Shown: positions 1 through 64,000 of the stretch, one piece after another
Layout: each line of letters begins with the position of its first letter
Numbering within the stretch: position 1 is the first letter of the stretch
Assembly: GCF_963921235.1 (NCBI RefSeq)
Contig: NC_086108.1
Span: 46,254,001-46,318,000, forward strand
Direction: 5' to 3'
From: Mobula hypostoma
Lineage: Eukaryota
DNA length: 64,000 nt
Position numbers and translations under genes: made by a program
Notes under the pieces: generated by a model
The model's database searches: none
What the model was told of the DNA's origin: nothing
The model's input: the letters and a program-made list of their open reading frames with translations, nothing else

Positions 1-555
1 TACAGAAGTACTATGAGTCATGAAGCTGCATGTGCAACTCCACAATGTATCCATACAGCTTGCCATCGAAGCAGCAGTGAGCTCCATACAAGGAATAGAA
101 ACTGACCTCATTGGAGTGACCCTAGATTTTCCCATGATAAAAGCACCGTGTACCTGACAGCGTGTGCTGTGCGACTATAGGTAGGTCACTGCTCCGTAGC
201 CATCTTTGCTTGCTTCTGTAAGGTAGTATAACTGTACAGCAATAACATCTCCAAAATTCAGGGGCTTCAAATATCTCACAATCTTGAAGTCTTCCAAATG
301 TCAGAGTTCTTCCAGCCAGCTTTTCCACTCTTAAGAAACTGATGTAGGGATAGTGTCATCCCAGCCAAGCTTTCTTAGATAGATCTTGTAGGATCTCTTA
401 GCAGATAGCACCGCTGGACACAAGATTCCTATAGGATCATAGATGGTTTTAACTGTAGAGAGGATCCCCCTTCTGGTGAGTGGTTTATCTGGATCATGAT
501 CTTAAGCTTGGAAGTATCAGACTGAATGCACCAGTGCACACTGGAGAAGGCCATC
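1..555 (-). mobile_element. BEL/Pao LTR retrotransposon pol remnant (Pao peptidase A17/RNase H region), degenerate
   Basis: Manual minus-strand translation reads KPLTRRGILSTVKTIYDPIGILCPAVLSAK...KLGWDDTIP...EASKDGYGAVTYL...AFIMGKSRVTPMRSVSIPCMELTAA with stops; these motifs are typical of BEL/Pao elements. Confidence 0.85.
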
Positions 556-639
556 AAAGCTGTCAAATAAATATATTTGGTCTCAGTGGAAAAAGGGCAG
601 AGGTGCTATTGAGAGGGAGAGGGATTACAGTGGAATTAT

Positions 640-1775
640 AGAGGCATGAGAGGAGCTGGCCAAAGCTGACTGAAAGGAGGCACTAGCAGAGTTATCAGCA
701 AAACAGCAGTGGCTGTAGGTTCTGGGAGATATTTCGGAAGGCACAGGATGGATACATCCCAAAGAAAGAGTACTCTAAAGGAAGGATGATGCAACTGTAG
801 CTGACAAAAGAAGTCAAAAAATAACATAAAAGCAAAAGAAAGGGAATATAATAGAGCAAAAATTAGTGGTAAATTAGAAGATTAGGAAGGTTTTAAAAAA
901 ATCAACATAAGGCAACTAAAAATGCCATGGGGGGAAAAGACGAAGTATGAAGGTAAGCTGGCCTATAGTAAAGAGAATACCAAAGGATTTTTCAGATATA
1001 TAATGTGCAAAGGGAGGTAAGAATAGGTATCTGACCACTAGAAAATGATGCTGGGGTGGTAATAATAGGGCACAACGAAATGGCAGATGAACTAAGTAAG
1101 TATTTTGCATTCATCTTCTCAGTGGAAGACACTAGTAGTATGCCAGAAGTTTGAGAGTGTCAGGGGGCAGAAGTGAATGCAATTGCTTAGGAAGCTGAAA
1201 AGTCTGAAAGCAGATAAGTCACCTGGACTAGATGGACTATACCCCAGGGTTCTGAAAAGGTAGCTGACGATATTGTGGACGGTTTAAGGCAATGATCTTT
1301 TAAGAATCACTAGATTCTGACTGGTTCCAGAGGACTGGAAAATTACAAAGATCACTCCACTCTTCAAGAAGGGAGGGAGGCAGCAGAAAGGAAATTATAG
1401 ACCAGTTAGCCTGACCTCAGTGGTTGGGAAGATGTTGGAGTCCACTAAGCACGAGATTTTGGGATACTTAGAAGCACATGACAAAATAGGCAAAAGTCAG
1501 CATGTTTCCTTAAGGGAAAATCTTGTCTAACAAATCCATTGGAATTATTTGAGGAAATAACAAGCAGGATAGACAAAGGAGAATTTGAGGATGTTGCATA
1601 TTTGGATTTTCAGAAGACCTTTAATAAGGTACCGCACATGAGGCTGCTTAATAAGAGCCCATGGTATTACAGGAAAGATACTAGCATGGATAGAACATTG
1701 GCTGACTGGCAGGAGGCAAAGAGTGGAAATAAAGGGAGCCTTTTCTCATTGGCTGCCGGTGACTAGTGGTGTTCC
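640..1775 (+). mobile_element. CR1 LINE ORF2 fragment (decayed)
   Basis: DKSPGLDG, NYRPVSLTSVVGK and YLDFQKTFNKVPH motifs; similar to the CR1 at 41000-42130. Confidence 0.9.
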
Positions 1776-1789
1776 TTAAACACTGCACT

Positions 1790-3310
1790 AATAGCTGTCT
1801 AAAATTTTCACATACGTGTTCAATCAGTTTCTTAGACTATGCACAGTTCCAGAATATTTCAAGAAATCTGTTATTATTCTAGTCTCCAAAACAAAAATCA
1901 AAGATCACTGGACCTAATGACCATGGGCCAGTTGCAGTCACTTATTTCTAAATAAAATAAATTTTAAAAAACATCAGTCGTAATGAAGACTTTTGAAAGG
2001 CTGGTCATGTCACTTCTCAAATCCATAATTCAAAAATTTTCTAGATCTGCTGCAATTTCCTGCAGAGCCAACAGATCTGTTGATGATGCAGTTAACATCA
2101 GTCTGGACTTCATACTACAGTACCTCTACTCCCCTGGAACGCATGTCAGGATCCTCTTTGTTGATCTTAGTTCAGCCTTCAAAACCATCATCACTGAGCT
2201 TCTGCAAGAGAAACTCTGTAAACTTAACGTATCAGATCCCATATGCAGATGGATCACAAACATCTTCTCTGACAGGAGGCAGGAAGTGAGATGAACAAGC
2301 ATATCTCTACATCCCACTCACTCAATGATGGTGTTCTCTTCTTTCCACTATTGTCTGTATACACCAATGACAGCTTCTCCAGTGATCCATCAGTTAAACT
2401 GAAAAAACCTGTGGCCAATATCACTGTCATTGGACTAATCACCAGAGGCGTCAAATCCAAGTACCACTTGAGGTACACAAGTGTCCTGGTGTAATCACGA
2501 CAACTTAGAGATGAATGCCCTCAAAACAGTGGAGACACAATTGCCTTCCGGAGAAATGTGACCCCTCTCCACCCACTCATCATACTCAACTCTACAGTTA
2601 GCACCATTTCAATATTCAAGTTCCTGGGCACATTGACTTCCCAGGACATCAAGTGGGAGAACCGTATCTCCTTCATTAACAAAAAAAAAGCTTAGCATTG
2701 AACATATTTCTTCCCTGGAACATAATGGAGCAAAATCCACACTACTCTCATTGAGAGTATCCCAGGGTATCCTCACATCAGCCATTATCGTCTGGTTTGG
2801 TGCGGCAGTCTCTCACAATGCATAAAAACTACAGTGATCTGTCAGGTCAGTAGAAAACGTCATTGGCTGCAGTATATCATCACTGCAGGGTTGTATGTGT
2901 CCAAGACAAAGAAGCGGGCAGGGAATGTGATCCTCGATACTACCCATTCTGCAAACTGCCTTTTCCAAAAACTCCCTTCTAGAAAGTGCTATAAGCTATT
3001 AGAATGAATACTTTCTGCCATCTTAAAAGTTTGTTTCCCCAGATCAATCATTCTAGTTAGCTCACCCTCTCACTGCAATGCACTGTAAACACTTAAAACA
3101 CTTTTTTATAAATCTGATACATTGTAAATGCATGCTGATATTTATGTATACATGCATACTTTGTTCCATATATGTACTTTAACCTAGCTTATAAAGAATA
3201 AAGAATATAAAAGTAATTGTTAAATATTGTTTTTTGTGGCATGTGGTACCAACATACCACAGCAAATACCCAATACATATAGTATATATGTTGAATAAAG
3301 CTGATCCTTG
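1790..3310 (+). mobile_element. Rex1/Babar-type non-LTR retrotransposon RT fragment (decayed)
   Basis: ORF 1983-2294 MKTFERLV...RSVDDAVN...VRILFVDLSSAFKTI...CRWITNIFSDRRQEVR; AT-rich 3' UTR ending near AATAAA at ~3295. Confidence 0.85.
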
Positions 3311-3529
3311 ATTCGTAACTTATGGGGTAGATAGTAATTTTATTAACTCCTATAAAATCAGAATCAGGTTTATCATGACTGACATATGCTGTGAAATTCA
3401 TTGTTTTGTGGCAGCACCACAGTGGAATACATAAAAAAAAATTACTATACGTTACAATAAAAAATAAAATAAATAAATAATGCAGAAGCGGAATAGTGAC
3501 ATCGTGTTCATGAACTATTCAAAAATCTG

Positions 3530-4290
3530 ACTGCCATCCATTCCAGGCAACATCCTGGCAAATCTCCTCTGCACTGTCTATTGACAGCACATCCTTCCAG
3601 TCGTGTGGTGACCAGAATTGTGCACAATATTCCAAATGGAGTCTAACCAATGTTTTGTACAGCTGTAACTCTTATACTTGTACCTCAACTTGTGAGTGCA
3701 AGCATATCAAAAAATCTATCCTTTAACCAACTCCAAGATCAATCCAATCCTTCCTCCACATAGCCCTCCAAAGTCCTCCTTCTTTCATCCAAATGCTTTA
3801 TCCAAGAGTCTCTTAAATGTCCCTAATATATCTGCTTCTACCACCATCTGTGGCAGTGCATTCCACACACCCAGCACTCTCTCTGTAAAAAACCTGCCTC
3901 TGACATTCCTCCCAACAAGTTAAAATCGTGCCCCCTCAAATTCCCCTGGGAAGAAAATCTGTAGCTGTCCATTTGATCTATACCTATCATCTTGCACACC
4001 TCTATCAAATCTCTTTCTCTTCCTCTTGTTTTCCAAAGAAAATAGCCCTAGCTTGCTCAATCTATCTTCATATATCATGCTCTCTAATCCAGGCATTATC
4101 CTAGTGAATCTCCTCTGCACCTTCTCTAAAACTTCCACATCCTTCCTATGAGACAAACAGAACTGAACACAATTTTCAAAGTGTAATCTAAGCAGAGTTC
4201 TATAGAGCTACAACATAACCTCATAGCTGTCAAACTCAATCCCCTGACTAATGAAGGCTAATATACCAAACAACTCCCTAACCACACTAT
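3530..4290 (-). mobile_element. CR1 LINE 3' fragments
   Basis: ORF 3920-4156 RKDVEVLEKVQRRFTRIMPGLESM...LGLFSLE. Confidence 0.85.
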
Positions 4291-4699
4291 TTATTTTCAA
4301 TTATCAATCTATCTGTCCTTTTGCAAAGAAATCTAAGTTTTAGAACACAACTACTTTACACAATATAGATTTAGTCTGACACCGCCCCCCCCCCCCCATG
4401 TTTAAAGTTCCTATACTTAAGCCGGTGCTCTGGGCTTGTAAAACCAGTGAGGTTATAGGCTCCTGCATAAGCAATGCATATCAAGTGAACTAGATCTCCT
4501 GCCAGGTTGAAATCCTAACCCTGACGCAGAGGGACTCTAGTCCTCAGGCAATGCTGTATTTGGTCACTCCATACCCAAGGGGGCGGATCCACTTTGCACT
4601 CTACAATTAATTGAACCTTCAAAGGCAATGACACAAAACAAACAGGGTCCCGTTGATGTGTGTAAAATTCAAACAGAACCACTGCAGCCACTCTCAGCA

Positions 4700-5040
4700 G
4701 AGGAGGCGTATGCACTGCCTGTTGCAGGCCTCAGTTCCCGGGCCCACTTACTGTGAAACTCGGCGCTCTTGGTGCCCCGCACGATGTCCTTGTGCTCCGA
4801 GCCGTCTCTGCGGCTCAGCCGCACCAAGATGTATTTGAACACCCCGTCAGGGTCGATTTCCACGTCCGCGACGCCGGCTAAGGTGGTCATGGCCCTGCGG
4901 TATTGCAGCGTACCGGGTGAAGGGACGGCTAAGCGACGGGCTATCGGGCGCACCATGCGCCAGACGGAAGACAGCGCCAGCATTGCGCGGGGAGCAGGCG
5001 GGACTTCGCTGGGAGAGGGCGCTTGGACACCAATGCTGTC
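4700..5040. promoter_or_regulatory. CpG island / promoter-exon 1 region of the PHPT1-like gene
   Basis: Local high GC with dense CpG dinucleotides against an AT-rich, CpG-depleted background; overlaps the first coding exon. Confidence 0.75.
4752..4983 (-). CDS. PHPT1: 14 kDa phosphohistidine phosphatase (PHPT1/Janus-ocnus family)-like, first coding exon; downstream exons not found in the window (probably beyond the left edge)
   Basis: From ATG 4890 (GCC-ATG): MTTLAGVADVEIDPDGVFKYILVRLSRRDGSEHKDIVRGTKSAEFH, matching the PHPT1 N-terminal motifs DVDIDxDGVFKY and IVRG...AEYH including the catalytic His. The exon ends at a phase-1 GTAAGT donor (4751-4746). An in-frame upstream ATG at 4983 adds 31 aa. 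May be a PHPT1 paralog rather than the ortholog. Confidence 0.9.
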
Positions 5041-5329
5041 CTGCCAACTGGAGGTGTGGTCACTGTAGGCAAATAAAAACACCTTGGATCTTGAGAAATT
5101 AACATCAATCGGGGACCCCACCCCCGAGAAGACAGTTGTTGAGTTAAAATTAGAAAATTGTGAATGCAGTATTGAACAGTAGAGCACAGTCCGGGCCCTT
5201 TGCCCCACAATGTTGTTCCGATCTATGTAAACATAATCCATGATCAATCTAACCCCATTTACAGAGTCCATAACTCGCCATTTTTCTTAGATTCTGTGCC
5301 AGGAGTCTTCTGAAATGCCCTTATTGTAT

Positions 5330-5830
5330 CACCCCCTCCATTCCCCGTGTAAATAACCTATCACTGACATATCCCCTAAACTTTCCTCCTCTCAGTTTAC
5401 AATGATGTCCCCTGGTATTAGCCATTACTACCTGAGATAAAGGTGCTGGCTGCCAACCCTGTGTCTCTTAATCATCTTGCACACCTCTATCAAGTCACCT
5501 GTCATCTTCCTTTGCCTCAAAAAGACCCAGCTCAAGCTACCTTACATGCTCTCTAATCTAGACAGATCCTGATATATCTTCTCTGCACTTTCTCCTCCAC
5601 ATCTTTCGCAAAATGAGGTGAACAGAACTGAACACAATACTCAAAGTGTGATCTATGCAAAGTTTTATAGCGCTGCATCATTACCTCATGGCTCTTGAAC
5701 TCAATCTCCAAGTAAAGAAGGCCAGAACACTACACACCTTTTTAACCTTCCTAACAACACCCAACCACCGTACCAAATCCCACTTTGAGGGATCTGTGGG
5801 CTTGGACCTCAGGATCCTTTTGTTCCTCCA
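5330..5830 (-). mobile_element. CR1 LINE 3' fragment (decayed)
   Basis: Reverse-complement similarity to CR1 3' ends elsewhere in the window (cagaactgaacacaatactc; cacctctatcaagtcacc). Confidence 0.75.
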
Positions 5831-5939
5831 CACTGCTAAGAATTCTGCCTTTAAACTTGTATCCATCTTCATATTTGGATGTGTTGCCCAGCTCTATAAA
5901 ATGTTTTATTTCAGCACTTCAATGTTTTATGTCTAATTT

Positions 5940-6330
5940 TCAACTGCCTCTGGAAAGCAGCCAGCATAATCAAGGATCCCACCCACCCAGGTTATTCCCT
6001 CTTCTTCTACCCTGCTGGGCAGAAATACAAAAGCTAAAATGCACAGACCACCAGAATCAAGGTCAGCTTCTACCCCAGTGTTTTCAGACTTTTGAATGGA
6101 CCTCTCACATGCAAAAGGTGAATTCCTGATCTCCCAGTTTACCTTATCTTGGGTCTTAGACTTTATTTGTTTACCTATAATGCACTTTCTCTGTAGCTGC
6201 TACATTATATTCTGCATACTGTTTTATTATTACGACCTCAATGTACTTAAGGCATAATCTGCATAGTTAGCACATAAATAAAAGTTTTCCAATGTATCTC
6301 GGTGCAAATGATAAGAATAACCAATTCTGA
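5940..6330 (+). mobile_element. Rex/Babar-type 3' end fragment
   Basis: gcagccagcataatcaaggatcccacccacc (AASIIKDPTHP motif) followed by a typical 3' UTR. Confidence 0.65.
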
Positions 6331-6773
6331 ATGCAGTTGCATGTACCAGAAGTAAGTTTACCGTGATAGATTGGGGAGCCTCACATGAAAGGAACATTTA
6401 AGAAACAAATTCAGATACTGAAACAGCTTATACATTCCTTCTGGAGCAGAAATACGGAAGGAAAAATGCTGCCATACAAAAGAAGGTGAGGATTGTGTGA
6501 GAACTGAAGAAGAAACAGACACTTATCAGGCATAGGAGCCAGCCTGAGAATTTGAAGCTGTTATGAATTCAGCAAACAAAGACCAAGACTTTGATTAAAA
6601 GAGGAAGTGCAGAGTATGAGAGTAAATTTGTGAGGAACTTAAAATAGAACCAGAAAAGGTGCAAGCATGTGAAAAGAAAAAGGCTAAAGAAGACTAATGT
6701 AATCCCTTACAGTCAGAAATGGGAAAATTTACAATGAGGAAGAGGGACTTGGAAAGCAATTAAACAAATACTT

Positions 6774-7333
6774 TCATCAAAGTTGCTGGTGAATGCAGCA
6801 GGCCAGGCAGCATCTCTAGGAAGAGCTACAGTCGATGTTTCGGAGCGGGACAGAGGGAGAAAAAGATGGCATGAACATTGACTTCTCAAACTTCCGCTAA
6901 CGCCCCACCTCCCCCTCGTACCCCATCCGATATTTATTTATATACACACATTCTTTTTCTCTCTCTCCTTTTTCTCCCTCTGTCCCTCTCACTATATCCC
7001 TTGCCCATGCTCTGGGTTTTCCCCCCTCCCCCTTTTCTTTCTCCCTGGGCCTCCTGTCCCATGATCCTCTCATATCCCTTTTGCCAATCACCTGTCCAGC
7101 TCTTGGCTCCATCCCTCCCCCTCCTGTCTTCTCCTATCATTTTGGATCTCCCCCTCCCCCTCCCACTTTCAAATCTCTTACTATCTCTTCTTTCAGTTAG
7201 TCCTGAGGAAGGGTCTCAGCCCAAAACGTCGACTATACCTCTTCCTAGAGATGCTGCCTGGCCTGCTGCGTTCACCAGCAACTTTGATGTGTTGCTTGAA
7301 TTTCCAGCATCTGCAGAATTCCTCGTGTTTGCG
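6774..7333 (+). mobile_element. Non-autonomous Penelope-like element with inverted termini and a degenerate hammerhead motif
   Basis: 13-bp TSD TAAACAAATACTT (6761-6773 / 7334-7346); 6775-6843 is the inverted copy of ~7221-7289; same family as 31715-33120. Confidence 0.85.
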
Positions 7334-7365
7334 TAAACAAATACTTCGTTTCAGTCCTCAAGTAA

Positions 7366-8238
7366 TGTGACAAGAATACATATAGATTAAGATGTAGCTG
7401 TCCTGTGCTGGCACCAGTGGGATCAGCAGTTGGTCTGCCACCTGTCTTCAGGAGAGAGAGATAAGGAAAACAATGGAGCAGCATTTGGAGATGTTAATGA
7501 AGGGACGGGAGAGAGAGCTGTCATGAGCGGCTCCCCCTTTGAACCCTGAACTGTTTGAAGTGATGGACAGGCGATACCCCAGCAGGGGGATAAAAAGGGA
7601 CAGGTTCGCTAAGGCAGGACACACGACACCCGAGGTAACGAGACCCTGGAAGCGGTGCATCTCTCACAAGTCGGTGGGAAGTTTTGGAAGGCCAGTTGCG
7701 GGACCAGGCCATAGACACACAGGGTGGAAAGGCACGATCGGCGGGAACCTGGTGTGTGTCCACCCTTGCCTGGGTGCCGGGTTCACTGCAGAGAAACGAT
7801 CGTATCTGGAAACAGAGGGGTCACAGTCGGTGACCTCGGATGACATCACAAAGGACTCGCCCGAAAGCTGTCTGCGAAGGTCTGTGTGGAAGCGGTTTTG
7901 AATATTCATTCGTTTTGCTCTCTCTCTCCTCCCCCCCACTGTCCATCGCCACGGCAGCGATTACTGCGAACTGAACTGAACGAAATTGAACTGAACTTTG
8001 CGTCACTTTGAAACTGGTCATTTACCCCTAGACAACGATAGAGTTTGATTGATCCTGTTATCTTAATTCTGTGTACATGTATGTTTATCATTGCTGAACT
8101 GTTGCATTCATTATCCTTTTGATTAGAGTACTGTGTTGCTTGTTTCTTTAATAAAACTTTCTTAGTTCTAGTAATCCAGACTCCAACTGAGTGATCCATT
8201 TCTGCTGGTTTGGCAACCCAGTTACAGGGTACGTAACA
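7366..8238 (+). mobile_element. Solo LTR (873 bp)
   Basis: TGTGAC...GTAACA termini, 4-bp TSD GTAA (7362-7365 / 8239-8242), AATAAA near 8150. Confidence 0.85.
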
Positions 8239-10679
8239 GTAAGAAAAGGCAAATAATTTCCTGAATTGTGAGGAAAACAAGAAGGTCATGAAAAGGAGAA
8301 ATTAAAGAAAATAATTAGTAGAATGATAATGCAGGAGAAATAAAATGGACAGTCAGTAAAACTTCGCTGATCATCTGCATTTCACAATTCTAAAATAGTG
8401 GAAACTTTGGTTGTCATCTAGTGGAGGGTAGCAAATGTAATCCCACAATTTAAAAAGCAACAGAGATAAACACACACACACACACCCTGATCAGTAGTTG
8501 GGAAAATATCTATGTTAAGCTTACTGAAGATGTAACATAAAATTAGCAGGAAAACCTGGAAAATGTTACCTCAACGGTGAGGGATTGAGTAATCTGGGAA
8601 ACCTAATTCATGATTCAATTAAGGTTACAATTGTTACAGCAAATAATTGGGAATACTTACACATTATTGTTTATTGGAAATCAAATACAGAAGGAAGAAG
8701 GTCATGCTTTAGTTTTATAGGATTTTTATAAGGTCACATCAGGTCACTACTGAAAATGGTTTTGCTCTTTTCACTTAAAGAAGGAGTCAGATAGAGAATT
8801 AAAGTGGCCTTATTTCTTCACTTTGATTCACTTTGGCCGACCTGTCTGTGGGCATCTGCATCATTACAAAAAAAGTCCAGGGTAAGCGTTAGGAAAAAAA
8901 TCAACTTCTGGTATCAGTTAAGTTGCAGGTGTTTGGACTTAATATTAACTCCTCCGTTTTAGATATGTTCTTTTTATCAAACGTTCGTTCAAGGGATGTA
9001 GGCTTATAGGCTGATCCAGCATTTAATTGCCTATTGTTTGTTTACTATCTACAAAGTGTGCTAAAATGAATAGAAGGTGTTAACTCCAAACCCTTAGCTG
9101 TTGATATATTTGTTCAGTGGTTTCTCAGTAATGGCACCTTTGACAAGGCAACGCTCTGTGGTGATGCTTACTGGATGAAGAATAGTAGAATCTGCAGGCA
9201 TGCCAGCGGCTGCTCCATCAGTGTCACATCTCTACATAACAAAGGGTAAGAAAACATTTGAACTTTGCCAGTATGTTCAGAATAACTTACAACAATAGTT
9301 TTTTAAAAATACGTATAATAATAATAATTACTAACCATAACAATTGTTTTCAACCTGAATTGTAGTACATTTCCCACTTCACGATGCTGTATGTGGGTGT
9401 TGATATCCTAGTGCAAAGTCAATGGTCTGAGTCAGTGTCCCCTGTGACTTATCTCTGGCTACTACCTTTGCTTGTGATTATGAAGAGAATCCTTACTTGC
9501 CCTAGGTGGGCCAACTTCACACAGCTACCCAGGGCCAATGGAAGGATAACTGTCTGTGGGGCATGCTGTTTGGAGGTACTGGTGGGCAGAGACTTGAATC
9601 TCACATGAAGAAGGATACTGATGTCCAGAACCTACAGGTGAGGGAACCTCTCAGGAGAGGGCAACAGTCTGCTGGCAGTCAGACCAGAACAGGCATGAAT
9701 TGGCAGGTTCCCCATCTTAACTCATTGCCATGGAGTCAGCTCTCAGTCCCGCCTGAACAGGACTTCCTCAAGCTGTGCAGTGGTGTCAGGGGATGGCCTA
9801 TCCAGTCGTCGCCCCTTGGAGGGTGTGTGGAGTGAGGACACCATGCTGATTTATTTGCTGGGATGATGACAATCCCATCACACAGGCCCCACAGGTTCAG
9901 GTGCTGTTCTGATGTGCATACACTGATAGAATCCACACAGTCTTTCTACTTACATATGTGCAGTTTCATCTGGTTGCAGATGGATCTTAGGGAAGAGGAA
10001 AATGAGCTGGCTACATGGGCCCAGAGTTACCCTACCACTGAGCACGATTATGACTAATTTGATTTTGGCCTCAAGTCTACTTTTCTACTTTTTCCCCATA
10101 GCCCCGATCCTTTATAGCTACCTCAGCCCTGACTGAGTCTTCAAACCTCCTTGGTGTAGTGAATTCCAAAAAATAAATTGCTCCTCATCACCAACTTAAA
10201 ATGGGTGTCTCCTTATTCTGAAAATGGCTCCCTGACTGAGTATTCCTCGAGAAGGAAAATATCCCCTTGGCATTTATTGTGTCAATCACTTACAAACTTA
10301 CATTTTAATGCTCATTTACATTTTTCTGAACTCCAATCAGTCCAAAGCTAATCTGCTCAGTCTCTCATTTTAAGACAGCCCCCCATCTCAAAGTGTGCTG
10401 ATCAGGTCCCGATTGAGCTCGTTTCAGAGTGTAAGTCACCTGGACATTGTTTTAAATGTCTTTTTCGCTGCTCATTATGAATCTTATGTGGATTTGCAAG
10501 GATGTATCTCATTTTAAACACTGTGTCTCAAAGCTGGCTGAAAGCTTTGGAGATTAGTTCAATATTTTCAAATAGTGACAGAGATAAGCAGGTTGGATAT
10601 GAAGAAGTACACCTTCAAATGTTCACTGCTCGGGACAGTTGTCACTAAACAAATTTACCAACTAAACAAGTTCAACAAC

Positions 10680-11545
10680 GTTTGTTGTTGGCTCAGTGAA
10701 AGGTGGTGACGAATCAGCTTACAGAAGGGAGATTGAAATTCTGGCTGAAGGGTGCCACAACAGCAATATCTCATTCAACTCCAGCAAAATGAAAGGGCTG
10801 ATTGTCGACTGCACGAGGAACAAGCCAGAGGTCCATGAGCCAGTCCTCATTAGGGGAATGGAGGTGGAAAGGGTCAGTAACTTCAAATTCTTTGGTGTTA
10901 TGTCAGCTGATCTGTCCTGGGGCCAGCACAGAGGTGTCCTCACAAAGAAGGCACAACAGTACCTCTACTTTCTTACAAGTTTGCATAGATTCAGCATGTC
11001 ACCTAAAACCTTGACAGACTTCTATAGATGCACAGTGGAGAGTATCCTGACTGATTGCACCCTAGCCTGGTATGGAAACACCGATGTCCAGGAATGGAAA
11101 AGTCTGGAGAAAGTGGTGGATACAGCCTTGTCCATCACAGGAGAAGCCCTCTCCACCACATGGATGGTGCACTACCACAAGAAAACAGCATACATCATCA
11201 AGGACTTACATTATCCAGGCCATGCTTTCTTCTTGCTACTGCCATCAGGAGCCTTTGGTCCAACACCACCAGGTTTAGGAACAGTTATTCAGGCTCCTGA
11301 ACCGGTGTAGGTAACTTCAGTCATCTCAACTTTGAACTGATTCCATAACCTCCAGATTCACTTTCAAGCACTCCATAGCTCATGTTTTCAGTATTATTTA
11401 TTTGGCAACTTCCTCTTCTTTTGCACATTGGTTGTTTGTCAGTCTTTGTTTATGTCTAATTTTTTTCATAAATTCTATTGTATTTCTTTATTTACCTGTA
11501 AATGCCTCCAAGAATGAATTTTAATGTACTTGGATAATAAATCTA
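10680..11545 (+). mobile_element. Rex1/Babar-type LINE 3' fragment
   Basis: ORF 10696-11310 DESAYRREI...VERVSNFKFFGV...KKAQQYLYFL...FYRCTVESILT...AWYGN. Confidence 0.9.
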
Positions 11546-12389
11546 CTTTGACTTTATTGCTAAACTGGCATAGTTAGATATTTAATTGTACTCATATTTT
11601 TAATAAGATTATTCCAAGTTCACTGGGTGAAATAATTCAAACATAATTTCTGGTAAATGCTTTCCCGTGTCCATCAAGGCTTCAAAAGACTTTTGCCTGA
11701 ACCTGGCAAAGAATGCTTTTTTTTTATACAGCTGTTTTCTTGCCTTAGGTCATTCAAAACTGTGACTTTTTCCTTCCTATTCTGAATTTATAATTGTTTG
11801 ATGCTGTTCTGTTCCACATTTGAGTTCAACTATGCCAATAATCAGAATTTGGAGGAAGAAAATGTTTATCTTTCGTAGAATTAGAAACTTGAATCGGAGC
11901 TGATTCTGAGTACTCTTGATACTTATTCCCCACTGATCCCTGTTCTTGGTCAGTGATTGGAAGTGTAATCTGATGGGAATATTCTTCAGTTTTTACTTTT
12001 TTGATTTTGTATTTTGGTTTGACTTACTGGAAGTAGGTTCACAGATTTTTATTTTTCCAGAATATTCCACAATTATATTTTGTTTATCATCTGAAACTCA
12101 GATCTTAGTAGTAAAAAAGTGGAAGCAATAAATCAAACACAAATTGATCAAACAGGAAGTTTTTCCTCAGGTAATATTTTCATATAGGGATTTATTATAA
12201 CAATTGGATAAACTTTCAACAAGTATTTATTCACCTTTCTTGTGCCCATTTTGTATGAGAGCTTTATTTTTCTAGGTTATTGTGGTTGCCATTAAATTAA
12301 TTATGATAGGGACTGCATGCAATATGTCAAATGCAGATACAAGTCCTTTTAGGAAAGGAAAGTCAAGCAAGGACACATCAGAAGCATCT

Positions 12390-13095
12390 GTAGTGGAAAA
12401 GATCAGTGGTTCAAGTTCCTGGATAGCAACATCTCAGAGAACCTATTCTGAGCACAGCATATAGATACAACTGTAAAGAAGACCTTCCAATATCTCTACT
12501 TTCTTGGAGTTTAAGGATATTCAGCATGTCTTTGAAAACTCTGGTGCATTCTTGATGATGTACAGTAGAGAGCATTCTGACTGGCTCCATCATGGCCAGG
12601 TATGGAGACTCCAATTCACGGAAATGCAAGAGGCTACAGAAAGTAAAGGACTCAGCCAGTGGGTTAAAACTCTTCTTATCATTGAAGGCATCTACAAGAG
12701 ACGACATCTCAGGAAGCTGGCATCCATCTTCGTGGACCGCATCATCTGGACCATGCCCTCCCTCATCTTTATGGTGCCAAAAGGCCAGAGGTACAAGAGC
12801 CTGAAGGTGCATACCTGAAAGTTCAACAACTACTTCTTCCCGACTTCCATCAGGCTCTTGAACTGACCTGAAAAACTCTAAACCTTACCTAGAATATTTA
12901 TTTTTCTTCTCAATTTGAATGAGTGTCATTATGTTTATTTCTGTCGTATATGTACAGTATAATGTATTTTAATTCAAGCTTATGCTAACTTATGTTTGTC
13001 ACATTTGTAATCTACTAGGCTGCTACTACAGAAAGCTAATTTTTATGGCATTTATAGATTGTGTATGTGTGCCTGTGACAATAAACAAAGTTGAA
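12390..13095 (+). mobile_element. Rex1/Babar-type LINE 3' fragment (decayed)
   Basis: Same 3' motifs (ttcaagttcctgg, tacagtagagagcattctgactggc, gtgacaataaac). Confidence 0.8.
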
Positions 13096-13614
13096 AGATG
13101 CATCTATTTTAATCTGCTGTGTCAGACAAGGAAAATCTGATATTAATGCATAATTTGTGGCTGAAACCTTGAGCTGAGTTAGGTCTGTTATGTGTAATGT
13201 CTTCAAGCAGCAGGGGTACAGAGAAATAAACAATGATACCAATGTTTGTACTGGGCAGAAGATATTGATCATACACTACAGATGTAAGAGGGAAAACTGA
13301 AAGTCTTTGTAAGCCTCTAGACACAATGTTAATTTTGAATTTCAACATGAGAAGCAATATGTGAACAAGGATGAACATCTACAAACGTTTTAGATGGTCA
13401 AGCCATTTACCAAAAGAATGCAATTATTATCCTTTTCTTATGATCTCATCTAATTATATCAAGATCATCTTGGCTAAGTTGCTCACAGAAATAGGTTGAC
13501 AGGCGTGAATCCTTGACCCTGCTCAGTCAGATGAAGCTAAAGAGTACACATAACTAAACTGTGCCCTGGCAAATCGAACTCTAAAGCAAGGTGAGAGTTA
13601 TCAGTTTATCAGTT

Positions 13615-14255
13615 TTGGGTAGTTAAGAAAGCTTATGGGGTGTTAGCTTTCATAGGTCGAGGGATAGAGTTTAAGAGTCGCGATGTAATGATGCAGCTCT
13701 ATAAAACTCTGGTTAGGCCACACTTGGAGTATTGTGTCCAGTTCTGGTCACCTCACTATAGGAAGGATGTGGAAGCATTGGGAAGGGTACAGAGGAGATT
13801 TACCAGGATGCTGCCTGGTTTAGAGAGTATGCATTATCATCAGAGATTAAGGGAGCTAGGGCTTTACTCTTTGGAGAGAAGGAGGATGAGAGGAGACATG
13901 ATAGAGGTGTACAAGATAATAAGAGGAATAGATAGAGTGGATAGCCAGCGCCTCTTCCCCAGGGCACCACTGCTCAATACAAGAGGACATGGCTTTAAGG
14001 TAAGGGGTGGGAAGTTCAAGGGGGATATTAGAGGAAGGTTTTTTATTCAGAGAGTGGTTGGTGCGTGGAATGCACTGCCTGAGTCAGTGGTGGAGGCAGA
14101 TACACTAGTGAAGTTTAAGAGACTACTAGACAGGTATATGGAGGAATCTAAGGTGGGGGCTTATATGGGAGGCAGGGTTTGAGTGTCGGCACAACATTGT
14201 GGGCTGAAGGGCCTGTACTGTGCTGTACTATTCTATGTTCTATGTTCTATGTTCT
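13615..14255 (+). mobile_element. Young CR1 LINE 3' end, 5'-truncated
   Basis: Uninterrupted ORF 13640-14182 (LYKTLVRPHLEYCVQFWSP...WNALP) and (TTCTATG)n tail at 14231-14255. Confidence 0.95.
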
Positions 14256-15385
14256 AAACAATTTGATTTTTCCCAGATACAGTACAAATTCAGGGGGCAT
14301 TTATAAGTTAAAAAAAAGATGACCAGAACCTTAATTATATGAGATTGACCTAAAGACTCTCACTTGTTAATGAGAATGAGCACCATTAAGAAGCTGAATA
14401 ATGATGTTACAGACTATTATAGCTCAGTGTTTGCTGGGAAGCTACATCAGCTCCTGTAGAGCAATGAATAACTGAATTGCTGAATCAATAAGAAGGCAAC
14501 ATCCAATATACCTAAGGAAAATACATGTCCAATCTTAATCTGTTTCTTTCTTCCAGACTCTCTTCAAACTGATGAAACGGAAAACAAATACGTAGGTCTG
14601 TGATATATAGAGTTAATTGGTTTACTGTGCCAATGTGCAGAAGTGTATGAAGTGAAACACTAAGGGAAGATCCCATAAATTGTTATCACAGGAAAAGCCT
14701 GACTACCTGAAACATTAAATTCAGTTTGGCATCTATATAATGCCTTAGGGTATCTTTAAGACCAATGAGGCACATCTGTCTTGGAGTTCTGTATTCCTCA
14801 TGTGTTTGAAGCTTTCATGGTAGCAAACAACCTAATTCTCTTCAGAACATCATTCAAATCACAATGTTTCTTTTCCTTGCACTTCTCTCATAATTAGAAG
14901 GAGAAATAGGTTTTCCTACACTGTCTATGGCTTTGTTGCAATTTTCTTTCTTTCAGTTGTTTGTCTTCAGGCTTTATCTTCTAACTAATTTTCTAGTGTG
15001 TGCTACTTTATTCTCATGTCGCATTTCAGGGGTGGTGACTACTCTTTGGTGCCTCTGTAAATGTGGAGCCTAATCAGTAATTGTCAGCTTTTTCCCCGAT
15101 CCTGTCACAAACACCTCACTAGAGATCACTAGATATTACATGGACATGGCATCTGCTCATTCATTTCTCTCCTACATGCTAGTGATCAGGCACATTTTAG
15201 CACAATAGCTCAACAGAGATTAGGAATTCTATTATAGAATAGGAATAGGGATTGAATTTGGGTCTTTTTGCTCAGCTATATGTGTATTTAAGATGCCAGC
15301 TTTGACTATTCTGTCACGCTAATAAGGATTCTTAATTTTAACATCAATCACAGAGAAAAAAGAGATGGATATTAAGAAATACATA

Positions 15386-17192
15386 CAGTGGTATGCAAAA
15401 GTTTGGGCACCCCTGGTCAAAATTTCTGTTACTGTGAGTAGCTAAGTGAGTAAAAGATGACCTGATTTCCAAAAGGCATAAAGTTAAAGATGACACATTT
15501 CTTTAATATTTTAAGCAAGATTACTTTTTTATTTCCATCTTTTACAGTTTCAAAATAACAAAAAAGGAAAAGGACCTGAAGCAAAAGTTTGGGCACCCCT
15601 GGTCAAAATTTCTGTTACTGTGAATAGCTAAGCGAGTAAAAGATTACCTGATTTCCAAAAGGCATAAAGTTAAAGATGACACATTTCTTTATTATTTTAA
15701 GCAAGATTACTTTTTTGTTTCCATCTTTTACAGTTTCAAAATAACCAGAAAGGAAAAGGGCCTGAAGCAAAAGTTTGGGCACCCTGCATGGTCAGTACTT
15801 AGTAACACCCCCTTTGGCAAGTATCACAGCTTGTAAATGCTTTCTGTAGCCAGCTAAGAGTCTTACAATTCTTGTTTGGAGGATTTTCACCCAGTCTTCC
15901 TTGCAAAAGTCTTCTAGTTCTGTGAGATTCTTGGGCCATCTTGCATGCACTGCTCTTTTGAGGTCTATCCACAGATCTTCAATGATGTTTAGGTTGTGGG
16001 ACTGTAAGGGTCATGGCAAAACCTTCAGCTTGCACCTCTTGAGGTAGTGCATTGTGGATTTTGCAATGTGTTTAGGATCATTATCCTGTTAGAGCAGCCA
16101 TCCTCTTTTCATCTTCATCTTTTTTATAGACAGTGTGATGTTTGCTTCTAGTATTTGCTGGTATTTAATTGAATTCATTCTTCCCTCTACCAGTGAAATG
16201 TTCCCTGTGCCACTGGCTGCAACACAAGCCCAAAGCATGATCGATCAACCCCCGTGCTTAACAGTTGGAGAGGTGTTCTTTTCATGAAATTCTGCACCCT
16301 CTTTTCTCCAAACATACCTTTGCTCATTGCAGCCAAAAAGTTCTATTTTAACTTCATCAGTCCACAGGACTTGTTTCCAAAATGCATCAGGCTTGTTTAG
16401 ATGTCCCTTTGAAAAGTTCTGATGCTGAATTTTGTGGTGAGGATGTAGGAAAGGTTTTCTTCTGATGACTCTTCCATGAAGATCATATTTGTGCTGGTGT
16501 CGCTGCCCAGTAGAACAGTGCACCATCACTCCAGTCTGCTAAATCTTCCTGAAGGTCTTTTGCAGTCAAACGGGGGTTTTGATTTGCCTTTCTAGCAATC
16601 CTACGAGCAGTTCTCTCAGAAAGTTTTCTTGGTCTTCTAGACCTCAACTTGACCTCCACTGTTCCTGTTAACTGCCATTTCTTAATTACATTACAAACTG
16701 AGGAAACGGCTACCTGAAAATACTTTGCTATCTTCTTATAGCCTTCTCCTGCTTTGTGGGCATCATTTATTTTAATTTTCAGAGTGCTAGGCAGCTGCTT
16801 AGAGGAGCCCATGGCTGCTGATTGTTGGGACAAGGTTTTAGGAGTCAGGATATTTATAAAGCTTTGAAATTTGCATCACTTGGCCTTTCCTAACGATGAT
16901 TGTGAACAAGCCATAGCTCTAACAAGCTAATTAAGGTCTGAGACCTTGGTAAAAGTTACCTGAGAGCACAAATCTCTTGGGGTGCCCAAACTTTTGCATG
17001 GTTCTCCTTTCCTTTTTTTCACTCTAAAATTGTACAAAACAAAAATAATACACTAATCTTGCTTAAAATGCTGAAAAGAATGTTTCATCTTTCACTTTAT
17101 GACTTTTGGAGATCAGTTCATTTTCTACTCACTTAACTATTCACAGTAACAGAAATTTTGACCAGGGTTGCCAAAACTTTTGCATGCCACTG
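15386..17192 (-). mobile_element. Tc1/mariner DNA transposon (IR/DR type), transposase disrupted
   Basis: TA target duplication (15384-85 / 17193-94); TIRs CAGTGGTATGCAAAAGTTTGGGCACC / GGTTGCCAAAACTTTTGCATGCCACTG; transposase ~16812-15793 (HTH: GEGYKKIAK...; VLWTDEVKIELFG, TVKHGG) with frameshifts. Confidence 0.95.
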
Positions 17193-18241
17193 TATTGGAG
17201 AAGAATACTTTTTATTTTAATGTTATCTTTTTCCATGCTAGAGACAATGATTTACTATATTAGAGGCACTTTATACATGGAAGTTCTACATGTTCGAATA
17301 CAGTTTCATTTTTACATGTCAGCTAAGCAAGCAAATGACTAAAACAAGGAAGTTAATTCTATCAATATTTTATGCATTTAAAATAGCATCTATAAAACTG
17401 ATCCTTAATAATTAAGTGCAGGGGATATAAACATTGCTATTTTCTTCCAGCTACCATTGGAAACTCTGAAAATTGCAACATCATATTTAAACACAATCTT
17501 TGTTCATAGCTTTAAATGATAACATTATTTGGTACTTCAATATTTTAATCCATTTATTCTGTTCAGGTGATCAATATAACAAAAAGCCTCATATCATTTG
17601 TGAAGAAGAGACATCTCAAGCTTTCCAATTTTGTCTGGTTCAGCCTTGTATTTGCTACTTTCTCTGTGATCTGTAATTAAGCAAACAAATTTGTTACTAT
17701 TTTTAGCATAGCATTTTAAACATGATGCTCACATTTCTTGAGAAGACCTCAGTAACTGTCATCTAACAGTGCTGTCTGTTAATTGTTTATATATATAAAA
17801 TTATTTGTGGTTCTCCATTGTTAAAATTTAAAGAAAAAAATTACATTGCAAAGAAAGTCAAATTGTACTTTTTCCAGAATATATTTCTCAAGTGATCACA
17901 GAGTTCTTTCCATTTATAGCGTTTGATGTTGAAATGACTAATTCCTTAACAAAGTTAATTATGAAACAAAGTACTTTGTTTTCATAGGAGAGCATGTCTT
18001 TCTGGGGCAGTTTCCCAGGATTAATCACTTTGGCCTTAAAAACAGGTAACTGATTTGAAGTTCTCAGATACTGATCTAAAGAAGTGCTGAACACTATTGG
18101 CTCAAACGATCATTTCTTTTAACAGATTTAAGAATCAAGACAATAATAAGGTGTAAATAGGGGAATGGCAATATAAATAAAATACTACCATTTTTTCACC
18201 AGGCATCTTAAGTGGAGATATACAGACAAATCATCATTACC

Positions 18242-18267
18242 TTACAGTGACAAACGTTCATTCTTTG
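18242..18267 (-). CDS. Selectin cytoplasmic-tail exon with stop codon: (A)KNERLSL*
   Basis: Strong acceptor ttctgcttttgctttccag; phase 1 matches the TM exon; TAA at 18244-18242 followed by G|gtaatg donor. Confidence 0.7.
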
Positions 18268-18506
18268 CTGGAAAGCAAAAGCAGAAATAGATACCAATTA
18301 TTATTTAAAAACAGCTCAAAAACCAGGATCCCCTCATTGACTCTTCTACATTTGGGAAAGCAGCCAACATTATCAATAAACCCTCCCACCCCAATCGCTT
18401 CTCTCCTCTTCCATTCCATACAAAAGCTTGAAAGCTCAAGAACAGCTACTGTCTCACTGTTGAAAGATTCCTCAAGGCCTTTAATATGATAAAGATGAAC
18501 TTTGCA

Positions 18507-20494
18507 TTAGTAGCATATTTAAGAACGATGACCCACAAAGTAACTCTTTAACTGAATACTCTACATTACCACAGGAAGTTCATAAAGCATCAGTGTTTTA
18601 TAAAATGTTCAAGCACTCTGTGGGTGAATCGTGTAACAATCTCAAAGCAGTATGGCAGAAGGATCTTGAAAGCGATATTGAAGATAATGAGTGGTCAAAT
18701 ACTTTATCAAATGTGGGTAGACATATTAGGGAAGCGAGAGGGAAATTTATTCAGTATAAGATAGCACACAGATATTATTGGACAACAACTAGACTGTACA
18801 AAATGGGGATTGTTGATAATAATTTATGCTGGAAATGTGAAAATGAGGTGGGCACATATTTTCACATGATTTGGGAGTGTTCCATGGTTCGTCCATTTTG
18901 GTGTATAAAGTTCTTGATCTGTTGGGGAATTGGTCGGGTTCCACACTGCCCTTGTGCCCACGGCTTTGTCTCTTGGGTGATAGGACAATGATACCTAATG
19001 TAAACAATGACAAATTTACTATTTTAAAGGTGGGTCTCATCACAGTTACAAGAATTATATTGCAAAACTGGAAAAAAACCAGATGTCCCACTGTGAAGGA
19101 ATGGACTGAGGAAATGATTAAGATTTCATCATATGAACGCATGTTGGGAAGAATTAACAGAGAGGGAAAAGTGCAAGACAGGTAGGATCAATTTTGGTTG
19201 TATGTGTCATAAGGGGGGCATTGATGGTGGACCCAAATGCAAGACACAGACACTGAAGTACTAGGAACAGGACTAGGTGTGCCAAGAAAGCAAGTGAAGT
19301 GGGGAAGAAATGACACTGGACAAGACTAGGATATAGGGTCTGGGCTAGGACTAGACTAGGAAAGCGGGACCTGGACGAGGAACAAGGAACTTGGAACCTG
19401 GACAAGGACTCCGAGCCAGAGACTGGACAGGGACCCGGAACCTGGGTCTTGACTCGGGCTCAGACTCCGGATCTAAGCGAGGACAAGACGTGGCAAGGCA
19501 ACAGGACTGGACGTGGCGGTAGGACGCGGGACTCCTGGGCAGGATGCAGGACCAGAACAGGATGAGGACACGAAGCTAAGACTTGGACTTGGGAGACAGG
19601 GACGCAGAACACCGAGCCTTGGTAATCTTGGGAGACAGGAAAGCAGAACACCGAGCCTTGGTAATCTTGGGAGACAGGAAAGCAGGGACATGGAACACAG
19701 AGCCGGGACCCCTCCTTGGGAACAGGACTTAGGGCTGGGACTCGTACACGGAACACAGAGACAGGACCCCTCCTTGGGAACAGGACTTGGGGCCAGGGCT
19801 CCACACGGAGTCAGGACCCCTCCTAGGGAGCAGGACATAGGGCCGGGACTTGTACACAGAACACAGAGAGACAGTTCCCAACCAAGGTAGTGGCAAAGGC
19901 TGGACCTACCTAGCAAAGGCGTGGACACAGAGACGGTTCCCAACACAAGGTAGCGGCAAATGGCCGGACCTACCTAGTGAAGGTGTGGGCACAGAGACAG
20001 TTCCAAACAACGATAGGCAGTTCCTTATCTAGACATTAGACACAGCTAGGCTCCGGTCTTGCTTCAGCGGTAGAATTTGACAGCGATACAGGTGAGGACA
20101 CAGGCAAGAGTTCAGGCAAAGGTTGCAGGCAAGGCTTCAGGAGAAAGGTGAGGGGAAGAGAAGGGAAGAGTCCAGTAGCCAGAGGCTGAATCCTGAAGCT
20201 ATTTATGAAGCCAGCCCAAATGAGAATCAGGTGGCTCAACGGAAACTGGGGAAAACTGGAAAACCTGGAATAAGATATGATGGACCGGACTGTGAACCGG
20301 AATGCGGACTTCACGGACCGGACCATGACAGTACGTTAATTTAAACTTAAATTAGAACTTCTTTCTGTCTCTAAGTTTTATTTCTTTTCCTGTCATGGGA
20401 TGGCTGTGTAAATTTGCTGCACTGTATCTGCTCTGTGATATGCTGTGCTGCTTGTAAAATAAGAATAAATAACAATAAAAATTTGAATTAAAAA
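18507..20494 (+). mobile_element. L1-clade LINE 3' fragment with poly(A) tail, interrupted by a solo LTR
   Basis: ORF2 C-terminus with CCHC motif (LCWKCENEVGTYFHMIWEC); AATAAA plus A-tail ending at 20497; ~16-bp TSD AAAGATG(A/T)ACTTTGCA (18491-18506 / 20495-20510); inserted into a Rex 3' fragment. Confidence 0.85.
19205..20330 (-). mobile_element. Solo LTR (1126 bp) with internal tandem repeats; same family as 46990-48010
   Basis: TGTCA...TGACA termini; 5-bp TSD GTATG/GTACG; internal 39-bp and ~55-bp direct repeats. Confidence 0.85.
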
Positions 20495-20731
20495 AAAGAT
20501 GTACTTTGCAATTTACCTCATTGTAGCCCTTTGCACCTCATTGTCTTTCTGCACTGCCCTTTCTCAGTAGCTGTCACACTATATTCTGCATTGTACCTTG
20601 ATGTACTTACATTTTGAAACAGTCTGTTTCAATAGCATGTGGAACAGTTTTTCATTGTATCTCAGTATATGTGACAATAATAAACCAATTACATCTCATT
20701 TGAATGACAACTGAATTGCTGAGTTTGCTTG

Positions 20732-21620
20732 TGTTACATACCCCGTCTTATGACCATGATGTAATGGTTTTGTGATGGTGGGGTGATATAATTTTCCCGC
20801 CAGCGTGCAGTCACATGATGTAATTTTCCCACCGATGTGAGGTCATGTGATGACATGTTCACAACAGGTATAAAAGAGAGACCCCTGGTGTGATGCAGTT
20901 AGTTTCAGTTGAGTTGTTGCTTGCTTCATTAGTTACTCCGTTATGCTGCATATTCGTCTCATGACGCAGTTTCGTTTTAAAGTGGAGTTCTACTTCCTAT
21001 TGTAAGGTAAAATCGTTGTGCCGGCAGTTTCACGAATCGTTGCCAGCTTTGTTGGTGTATCTTTGATTTACCTTTACAGTAGTATTGAAGAGTGAAAACC
21101 TTATTAAAGGACGGGAACCTGAAGGATCGGAATAAAGTTGGAGTCGTTCGGTGGTTTAATGAAGGATCGACTTTATTGAGGATTAATTCAGAATATGGTG
21201 ACCTGTATCTGAGATAACTTCTGCAAGAGCAGGGAAGGTTGTACAGTGTTCACTCTCCAGGAAAAGGTCAGTTCCTTTAAGCCGTTTTATTTCCTTCGTC
21301 GTGAATCCTTTGGAGAATCCGCAGTAACTCCATGTCTTTGAAGAAATCCGTTTCCAAAGAAGTCCCTCCTTATTGACTGTGTAAGTCACTTGGACTTTTG
21401 AATTTACCATTTTAAGACTGTTCGAATTCACCACTTTAAGAACTGCTTTCGAATTTATCCTTTTAAAAACTGTTCCAGAGTGGCCGTATAGCAGTTAACT
21501 TCCGGTTAAGTTAGTCGTCTGAATACTTTTCACTATTGTTGAGGAGAGTTTAATAAATGTTTGTTTGTTTTTTATAAAACCTGACTCCATTGATAATTCA
21601 TTGTTGTCGGTCACGTGACA
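20732..21620 (+). mobile_element. Solo LTR (889 bp)
   Basis: TGTTAC...GTGACA termini; 4-bp TSD CTTG (20728-31 / 21621-24); TATAAAA near 20869 and AATAAA near 21553. Confidence 0.85.
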
Positions 21621-22199
21621 CTTGCCATGATAGAAAATGCTGGTTGTACTCAGCAGGTTGACCAGTGGGGAGCAAAATAAGAGCTAACATTTAAGATTAT
21701 CTGAACGAAAGTTCAGAGACTTTCTATCAACTTCTAAGTTTTAATGGCCGTCGGTTGGGAACTGATTTATTACGGTAGATAATCCTGGTTATGCTATGAA
21801 CAAATGAGAAATTGCAAAGCAGACTGAGCAAGTGAAGCTTGGACCTTATTCTGTATATTTCACAGAATAAAATATCCTAAATGAAGGTTATGCCATGTTT
21901 CTCTTTCAGTTTTTACAAAACAAAGAAAGATCAGGGAATCTGTCCATTCACTTATTTCCATTTTACTTGTGTTCTACAACATGAAAACATTTGGTATTAA
22001 GAGTCAGGACTGAACTTGCTTTATTCATTAATTGATCATAATAATTTCAGCTATCAAACTCCATTCTGGACAGGAGGTCCAATCAATTGTTTTTAAATTA
22101 CAAATGCTGATGCTTATAGGTTGCTAATTATCAACAACTGTTCACAAGTGTGAAGTTTAGGCTTTGATAGGACCGCTCAGTTCCAGACCTCCTTTCAAT

Positions 22200-23120
22200 C
22201 CTGGCCCAAATATAACAAAAGAATTGAATGCCAGAGGTGAATTACTGTTCTTGATTTCATCCCACATCTGGTTCAATGTGACTCAATGAACCCTGGCAAA
22301 ATGTACGTCAATGGAACTTGAGGAAAAAACTCTTCAGTTGGTGTATTCATATCCTTGCACTAAATTCAGAAGTAACAATGTTCACTTATCATTGTGCAAT
22401 ATTCGATCTGATTTTCAGCTTCCCAGTAAATGCAAAAGCCTTTGCCTGCATGCAACAAAACCTGAACAACATTCATAGATAGGCTGAAAATTGGTTAGGA
22501 ATATTTGCCTTGCACAAGTGCCAAACAATAATCATCTTCAATATGAGAAACTCTACCCTCAACATTCATTAGCATTAATATCTACTGCGGCCCACTATTC
22601 TGATGTTCACTGCTGACCAGAAACCTAAATAGATTCATTACCTCAATATTGTGACTGCAAAAATACAAAGGCTGGGTATCCTGGCACCCCAGGATCTTTC
22701 TGCTAACCATAAAGGTCACAGCAGAATTGTGATGAAACACTCTCCCTTTGTCCAACTCCAGCCACACTTAAGTAGCTTGATGCCATCCTGCACAAAACTA
22801 TCCATTTGATTGGCATGCAATACATCATTCTAAACATTTACTCCATCTATCAGAGCTCTGTAATTATTTATCAGGTCTACTGCAATAATACCGCTCAGTT
22901 GTATGACCTCAGGCACCAAAAAGGGCAAGATCAACAGGACTTGTCACTGGGTCTAAACCCTGACAACTTCCTATCCAATGCCACTGTTAGAATACCTTCA
23001 TCAGAGGGATTGCAGAAGTTCAAGAAAGTGGCTTGCCATCACTTTCTCAAGGGCCATTAGAAATCAGCAACAAATGCTGGCCTTGACACTGGAATCTTCA
23101 GTGAATAATTGAATAAATAA
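22200..23120 (+). mobile_element. Ancient LINE (CR1/L2-like) remnant
   Basis: Degenerate 3' motifs (gattgcagaagttcaagaaagtggcttgccatcactttctcaagggc). Confidence 0.5.
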
Positions 23121-23334
23121 AGAAAATACCTCTCAGATTCCACTCAAAAGAATAGACTGAGATAATTTCGTATAACATTGATCTTGCACAGAAACTAGAC
23201 ACTGTTGCTACAGAAAAGGAACAAACTGATGCTAAGATAATAAATGCTTTAGGGTGCTAATTCTTGGCATAACTAACTTGGATGAACATTTAGATGTTGT
23301 ACTGGAGAGTGCCATGCATAAAATCCTCATGATC

Positions 23335-23835
23335 ACCGGGCGCTCTGTCTGCAGGGCTGATCTTGAACTTCCTATTGCATCGCACTTTAATTCTCCATCT
23401 CACTCCTACTCTGGCATGTCTGTCTGTGACCCCTTCCACAGCCATTATGAGGGTCCACATAAACTAGAGAAGCAATATCTTATGTTCTGTCCAGACAGTT
23501 TGCAACCTTCTGGAATGGACACTGAATTTTCCAGCTTCAGGTAAACTGTTCTCTCATTCTTTCCCATTGTTCTGCTTAAGTCCTTTCTTCATTTCTTTTC
23601 TATAAAATGGTTCCCTAATGGCCAGTGCTCATGCCAGTCTCCATATGGTTTTCTGTCTTACACTTCATTCCTCCTCACAGTTCAGCTTTGAAAACTGACA
23701 ACTCTCTTTTCCTCCCCCAGTTCTGAGGAAGGATTCCTGACTAGAAGCACTAACTGGTCTCTCTTCCACAGATGCTGCTTGACTAGCTGAGTTCTTTCAG
23801 GATTTTCTGTTTTCGTTTAAGGTTCCTGCATCTGT
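23335..23835 (+). mobile_element. Penelope-like element 3' remnant (GIY-YIG endonuclease C-terminus plus degenerate hammerhead)
   Basis: ELPIASHFNSPSHS...HKLEKQYLMF...LQPSGMDTEFSSFR*, then CTGAGGAAGG...CTAGAAGC...CAGATGCTGC. Confidence 0.75.
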
Positions 23836-24710
23836 TTAATTTGTTTTCTCCCTGGAATGCTCATCAACAGGTCCAAAAACAAAGGGTCATTGTTATCTAA
23901 GTTCAATTTGGACAACGTTGTCTGGTGAGTGGAATGAGGCAGTTTGAGGCAAAACTCTAGAACTTGCTGCTCAATAAGCTTTTTGTAATGGGGCCAGATT
24001 TCTCCTTTAGATTTAGTAGACCACCTGAAGTTACTGTCCTATTGGAATGCATATGTTCTAAGTTTATTTCTGAGATTGGTTGGCCATTCCAAACTAGGGG
24101 GGTATTTTAATATGTTAAGTTTTAAATATTACACACAACCTGCCTAAACCCAAAATGAACTTTGACAAAATGGATCTCAATGTTTCAGCAAAATATAGTT
24201 GGAGATTGGAGGTAAATGTGATAATTCAGTATTCAGTCTTCAAACTGTTTTTCTTTCTTTTGCACCTCCCTTTCTCTCACTCAATACTTTCTTTCCCCTA
24301 TTAATTTTGTTTCTTACACTTGATTGGACAGTATTGTGTCTTCTAGATCTGACTCTGTGCACCGCAGTACAAATTCTTCAGTCCAATAGCTACACCATTG
24401 CTTGCCATATTCTCATAGGTCCAGGTGCTGTGCACAGGGTAGTGGTATTTTTGGGCGTACTAACAACAGTTTGCTCTAGGAACCCCCTCCAAGCCACATG
24501 GGAGGCTAATAAACCAGAGATTCTAATAGCAAAACCCCAGCTATGTAAATTGAGTTACACCAGCTATGAAGCACTGAAACGTGGCCTGGTTAGCTCTGAA
24601 TACAGTTATTTGTGCTCTCCTACTTACATTAACAGCCCCAGTGCAAACTCAAGATGGTGTGTATTGCTAGCTCAATAAAGAACAGAATAGAGAAAGTTTA
24701 GGAGGCTTAC

Positions 24711-24821
24711 CTTTTCTTCGATGCAGTTTAATTAAATATCCGATAAAAGGCAGGGAAAGTAAAGCCGAGGCCCCTCCAGTGCCAATGGCCACCTTGGTTA
24801 CAAATTGGTTTTGCTGTATAT
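24711..24821 (-). CDS. Selectin transmembrane exon: (D)IQQNQFVTKVAIGTGGASALLSLPFIGYLIKLHRRK
   Basis: 111 bp, phase 1-1, acceptor tctctttattttactctag, donor gtaagc; hydrophobic stretch followed by basic stop-transfer residues. Not in the ORF track. Confidence 0.85.
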
Positions 24822-25414
24822 CTAGAGTAAAATAAAGAGATATGATGTGGGACTGTGCAGACCGAACAGAAAAGTCAGGACTCAGCTGTTGATTAAAAAA
24901 ATCAAGTCAAAATAAATGGTTGCTCCTGCCGCATAAATTATTAGAAATAAGGGTCTGATTACTACCAGAAAACAAAGGTAATAAATAATGCTGGTGGACA
25001 ATCAGAATTGTATTGCAGAGTAGAAATAGCAAGTACATAGGACTTAGAACAGTGCAGCACAGGGACAGGCCCTATGGTCATGATGCTGTGCCAAGCAATA
25101 TAAACCTACTCCACAACCTTCTAACCCTTCCCATTTTTCTTGCATCCCTGTGGTACAGGACATACATTTAAATTGAGAGGGGGAATGTTTAAAGAAGACG
25201 TAAGGAATTTATTTTTGCACAAAGAGCGAAGGCTTCCTGTGTTGCACTGTGAGATATGGTGGATGGATGCAGATATGACAGAGGCGGTTAGACAGACACA
25301 GAATAGGTAAGGAATGCAGGGATGTGGATTATGTACAAGTTGTTTAATTTTGCATTGTGCTTGGCACAGGCATTGTGTGGGGCAAAGTCATTGTTCCTGA
25401 GCTGTACTGTTCTA

Positions 25415-28400
25415 TGTGCCTGTGCCACGTGACAGTGAGCACTGTATAGGAATAGAATGAGGTGGAGGATAAATGCGTGGCTGAGGGGTTGGAGCAGGGG
25501 GCAGGGATTCAGATTTCTGGATCACTGGGACCTCTTTTCGGGCAGGAGTGACCTGTACAAAAAGGGCAGGTTGCACGTGAATCCCAGGAGGACCAATGTC
25601 CTGGCCGGGAGGTTTGCTAAGGCTTTTGGGGAGAGTTTAAACTAGGACTGCTTGAGGGTGGGACCCAAACTGAAGAGACAAAGGAAGAGGCGGTTGGTTC
25701 ACAAATAGAGAAAGCTTGGAGACAGTGCGAGAGGGAGGATAGGCAGGTGATAGAGAAGGGATGCGCTCAGACCGATGGTTTGAGATGTCTCTATTTTAAT
25801 GCAAGGAATATTATGAACAGAGTGGATGAGCTTAGAGCGTGGATCAGTACTTGGAGCTATGATGCTGTGGCCATTACAGAGACTTGGATGGCTCAGAGGC
25901 AGGAATGGTTACTTCGATTGCCAGGCTTTAGATATTTCAGAAAGGACAGGGAGGGAGGCAAAAGAGGTGGGGGCGTGGCACTGTTGACCAGCGATAGTGT
26001 CATGGCTGCAGAAAAGGAGGAATACATGGAGGGATTGTCCATGGAGTCTCTGTGGGAGAAAGTTAGGAATATGAGGGGGCCAATAACTCTGCTGGGTGTT
26101 TTATATAGACCACCCAATGGTAACAGGGACATCGCAGAGCAGATAGGGAGACAGATTCTGGAAAGGTGTACTAATAACAAGGTTGTCGTGGTGGGAGATC
26201 TTAATTTCTCAAATGTCGATTGACATGTCCCTAGAGCAAGGGGTTTAGGTGGGGTGGAGTTTGTTAGGTGTGTTCAGGAAGGTTTCTTGACACAATATGT
26301 AGATAAACCTACAAGAGGAGAGGCTGTACTTGATCTAGTATTGGGAAATGAACCTGGTCAGGTGTCAGGTCTTTCAGTGAGAGAGCATTTTGGAGATAGT
26401 CATCACAATGCTATCTCCTTTACCATAGCATTGGAGAGAGATAGGAACAGACAAGTTAGGAAATCGTTTAATTGGAGTAAGGGGAAATATAAAGCTATTG
26501 GGTAGGAACTTGGAAGCATAAATTGGGAACAGATATTCTCAGGGAAATGTACAGAAGAAATGTGGCAAATGTTCAGGGGATATTGCGTAAAGTTTTGCAT
26601 AGGTACGGTATGTTTCAATGAGACAGGGAAAGGATGGTAGGGTACGGGAACCGTGATGTACAAAGGCTGTGTAAATCTAGTCAAGAAGAAGAGTTTATGA
26701 AAGGTTCAAAAAACTAGGTAATGATAGAGATCTATAAGATTATAAGGCTAGCAGGAAGGAGCTTAAGAAAGAACTTAGGAGAGCCAGAAGGGGCCATGAG
26801 AAAGCCTTGGTGGACAGGATTAAGAAAAACACCAAGGCATTCTACAAGTATCTGAAGAGCAAGAGGATAAGGTGTGAGAGAGTAGGACCAATCAAGTGTG
26901 ACAGTGGAAAAGTGTGTATGGAACTGAAGGAGATAGCAGAGGTACTTAATGAATACCTTGCTTCAGTATTCACTATGGAAAAGGATCTTAGCGATTGTAG
27001 TGATGACTTACAGAGGACTGAAACGCTTGAGCATGTAGATATTAAGAAAGAGGATGTGCTGGAGTTTTTGGAAAGCATCAAGTTGGATAAGTCACCAGGA
27101 CCGGACGAGATGTATCCCAAGGTACTGTGGGAGGCGAGGGAGGTGATTGCTGAGCCTCTGGTGATGATCTTTGCATCATCAATGGGGACGGGAGAGGTTC
27201 CGGAGGATTGAAAGGTTGCAGATGTTGTTCCATTATTCAAGAAAGGGAGTAGGGATAGCCCAGGAAATTATAGACCAGTAAGTCTTACTTCAGTGGATGG
27301 TAAGTTGATGGAGAAGATCCTGAGAGGCAGGATTTATGAACATTTGGAGAGGCATAATATGATTATGAGTAGTCAGCATGGCTTTGTTAAAGGCAAGTCG
27401 TGCCTTAGGAGCCTGCTTTAATTTTTTGAGGATGTGACTAAACACATTGATGAAAGTAGAGCAGTAGATATAGTGTATATGGATTTCAGCAAGGCATTTG
27501 ATAAGGTACCCCATGCAAGGCTTATTGAGAAGGTAAGGGGGCATGGGATGCGAGGGGACATTGCTTTGTGGATCCAGAACTGGCTTCCTACAGAAGGCAA
27601 AGAGCGGTTGTAGACAGGTCATATTCTGCCTGGAGGTCGGTGACCAGTGGTGTGCCTTAGGGATCTGTTCTGGGACCCCTACTCTTTGTGAGTTTTATAA
27701 ATGATCTGGATGAGGAAGTGGAGGGATGTGTTAGTAAATTTGCTGATGACACAAAGATTGGGGGTGTTGTGGATAGTGTGGAGGGCTGTCAGAGGTTACA
27801 GCAGGACATTGATAGGATGCAAAACTGGACTGAGAAGTGGCAGATGAACTTCAACCCAGATAAGTGTGAGCTGGTTCACTTTGGTGGGTCAAATATGATG
27901 GCAGAATATAGTATTAATGGTAAGACTCTTGGCAGTGTGGAGGATCACCAGGATCTTGGGATCCAAGTCCATAGGACACTCAAAGCTGCTGCGCAGGTTG
28001 ACTCTGTGGTTAAGAAAGCATAAGGTGCATTGGCCTTCATCAATCGTGAGATTGAGTTTAGGAGCCAAGAGGTAACGTTGCAGCTATATAGAACCCTGGT
28101 CAGACCCTACCTGGAGTACTGTGCTCAGTTCTGGTTGCCTCAGTACAGGAAGGATGTGGAAACCATAGAAAGTGTGCAGAGGAGATTCACAAGAATGTTG
28201 CCTGGATTGGGGAACATGCCTTATGAGAATAGGTTGAGTGAACTCGGTCTTTTCTCCTTGGAGCGACCGTGGATGAGAGGTGACCTGATAGAGGTGTATA
28301 AGATGATGAGAGGCATTGATTGTGTGGATAGTCAAAGGCTTTTTCCCAGGGCTGAAATGGCTAGCATGAGAGGGCACAGTTTTAAGGTGCTTGGAAGTAG

Positions 28401-28652
28401 GTACAGAGGAGATGTCAGGGGCAAGTTTTTATGCAGAGAGTGGTGAGTGCATGGAATGGGCTGCTGGCGATGGTGGTGGAGGCAGATACAATAGGGTCTT
28501 TTAAGAGACTCCTGGACAGGTACATGGAGCTCAGGAAAAATAAAGGGCTATGGGTAACCCTAGGTAATTTCTAAGGTAAGGAAATGTTCGGCACAGCTTT
28601 GTGGGTTGACGGGCATGTATTGTGCTGTAGGTTTTCTATGTTTCTATGTTCT
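25415..28652 (+). mobile_element. CR1 LINE, end of ORF1 plus whole ORF2 (APE + RT), with stops and frameshifts
   Basis: FRFLDHWDLF (ORF1 esterase); CLYFNARNI, AITETW, YRPPN, VGDLN (APE); KFADDTK (RT); (TTTCTATG)n tail. Confidence 0.95.
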
Positions 28653-28834
28653 ACAGTGCAGTTCGAAAGCTAAAAGAGGACATATTTTCCACCAATTACA
28701 AAAAAAAGTCCATAATGATAACGTTTAAACAGTTGTCATTACAGCCACTTGCTCATCAATGTTTTAATATGCGGGTATTTGAAACATTAACTTGTTACCA
28801 TCAAAAAATGTGAAGACGAATTGAGATCACAATC

Positions 28835-29010
28835 AATCTACTTGAGGAACTCATTGGATCAAGCAACATCTTTGGAGGGAAAGAATTTGCCAAAGTTTTG
28901 GAGTGTGACCCTGTATCGGAACAAATAATTCCTGAGACAGGATCTCATGCTCAAATATCGATAATACCTTTCTCCTAACAGATGCAGCTCAACCTGCTGA
29001 GTTCCTCTAA
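28835..29010. mobile_element. Short fold-back Penelope-derived remnant
   Basis: gaggaactca...caagcaacatct and its inverse agatgcagctc...tgagttcctc; homologous to 43780-43965. Confidence 0.55.
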
Positions 29011-29127
29011 TAGATTTTATTTTCCAGTCTCTTTGTTTTTTACACTATTTCTGAAAACATATACTGATGAAAACATCAATACTTTTTGGCATTCCAGTAT
29101 GACCCAAGACTCATTAAACAAAACTAC

Positions 29128-29313
29128 CTTCACAGGTTGGTATGGGTGATGACCACCTTCCAGAGCTGTCACACTGCAGACTCTCAGACCCGTTCAACGA
29201 GAACCCTGCTGCACAGCTATAAACGCAGACCGAGCGGAAAGTGAAGTCTCCACCTACATGCGAACAGTTCTGATATCCATTCTTGGGAAGCTTTGGAACC
29301 TCACACCTTACAG
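29128..29313 (-). CDS. Selectin sushi/SCR exon 5
   Basis: 186 bp, phase 1-1, AG/GT; AVRCEVPKLPKNGYQNCSHVGGDFTFRSVCVYSCAAGFSLNGSESLQCDSSGRWSSPIPTCE, with the six Cys typical of selectin SCRs. Not in the ORF track. Confidence 0.9.
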
Positions 29314-30689
29314 CTGAAGCAAAAAGTTAAAAATTGAGTAATGACTGCACATGCAAAACATGGCGCAGTGACACACATTATGTGGACAAACCTGCAGCAC
29401 ATTGTATTTGCAAATCTCACAAACAAGAGGGTAACTGGAGGATAACCTGCACTTCATTGCATTGGGTATTTTACCATTAGCTCCCACATGGGCAGATGCA
29501 AGGCACAATGTAACTAAGAGCTCATTCATAGAACATTCTCATTGCACCCAACCCTCATGACTGCACTGGAGAATCACTCTGGTCCATTCATGCTACGATT
29601 ATTCCCACGCTCTCGAATGAAAATTGGCATCACTTAACATATCTTAAACACTGGCTTGCACAAAATTAGGTTTCCCATAAACTAGCACAATATCTTACAG
29701 AAGGAAAGGTTTTCTTAAACTGTGTTAATAAGTGGAACACTTCAATTTGAAATCTCCAGTGCTGTCATAGACTGTTTTAATGCTATTTGTTTTCTGATAC
29801 TTACGGACATTTAAGAATAGTCAACCACATAAGTAATTAAAAAAACTAGAAATTTATAAATGTACTTCAATGCAAGTTTAATGAATAAAGAAAGTAAGAC
29901 TGCTATTTCTCCTGATCCCCACATAGTCAAAAAATAAACTTTCAAGATAAACATAAAGCTAGAACATTCCTAGTCAGGAACCTCGATTTGTTATTCTTTG
30001 AATTACTGTATAACAACACATATTCTCATCTCCCACATCTGTGAAAGTGACAACTTGCCAGGGGACGTTTGAGGCAGTGTAATCGTTATCAATTTGAAGG
30101 AATGAGAGAAATCCAGTTGTGGTTATTATATAAAGGTTTCCCTGCAGTCTTCCACAGGGAATGTCATTGCCAGAGTCCTTCTCAACCACTCCTCTCAGTG
30201 GTTACAGAATGTACAATGTAGGTTGCTCCCATCCAGCTGTAAAATGGAGTCAAGATAACTACAAAGATTATATCAGTTATGCAAAGATTATAAAATACAA
30301 AGATTATATCAGTTATCTTGCATGTCTTTCTTTTTCCTGGTCTATTAATTGAGAGTGACTATGGCGTAGCAGTTGAAAGTTTGGCTTCTGGCAGAAATAG
30401 TTTCTATCGAATGTCTGTCATACAGGGTGAGATCTGGTGTCAATGCAGGTTGATGTCATGCTTGGCTGTGTCATCAGCCCAATACTTTAGAGTCATAGAC
30501 AGGAATAGCTCAGAAACAGACACTTTAGCCCACCATGTCCTTCATGATGTTCCCTAATTTTTCTCGCTGCAATACTGTGATTCACCTCTAATATACTTCC
30601 AAGAGGAGTTGAACTAATCTACAGGGCAATGGAAAAATGTGTAATGTATGTCACCTCCACTCCAGAACCAAGGTTACCCCAAGCCCAGG

Positions 30690-31650
30690 CATTGCATTAC
30701 ACTATGAAGTCAACACCTGGGTACACACATGCTCCAAGGCTGAGCTCCAAGTCACTGCTGCTTTGTTGACTGAGCCGTATGATACTATTGGCTTTATAGT
30801 TAGCATGTACAAAGCAAACATCCTCTGTCACTCACCCCTGTAGACAACACTATCCACAGGATTTAACTGTTCATGATGAGACTTTGGAAGAGATAGATTA
30901 CTTCCGGTATCTCAGGAGCCATCTCTCAGCAAAGTCAGCTTTCTGAACAAAAGAACATTTTGCGATCAAGGCATCATATCTGATACAAAGTCAGTAATGG
31001 TCTTGTCCTCTTGTATATTGTACATCTGAGAACAAGGCACCACAAAGTATTGTAGAGATATCACCAACATTCACTCTGCAAAGTCCACTAAAGGCACTAG
31101 CAGGAGAAAGGAACAAATGGTCCTGTTCTCTCCCAGGACAACAAGCGGACTCTCAAGGCTCAAATTGCACTGTTTCCTTTGACAGGTAGGCCACATAATT
31201 TGGTTGCCTTAACAGCAAAGTCACAAAAAGAACACTCTGCAACATTAAGATTTGAAACCATGTTTGAAATGTTTCCCCTGCACATCCAGTAACAGTAAGA
31301 TTATAGGATGAAACATTTCAAAGATGTTCCTGGGGTTCAGTGAAAAAATGTAACATTCCCATTGGCCCATGTGGATCCTTAGCCCATGAGCAAAATTAAA
31401 AAGGGGCTGCCAAGGAGGTGGAAAAAATCTCAGGTCTATTTATTGACAGAACAAAAGGCCCAATATGAAAGGATAAAGGAGTCTTGCACCTCACAAACTA
31501 CCCACCCCATTCGTTCTTGCAAGTATCTCCTATCCCACTTGTGGCTGATTCTGAGATCCTCTACTGGCCTCAAACAGAGCGGAAACCAATTATCCTTGAC
31601 CTCAAGAGAGCACCTAGGATGGAAAATACACCGCTGAAGTAAGCACTCCT
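30690..31650 (+). mobile_element. RTE-clade LINE remnant (highly decayed)
   Basis: DYFRYLRSHLSAK followed by a KRTFCDQGI..DTK-like segment resembling the RTE RT C-terminus (FPYLGSHLS...KRVF.D..L...TK). Confidence 0.5.
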
Positions 31651-31714
31651 AACCGCTGGAAGACAACTTACAATTCACAAGATAGTACTGCATTGATAAA
31701 CCCTGTGATAGCTG

Positions 31715-33120
31715 CAAACACAAGGAAATCTGCAGATGCTGGAATTTCAAGCAACATACATAAGAGTTGCTGGTGAACGCAGCAGGCCAGGCTGCATCTC
31801 TAGGAAGAGGTACAGTCGACGTTTCGGGCCGGGACCCTTGGTCAGGACTAACTGAAAGAAGAGATAGTAAGAGATTTGAAAGTGGGAGGGGGAGGGGGAG
31901 ATCCGAAATGATAGGAGAAATCAGGAGGGGAGGGGTGGATCTAAGAGCTGGAGAAAGGAGAAGATCATGGGACGGGAAGCCTGGGGAAAAAGAGAAGGGG
32001 GAGGGGAGCCCGGAGGGTGGAGAGCAGGCAAGGAGTTATAGTGAGAGGGACAGAGGGAGAAAAAAGAGAGAGAAAAAAAGGGGGGGGAATAAAAAATATA
32101 TTTTAAAAAATATTAAATAAATAAATAAGGGATGGGGTAAGAAGGGGAGGAGGGGCATTAACGGAAGTTAGAGAAGTCAATATTCATGCCATCAGGTTGG
32201 AGGCTACCCAGACCGAATATAAGTTATAGAGTGTCATTCACACATTATGATCTCCCGATGGGCACTGCAGTCCACAAAGAACGTTTGAAGTATAGATATT
32301 GTAATAATTAGGAACCACAATGTAGGAACAAATAAATTGCACACACCGAGTCCTGCAACAGGACTAGAAAGGAAAGGTGAGGCAAAGCTTTATCAGCCTT
32401 CCCAGATAGATGTAAAAGTTCGAATTGCACAGTGAGGATATCATGCCATCCTTCCCAATGTTATGTGAAATACCATCCCTAAAAACGCCTAAAGTATTTT
32501 ATATCTGGTTGCAGTTCTGAGACTCGGTGTGTGCAATTTATTTGTTCCTGCATTGTGGTTCCTAATTATTACAATATCTATACTTCAAACGTTCTTTGTG
32601 GACTGCAGTGCCCATCGGGAGATCATAACGTGTGAATGACACTCTATAACTTATATTCGATCTGGGTAGCCTCCAACCTGATGGCATGAATATTGACTTC
32701 TCTAACTTCTGTTAATGCCCCTCCTCCCCTTCACACCCCAGCCCTTATTTATTTATTTAATATTTTTTAATTCCCCCCCCCCTTTTTCCCCTCTCTCTTT
32801 TTTCTCCCTCTGTCCCTCTCACTATAACCCCTTGCCTGCTCTCCACCCTCCGGGCTCCCCTCCCCCCTTCTCTTTCTCCCCAGGCTTCCCATCCCATGAT
32901 CCTCTCCCTTCTCCAGCTCTTGGCTCCACCCCTCCCCTCCTGTCTTCTCCTATCATTTTGGATCTCCCCCTCCCCCTCCCCCTCCCACTTTCAAATCTCT
33001 TGCTAACTCTTCCTTCAGTTAGTCCTGACGAAGGGTCCCGGCCCGAAACGTCGACTGTACCTCTTCCTAGAGATGCTGCCTGGCCTGCTGCGTTCACCAG
33101 CAACTTTTATGTGTGTTGCT
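31715..33120. mobile_element. Palindromic (fold-back) Penelope-derived element, 1406 bp
   Basis: Inverted arms 31750-32359 and 32508-33120 (~610 bp each), 148-bp spacer, 11-bp TSD TGTGATAGCTG (31704-14 / 33121-31). Confidence 0.9.
33021..33056 (+). ncRNA. Minimal type I hammerhead ribozyme motif (short stem III, Penelope-associated)
   Basis: AGUC-CUGACGA-A-GGGU(CCCG)GCCC-GAAA-CGUC-GACU: stem I AGUC/GACU, conserved CUGANGA and GAAA cores, GUC cleavage triplet, palindromic ACGU in place of stem III. Confidence 0.75.
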
Positions 33121-33129
33121 TGTGATAGC

Positions 33130-36100
33130 TGTTAAGTTTTGTAACTTCAGAACATTAAATTAATTCAAAAGAAGACACAGGAGTCCAGGAATGCAGGTCT
33201 AGCTTGGTGTTTACTTTAAGTGAAACACACGTTATCATGCAGTAGCATTGTGATGCATGCAATTTGAGTATTTCATGTACCCCATAATGAATTATTGAAA
33301 CGAGCAATGCTTGAACAAACAAGATAGTTTCAAGACTACTGAAATATTATTTAAATATTAAATGCACTGCTGCTGCTTAGCTATAAACTCCAACTCAAAA
33401 GAGAATGCATCTCAGCCATATGCAGAATATAATATGCAACCCAACTACAATATACAGACATCCATAGCATAGTAAATTTTTAATTGTCCCATTCAGGCCT
33501 AAAGATTTAATTGCTGTGAAGGCTTTCTTACTCTTCTGGGATAATGTCTTTTCTGATGGGGGGGGGAGGGGGAAGGGATCAATCTGCTTGAGGGGAGAGA
33601 CCTGTGGCTGTGAAACAATTTCAGGTTGTGGTGGTTATAGTTGTTGACTCTGAGACTGCAGGAAGTGGTTCTGACAGCGGTACCAGCTTTCTTTTCTAAC
33701 ATTTGATTCTGCTCTCCTCTAGTGGATTGATGTGCTGCCTCCAGGTGATATCGGACGCAAACTCCACTTTGTAGGACAGTGGTCCAGTTCCGTCCTTAAT
33801 CTTTCTGCGTACCCACTTTTGATCATCTCTGTAGTCCTTCACCAGGACTCCTTGTCCAGGAGTGAAACATTGAACCTCCTTTTTTGAGGGGCGTTCAGTT
33901 TGCCCCCGCTGTTTGTCCCGAATACTCCTTCTGAGATTGGATTTGAAGAGATCCAAGCGTGAGCACAATGGATGACCCAGGAACAGCGTAACTGATGAGT
34001 TGTTGGTTGTGGACTGTGTTGCATTGTGATATACAAGGAGGAATCTGGTGAGCTTCTAATTCCGTGTCAGTGCAGTGTATTTTGCTCATTGCTCGCAGTG
34101 CATTCTTTAGACTCTGGACAAAGCTTTCCATCAAAGCCACTTGTAGTTGGGTGATATGCTGCAGATGTAATATGTCTTATTCCATTCATTTTTAGGAATG
34201 TTCCGCCACAAACTGTGATCCATTGTCACTGACTACGTGTTCTGGAACACCAGTCCTTGAGAAGATGCTTTTCAGCATATCAACACTGGATGGCTGTAGT
34301 GGAGGCTGACGGGAAAACTTCTGGCCACTTTGTAGCTGCATCCATTTCGACCAAGAAATGTGTGCCCATGAATGGTCTGGCAAAATTCAGATCAATCCTC
34401 TGCCAGAGCAATGCATGCCATTCCCAAGGATGGGCAAGTGCTACTCTTGGCATCCCAAACTGTGCATAGTAAGCTGCTCGATCTGCTGATCTATACCAGG
34501 CCGGAAAGCAAAGCTTTGGGCCAATACCTTCATTATTACCATGCCTAGATGATGCCTAGGAGCGTGTAGGTCCTCCAGTGCTTTAGCTTTCAACTTGGAT
34601 AGTACAACAACTCTTAAGCCCCATATAAGGCAACGTCCATGAAGGGCAAGTTCATCTTGGCACTGGTAAAAATGGGGGAACTGGAGTTTCTGCTGCATAT
34701 TCCAGCCATTATGGTAGACCTGAAACAGTATGGGGTTTTTTCTGGTGTGCCTTTGTATCATCTCTGCCTTAATAGGGTGACTTTTGCTTTGCGTTAGGGA
34801 GAATATGTCAAGAGTAGAGTCTATTTTTGTAATTTTTTTCTGGTATTTCCTTCCAAGGACAATCCATTAGCATTTCCATGATTTGTCATCCTCTTGAATT
34901 CATTCTGTAACAGAGCCCAGCTCTGCATTTGTGATCTGCTGTTAGTGGAACACCTTTCTGTGAATTGAAAATGAACAGTAGTTTTTAATCACCAGTAATG
35001 AGGATAAACTCTCTCCCATACATATACTGGTTAAAATGTTTTACACTCCAAACGAGACTCATGGTTTTTCTGTGCGTAATTTTTCTCTGCAGTGGTAAGG
35101 GAACGTGATGCAAAGGCTATGGGGCGTTAATTTCCATCACGCATAAAATGTGACATGACTGCATCTATTCCATAAGGTAAGGCGGCACAGACAAGCTTCA
35201 CTGGACAATGCGGGTCATAATATGTCAATACATTCTCCGAGGTCACCATTTCCTTTTCCATTTTGAAAGCCAGTTCACACTTTGCTTTTTCCATTGCCAT
35301 TTCCTCCTGATCTGCAGTAATGAGCTCAAGTGGGGGAGCATAGTAGCCGGATTTGGCAGGAACATGTTATAGTAGTTGGCAGATTCTAAAAAGGACCAGA
35401 ACTTTGATATGTCCTTTAGCCTTGGGGCATCCACCGCTGCTTGAATTTTCTCAACACACTTGTGTAATTCTTGTGTGTCAATAGTGTGACCACAGTAAGT
35501 GATGCTTGATTTAAAGAATTCATACTTGTTGCGTCATGCTCTGAGCTCATAATCTTCTAATCTTTTAACACTGTCTTGAGGTTTTGGAGATGTTTCTTTC
35601 ATCCTTATGGTTAACAATGATGTCATTCAGGTAACACTGAGTTCCTGGGCAGCCTTGTGACTCCAAGTCCATTGGTTTCTGCCAAAGTGCAGGTGAAGAT
35701 ACTACTCCTATTGCAGTGATAAAACCCTTTGTGAGGGTTTATAATGAGAAACACCTTGGAGTCTTCATCTATCTCCATCTGTAGGTGTGCTTCAGATAGG
35801 TCCATTTTGCTGAAGTGCATCCCTCCAGAAAGGTTTGCAAAGATATCCTCTATCCTGGGTAGAGAGTATTGATCTACTTCCAGTACTGGGTTGATGGTGA
35901 CCATAAAATCACTACCGATCCCAACAGACGCATTCTTCTAGGCTACAGGGACCAATGGTGTTGCCCATGGGCTCCAGTCAACCTTGGAAAGAATTCCTTC
36001 AACCTCCATGTGATTTAGCTTGCTGGCTACCTTATCACAAATGGTATAAGGAACTGGACAGGCTTTGCAAAACTTTCTGTGCGGCATTTTCATTTAACAC

Positions 36101-37745
36101 TATTTTACCCTTGATATGTTTGAGTTTTCCAGTGCTATCCTTGAACACTGCCGTGGCATCATCCAGTACCCTTCTCAATTCGCTTTCACTTGACTCTATT
36201 ACACTGGATGTGGCTTGCGAATGGTGGATGGATCTCCAAATAAATTGTAGTTGGCTCAGCCAATCACATCCCCACAATACTGACTTTCCTGTTTTCACCA
36301 CATACAAGCTTAATGTGATTTGTTGGTTGTTGTATTTCACAGTTATGAATGTCATTCCCACTGGAGTTAACATATATTTTCTCCAATATAAGTTCTTAGT
36401 TGAATATCTGCAGGCTTCAGTTTGATATCTTTGAAATGCTGTTCAAACTCATTTTGTGGAATGACTGAAACAACTGAACCAGTGTCATAACGTTCATGCA
36501 GATTAATGCTATTTTGGAACTGCAACTTGACTTTTTATCTTTTTCTCTTCCCTGCGCACACTATTTATTTTGATCAGCCTGAAATGCACTTCGTATGTGT
36601 CCTACTTTGTTAGATTTTCTGCAGATTTCACCTTTAAATCTGCATTGGTCTGGTGTATGTGAGCTGATGCCACAATGGTAACATAATTTGTTTGGCCAGG
36701 CTGGTTTCTGTTTTGGTGTTGCAATTTTGATCATGCTTACTTTCATTCCCGACTGTAACTCAATTGCCTCTCATTGAAACAGCAATTTCAACTGCTTTTT
36801 AAAACGTAAGTTGTGCTTCAGTTAGGAGCCATTCATGTATACTTCCTTCTAAGATTCCACATTAAATGATCTCTCAGTGTATCATTAAGGCCTTTCCAAA
36901 CTGACAACGCTCAAATAATCTCTTCAATTCAGCCACATATGCTGAAATGGACTCTCCTTCTTTTTGATTCCGTTTATGAAAACTAAAGTGTTCTGCTATC
37001 AACAGTGGCTTTGGTTGTAAGTGTTCCTGCATTACTTTGACAGTATCAGCAAAACTCATATCTGTTGCTTTGGTTGGAGCAGTCAAGCTGTTTGCCTTTA
37101 AACCAAATGCACTTAGCAGCATTGGCTCTCGCTTCTCATAGGCGATTTAATTTGCTTCAAAATACTGTTCAATTTTCTCAGTATATAAAATCTAGTTATC
37201 TGTTGTGCAATCAAATTCACAAATCTTTCTGATGTAGCCAGCCATTTCTAACATTATTTATGATTATTATCATTTGGTACTCACCCTTTATGAACCCATG
37301 AATTCATCTGTTTTCTGCCTTTTTTTAATACTTGATTATGTCTTCCCTTCTGAAGAACTCATGCTGCACTGCTTTTAACTTGACTGCCTCTGCACGTGCT
37401 GGGCTGTATTCTTTACTTGCTATTCCTCACTGCTTTTTTTTAGTTCGAATGTCTCACTGCGCTTCAACAGGTCGATAGCCATCTCAGGTTTTCTTTTTAA
37501 AATACCTCACTGCCACTGTTATGTTTTGTAACTTCAAAACATTAAAGTAATTCAGGAATGCAGGTCTAACTTCGTGTTCACTTTAAGCAAGGCACACACA
37601 TATCACATGATAGTGTGACAATGTATGCAATTCATGTATTTATGCATATACCTGTAAACAATTATTGAAACAACCAGGAAGGCTCAGTCAAACAATATAT
37701 TTACAAGATTACTCAAATATTACTTAAATTATTAAATACACAACA
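33130..37745 (-). mobile_element. Full-length but decayed Gypsy LTR retrotransposon (Mag / K02A2.6-like)
   Basis: LTRs 33130-~33368 and 37517-37745; 5-bp TSD ATAGC; PBS-like GTGGCAGTGAGG (37516-37505); gag (HLQPKPLLIAEHFSFHKRNQKEGES), CCHC knuckles, RT (YSLPRIEDIFANLSGG), integrase (GVPEHVVSDNGSQF) fragments. Confidence 0.95.
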
Positions 37746-37899
37746 ATAGCTGACTAATATTGCTATTCACAGCCTATCACTTGTGACATTTCATGCATTG
37801 CACAATAGGAAAATCGCACGATGTACAATCTACATACAAATGCTCTCAATTTCTTAATAACTAATCATAACCTCAAATCCCGGGTGGAATTTGCTGAAC

Positions 37900-38840
37900 T
37901 GCATAATATTTACAGAATGGCTGCACTTACATTATTTGCAAAAAAGTCTGTGCAAAGTACCTGAAACCCAATTAATTGCCGGTAACCAACAAGAATTCAA
38001 GAAATGCAGCTGCAATCTGTGCAAAGTCATCAAAGCAGTGAAATGACAATACGGGGACAAGATCCAGTCACAACTTTCCACCAACAACGCACGCAGCTTA
38101 TGGCAAGGTCTGCACACCATCACAGACTTCAAAGCTAAGTGCAGGGGTGCTGCTAACATCGCTGCCTCTCTCCCGGGTAAGCTAAATCTTTTTTACTCTC
38201 GGTTCGACGTCACCAATAATGAGCCTGAGGAGAGCCACTGAAGCGACCTGCACCTTGGTCATCTCTGAGGCTGAAGTACGCAGGTGTTTCCAATGAGTCA
38301 CAAGGCTGCGGGACCAGACAGCATTTCAGGGCGGGTACTCTGGATGTGGGCAGCACAACTGATAGGTGTGTTTACGGACATTTTTAATCTCTCCTTCTCC
38401 CAGTGTAGAGTACCCTCCTGTTTCAAAACATCCACCATTGTCCCTGTACCTAAAAAGACCCAGGTAACATGTCTGAACGACTGGCGTCCTGTCACCTCAA
38501 TAATAAGCAAATGATTTGAGAGGCTGGTCAAGGACTAGATCTGCAGCATGCTACCACCCACACTGGACCCTGTACAATTCGCCTACCGACACAACTAATT
38601 GACAGATGATGCAATAGCCACAGCTCTACACACTGTCCTTACACACCTGGAGAAGAGGGATGCTTATGTGAGAATTCTGTTCTTGGATGACAATTCAGCA
38701 TTCAGCACCATAATTCCCTCCAGGTTTGACAAGCGACCTCGGCCTTCACCCTACCTTGTGCATCTTGATCCTGGACTTCCTGTCAGATGCCCGGCAGGTG
38801 GCAAGAGTGGGCTCCCTCACCCCTGACCCTCAACACAGGA
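37900..38840 (+). mobile_element. Rex1/Babar-type LINE RT fragment
   Basis: [13 protein letters not shown]...FTDIFNLS...[13 protein letters not shown]...[25 protein letters not shown]. Confidence 0.9.
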
Positions 38841-38842
38841 CA

Positions 38843-41800
38843 GCGCAGAGAGTTTAAAAAGGAGACCACCCTATACAGCAGGCAGCTGTCAGAGCGGGCA
38901 GCGGAGTGAGTGGTAGCAGAGTGTAGGGCTTTGGCTTCAACGGGCTTCGGCGGTAAACGGGAAGAGGCAAGAGCGAAGCACCAACTCTTCCCCCCCCCCC
39001 TTAGCGAATTGGCCTGAACAGATAGGAACAGCAGGGCTCTCACAGCTAACGGTACGAGCTAACGGTTTAAAAAGTTTGTGTGTTTGGCAAGGTAAGTGGG
39101 TGAGTAGACTTATTTTTCCTGTTTCATTCCTGTAGAATTAGATAGCATGCCTGCAGGGTTAGTGCTTTGTTCAAGGTGTCAGATGTGGGAATCCTGGGAG
39201 ACCTCCAGCCTCCCTGATGGCCACATCTGTGCCAGGTGCACGAGATGCAGCTCCTCAGAGACCGTGTTAGGGATCTGGAGCTGCAGCTTGATGACCTACT
39301 GCTTATCAGGGAAAGTGAAGAGGTGATAGACAGGAGCTACAGGGAGGTAGTCATCCCTAGGCTACAGGGGTCAGAAAACTGGGTGACTGTCAGGAGAGGG
39401 AAGGAAAATGCCCGGATGGTGCAGAGCACACCTGTGGCTGTCCCCCTCAGCAACAAATATCTTGTTCTAGATGCTGTTGAGGGGGATGACCTGACAGGGG
39501 ATGCCCATGGTGACCGGGTCTCTGGCACTGAGCCTGGCGCTGTTGTGCAAGAGGGAAGGAGGGAGAAGAGGAATGCGGTAGTCATAGGGGCTTCCAGAGT
39601 CAGGGGAACAGACAGGAGATTCTGTGAGCCTGATAGAGATACCCACATGGTGTGTTGCCTCCCAGGTGCCAGGGTACGGGATGTCTCAGATCGGGTTCAG
39701 AATATTCTGAAGGGAGAGGGCGAGCAGCCAGTTGTCTTGGTACATGTTGGTACCAATGACATAGATAGGACAAGAAAGGAGGTCCTGAAGAGAGATTTCT
39801 GGGAGTTAGGAAGGAAGCTGAGAAGCAGGACCTCCAGGGTGGTAATCTCGGGATTGCTACCTGTGCTACGTGCTAGCGAGGGCAAGAATAGTAGGATCAG
39901 GCAGATGAATGCGTGGCTGAGAGACTGGTGCAGGGGGCAAGGCTTCAGATTCTTGGATCATTGGGATCTCTTCTGGGGGAAGTATGACCTGTTCAAAATG
40001 GACAGGTTACACATGAACCTGAAGGGTCCAATATCCTGGTGGGAAGGTTTAATAGAGCTGTTAGGGAGGGTTTAAACTAATTTGGCAGAGGGATGGGAAC
40101 CGGAATGATAGAGCGGAGGAAGGGGAAAACAGAAATAAGTCTAAGATAGTGAGCAGTAAAGATGTCAGGAAAGACAGGCAGGTGATGGGGCAAATTTGTA
40201 GACATTGGGATGAGTTGCAGTGCAATAAAGTTGCAGTGAAATCAAAGCGAAAAGTACCAAATACTGGTCTTAAGGTGTTGTACTTAAATGCATGCAGCAT
40301 AAGGAATAAGGTGGACGATCTTGTCGTACAGCTACATGATTGGCAGGTATGATATTGTGGCCATCACTGAGACCTGGCTAAAGGATGCATGTCTCTGGGA
40401 ACTGAACATCCAAGGATACATGGTGTATCGGAAGGATAGGAAGGTAGGCAGAGGGGGAGGCATGGCTTTATTGGTAAGAAATGATATTAAATCATTAGAA
40501 AGAGGTGATATAGGATCGGAAGGTGCAGAATCTTTATGGGTTGAGCTAAGAAATTGCAGGGGTAAAAGGACCCTGATGGCAGTTATTTATAGGCCTCCAA
40601 ACAGCTGCAGTGATGTGGACTACAAATTACAACAGGAAATAGAAAAGGCTTGTCAGAAGGGCAGTGTTATGATAATTGTGGGGGATTTTAACATGCGAGT
40701 GGATTGGGAAAATCAGGTCGGCACTGGATCTCAAGAGAGAATATTTGTAGAATGTCTGCAAGATGGCTTTTTAGAACAGCTTGTTGTTGAGCCCACTAGG
40801 GGATCGGCTGTACTGGATTAGGTATTGTGTAATGAACCGGAGGTGATTAGAGAGATTGAGGTGAAGGAACCCTTAGGAGGCAGTGATCATAACATGATTG
40901 AGTTCACTGTGAAATTTGAAAAAGAGAAGCCGAAATCTGATGTGTTGGTATTTCAGTGGAGTAAAGGAAATTATAGTGGCATTAGAGAGGAACTGGCCAA
41001 AGTTGACTGGAAAGGGACACTGGCGGGAAGGACGGCAGAGCAGCAGTGGCTGGAGTTTATGTGAGAAATGAGGAAGGTGCAAGACGGTATATTCCAAAAA
41101 AGAAGAAATTTTCGAATGGAAAAAGGATGCAACCGTGGCTGGCAAGAGAAGTCAAAGCCAAAGTTAAAGCAAAGGAGAGGGCATACAAGGAAGCAAAAAT
41201 TAGTGGGAAGACAGAGGATTGGGAATTTTTTAAAAGCTTAAAAAAGGAAACTAAGAAGGTAATTAAGAGGGAAAAGATTAACTATGAAAGGAAGCTAGCA
41301 AATAATATCAAAGAGGATACTAAAAGCTTTTTCAAGTATATAAAGAATAAAAGACAAGCGAAAGTAGATATAGGACCGATGGAAAATGATGCTGGAGAAA
41401 TTGTAATGGGAAATAAGGAGATGGCAGAAGAACTGAACGAGTATTTTGCATCAGTATCACTGAGGAAGACATCAGCAGTATACTGGACACTCAAGGGTGG
41501 CAGGGAAGAGAAGTGTGCGCAGTCACAATTACGACAGAGAAAGTACTCAGGAAGCTGAATAGTCTAAAGGTAGATAAATCTCCCGGACCAGATGGAATGC
41601 ACCCTCATGTTCTGAAGGAAGTAGCTGTGGAGATTGCGGAAGCATTAGTGATGATCTTTCAAAAGTCGATAGATTCTGGCATGGTTCCGGAGGACTGGAA
41701 GATTGCAAATGTCACTCCGCTGTTTAAGAAGGAGGCAAGGAAGCAAAAAGGAAATTATAGACCTGTTAGCTTGACATCGGTGGTTGGGAAGTTGTTGGAG

Positions 41801-43152
41801 TCGATTGTCAAGGATGAGGTTACAGAGTACCTGGAGGCATATGACAAGATAGGCAGAACTCTGCATGGATTCCTTAAAGGAAAATCCTGCCTGACAAACC
41901 TATTACAATTTTTTGAGGAAATTACAAGTAGGCTAGACAAGGGAGGTGCAGTGGATGTTGTATATTTGGATTTTCAGAAGGTCTTTGACAAGGTGCCACA
42001 CATGAGGCTACTTATCAAGATAAGAGCCCATGGAATTACGGCAAGTTACATACGTGGATAGAGCGTTGGCTGATTGGCAGGAAACAGAGAGTGGGAATAA
42101 AGGGATCCTGTTCTGGTTGGCTGCCGGTTCCCAGTGGTGTTCCACGGTGGTCCGTGTTGGGGCTGCTTCTTTTTACATCGTACATCAACGATTTGGATTA
42201 TGGAATAGATGGCTTTGTGGCTAAGTTTGCTGACGATACGAAGATAGGTGGAGGGGCTGGTAGTGCTGAGGAAACAGAGAGTCTGCAGAGAGACTTGGAT
42301 AGATTGGAAGAATGGGCAAAGAAGTGGCAAATGAATTACAATGTTGAAAAGTGTATGGTTCTGCACTTTGGCAGAAGAAATAAATGGGCAGACTATTATT
42401 TAAATAGGGAGAGAATTCAAAGTTCCGAGATACAACGGGACTTGGGAGTCCTCGTACAGGATACCTTTAAGGTTAACTTCCAGGTTGAGTCGGTTGTGAA
42501 GAAGGCGAATGCAATGTTGGCATTCATTTCTAGAGGAAGAGAGTATAGGAGCAGGGACGTGATTTTGAGGCTCTACAAGGCGCTGGTGAGACCTCACTTG
42601 GAGTACTGTGGACAGTTTTGCTCTCCTTATTTAAGAAAGGATGTGCTGACGTTGGAGAGGGTACAGAGAAGATTCACTAGAATGATTCCGGGAATGAGAG
42701 GGTTAACATATGAGCAACATTTGTCCGCTCTTGGACTGTATTCCTTGGAGTTTAGAAGAATGAGGGGAGATCTCATAGAAACATTTCGAATGTTGAAAGG
42801 CATGGACAGAGTGGATGTGGCAAAGTTGTTTCCCATGATGGAGGAGTCTAGTACGAGAGGGCATGACCTAAGGATTGAAGGGCGCCCATTCAGAACAGAA
42901 ATGCGAAGAAATTTTTTTAGTCAGAGGCTGGTGGATCTATGAAATTTGTTGCCACGGGCGGCAGTGGAGGCCAAGTCATTGGGTGTATTTAAGGCAGAGA
43001 TTGATAGGTATCTGAGTAGCCAGGGCATCAAAGGTTATGGTGAGAAGATGGGAGAGTGGAACTAAATGGGAGAATGGATCAGCTCATGATAAAATGGCGG
43101 AGCAGACTCGATGGGCCAAGTGACCGACTTCTGCTCCTTTGTCTTATTGTCT
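38843..43152 (+). mobile_element. Near full-length CR1 LINE (ORF1 zinc-finger/leucine-zipper plus SGNH esterase; ORF2 APE-RT), inactivated
   Basis: ORF1 from ~39147 (CSRCQMW...HICARC, LQLDDL, VVIGAS, HVGTND, FLDHWD); ORF2 pieces 40149-43060 with few stops and frameshifts; TTGTCTTA-type tail. Confidence 0.95.
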
Positions 43153-43779
43153 AATTAAACTGAATTCAATTCAATTCTTGTCATAGTTTCTAATATATGC
43201 AAATAAGCGACTTACATTGCACATAAAATTATCTATTTTAGGCTAGAAACTTAGCTAAGCAATAACAAGTTCCTTTACATTAGAAATGGCAGGTAAAAAG
43301 CCTTCATTCACATCAAACCCAAGAGATTTCTGTTCGATTGCAGTGGTGAAATTTGAAAGCAACAGAGCTTGTGAGAGGATTTTGGATTGCTGATAGTAGT
43401 TGAATTTTTATGTTTGGTTTTACATGCTCAAAATGTTACTACTGCCGAGATGAGGACAAAGAGCAACACTTGTGCTTTCATTATTACCACCGACCTATTA
43501 CAAATTATAAAATTAATTGTATACCATGAAAATCAAATTATATCTACCAGCATAAATTATTGGAAAAGTGATCCTGATTATTCTTAGAAAAAAAAGGTAA
43601 TTATAGTGCAGTTCTAAAGCAGAGAGAAGACCTATGTATCTGCCAATTACTAAATAATTGACAATGATGATAATATTTAAATGAACTGACATCACTTTTT
43701 CTCACTCATCAACAACAAATCATGGTGTGATTTGAAACACTTGATTAACAATATCAAGAAACGATGAATATAAATTTGA

Positions 43780-43965
43780 AGCAACAATCTATTAGAGGAA
43801 GTTAGCGGGTCAAGCAACATCTGTGCAGGGAATGAATTTGCCAATGTTTTGGGTTGAGACCTTGTGTCAGGACAAATAAGTCCTTCCTCCACACAGATAC
43901 TGCTCGATTCACTGAGCTCTTCCAGCAGATTGGTTGTTGTTCCAGACTACAGTATCAGTATCTGC
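43780..43965. mobile_element. Short fold-back Penelope-derived remnant (paralog of 28835-29010)
   Basis: caatctattagaggaagttagcgggtcaagcaacatctgtg and its inverse cacagatactgctcgattcactgagctcttccagcagattg. Confidence 0.6.
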
Positions 43966-44123
43966 AGACTGCTGTGTCTCAAATACAAATGTGTCTTCTG
44001 TGCTTTACATACTATTCTTGAAACCACATATGCAAAATTAATATTTTTCTGTACTCCAGTATGACCCAGAACTTCAACTGGAAATAGACAGAATTATGTA
44101 AATGCATACTAAACAAAGACCAC

Positions 44124-44309
44124 CTTCGCAAGTTGGGGTGGGTGACGACCACCTTCCAGAGCTGTTACACTGCAGATTGTCTAACCCGTTCAACGAGAAC
44201 CCTTCTGCACAGCTGTAGACACAGACTGAGCGGAAAGTGAAGTTGCCACCTACATGGGAACAGTTCTGATAACCATTTGCAGGAAGCTTTGGAACATCAC
44301 ACTTCACAG
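44124..44309 (-). CDS. Selectin sushi/SCR exon 4
   Basis: 186 bp, phase 1-1; AVKCDVPKLPANGYQNCSHVGGNFTFRSVCVYSCAEGFSLNGLDNLQCNSSGRWSSPTPTCE; donor GTGGTC. Confidence 0.88.
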
Positions 44310-44982
44310 CTGAAACAGAAAGTGAAGAATTGAGTGGTAAGTGCACTTATGCAAAATGTGTTACATTAAAAATTCTCAAAGCACCTTATCCAGTGTAGTG
44401 ACACACATTATGTGGGGAAACCTGCATTATATTGTACTTGCACATCTCATAAACAATAGAATAATTGGTGGACTTTGCATTTTATTCCACCGGGTATTTC
44501 AGCATCTGCTCTGCGTGGGCGGTTGCAAGGCAAAGCACTTCACTCATAGTGCTCTTGACATTAGACCTGACCTTCGTGACTGCACTGGAGAATCACTCGG
44601 TTCCATGCATACAGTCACGCTATAGTGTCAGTGTATTGTGATCATACTCAAGACATCCATTGAAAAGTGGTATCACTCATCAAAACATAAACACTGCTCT
44701 GCATAAAGCTGGGTTTCCATACAATATTTTATCAAAGACGTGATTTTCTTGAGTTTTGTTAATAAGAAGAACACTTTAATTTTGAGAGTTCACTGCTGTC
44801 AGAGGTCTTTGTAGAGCTTTGTATTCTTTTCTGATACTTAAAAGGCATTTTAAAAAAGTCCAACTAAACAATTAAAAGTAGAAATTAAGAAGGAGCGTAT
44901 TAATATCAAAGTCAAGATTGAGCTTACTGTCATGGGAAGGGACAGAATTGTGCAAAAACATATTAAACAAAGAATACAGTAC

Positions 44983-45168
44983 CTTCGCAAGTGGGGATGG
45001 GTGATGACCACTTTCCAGAGCTGTTACACTGCAGACTCTCTGACCCGATCAACGAGAACCCTTCTGCACAGCTATAAACACAGACTGAGCGGAAAGTGAA
45101 GTCTCCACCTGGATGGGAACAGTTCTGATATCCATTCGCTGGAAGCTTTGGAACATCACACCTCACCG
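44983..45168 (-). CDS. Selectin sushi/SCR exon 3
   Basis: 186 bp, phase 1-1; VRCDVPKLPANGYQNCSHPGGDFTFRSVCVYSCAEGFSLIGSESLQCNSSGKWSSPIPTCE. Confidence 0.9.
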
Positions 45169-46242
45169 CTGAAACGGAAAGTTAAGAATTGAATAATAAG
45201 TGCACTTATGCAGAATGTGCCAAATTTGAAATTCTCAAGGCATCTTATCCAGTGTAGTGACACACAGTATGTGGGGAAACCTGCATTATATTGTACTTGT
45301 ACATCTCACAAACAGGAAGGTAACTGGAGAACGCTCCATACTTCACATCATTGAATATTTTAACATCTCCTCCGATATGAACAATCAGCCGTTCTTTGTT
45401 AACTCCAGCTACCACCTCCCAGCCTCTGATGCTATTTTCATTCTTCCCTTCTCCATCTGCCTGTCATCCCTCTTGTCTGCACCCTCCTATTGCTTATCAG
45501 CTCTTGCTTCGCCTGTCCCCCCCTCTTCATTTTGGCTATCTCCCCTCTTTCTCTCGATCCAGAGTAAGGGTCTCGACCCTAAATATTACCAATCCACTTC
45601 CCTCCGGAGGAGCTGTCTGACCAGCTGAGTTCACACAGAGGCTTTGCTTTTTGCTGCATGACCTTACATCTACAATCTCTGGTGTCACTGGTGGAGGAAG
45701 ATGTTACCAGGGAAATCAAACTTTTATAGCATTGGAAAGACTTCCTAAATGCAATAAGATAAAATCTAACCTGAAAAGCATCCTTTCATTTATATGAGTG
45801 TGTCAATTCAAATACGAATGCACTGTCTATACTGGTATGGGCATGTGATGAGTCAAACCTGGGAAAATGTTGAGTGGTTGCACACAAAATGCATTTGGTC
45901 TCACCCACCGTGAACTCAGTGCTGAATGTAGAGGAAGAGAGGGAGGTGAGATGAGCTGACACCTAACCCTACAGAGGTTTAAGTGCAGGCATCAGCAATG
46001 TGCTAGCTTTTGCACTATAGCTAGCTGGCAACTCTCCATCAAACCTCTTGAATTTTGAGAGCTCGCGCCTGTCAAAGGTCTTTGGAAGGCTTTGTTTTTG
46101 TTTCCTGATACTTAAAAAAGTCCAACTAGGCTTAATTAAAAGTAGAAATGAAGTAGAACTGTACTAATATCACAGTCAAAGTTGAGTTTTACTGTCATGG
46201 AAAGGGACAAAATTGTGGAAATGCAGATTAATCAAAGATCAC

Positions 46243-46428
46243 CTTCACACGTTGGTACAGGGGATGACCACTTTCCAGAGCTTTCACATTGCTGTCTCTC
46301 CGACCCGACCAAGGAAAACCCTTCTGCACAGCTATAAACACAGACTGAGCGGAAAGTGAAGTCTCCACCTGGATGGGAACAGTTCTGATATCCATTCGCT
46401 GGAAGCTTTGGAACATCACAGCTCACCG
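46243..46428 (-). CDS. Selectin sushi/SCR exon 2
   Basis: 186 bp, phase 1-1; VSCDVPKLPANGYQNC...SERQQCESSGKWSSPVPTCE. Confidence 0.9.
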
Positions 46429-46989
46429 CTGAAACGGAACATGGATGTTTGAGTAATAAATGCGCTTAATATATTCTCAAAGCACTTCACCAGTGCAGTG
46501 ACACCTATTACATGGGGCCAGGCATCAGCACATTGCACTTGCAGATGTCACAAACAGGAGGGTAAACTGGAGCTCACTCCACACTTCACTGTATTGACTG
46601 TTTTAGCATCTGTTTTATGTGAATGGTCAAGCTGTCGTCAGCCATTCTTTGTTAACTCGGGCTACCACCTCCCAGCCTCTGATGCTATTTTCATTCTTCC
46701 CTTCTCCATCTGCCTGTCACCCTCCTTGTCTGCATCCTCCTGTCACTTATTAGCTCTTGCTCCACCCGTCCCCTACCTCTTTGATCTGGCTATCTCCCCA
46801 CTTTCTCTCGATCCAGAGTACAGGACTTGACCCTAAATGTTACCCATCTCCTTTGAGGTACCTTCTGACCAGCTGAGTTCACACAGAGGCCAGCTTTTTG
46901 CTGCATAAACTAGCATCTACAATCTCTGGTGTCTCTGTGAGTGTTGTAGTATAGAGAGACCAAGGGGTACGAGTACATAGTTCCCTGTC

Positions 46990-48010
46990 CGTCATGGTCC
47001 GGATTGTGGTCCGCATTCTGGTTCACGGTCCGGTCCGTGGACTCAGGACTTCGGGTCTTCCAGCTGTCCCTCATTTGGTTGACTTAATCATAGGCACCTG
47101 ATTCCCATCTTGGGGCTTGAAGATAAGTGGCCTTGGGGTTGAGTGTGGGCTGCTGGTTTGTCTTGTCAGTCCCCCTTGGAACAACCTGCTGATGAAAGGC
47201 TGGTGAAACCATTTGTGATCTCTAGGCCTGGTTGGAGGACCACTGCTTCATGAAGCCTGTTTGCCACTCGTCAGAGCAGTCATCGTGGTATGGATTCGGC
47301 CGTTTCTGTAGCCAGCCAAAATTGCTGGCTGCCCCAAGACTCAGAGCCACCCCGGATTGAGCTCCTTTCCTGTCCTTGCCTCCACTGGGTAAGCCAGGCT
47401 GTAATTGCCATTACCCTGTGGTTGGTTCTGTCCCTTCCTGTCCCTTGCCTCCGACGGGTAAGCCAGGCCGATTGCCGTTACCCTGCGGTTGGTTCTGTCC
47501 CTTCCTGTCTCTTGCCTCCGTAGGGTAAGCAGGCCATTTGCCGTTACCCTGTGGTTGGGTCCGTCCCTCCCTGTCCATTGCCTCTGTGGGGTGAAGTTCT
47601 GTGTCCTGCCCAGGAGATGCTTCAAGAACATAAACCTTGAAGATCCCAGGCCAAGCTCCAAGAACACAAGCCTCAAGAGCAAAGACCACAGCCTGTCTCG
47701 AAGCTCAGGCCTCTACACCCCAGCCACATCCTGTCCTGAAGCCATGTCATGTCCTTGCCTGGTTCTGAGTCTGAGCCTGAGGCAAGACCCAGGTTCCGGG
47801 TCCTTGTCCAGTCTCGGGCTCAGAGTCGAAGCCTTGTCTCCTAGTCCATGGTTTCTAGTCCTGATCCTGCTTTCCCTAGCTCAAGTCTGCATTCTTGTCC
47901 CTGCTCCTTGCCTGTATCCTGTCACGACCCTACTCTAGTCAAGTCCTGTTCCTTGTACTTCAGAGTCTGTGTCTCGCATTTGGGTCTGTTCCCAGCACCC
48001 CATTGTGACA
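46990..48010 (+). mobile_element. Solo LTR (1021 bp), present in only one copy of the sushi tandem unit
   Basis: (C)GTCAT...GTGACA termini; 5-bp TSD CTGTC (46985-89 / 48011-15); internal ~66-bp repeats; related to 19205-20330 in the opposite orientation. Confidence 0.85.
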
Positions 48011-48922
48011 CTGTCAGTGGTGAAGAAAGCATATGGTGTGCTTGCTTTCATTGGGCAGCGTATTGAGTACAAGAGGCGGGATGTCATGTTACACCTGAAT
48101 AAGATGTTGATGAGGCCACACCTGGAATGTTGTGTGCAGTTCTGGCCACCATCTGGGAAGGATGTGATTCCACTAGAGAGACTGAGAGAAAATTCACATG
48201 AATGTTGCTGGGAGTGGAGTGCTTGAGTTTTAAGCAGAAAGTGAAGTAGGCTGAGGAGTGAACATAGAAATTTATAAAGTTATGAAGGACATAAAGAGGG
48301 TGAATTATCACAACCTTTCTACCAGGGCAGTCAAGTCTAAAACTAGAGGTATTGGTTTGAAGTGAGAGGAGAAAGATGTTACTCGGGAAATAAAACTTTT
48401 ATAGCATTGGAAAGACTTCCTACATTCAATAAGGTAAAATCTAACCTGAAAAGCATCCTTTCATTTATATGAGTGTGTCAATTCAAATACGAATGCACTG
48501 TCTATACTGGTATGGGCATGTGATGAGTCAAACCTGGGAAAATGTTGAGTGGTTGCACACAAAATGCATTTGGTCTCACCCACTGTGAACTCAGTGCTGA
48601 ATGCAGAGGAAGAGAGGGAGGTGAGATGAGCTGGCACCTAACCCTACAGAGGTTTAAGTGCAGGCATCAGCAATGTGCTAGCTTTTGTACTATACTATAG
48701 CTAGCTGGCAACTCTCCATCGAACCTCTTGAATTTTCAGAGTTCGCACCTGTCAAAGGTCTTTGGAAGGCTTTGTTTTTGTTTCCTGATACTTAAAAAAG
48801 TCCAACTAGGCTTAATTAAAAGTAGAAATGAAGTAGAACTGTACTAATATCACAGTCAAAGTTGAGTTTTACTGTCATGGAAAGGGACAAAATTGTGGAA
48901 ATGCAGATTAATCAAAGATCAC

Positions 48923-49108
48923 CTTCACACGTTGGTACAGGGGATGACCACTTTCCAGAGCTTTCACATTGCTGTCTCTCCGACCCGACCAAGGAAAACC
49001 CTTCTGCACAGCTATAAACACAGACTGAGCGGAAAGTGAAGTCTCCACCTGGATGGGAACAGTTCTGATATCCTTTCGCTGGAAGCTTTGGAACATCACA
49101 CCTCACCG
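48923..49108 (-). CDS. Selectin sushi/SCR exon 1
   Basis: 186 bp, phase 1-1; VRCDVPKLPAKGYQNC...SERQQCESSGKWSSPVPTCE. Confidence 0.9.
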
Positions 49109-51100
49109 CTGAAACGGAACATGGATGTTTGAGTAATAAATGCGCTTAAGATATTCTCAAAGCACTTCACCAGTGCAGTGACACCTATTACATGGGGCCA
49201 GGCATCAGCACATTGCACTTGCAGATGTCACAAACAGGAGGGTAAACTGGAGCTCACTCCACACTTCACTGTATTGACTGTTTTAGCATCTGTTTTATGT
49301 GAACGGTCAAGCTGTCGTCAGCCATTCTTTGTTAACTCGGGCTACCACCTCCCAGCCTCTGATGCTATTTTCATTCTTCCCTTCTCCATCTGCCTGTCAC
49401 CCTCCTTGTCTGCATCCTCCTGTCACTTATTAGCTCTTGCTCCACCCGTCCCCTACCTCTTTGATCTGGCTATCTCCCCACTTTCTCTCGATCCAGAGTA
49501 CAGGACTTGACCCTAAATGTTACCCATCTCCTTTGAGGTACCTTCTGACCAGCTGAGTTCACACAGAGGCCAGCTTTTTGCTGCATAAACTAGTATCTAC
49601 ATTCTGTGGTGTCTCTGTGACTGTCGTAATACAGGCAGACCAAGGGGTACGAGTACATAGTTACACAGTGGTGAAGAAAGCACATGGTGTGCTTGCTTTC
49701 ATTGGGCAGCGTATTGAGTACAAGAGGCGGGATGTCATGTTACACCTGAATAAGATGTTGGTGAGGCCACACCTGGAATGTTGTGTGCAGTTCTGGCCAC
49801 CATCTGGGAAGGATGTGATTCCACTAGAGAGACTGAGAGAAGATTCACATGAATGTTGCTGGGAGTGGAGTGCTTGAGTTTTAAGCAGAAAGTGAAGTAG
49901 GCTGAGGAGTGAACATAGAAATTTATAAAGTTATGAAGGACATAAAGAGGGTGAATTATCACAACCTTTCTACCTGGGCAGTCGTCTAAAACTAGAGGGT
50001 ATTGGTTTGAAGTGAGAGGAGAAAGATGTTACTCGGGAAATCAAACTTTCATAGCATTTTTTTTACACTCTTGCTAGCTAGCAACTATCCGTTGAACTAT
50101 TATATGAACCTTGGCGCATTCTGGATCATGAGTGTGGAATGAACTGCTAGGAGAAGAGGAATATGGAAACTCCTAAAAAGGAACTGTATGCCTACATATA
50201 TTCATGCCTCAGTACAAAGGAACATTATTCCACTGTGGACCTGCTGCTCTTTTCTTGCCAATGCACAGATTGTAGTCACTGACAATTTAAAAACACCTTA
50301 CTGCTGTGCTGTACTAATTGCTGTCTGGGTTCCAGCTCTCAATGACATTGTCTGCTAAGCCACAAGTCTATTGACAGTGTAAGTGCTGTTGATTTCTTTT
50401 GAAATGACTGAAAAAGAGGCGGTGCAGGGGAGCGAGCATTGCTCCCTGTTTACTGATGTTGATCTTAATGTCGTAGTGAGACATACAAGGCCTATAAGGT
50501 GCCAGGAAGTGGTTGAAGAATAAGTTCCTGGAGTGCTTTGCAATGCAGAAAGAAATGTTATTAACTTACAAGATGTGCCAAGGTTAGTGCTCTGATACAT
50601 AGAAGCAGAAGTCCAAAAGCTCAGTGAAAGGCTATCTTAAATGAAAATACAATCACATATATCCTTTATTGTCAATGTTCTAAGTTCTATGGTCATTTAT
50701 TTAGCCTAACAAATGACATGTGCAGATATAGTGTCCTGAGATGCTTGGGAAAGAAGGGGTTCTGCATAGGTTTTCATTGGCCGTATCTGAAGTGGAGATC
50801 ACTTGGTTAGTTACCAGAGACACCTTAGCCTTCCTTTCAGCGGCGATATGAGCTGCTCCAAAGGCAGAAGTGAACTCTCTGCCATTTGTTCATACAGTGG
50901 CATGTTGTGATACTCTGAGTCAAGGCTGATTTCTTGTACTTTATTCTTTCAGAGACATCAGAATCAAAGCAACCACATTCTGTGAGGCCTTCCCTTGGAG
51001 GGATTGAGTTGTAAACTTCCATGGAGATAAAAATAAACTGGAGTGAAAGAGATGAAGGGATTCTGATGACAAAGTAAACAGGAATAACTAGCATAGTGAG

Positions 51101-51328
51101 TGTGGTAAACCATATATATGTTGTAACTGGGTTAACTATCTGGACATGCCCCTCTGCTGACTGCCCCTGTGGCTCCTCCCACAGCTCCTGGAATAAAGGT
51201 GATTTCGCCTTGCCCCTCCCCCTCAGTCCGGGGGCAGACAGTCAGCATGGAAGTCGTATTTTACAGAGAATAAAAGCCTTTCAGTATTTACCCTACTTCA
51301 GTCTTTTGGAGTTATTGAAGGTGCTTCA
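51101..51328 (+). mobile_element. Short solo LTR (228 bp)
   Basis: TG...CA termini; 5-bp TSD GTGAG (51096-51100 / 51329-33); AATAAA near 51269. Confidence 0.75.
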
Positions 51329-53044
51329 GTGAGATGAAGCTTATGGATGGATCGGGCAGTGTCTTCTTCTGTATTACACTGAGTACACTCCTCACCATCT
51401 GGAAACACAAATGATTTCCTGAATGGGAATTGAAATGTTTCAGCTGAAAGGGCAACTGTCTTTATTGGTTTTGTCTTTAGACTTTAATACAGTAGGCAAT
51501 AATGCAGATACCATCTTTTTATTTTCTCCCTATGATGAGCTTAGAAAGTAGATTGCAGGGTGTGCACTGGTTCACAATCTTCACAGCCTCCACTCTGTAC
51601 TGATGAAGGCTTAGTCCACTTACTTGAAAGGTAAATATTTGTGGTGTTGTGGGGAGAGAGCAGGAAGCAGCACAGGCTGAACTCCTCTTGCACAGAGATA
51701 GCACGATCTCATTGGACTAAACAGAAACTGACCATACGGTAGCCAATCTGTGATTCTGATGGTGAAGCTGTGGAGGATTAAGTGGATAACAGTGAGGGAT
51801 CTGATTCTCTCTACTGCAGGCACCCCCACAAGGGTCAGATCAGAGTCTCATTTTCTGGAGTCCTATAGCATTCTCCTCTAGGCTTCTAGATTGGGGTTAG
51901 TCCAGTGGCCATTGTTCTAATGACACTGATCTGTATTTGCTGGCATATAGACAAGAGTCAGAAGTTAAGATATGGTCCTCTCTTGAGGAATGGTAGTTAA
52001 CATGATGGTTGAAGAATTGTGTGAAGACCTTGCCTACACAGCATTGTGCATGAGTAGTAGTTTGTCATGGTCAACAGAGAGCTTGCGCTGAGGGAGAGAT
52101 AAACCTTATGAATCATCTGGAGGTCTTGGTTCTGAAGGAAAGACCAAAGCTCCACAGAATTGTAGCTTATTACTTGATATACTTCTGGAGATTTGTGTAT
52201 CACTCAGCCCAAAGCTCAAAAAAAGGGGGAAAAGCTGTGCATCATGGGAGCAGCCACCACAACTAGAACGACTTGGAGGGTAGTGAGTCTAGAGTGACTA
52301 CCACCTTCATACTTAGGACTTTATTCCGTAGAATGTAGGAGCTTGGGGTGGCAGGGGAGGGGTAACCTGATAGACTTACTATATAAGTTCCTGAGAGGCA
52401 TAGACAAATTGAAAGCACATATTCTTTTTCCCAGGGACAGGATACTAAGAACAAGAGATTTAAATGGGACATCAGGTGCAGTTTCTTTACATATGGTGCA
52501 TATTTGCCAGAAATCATGGATGAGGTGGGAATCTTAATGAATCTAGATAACCACATGGATAAAAGAGGTTTAGAGAGCAATGGGCCAAATATGGGCAAAT
52601 AGGACCAGACTATGGGCCACACAGTCAACGTAGATGAGTTGGGGCAAAGGGGCTGTTTCCATGCTCAATGACTCTATGATTCAGTACAAGTGACATCTAT
52701 CAGATTGCAGTGGGGAAATCTGAAAGCAACACAGTCTATGAAAGAGCTTTGGATTATTAACAACAGCTGGATTTTTGTGTTCATCTTTACATGGTCAAAA
52801 TGTTACTGTTGGAATGATGAGGGTAAATAGCAGCACTTTCACTTCCACTGTTAATGACATAAATCAGGTTTATTCCAAACTATAAAATTAATTGCAAGTT
52901 AATTATAAAATTATATTTGCAATTGGATTGTAACTGAAATATCACACATGAGAACCACCCTTGAATCTGCAGTCATTGACCAGGCTAATACGGTTCTCTG
53001 TTTAAATGGTCTCTGACATGTCCTGACAGAGGTTCTGTGCTTAC

Positions 53045-53149
53045 CATGTTCACATTCTGACCCACTGAACCCTTCATTGCACTGGCAGGTATAATTTCCT
53101 ATCGTTTCCACACATTCTCCATTTTCACACGAAGTAGGTTTGCATGAAG
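53045..53149 (-). CDS. Selectin EGF-like domain exon
   Basis: 105 bp, phase 1-1, donor gtaagc; [35 protein letters not shown] with the selectin GECxETIxNYTC signature. Confidence 0.95.
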
Positions 53150-55382
53150 CTGTCAAGAGAAAACAAGACATGTACATGTCCACAGAAACTACAATCCTAA
53201 AGAAGGACTCTTTACATATCCATTTTACTAACCATAATCGGAGCACATTTTGCCAAATTCAAGTGTCTGCTGCCCAAATTTCCAAAACTACACTTTAAAA
53301 ATTGTAAAGACATCAACAGTGTAGACCCAGATTTCCGATGTGTACTCCCAGAGTGAAGGGTCTCCTTTATTAATAAAGCAACGTCCTAATACTATTTTTT
53401 CCAGGTGTAATAAAATGTTTATTTTCTGTTGATTGGGGTGCTGATCCTGATTTTCATTACTTAATCCTGAAGTCTACCATCTTATATTTCTGTTTGCACT
53501 CAATAAAAGTTGATCAATTTCATTCACTTATCCTAAAAGATTAATCCTACCATTTAACATCCTTGAAGTTAAGAAATATATTTGTAAGCATCTCCACAGG
53601 GGAATAAATAAGCGCAGATTTTTAAGCACTCACTGTGTGATTAGATTAGAATAGAATTAGACCCACTAACTATCAGTCTTTATTGTGTCATTATGTTTAT
53701 TTTGTTGCTTATTTTGCATACATGCAAGTTATGTATAATTTGTTAATTTACATTTACATTAGTTATGTTTGTCTTCATCTTGTAATGTACTGTGCTGCAC
53801 AAAGCTCATTTTCATGGGTTGTGAATCTGTGGAATTCATTACCACAGATGGCTATGGACGCCAAATCATTGGGTATATTTACAGCGGAGGTTGATAAATT
53901 CTTGATTCGCAAGGGTGTCAATGATTATGGAGAAGAAGGGGGGACATTGGGTTGAGAGGGATAATAAGTCAGCCGTGATGGAATGGGATAGCAGGCGCAA
54001 TGGGTCAAATGGCCTAATTCTGCTTCTATCACTTATGGTCTTATGGTATTATGGCATTTATACGCCATGTAGAACAATAAACTTGAACTTGAATCTTCAT
54101 CATGAAAATGGAAGTAAAACTAGGAATGATATCGAAACCTCTTCTTGTCATTACTCTGTGAAATCTTCAGGAAAATGTATGTGTCAACATTACAGGCTGA
54201 CCAGTGTAACAAAATGGTTCTATTTTTATAGATGCCATAAGTTGATTTTGTCCATAAGTCGGAAAATCACTTGTTATTCTAACTATATAGTACCTCCAGA
54301 CTATTGTAATGAATGATATCAAAAGCACACAGGTCTGACGAGAAAGAGCAATTATTAAAAGTAGAGAGAGCACAGAAGCTGGTTCTGCTGATCATAAGAA
54401 CAAATGTACTTTAATTTTACTTTAATAATATCATGGGAGCTCAAATGTACTGTATGTGGACGTGTTCATAAATTAGGTATTTGGTAACTAGGAGGATGAT
54501 CTGTATGTAAGAGTACAGGGTGATTAATAAATATTTTTAAATAGATTATTTTTGAAGCATTAAAACTGTACTGAAAATAAAGTGAAAGAGTGAAAAAAAT
54601 AATAATGCAAAGCCCATTATATTTCATTAGTTGATTTTTTTTCTGTTGCCCTCTTGTCAACCCAGTAATTTTTGTTATCCTCACTTGCCTTTGAAAACAT
54701 ACACAGAAAATTTATACACCAAAGGCAAATTGAAAATGGGAATGTCAAGAAAATATGAATACAATTATTTAAAATATTCAGTATTTTCTTGATGAAATTC
54801 ATTGAAAACAGAAACTTTGAAAAACTACTCAAAGAAGAATAAGTGAAAAATTGCAAAATCTGCAATGCCGGCTTAGAAGAAGCAGTTACAGTTGTGGCTG
54901 GATCAAGAGGCAAGCTTCCTCTAGGATGTTCTTACTGAAGCGTACATAACTAAACATCCCAAACACACCAGCTGGACAACATCCTGCGACCATAGCACAG
55001 GGCCTTGCTGTGAGGTTGAATCAGATTTTATGGAATAAGTTGCCCTTGGGATATCTATACTAAGTAATCACAATCTAATTTATAAATTTGAAACAGCTAC
55101 AAGTTCTTGCCTGAGGCCCTTCATTAGTTATCACACCACATTAGCAGCTTAGGAAAACATCTTACATTTAATGAAAACTAATCAGCAACTACCCTTCACT
55201 AATGGCATGCTGATCTACTTGCTGCTGCTGAATATATAGTTAGCTGACCAACGTTAAGAAAGCTGGAGCATTAAGATCCAATTGGCAGTCCTGGCATCAA
55301 ATTGGCACTGCATGCTCAATTTTTTCGTAACTAATTTTAAACTCCAAATACATTTAAAAGGACTAGGCCAACAGAATCTTAC

Positions 55383-55766
55383 CCAAGTAGCATAGAGCTC
55401 GTTTCTGTCTTTCTGTACAGGGATCGTTGTTCCATCTTCCTGCATCTCTGTCTCTCTTTATATAGATTTCCACACAATCCTCTCCCCCTGGAGTTGGTTC
55501 ACCTTGCGCCCAGTTTTCTGCTTTCTTGTCCAGTGATTTATTTGTTCCAACCCAGGTCCAAACACCAGCAATCTTCCTTATCCCAATCCAGTAGTAAGTT
55601 GGATTTCTCGGTATCACCTGATTTAGATGATTAATTTCCTCTTGGTTCTGAATTGCAACCAGGTCGGTGTAGTGGTTTTGGCAGTATACTCTGGCCTCTG
55701 GCCATGTCATATTTGATTGTGAATATTCATAATTCCATGTCTGGGCTCCCTCCCAACCTACAAATG
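55383..55766 (-). CDS. Selectin C-type lectin domain exon
   Basis: 384 bp, phase 1-1; WNYEYS...YTDLVAIQNQEEI...YYWIGIRK...WTWVGTNK...AENWAQGEP...EDCVEIYIKR...RALCY. Confidence 0.97.
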
Positions 55767-56074
55767 CTGTGAAAGCAAAAACATTTGCAATAAAATTGAG
55801 AATTCTGGGCATAGACAAGAGATTCAACAGCATCTGTAAAGTAAAAAGTTGTGTCTTGGATTTTGCACCAATAGCAGAGCTGGCCTTGAAATAGTCTCAG
55901 TGACCTACTGTACATGGTGCGGTCTTCCCTTTCTCCAACATGATCTGCTGTTGAAAATTGATTCGAAGGGATTCCTTACAACTCGAATGACAGCAAGCCA
56001 TCTGAAGAGCCAATCACATTAAAGAGGAAACACTCTGGTGTCCAAGAGGAAGAAAGTCACAACTGATAACCTGG

Positions 56075-56728
56075 GAGGGGGAGAAGATGGCGGCGTGACG
56101 GCAGTGCGCGCGGCCACTTCAGTGATGAATACATGTTATCTGTCGAGTAGGGGACCGTGCACAATTCTGATTTGATGGAGACAGACGTGAGAGTACGGAG
56201 GAACATCTGGAAAACTTCTGAAATGCCCGCTTCGCTGCCGCTGCTACTGTGTGGTAACCGGAATCTCCAGAGCTCAAGGCCCCGAAATCCTCGGCTTTGC
56301 GTGTTTCAGTGGCCGGGGAGAGGTTGAAGGCGCTCGGGAGGCTGTATCGGAGGGGCTGGTCAGAGGCTCAAAGTTTTCGGACGGACGGACTCAGTGTCGG
56401 CTGTGGTCGGCTGCTTCCAAGGCATCAGCCAGCTGACGGTACCTGGAGGTTTATGGAGTTTCTCCCTTTTGCCGCCTGCTATCAGGGACTCGGGACTTTG
56501 AGACATTTTACTGTGCCCTTGGTCTGTTCTTCATCAAATTATGGTATTGCTTTGCACTGCTGTAACTATATGTTATAATTATGTGGTTCTGTCAGTGTTA
56601 GTCTTTGGTTTGTTGTTTTCTGTGATATCACTCCGGAGAAACATTGTATCATTTCTTAATGCATGTATGCATTTCTAAATGACAATAAAAGAGGACTGAC
56701 TGTTCTCATAATCTGATCTAAAAAAAAA
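56075..56728 (+). mobile_element. Non-autonomous retroposon (SINE-like or internally deleted Rex-type element)
   Basis: CpG-rich 5' end starting AAGATGGCGGC; T-rich 3' part with GACAATAAAAG and an A-tail; no TSD found. Confidence 0.6.
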
Positions 56729-57099
56729 CGATGAAACACATGCAACAAGACGGGTGGTCGCAGAATCTGTTGAGGTGAGAAACTCAGTATGATGGAGCTC
56801 AACATTAAAAAGGGAAATAATGAAATAATCATATTTGTAAAGCACTTTCCATGACCTCTATACATATCAAAGCAATCTGAAACCAATGGATTGTGGTCAT
56901 TGTTGCAGTAAAGACCAAAGAGCGGCCTATCATGATTATATTGAAGTATGGAGCAGGTTCAGTGTGTCAGATTATCTACTCCTGCTCATATTTCTGTGCT
57001 CTTATGGGAGTTAAAACTTGATCAGGATACTGGGGATAATTTCCGTTCTCTTCTTTAAAGTTTTCCTTTGAAGCCTTTACACCCATTATAAATCAGAGC

Positions 57100-57562
57100 A
57101 CAGTGTACAGGAGATGGGATGTTACATTGAAATTGTATAAGACATTGGTGAAGCCAAATTTGGAGTGTTGTGTGCAGTTCTGGTCAGCTATCTGCAAGAA
57201 ATATATCTATATGCTCGAAAGAGTACAAAGAAAATTTACAAGGATGTTGCTGGGTCATAATGTCCTGAGTTATAGGAAAAGGCTGAATAGCTTAAGATTT
57301 TATTCGCTGGAGCGTAGGAGAATGAGGAGAGATCTTTTAGAGGTATAAAAATTATGAGTGGTACAGATAGGGTGAATACATACAGGCCCTTTCTCTTCAT
57401 GTTGGGTTAGACTAGAACTAGAGGACTTAGGTTTGGGGTGAAAAGTGAAATATTGAAGAGGAATCTGAGGGGAAACTATTTCACTCAGGGGGTGGTGTGA
57501 GAGTGAAATGAGCTGTCAATAGAAGTGGTAGACACTGGTTCAATTTTAGCATTTAAGAGAAG
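57100..57562 (+). mobile_element. CR1 3' fragment, interrupted by a Rex element and resuming at ~58548-58760
   Basis: ORF 57103-57348 LYKTLVKPNLECCVQFWS...LERVQRKFTRML. Confidence 0.85.
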
Positions 57563-58547
57563 CTCTCCCTCTACAATCACTCCGAGCACCGGTGCCCCAC
57601 AAGGCTGTGTACTCAGCCCCCTGCTGTACTCACTGTACACCCATGATTGTGTAGCCAAGTTTCCATTGAACTCAATATATAAGTTTGCTGATGACACAAC
57701 AATTGTAGGCCGTATCTCGGGTAATGATGAGTTTGAGTACAGAGAGGAAATTAAGAACCTGGTGGCATGGTGCAAAGACAATAACCTATCCTTCGACATC
57801 AGCAAGACGAAGGAATTGGTTGTTGACTTCAGAAGGAGTAGCGGACCGCATGACCCAATTTACATCGGTGGTGCGCAAGTGAAACAGGTCAAAAGCTTTA
57901 AGTTCCTCGGGGTAAATATAACAAATGACCTGACTTGGACCAGCCAAGCAGAGTCCACTGCCAAGAAGGCCCACCAGTGCCTTTACTTCCTGAGAAAACT
58001 AAAGAAATTTGGCCTGTCCCCAAAAACCCTCACTAATTTTTATAGATGCACTGTAGAAAGCATTCTTCTGGTGTACATCACAACCTGGTATGGAAGTTGT
58101 CCTGTCCAAGACCGGAAGAAGCTGCAGAAGATCGTGAACATGGTGCAGCACATCACACAAACCAATCTTTCATCCTTGGACTCACTTCACACCGCACGCT
58201 GTCGGAGCAGTGCTGCCAGGATAATCAAGGACACGACCCACCCAGCCAACGCACTTTTCATCCCTCTTCCCTCCGAGAGAAGGCTCAGGAACTTGAAGAC
58301 TCGTACGGCCAGATTTGAGAACAGTACAGATCTGGGTCGTACCCTCCAAATATCCGGACCTGCCTCTCGGTTTTTTTGTACTACCTTACTTTCCCTTTTC
58401 TATTTTCTATTTATGATTTATAATTTAAATTTTTAATATTTACTATCGATTTGTACTCCAGGGAGCAGGAAGCGCAGAATCAAATATCGCTGTGATGATT
58501 GTACATTCTAGTATCAATTGTTTGGCGACAATAAAGTATAAAGTAAA
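57563..58547 (+). mobile_element. Young Rex1/Babar LINE 3' portion
   Basis: Open frame TGAPQGCVLSPLLYSLYTHDC...KFADDTTIVG...FKFLGVNI...FYRCTVESIL; tail AATAAAGTATAAAGTAAAG. Confidence 0.92.
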
Positions 58548-58977
58548 GTTTGAATAGGTATACAGATAAGAAAGATATAATAGAAAATAGGTGCAGGAGT
58601 AGGCCATTCGGCCCTTCGAGCCTGCACCGCCATTTATTATGATCATATGGAGGGGTATGGACTGGGTGCCGATAGATGGGATTAGGTAGAAACTAAGCTG
58701 GCACAGAAAAGATGGGCCAAAGAGCCCGTTTCTGGGTTGTAGTGGTCTACGATCCTATGAATTATGACAGCCTCTAACAGAAGGTTCATGCATATTCTTG
58801 ATGCTATGCTGAAGATTCAGCCTGGATTTTACCCTCAGAGCTCAAAACAGGATATGAAGCTACGTAGATATGAACAAGGAAAATGTGTTGATTTTAACTT
58901 CTTTTCCTGTTTCAAAAAAGAGAGAATCTATGCCAAAATCACAATATTTTCCGAGAAATGGAAAAGTAATAATGTAC

Positions 58978-59044
58978 CATATATGACAACCAAAAGCCCA
59001 GCATGAGAAACACTCTTCTGAACCCAGATTTTGACACGGAACGC
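58978..59044 (-). CDS. Selectin signal-peptide exon: AFRVKIWVQKSVSHAGLLVVIY
   Basis: 67 bp; acceptor tttttttctttcaatag; phase 0 start and phase 1 end, which joins an ATG-only exon to the lectin exon in frame and gives ...GLLVVIYAFVGWEGAQT/WNY. Confidence 0.8.
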
Positions 59045-59219
59045 CTATTGAAAGAAAAAAAACATTAAATTTCTTCATGTAAATAATAAATGAACAAAAC
59101 ATATACATAACATTGCAAAATACATACAGGTATTATATATTATTTATCTTGATGTATTAACCAAATTTTACACTACATTCTACGCCTCAAACTCATTGAT
59201 AATAATGTCTTCATCACAT

Positions 59220-59530
59220 CCTTCCCCATACTCAACAAAAGTGTCACCACACTCTTCCCTGCACTCACTGAGTGTTATTACAGCCCTCCCCTCACTCACC
59301 GAGAGTGTCACCCCTCCCCACACTCACCGGGAGTTTCATCACACCCCTCCCTGGGCTCAACAAAACCCACACCCACACTCACTGGCAGAGTCACCACCCT
59401 GCGTTCTCTCCAGGAGTGACAACCCGCTCCTGCACTCACAGACAGACTGTGAAACCCCTCCAAACACTTGCTTAGAGCCACAGCAATGCACACAGTTATT
59501 GTAAGATAATTCTCATCAACTCACTCACCT
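59220..59530. repeat. Degenerate C/A-rich low-complexity repeat
   Basis: Recurring cactcac / agtgtcacc / ccctccc units. Confidence 0.5.
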
Positions 59531-60528
59531 TCTGCCCCTTCGTCTCATTCTAAATTTGCCCTCTAACACTCAGGGCAGAAGTAGGATTCTCTCTGGGTCA
59601 GAGAGTGACACATCTCTGGATCGAGACTTTCCTCATGGACATCCCAGTGGTTTACCCCCTTGTGCTGGTGTCAGCAGAGCAGCTTATTATCTCTATGGTA
59701 GGTAATCATCTTATGCTCCTTCCACAGGCCTTCCTCCTATATTGAAATGAGCGCTCAATCTAAAGCGTGCGCAGGACACCCCTCGCCAGGTTACTGCACG
59801 CTCCCTATGACCATACTAGATATGCTGCCCTTATCAATCAGGCAGAGAAAACCAGGCTGCCCCAGAGGAGGCTGAGATGGTGCAGAAGGGCATCTTGTGC
59901 CATTGCATCTATCCTCTCCAAGCAGCAGCTCAGAAGCAGACTATGCAAAAGGAGGCTGTACAGTCACACTGGAGAAGGGTTTATAATGCTGGATTTAAAT
60001 GAAGAAGTACAGGAAGAGGCATGAGTGAGCCTGGGCACCTGAGAGAGCTTGTCGCCTGTTCGTATGCCTTTGTAATCCCATGATAGTTGCTGCTAATGTA
60101 ACTGCTACAGATGCCACTCGTACAAGATCATTCAAAGGTTTAAAGAATCTCCCAAAATGATGTAGGTAATCCATTGAATGCCTATAATTCAGTGCCTGTT
60201 GCCTTTTAAGGACATGGTCAAAGATACATCAGCTTGGCCCTCCTCGCCATAGGAAACAATGAAATTTCACTACTTTGCCAGCTATAGGAAAGTGGGCACC
60301 AGTTTGCCCTAACTCTTCCTAAGTCCCATATATAGGAACTGATTTAGTCTCAACGGCAGTTAAGAAAAATGACAATGATCTATTTAACAAAATATAACCT
60401 TCTAAAACAGAAAATGAGTTACAAATTAGAAACTGGTTTAATCCCAGCAGCTGCTATGCAAATAACAAAAATCCATTTTAAAAACCCTCTGAAACAGAAA
60501 ATGAGACAAAATAATATATAAAACCTAC

Positions 60529-60531
60529 CAT
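60529..60531 (-). CDS. Selectin start codon at the 3' end of exon 1 (ATG|gtaggt)
   Basis: ccctgaaATG|gtaggttt; an ATG-only coding exon is also the arrangement in mammalian SELP/SELL; phase 0 matches the next exon. Confidence 0.65.
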
Positions 60532-60730
60532 TTCAGGGAAAAGTTCTGCCTTTGATTTCTTCTCCCTGCTTTTCCCTCTGTTGGTGTTTTGATAGTTATA
60601 AGAGCTTCATGTTATGTTGCCTGTACAGAAACTCAGAGCAGCACAGTGACTGTTGGTGAGTCTGATGTCTCTGACCACGAATGAAACCTCCCTGTCATCA
60701 GATTCTCTAATGAGAAAACTTCCTGCAGAC
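60532..60730 (-). promoter_or_regulatory. Putative selectin 5' UTR / proximal promoter
   Basis: Unique non-repeat sequence; TTATAA at 60596-60601 next to a GATA-like site; ETS core CAGGAAGT (minus strand) at 60718-60725. Confidence 0.4.
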
Positions 60731-61242
60731 TTGGTGAAAGAAAATGTTTCTGCAACAGAAAAGTTAAGCACCAATTGCTGCTGAACACAGTTTTAATCAA
60801 TTACCAAATCATTTATATTCAGAAACCAACTTTTAATCAAGCAGTTTGTTGACAACACGCGCAATAAATTTGTAGAAATATGCCATGATACTTTAAACTG
60901 CAGCTATGTAGTTGGAAGCAACACTCTTAATTATTTTATTTAAGAAAGAATTTCAAAGTAGAAAATTGAATTCAGAAAGAAGATTACTTGCAATATCCTG
61001 AATTCAGGATTGCTCAATTAAGACCCTTAAAGAGATGCACAATATTTTAGACCATTTAACTGTCCCTAAATTCTGAAGATACGGGCAGAATTATTCTGTT
61101 GATTGAAATATTGAGGTAGAGCAATTTGATTGTACTCATTTTGTATTGATGATGGCATGAAAGTCAGGTTAAGGATTTGTACGTGAAAATTTCAGGAAAT
61201 GATTCTGATGATCCAATAGCACCTAACCAGACCTTTATTTCT

Positions 61243-61760
61243 TTCACAAACAAGAGAAAATCTTCCGATACCGGAAATCCAAGCAGCGCACACAAAGTGC
61301 TGGAGGAATTCAGCAGGCCAGGCAGCATTGAAAGAAAAGAGTACAGTCAATGTTTCAGGCTGAGACCCTTACTGGAGAAAAAGAGATGAGGAGTCAGAGT
61401 TAGATGGTGGGGCGAGGGGAGGGAGAAACACAAGGTAATAGGTGAAACCGGGAGAGGGGGAGGGGCAAAGTAAAGAGCCGGGAAGTTGACTGGTGAAAGA
61501 GATACAGGGCTGGAGAAGGAGTAATCTGATAGGAGAGGACAGAAGGCCATAGGAGAAAGAAAGAGAGAGAGAAGCATCTGAGGGAGGCGATGGGCAGGCA
61601 AGAAGTTAAGGTGAGAGAGGGAAATGGGAATGGGGAATAGAGAAGGAGGGGGGCCCATTACTAGAAGTTTGAGAAATCAATGTTCATGTCATCAGGTTGG
61701 AGGCTACCCAGAGGGAACATGAGGTGCTGCTCCTCCAACCTGAGTGTGGTCTCCTCTACT
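61243..61760 (-). mobile_element. Penelope-like element 3' remnant
   Basis: EETTLRLEEQHLMFPLGSLQPDDMNIDFSNF* followed by a pyrimidine-rich UTR and a degenerate AAGGGTCTCAGCCTGAAAC hammerhead stem. Confidence 0.8.
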
Positions 61761-61779
61761 GTCACGATGAGGCTACACA

Positions 61780-62420
61780 AACATGTAGTAGACTGTATCT
61801 CAAATAACAATAAGTCAGAGTACAGGATGCAAATAGTAACCTTTCCTTCAATGTTAATAGAACAAAATAGCTGGCCATTGACTTTAGGAAGAGAAGAGCT
61901 GCAAATGATCCTGTTTCCATTTACAGTGCAGAGGTCGAGAAGGTTGAAAGCTTCAAGTTCCTGGGAATGAACATCTCCAATAGCCTGCTCTGGTCTATCT
62001 ACATAGATGCCATGGCCAAGAAAGTGCACCAGCACGTCTACGTCCTTAGGATTCTGAAGATATTTGGCATGTCCACTTTGATCCTCACCAATTTTTAGTG
62101 ATGCATTTCTCTATATGCATCAAGTTTTCATATTACAATAACACTGCCCATGATCACAAGAAACTGCAGAAAGTTGTGGACCCAGCTCAGCATATTACAG
62201 GTTCCCTGGTATGTTAAGATGCACTCTGGATCTAACAAATTACTTTGTTATGAAGCTGCATCTTATTGACTACCAGTACTACACTTTATCCATAACTGCT
62301 CTTCAACCAGAGGGGATAACTTCACACATTCCAACACAGAACTGTTCCCACAACCTATGAACTCACTATCAAGGGCTCTTCATCTCGTGTTCTCAATATT
62401 GACTGTTTATTTATTTATTA
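61780..62420 (+). mobile_element. Rex/Babar-type 3' fragment (decayed)
   Basis: gaggtcgagaaggttgaaagcttcaagttcctggga; gccaagaaagtgcaccagc; aagaaactgcagaaagttgtgga. Confidence 0.7.
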
Positions 62421-62817
62421 GATTATAGCTATTGTATTTTTATTCTTTCTCAGCTCAAGCTGGTAAAATTTGAGGTATAGCCAAGCACACTCATTTCTCA
62501 ATTTCTAGGAACATTCAGCCTATTCAATTAGTCATTAGTATTATGACTTTCTGGAGATTTACTGTACTGTATATAAATATTGCTGTGTAGGCTTAATTGT
62601 TTAATGCTATTGTGTAGTGACTTTGGGTTGACACTAGTTGTAGATATTACTATTGGGAAAATGTATACCCTGTTCATGTTCCAGTCTTTCCAATTTCCTC
62701 TTTTAATTTAGCATACTTCTGTCATTTTTCACTTATTCATTTCTCTATGTTGTGTATGTTTCGAAGGGCTCTATCTATTAAGTAAATTGTTCTTATTTTT
62801 TATCCTGCATTATCCTG

Positions 62818-63912
62818 ATAGAGCGTTGGCTGATTGGCAGGAAACAGAGAGTGGGAATAAAGGGATCCTATTCTGGTTGGCTGCCGGTTACCAGTGGTGT
62901 TCCACAGGGATCAGTGTTGGGGCCACTTCTTTTTACATTGTACATCAACGATTTGGATTATGGAATAGATGGCTTTCTGGCTAAGTTTGCTGAGGATACG
63001 AAGATAGGTGGAGGGGCCGGTAGTGCTGCGGAAACGGAGAGTCTGCAGAGAGAGTTGGATGGATTGGAAGAATGGGCAGAGAAGTGGCAAATGAAGTACA
63101 ATGTTGGAAAGTGTATGGTTATGCACTTTGACAGAAAAAATAAACGGGCAGACTATTATTTAAATGGGGAAAGAATTCAAAGTTCTGAGACGCAACGGGA
63201 CTTTGGAGTCCTCGTACAGGATACTCTTAAAGTTAACCTCCAGGTTGAGTCAGTAGTGAAGAAGGCGAATGCAATGTTGGCTTTCATTTCTAGAGGAATA
63301 GAGTATAGGAGCAGGGATGTGATGTTGAGGCTCTATAAGGCGCTGGTGAGACCTCACTTGGAATACTGTGGGCAGTTTTGGTCTCCTTATTTAAGAAAGG
63401 ATGTGCTGACGTTGGAGAGGGTACAGAGAAGATTCACAGAATGATTCCGGGAATGAGAGGGTTAACATATGAGGAACGTTTGTCCGCTCGGACTGTATTC
63501 CTTGGAGTTTAGAAGAATGAGGGGAGACCTCATAGAAACATTTTGAATGTTGAAAGGCATGGACAGAGTGGATGTGGCAAAGTTGTTTCCCATGATGGGG
63601 GAGTCTAGTACGAGAGGGCATGACTTAAGGATTGAAGGGCGCCCATTCAGAACAGAAATGCGAAGAAATTTTTTTAGTCAGAGGGTGGTGAATCTATGGA
63701 ATTTGTTGCCACGGGCAGCAGTGGAGGCCAAGTCATTGGGTGTATTTAAGGCAGAGATTGATAGGTGTCTGAGCAGCCAGGGCATCAAAGGTTATGGTGA
63801 GAAGGCAGGGGAGTGGGACTAAATAGGAGAATGGATCAGCTCATGATAAAATGGTGGAGCAGACTCAATGGGCCAAATGGCCGACTTCTGCTCTTTTGTC
63901 TTATGGTCTTAT
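62818..63912 (+). mobile_element. CR1 LINE 3' portion, same subfamily as 38843-43152
   Basis: ORFs 62851-63444 and 63547-63822 are nearly identical to 42091-42942; same tail. Confidence 0.95.
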
Positions 63913-64000
63913 TATTATATCTGAACAGTTATTATGGGTTGACCTATCTGTAATAATGGAGCAGTTGTAACTTGTGGAACTCTTGACTCTAAAACTGGAT

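Follow-up and report, generated by a model that had tools for sequence, protein, structure and literature searches.

How did an intron of a selectin gene in Mobula hypostoma come to hold a palindrome in which sequence of a Penelope-like element (PLE) and unrelated DNA are mirrored together, and what becomes of its RNA? We addressed this question in a 64,000-nucleotide stretch of contig NC_086108.1 (the window). Selectin exons were found at 59.0, 55.8–55.4, 53.1, 49.1, 46.4, 45.2, 44.3, 29.3 and 24.8 kb; the membrane exon, which a hydrophobicity scan did not detect, was placed with the protein of a relative. A preliminary description of this DNA had located the palindrome in a selectin intron, and it indeed lies between sushi exons 4 and 5 of this minus-strand gene. 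The features are as follows.

29314–44123, minus strand: selectin intron between sushi exons 4 and 5, 14.8 kb
31704–31714, plus strand: left copy of the target-site duplication (TSD), 11 bp
31715–31747, minus strand: 33-nt PLE tail, on this arm only; the PLE copies at 7.3 kb and 61.2 kb terminate in it as well
31748–32223, minus strand: left PLE arm, with the last 21 codons of the RT/GIY-YIG frame (32223–32158) and the 3' terminal repeat
31814–31849, minus strand: minimal hammerhead motif in the sense of the selectin pre-mRNA, whose G8C at 31840 predicts a dead ribozyme
32224–32352, minus strand: left inner arm, the mirrored 129-bp copy of host DNA; cluster of T>C changes (minus-strand A>G) of run X5 at 32225–32333
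32353–32520, no strand assigned: spacer and hairpin loop, 168 bp of host DNA, with the new junction at 32352/32353; the X5 contig matches it without a difference
32353–32649, plus strand: all 297 bp of captured host DNA, comprising the spacer and the right inner arm
32650–33122, plus strand: right PLE arm, with the same frame end and terminal repeat and without the tail
33021–33056, plus strand: minimal hammerhead motif with an intact core, antisense to the selectin gene
33121–33131, plus strand: right copy of the TSD, sharing two letters with the start of an older LTR

The inverted arms (31748–32352 and 32521–33122) were identical at 566 of 592 aligned bases, with 26 mismatches and 23 gap positions, and flank a gap-free spacer of 168 bp (32353–32520). 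The palindrome itself had been recognized in the preliminary description; its 148-bp spacer, with arm ends at 32359 and 32508, had to be revised because a 7-bp inverted match within the spacer (32353–32359 versus 32508–32514), beyond a 6-bp indel, had been counted into the arms. The 11-bp direct repeat TGTGATAGCTG at 31704–31714 and 33121–33131 is the TSD; the first two letters of its right copy are also the last two of the right arm, and the chance expectation for such an 11-mer within two 80-bp boxes is ~0.0015. The outer 33 nt (31715–31747) were present on the left arm only, as a one-sided PLE tail. With the direct repeat located and the tail on one arm, the earlier view of a single insertion with one 11-bp TSD was confirmed. 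One TSD frames both ends and a single arm carries the tail; we therefore rejected a later, local duplication of a simple insertion in inverted orientation. Another member of this family, inserted at 6761–7346, is arranged in the same outward-facing way: its duplication measures 13 bp, its tail is one-sided, and a templated piece of 13 nt sits at its apex.

A peptide from the arm was identical at 17 of 20 positions to the C-terminus of the stingray protein P0122. This protein gave a GIY-YIG match (E 0.002, under the Pfam curated cut-off), and its Atlas neighbours carry HTH_animal, GIY-YIG and RVT_1. It also has a three-cysteine cluster upstream of GIY-YIG, a part that the element itself lacks: only 21 codons of the frame with RT and C-terminal GIY-YIG are left in the element, and both arms begin there. 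The TSD of 11 bp, the inverted 5'-truncated copy and the 33-nt tail confined to the left arm are the features of insertions by endonuclease-bearing (EN+) PLEs, and a one-sided tail of 30–40 bp with an inverted 5' copy is described as typical for PLE insertions (PMC8557442). The inserted element was an endonuclease-bearing Penelope-like element, probably of the Neptune type; the Neptune clade is marked by a cysteine-rich linker between RT and endonuclease. For the decayed PLE piece at 61.7 kb, the Atlas search gave no usable match and Pfam no domain.

A hammerhead motif had been reported in each arm, and a motif was present in both; the left core, however, carries G8C, and Rfam gave no hammerhead at gathering score in the window, nor at E ≤ 10 in 31600–33300. 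The motif therefore rests on inspection by eye and on a pattern match to a published minimal descriptor (PMC4209133), which the right-arm motif fits in its core, its extra base before stem II and its palindromic 15.2–16.2. G8C abolishes cleavage in an Anolis PLE (PMC11167929). The description of the element as ribozyme-bearing did not survive in a working sense, as the copy in the sense of the pre-mRNA has G8C, the intact copy is antisense, and both motifs are buried in the predicted stem. The ribozyme plays no part in the effects of the structure.

We compared the region 32130–32545 with contigs of four public runs (X1, X5, X6 and X7). The summed contig depth of X1 and X7 over this region dropped from 1e5–8e6 on the PLE part to 9–56 on the inner part, and the largest class of loose ends at 32223 (985, 116, 72 and 850 contigs in X1, X5, X6 and X7) ran on into the PLE frame. 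Within the window, the inner sequence (32224–32649) had no match elsewhere, in keeping with the earlier statement that inner arm and spacer are unlike the other Penelope remnants. That the inner DNA could belong to the autonomous Penelope consensus was also checked, and the PLE family continues differently at 32223. The inner DNA is a host segment and not PLE consensus. Six-frame translation of 32200–32660 gave no long frame, and an exact 24-nt spacer pattern had 0 matches in metagenome contigs.

A second version of the host segment, 6–8% diverged and without the PLE junction, was present in two species. The last 101 nt of X1 record 5 (789 nt) matched 32222–32322 with 6 differences, while its first 688 nt are absent from the window; X7 record 29 (425 nt) is the counterpart of this paralogue, with 5 differences. 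Over 32410–32545 there were two contigs per run, with 0 and 14 differences in X1 and 4 and 12 in X7, and the diverged contigs of the two runs have most variants in common. The paralogue is known as two separate contigs, whose equal depth and divergence suggest a single locus. In X7, both contigs continue across the boundary of spacer and right inner arm (joint depth 16.5 = 7.8 + 8.7). This join is therefore the native one, and 32352/32353 is the new one. The 297-bp segment is contiguous at the paralogous locus also (records 5, 8, 29 and 32, and the joint 32327/32545). X5 had no contig of the paralogous locus over 32130–32545, which has no bearing on expression of the paralogue. Among the contigs listed, no DNA contig bridged the host–PLE junction, and 32242–32283 was covered in X1 and X7 by paralogue contigs only. 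The missing arm contigs at these positions possibly reflect pruning by the assembler beside very deep PLE nodes, and the hole proves nothing.

The new junction 32352/32353 was bridged in all four runs and was present in organisms A, B and C. These contigs bear on whether the palindrome is a product of chimeric reads or of assembly. Long inverted repeats are assembly-prone (PMC8557442), no single contig among those listed spans 32130–32545, and the outer junctions lie beyond the compared region; nevertheless, the arms carry 26 differences plus indels, the insertion has a TSD and a one-sided tail, and the inner junction was bridged by contigs from four samples and as many studies, X1 possibly being the sample of the window itself. 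We consider an artefact unlikely, indeed the least probable of the readings weighed here.

The preliminary description had inferred a non-autonomous, ribozyme-bearing fold-back retroelement able to carry foreign DNA. A stable, ribozyme-driven family of this kind would be consistent with the TSD, the hammerhead motifs and the inner segment common to both arms, and inner DNA was found in runs of several organisms. However, X1 and X7 contain only this version and the PLE-free paralogue; the two spacer versions in each of these deep DNA runs therefore indicate a one-off capture rather than a family, and one inherited insertion would account for the presence in A, B and C. The two hammerhead motifs, moreover, lie on opposite strands, one with G8C, and are not in tandem. 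We regard such a family as barely tenable, and a one-off PLE insertion with host capture as very probable. Small shares of inner DNA in organisms D–H carry no evidential weight.

The junction of near-unique host DNA with PLE in both arms is a rare marker. Its presence in both means that the arms descend from one chimeric template, and we believe that its doubling probably arose through a template jump, then fold-back and annealing, within one integration. In PLEs, the tail is defined by a pair of RT start sites, and each target strand is nicked and extended (PMC11167929); the formation of PLE inverted structures has been described as undefined (PMC8557442). At this locus, the PLE protein would have nicked both target strands, and two cDNAs would have been primed at two PLE start sites 33 nt apart. 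Synthesis of the tail-less cDNA would have covered 473 nt of PLE RNA and then, across 2 shared letters, switched to a host template and proceeded for ~297 nt; the joint of host segment and PLE does share 2 letters, and since the source is absent from the window, the jump would have been to a distant template. The 3' end of this cDNA could then have folded back on the 7-nt inverted match and copied itself, mirroring 129 nt of host DNA; in the sequence, 129 bp of the 297-bp host segment are mirrored in the other arm. This self-copying would yield PLE-sense DNA, which could anneal to the tail-bearing cDNA, with repair sealing both ends. The fold-back step leaves 6 missing bases beside the 7-nt match unexplained. 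We see even chances for this exact route of template jump, fold-back and annealing, and we lean slightly towards the overall account, namely an old, dead EN+ PLE insertion with a single capture, a fold-back and an ADAR-edited hairpin.

A single event predicts equal ages. The host arms differ at 2 of 129 positions compared to 20 of 269 between this locus and the paralogue (P 0.017), and all arms at 26 of 592 compared to the same 20 of 269 (P 0.07). Under a single event, conversion between the arms or a donor of greater age as an intermediate is therefore required. An older donor at a third locus would explain why the arms resemble one another more than the paralogue and is part of another reading, a 5' transduction, in which a truncated PLE sat directly downstream of the host segment at the donor (a lost paralogous allele or a third locus). 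Read-through RNA of host sequence and PLE end would have been reverse-transcribed twice, from both nicks, and the cDNAs, ending at 129–136 and 297 nt of host sequence, would have paired through the 7-nt match, head to head. No self-copying would be needed to give both arms one identical junction and a single arm the tail, and PLE termini suffice for moving unrelated sequence in trans (PMC3846280). This reading, however, requires a donor that was lost or is missing from the assembly: X1 and X7 showed no donor but two spacer versions only, each at single-contig depth, and at the junction the paralogue continues as non-PLE sequence. We consider a 5' transduction possible although unlikely.

Alternatively, the capture may have occurred in one arm only, and strand switching or gene conversion may afterwards have lengthened the repeat inward by the mirrored 129 bp. 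Arm identity does peak at the centre (127/129 in the mirrored host part, 439/463 in the PLE part), but the inward rise was not significant (P 0.09; inner 250 versus outer 342, P 0.15). Since organisms A, B and C all have the new junction, any inward extension would have to be old. Later mirroring appears improbable to us.

Several known systems come close to this structure. Outward-facing arms, a TSD of ~10 bp, a tail at a single end, a 5' truncation that falls within the reading frame and a hammerhead in the terminal repeat are shared with the EN+ PLE insertions described in PMC8557442, PMC3846280 and PMC11167929; the insertions described there end in PLE, whereas both arms here run inward into the same host sequence. 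Adineta vaga Penelope captures likewise carry unrelated non-coding or genic DNA within one TSD, moved in trans, and in Pen2a part of the inserted segment is repeated upstream in inverted orientation (PMC3846280). In contrast to the captures in that account, the cargo here is fused to a truncated frame end with no upstream terminal repeat; both arms hold it in mirrored form, and two vertebrate species have the source paralogue. L1 twin priming, RT template switching and cDNA fold-backs offer two primed ends, jumps over short matches and chimeric inserts from two RNAs (PMC11702581); L1 as described there copies adjacent parts of one RNA, whereas here the same 3' part occurs twice, with another enzyme at work and no poly(A). 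Non-LTR retrozymes are also non-coding PLE derivatives with type I hammerheads (10.64898/2026.07.22.740005, PMC4209133), but those described form families of at least 2 consecutive tandem units with complete hammerheads in one orientation, whereas this structure is inverted and single-copy, with its motifs on opposite strands and one of them dead by G8C.

The 1428-nt minus strand was predicted to fold as one long stem (–1179.8 kcal/mol), and the inner 453 nt gave a fold z of –26 versus 100 shuffles, which supports the long dsRNA proposed earlier. The DNA cruciform proposed with it was set aside because the spacer is 148–168 bp, compared to the <9 bp needed for stable hairpins and fork arrest in yeast (PMC8053094); a hairpin may form in exposed single strands.

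In the selectin pre-mRNA, the arms would pair as a ~600-bp stem that ADAR would hyper-edit, sparing the loop, and one contig supports this step. X5 record 16 (448 nt, 32188–32536) carries 20 T>C changes, every one within 32225–32333. With position 32323 excluded because the arms differ there, these are A>G changes on the selectin strand that affect 19 of the 32 adenosines of the paired arm but none of the 45 in the spacer (Fisher P 7e-10). Of the 19 changed sites, 1 had a G on its 5' side, as did 5 of the 13 left unchanged (P 0.029); 3' G enrichment at changed sites was absent (2/19 versus 0/13, P 0.5). Another 6 of the contig's 26 differences lie in the PLE part, where the change type is unassignable. 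At 18 of the 20 T>C sites no DNA contig compared had a C, part of these sites being covered only by the paralogue (X1, X7) or by the organism B contig (X6, from 32249).

This single contig thus combines clustered A>G changes on the transcribed strand, confinement to the paired region and depletion of 5' G, all features of ADAR hyper-editing. Its depth is 3.49, perhaps one molecule, at which differences may be errors; among the runs listed with inner DNA none is registered as RNA, so that X5 is only guessed to be RNA, and its sample differs from the DNA samples. The cluster could accordingly be sequencing error, an allele, or a DNA copy of edited RNA, but a single change type, found in the paired arm only and on the host gene's strand, with 5' G depleted and 18 of 20 sites lacking C in the DNA contigs compared, leaves these readings a small chance. 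Editing of the hairpin RNA is in all likelihood real and fits ADAR hyper-editing, so that of the earlier proposals an ADAR substrate is probable, on the evidence of this one low-depth contig. The other proposed roles, as a substrate of Dicer, which would be marked by phased 21–23-nt RNAs from the stem, or of MDA5, found no support; MDA5 is unlikely to bind a duplex that is intronic and edited. Known ADAR targets include a palindromic Harbinger in Xenopus and a hyper-edited Penelope in lizard, and ~200,000 hyper-edited sites are reported in elephant shark (PMC5625713). The self-folding repeats in that report are, like this locus, single insertions that form long, near-perfect dsRNA and are hyper-edited with 5' G depleted; unlike them, the edited stretch here is captured, near-unique host sequence at one locus.

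Taken as a whole, this locus is a single clear example assembled from known parts and not a new mobile element family, and the most likely reading of the hairpin is neutral debris within the intron. The near-uniqueness of the mirrored part ties editing to a single locus, an assignment difficult to make for a very-high-copy repeat, and the junction makes the fold-back and donor-RNA models separable with ray genomes. As a long shot, PLE integration in rays may turn single-copy host pieces into long inverted repeats in one step, a retroelement route to trans-acting hairpin RNA genes comparable to the inverted-duplication origin of plant microRNAs and fly hairpin RNAs. If this were true, an insertion in a transcribed intron would yield hairpin RNA matching a distant locus, here as a hairpin RNA gene under a leukocyte/endothelial selectin promoter; and if some molecules also escaped ADAR and were diced, new trans-acting hairpin RNA genes would arise in vertebrates.

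The palindromic insertion at 31704-33131 lies in a selectin gene. The best structure matches of the lectin exon were L-, E- and P-selectin (E 6e-46 to 3e-38), and its nearest proteins were from devil rays (Mobula), at 99% and 96%. The selectin of a relative, P0025, matched, in collinear order, minus-strand exons at 59.0, 55.8-55.4, 53.1, 49.1, 46.4, 45.2, 44.3 and 29.3 kb. Because P0025 exons map to either side of the element, it falls within a 14.8-kb intron; the preliminary description had placed it in an intron of the selectin pre-mRNA.

24.8 kb, minus strand: selectin membrane exon, from the P0025 mapping
44123-29314 (14.8 kb), minus strand: selectin intron containing the element, with normal splice sites

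A selectin sushi exon has been copied in a recent tandem duplication (45693-46982, 48368-49662 and 50018-50058; 1.3 kb at 97.5% identity); there are five sushi domains in P0025 and four in P0029. LINE reverse-transcriptase fragments in the selectin intron (42057-43157) and upstream of the gene (62817-63914) are 93.6% identical, and a Janus/Ocnus-family gene exon lies downstream (4669-5286, minus strand; Pfam E 5e-10).

Alignment of the inverted arms (31748-32352 and 32521-33122) gave 566 identical, 26 mismatched and 23 gap positions, with a gap-free spacer of 168 bp. The 148 bp described earlier is reproduced by adding a 7-bp inverted match past a 6-bp indel. The palindrome is real and is a single insertion of a Penelope-like element (PLE), given the 11-bp direct repeat at both edges (31704-31714 and 33121-33131) and the tail of 33 outer nt found on the left arm only. 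The minus strand was predicted to fold as a single long stem (z = -26 for the inner 453 nt). Both arms are outward-facing PLE 3' ends, and each arm starts 21 codons ahead of a stop. The arm peptide matched the C-terminus of the stingray protein P0122 at 17/20 residues. P0122 gave a weak GIY-YIG match (E 0.002, below the cut-off), its Atlas neighbours have HTH_animal, GIY-YIG and RVT_1, and the cysteine cluster present in it suggests a possible affiliation of the PLE with the Neptune clade. In typical PLE insertions one copy is inverted and 5'-truncated and one end has a tail of 30-40 bp; this element resembles such EN+ insertions in both respects (PMC8557442; PMC3846280). With an Anolis PLE in vitro, both strands were nicked and extended, two start sites delimiting the tail (PMC11167929).

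A second insertion of this PLE family (6761-7346) has outward-facing arms, a 13-bp target duplication, a one-sided tail, a short inverted arm of 77 bp (6775-6851), 13 apex nt copied from mid-element, and a hammerhead core without one G of the GAAA strand. In an older copy of a related subfamily (61236-61780, minus strand; about 70% identical), the hammerhead is decayed and an inverted arm was not detected. Adjoining the element's right side is an older LTR retrotransposon (33130-37743; LTRs 33129-33367 and 37516-37741, 180/211 aligned bases identical). It has a 5-bp duplication, and an integrase zinc finger was weakly matched (E 0.0086). Since the PLE went in at the border of this retrotransposon, the first two letters of the LTR form part of the PLE target duplication. 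Inverted repeats of ~200 bp (15383-15784 and 16979-17195), one end tandem-duplicated at 96% identity, flank a transposase-like remnant (16483-16875), an arrangement that we take to resemble a Tc1/mariner element.

The inner DNA (32353-32649, 297 bp, with 129 bp mirrored in the left arm at 32224-32352) had no match elsewhere within the window. Some part of 32224-32520 was contained in 17 of 23 listed sequencing runs, and contigs of four, X1 and X5 (organism A), X6 (B) and X7 (C), were aligned to 32130-32545 only. In the deep DNA runs X1 and X7, contig depths summed to 1e5-8e6 across the PLE part and dropped to 9-56 across the inner DNA (the sum is not copy number), and at 32223 the PLE family continued into its own reading frame in 985, 116, 72 and 850 contigs (X1, X5, X6, X7). 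Because of this drop and the different continuation, the inner DNA is not PLE consensus, and its description as captured, unrelated DNA holds. Exactly two contigs per deep DNA run covered 32410-32545, with 0 and 14 differences in organism A and 4 and 12 in organism C; most variants of the diverged contigs were common to both organisms, and both organism C contigs crossed from the spacer into the right inner arm. One contig in each run matched 32222-32322 (6 and 5 differences) and extended 688 (X1) and 324 nt (X7) without match to the aligned PLE part. The simplest reading of these contigs is a single paralogous source locus, its pieces on separate contigs, in which 32353-32649 would be contiguous; the host segment and the PLE would have been joined across 2 letters common to both, and 32352/32353 would be the newly made junction. 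All four runs, two from organism A and one each from B and C, had contigs bridging 32352/32353 (X1 may derive from the sample behind the window itself), so the insertion is older than the split of these organisms. None of the listed DNA contigs bridged the host-PLE junction. Two spacer versions per deep run in 32410-32545 tell against the earlier proposal of a retroelement able to carry foreign DNA: the element is not a family, it is one PLE insertion with a single capture of ~300 bp from another locus.

Both arms have an identical host-PLE junction and thus descend from one chimeric template. We favour, at about even odds, one particular route within a single integration, each step of which we infer: two cDNAs would be primed, the tail-less one would switch to the host template, fold back on a 7-nt inverted match and copy itself, and the product would anneal to the tail-bearing cDNA. 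For L1 there is published evidence of twin priming, of template switching and of cDNAs annealing to themselves (PMC11702581). Counting against this single-integration route, the mirrored arms differ at 2/129 positions vs 20/269 between this locus and the paralogue (P 0.017), so that arm-to-arm conversion or an older donor is needed; 6 apex bases are also unaccounted for. In the main alternative, a donor locus would have given rise to read-through RNA that was copied two times; PLE ends are able to mobilise unrelated DNA in trans (PMC3846280), but no donor locus was seen in the aligned contigs of the four runs (32130-32545), and we consider this route rather unlikely.

Each arm has a minimal type I hammerhead motif matching the PLE description in PMC4209133, which also describes opposite-strand pairs separated by 100-700 bp; Rfam detected no hammerhead at these motifs. 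Minimal hammerheads of this kind need a dimer. The left-arm copy, sense in the selectin pre-mRNA, has C in place of G8 at 31840, a change that abolishes cleavage in an Anolis PLE (PMC11167929); the right-arm core is intact and antisense to the gene, and both are paired in the predicted hairpin. The element had been called ribozyme-bearing; on these features its ribozyme is predicted to be unable to act in the selectin pre-mRNA. Nor is it a retrozyme as defined in 10.64898/2026.07.22.740005 (tandem units with intact hammerheads).

The preliminary description also proposed a DNA cruciform and long dsRNA as a substrate for ADAR, Dicer or MDA5. MDA5 is cytoplasmic, and the hairpin RNA is intronic. 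A cruciform is unlikely with a 148-168 bp spacer, given that stable hairpins and fork arrest in yeast needed spacers <9 bp (PMC8053094). Every component of the element is already known, and editing has been reported for self-folding repeats, for Penelope in lizard and for elephant shark RNA (PMC5625713). Within the literature searched, no account came up of a PLE insertion whose two arms mirror host DNA of traced source, nor of a ray structure of this kind being edited; supplements of PMC3846280 and PMC5625713 may contain like cases. In X5, guessed to be RNA and from a different sample of organism A, one 448-nt contig (depth 3.49; it may represent one molecule) spans 32188-32536, across both the PLE-host and the host-spacer junction. 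Of its 26 differences, 20 are T>C (A>G in selectin-strand terms), every one within 32225-32333; the other 6, untyped, are in the PLE part, and the spacer has 0. Omitting 32323, where the arms differ, 19/32 arm adenosines were changed vs 0/45 in the loop (P 7e-10); omitting 32225 as well left 18/31 changed in the arm (P 2e-9). A 5' G preceded 1/19 changed vs 5/13 unchanged sites (P 0.029), a depletion that is a common ADAR motif (PMC5625713), and no 3' G excess was found at changed sites. This single contig, from a run guessed to be RNA, accords with the proposed ADAR substrate: the selectin pre-mRNA hairpin probably forms and is probably A-to-I edited.
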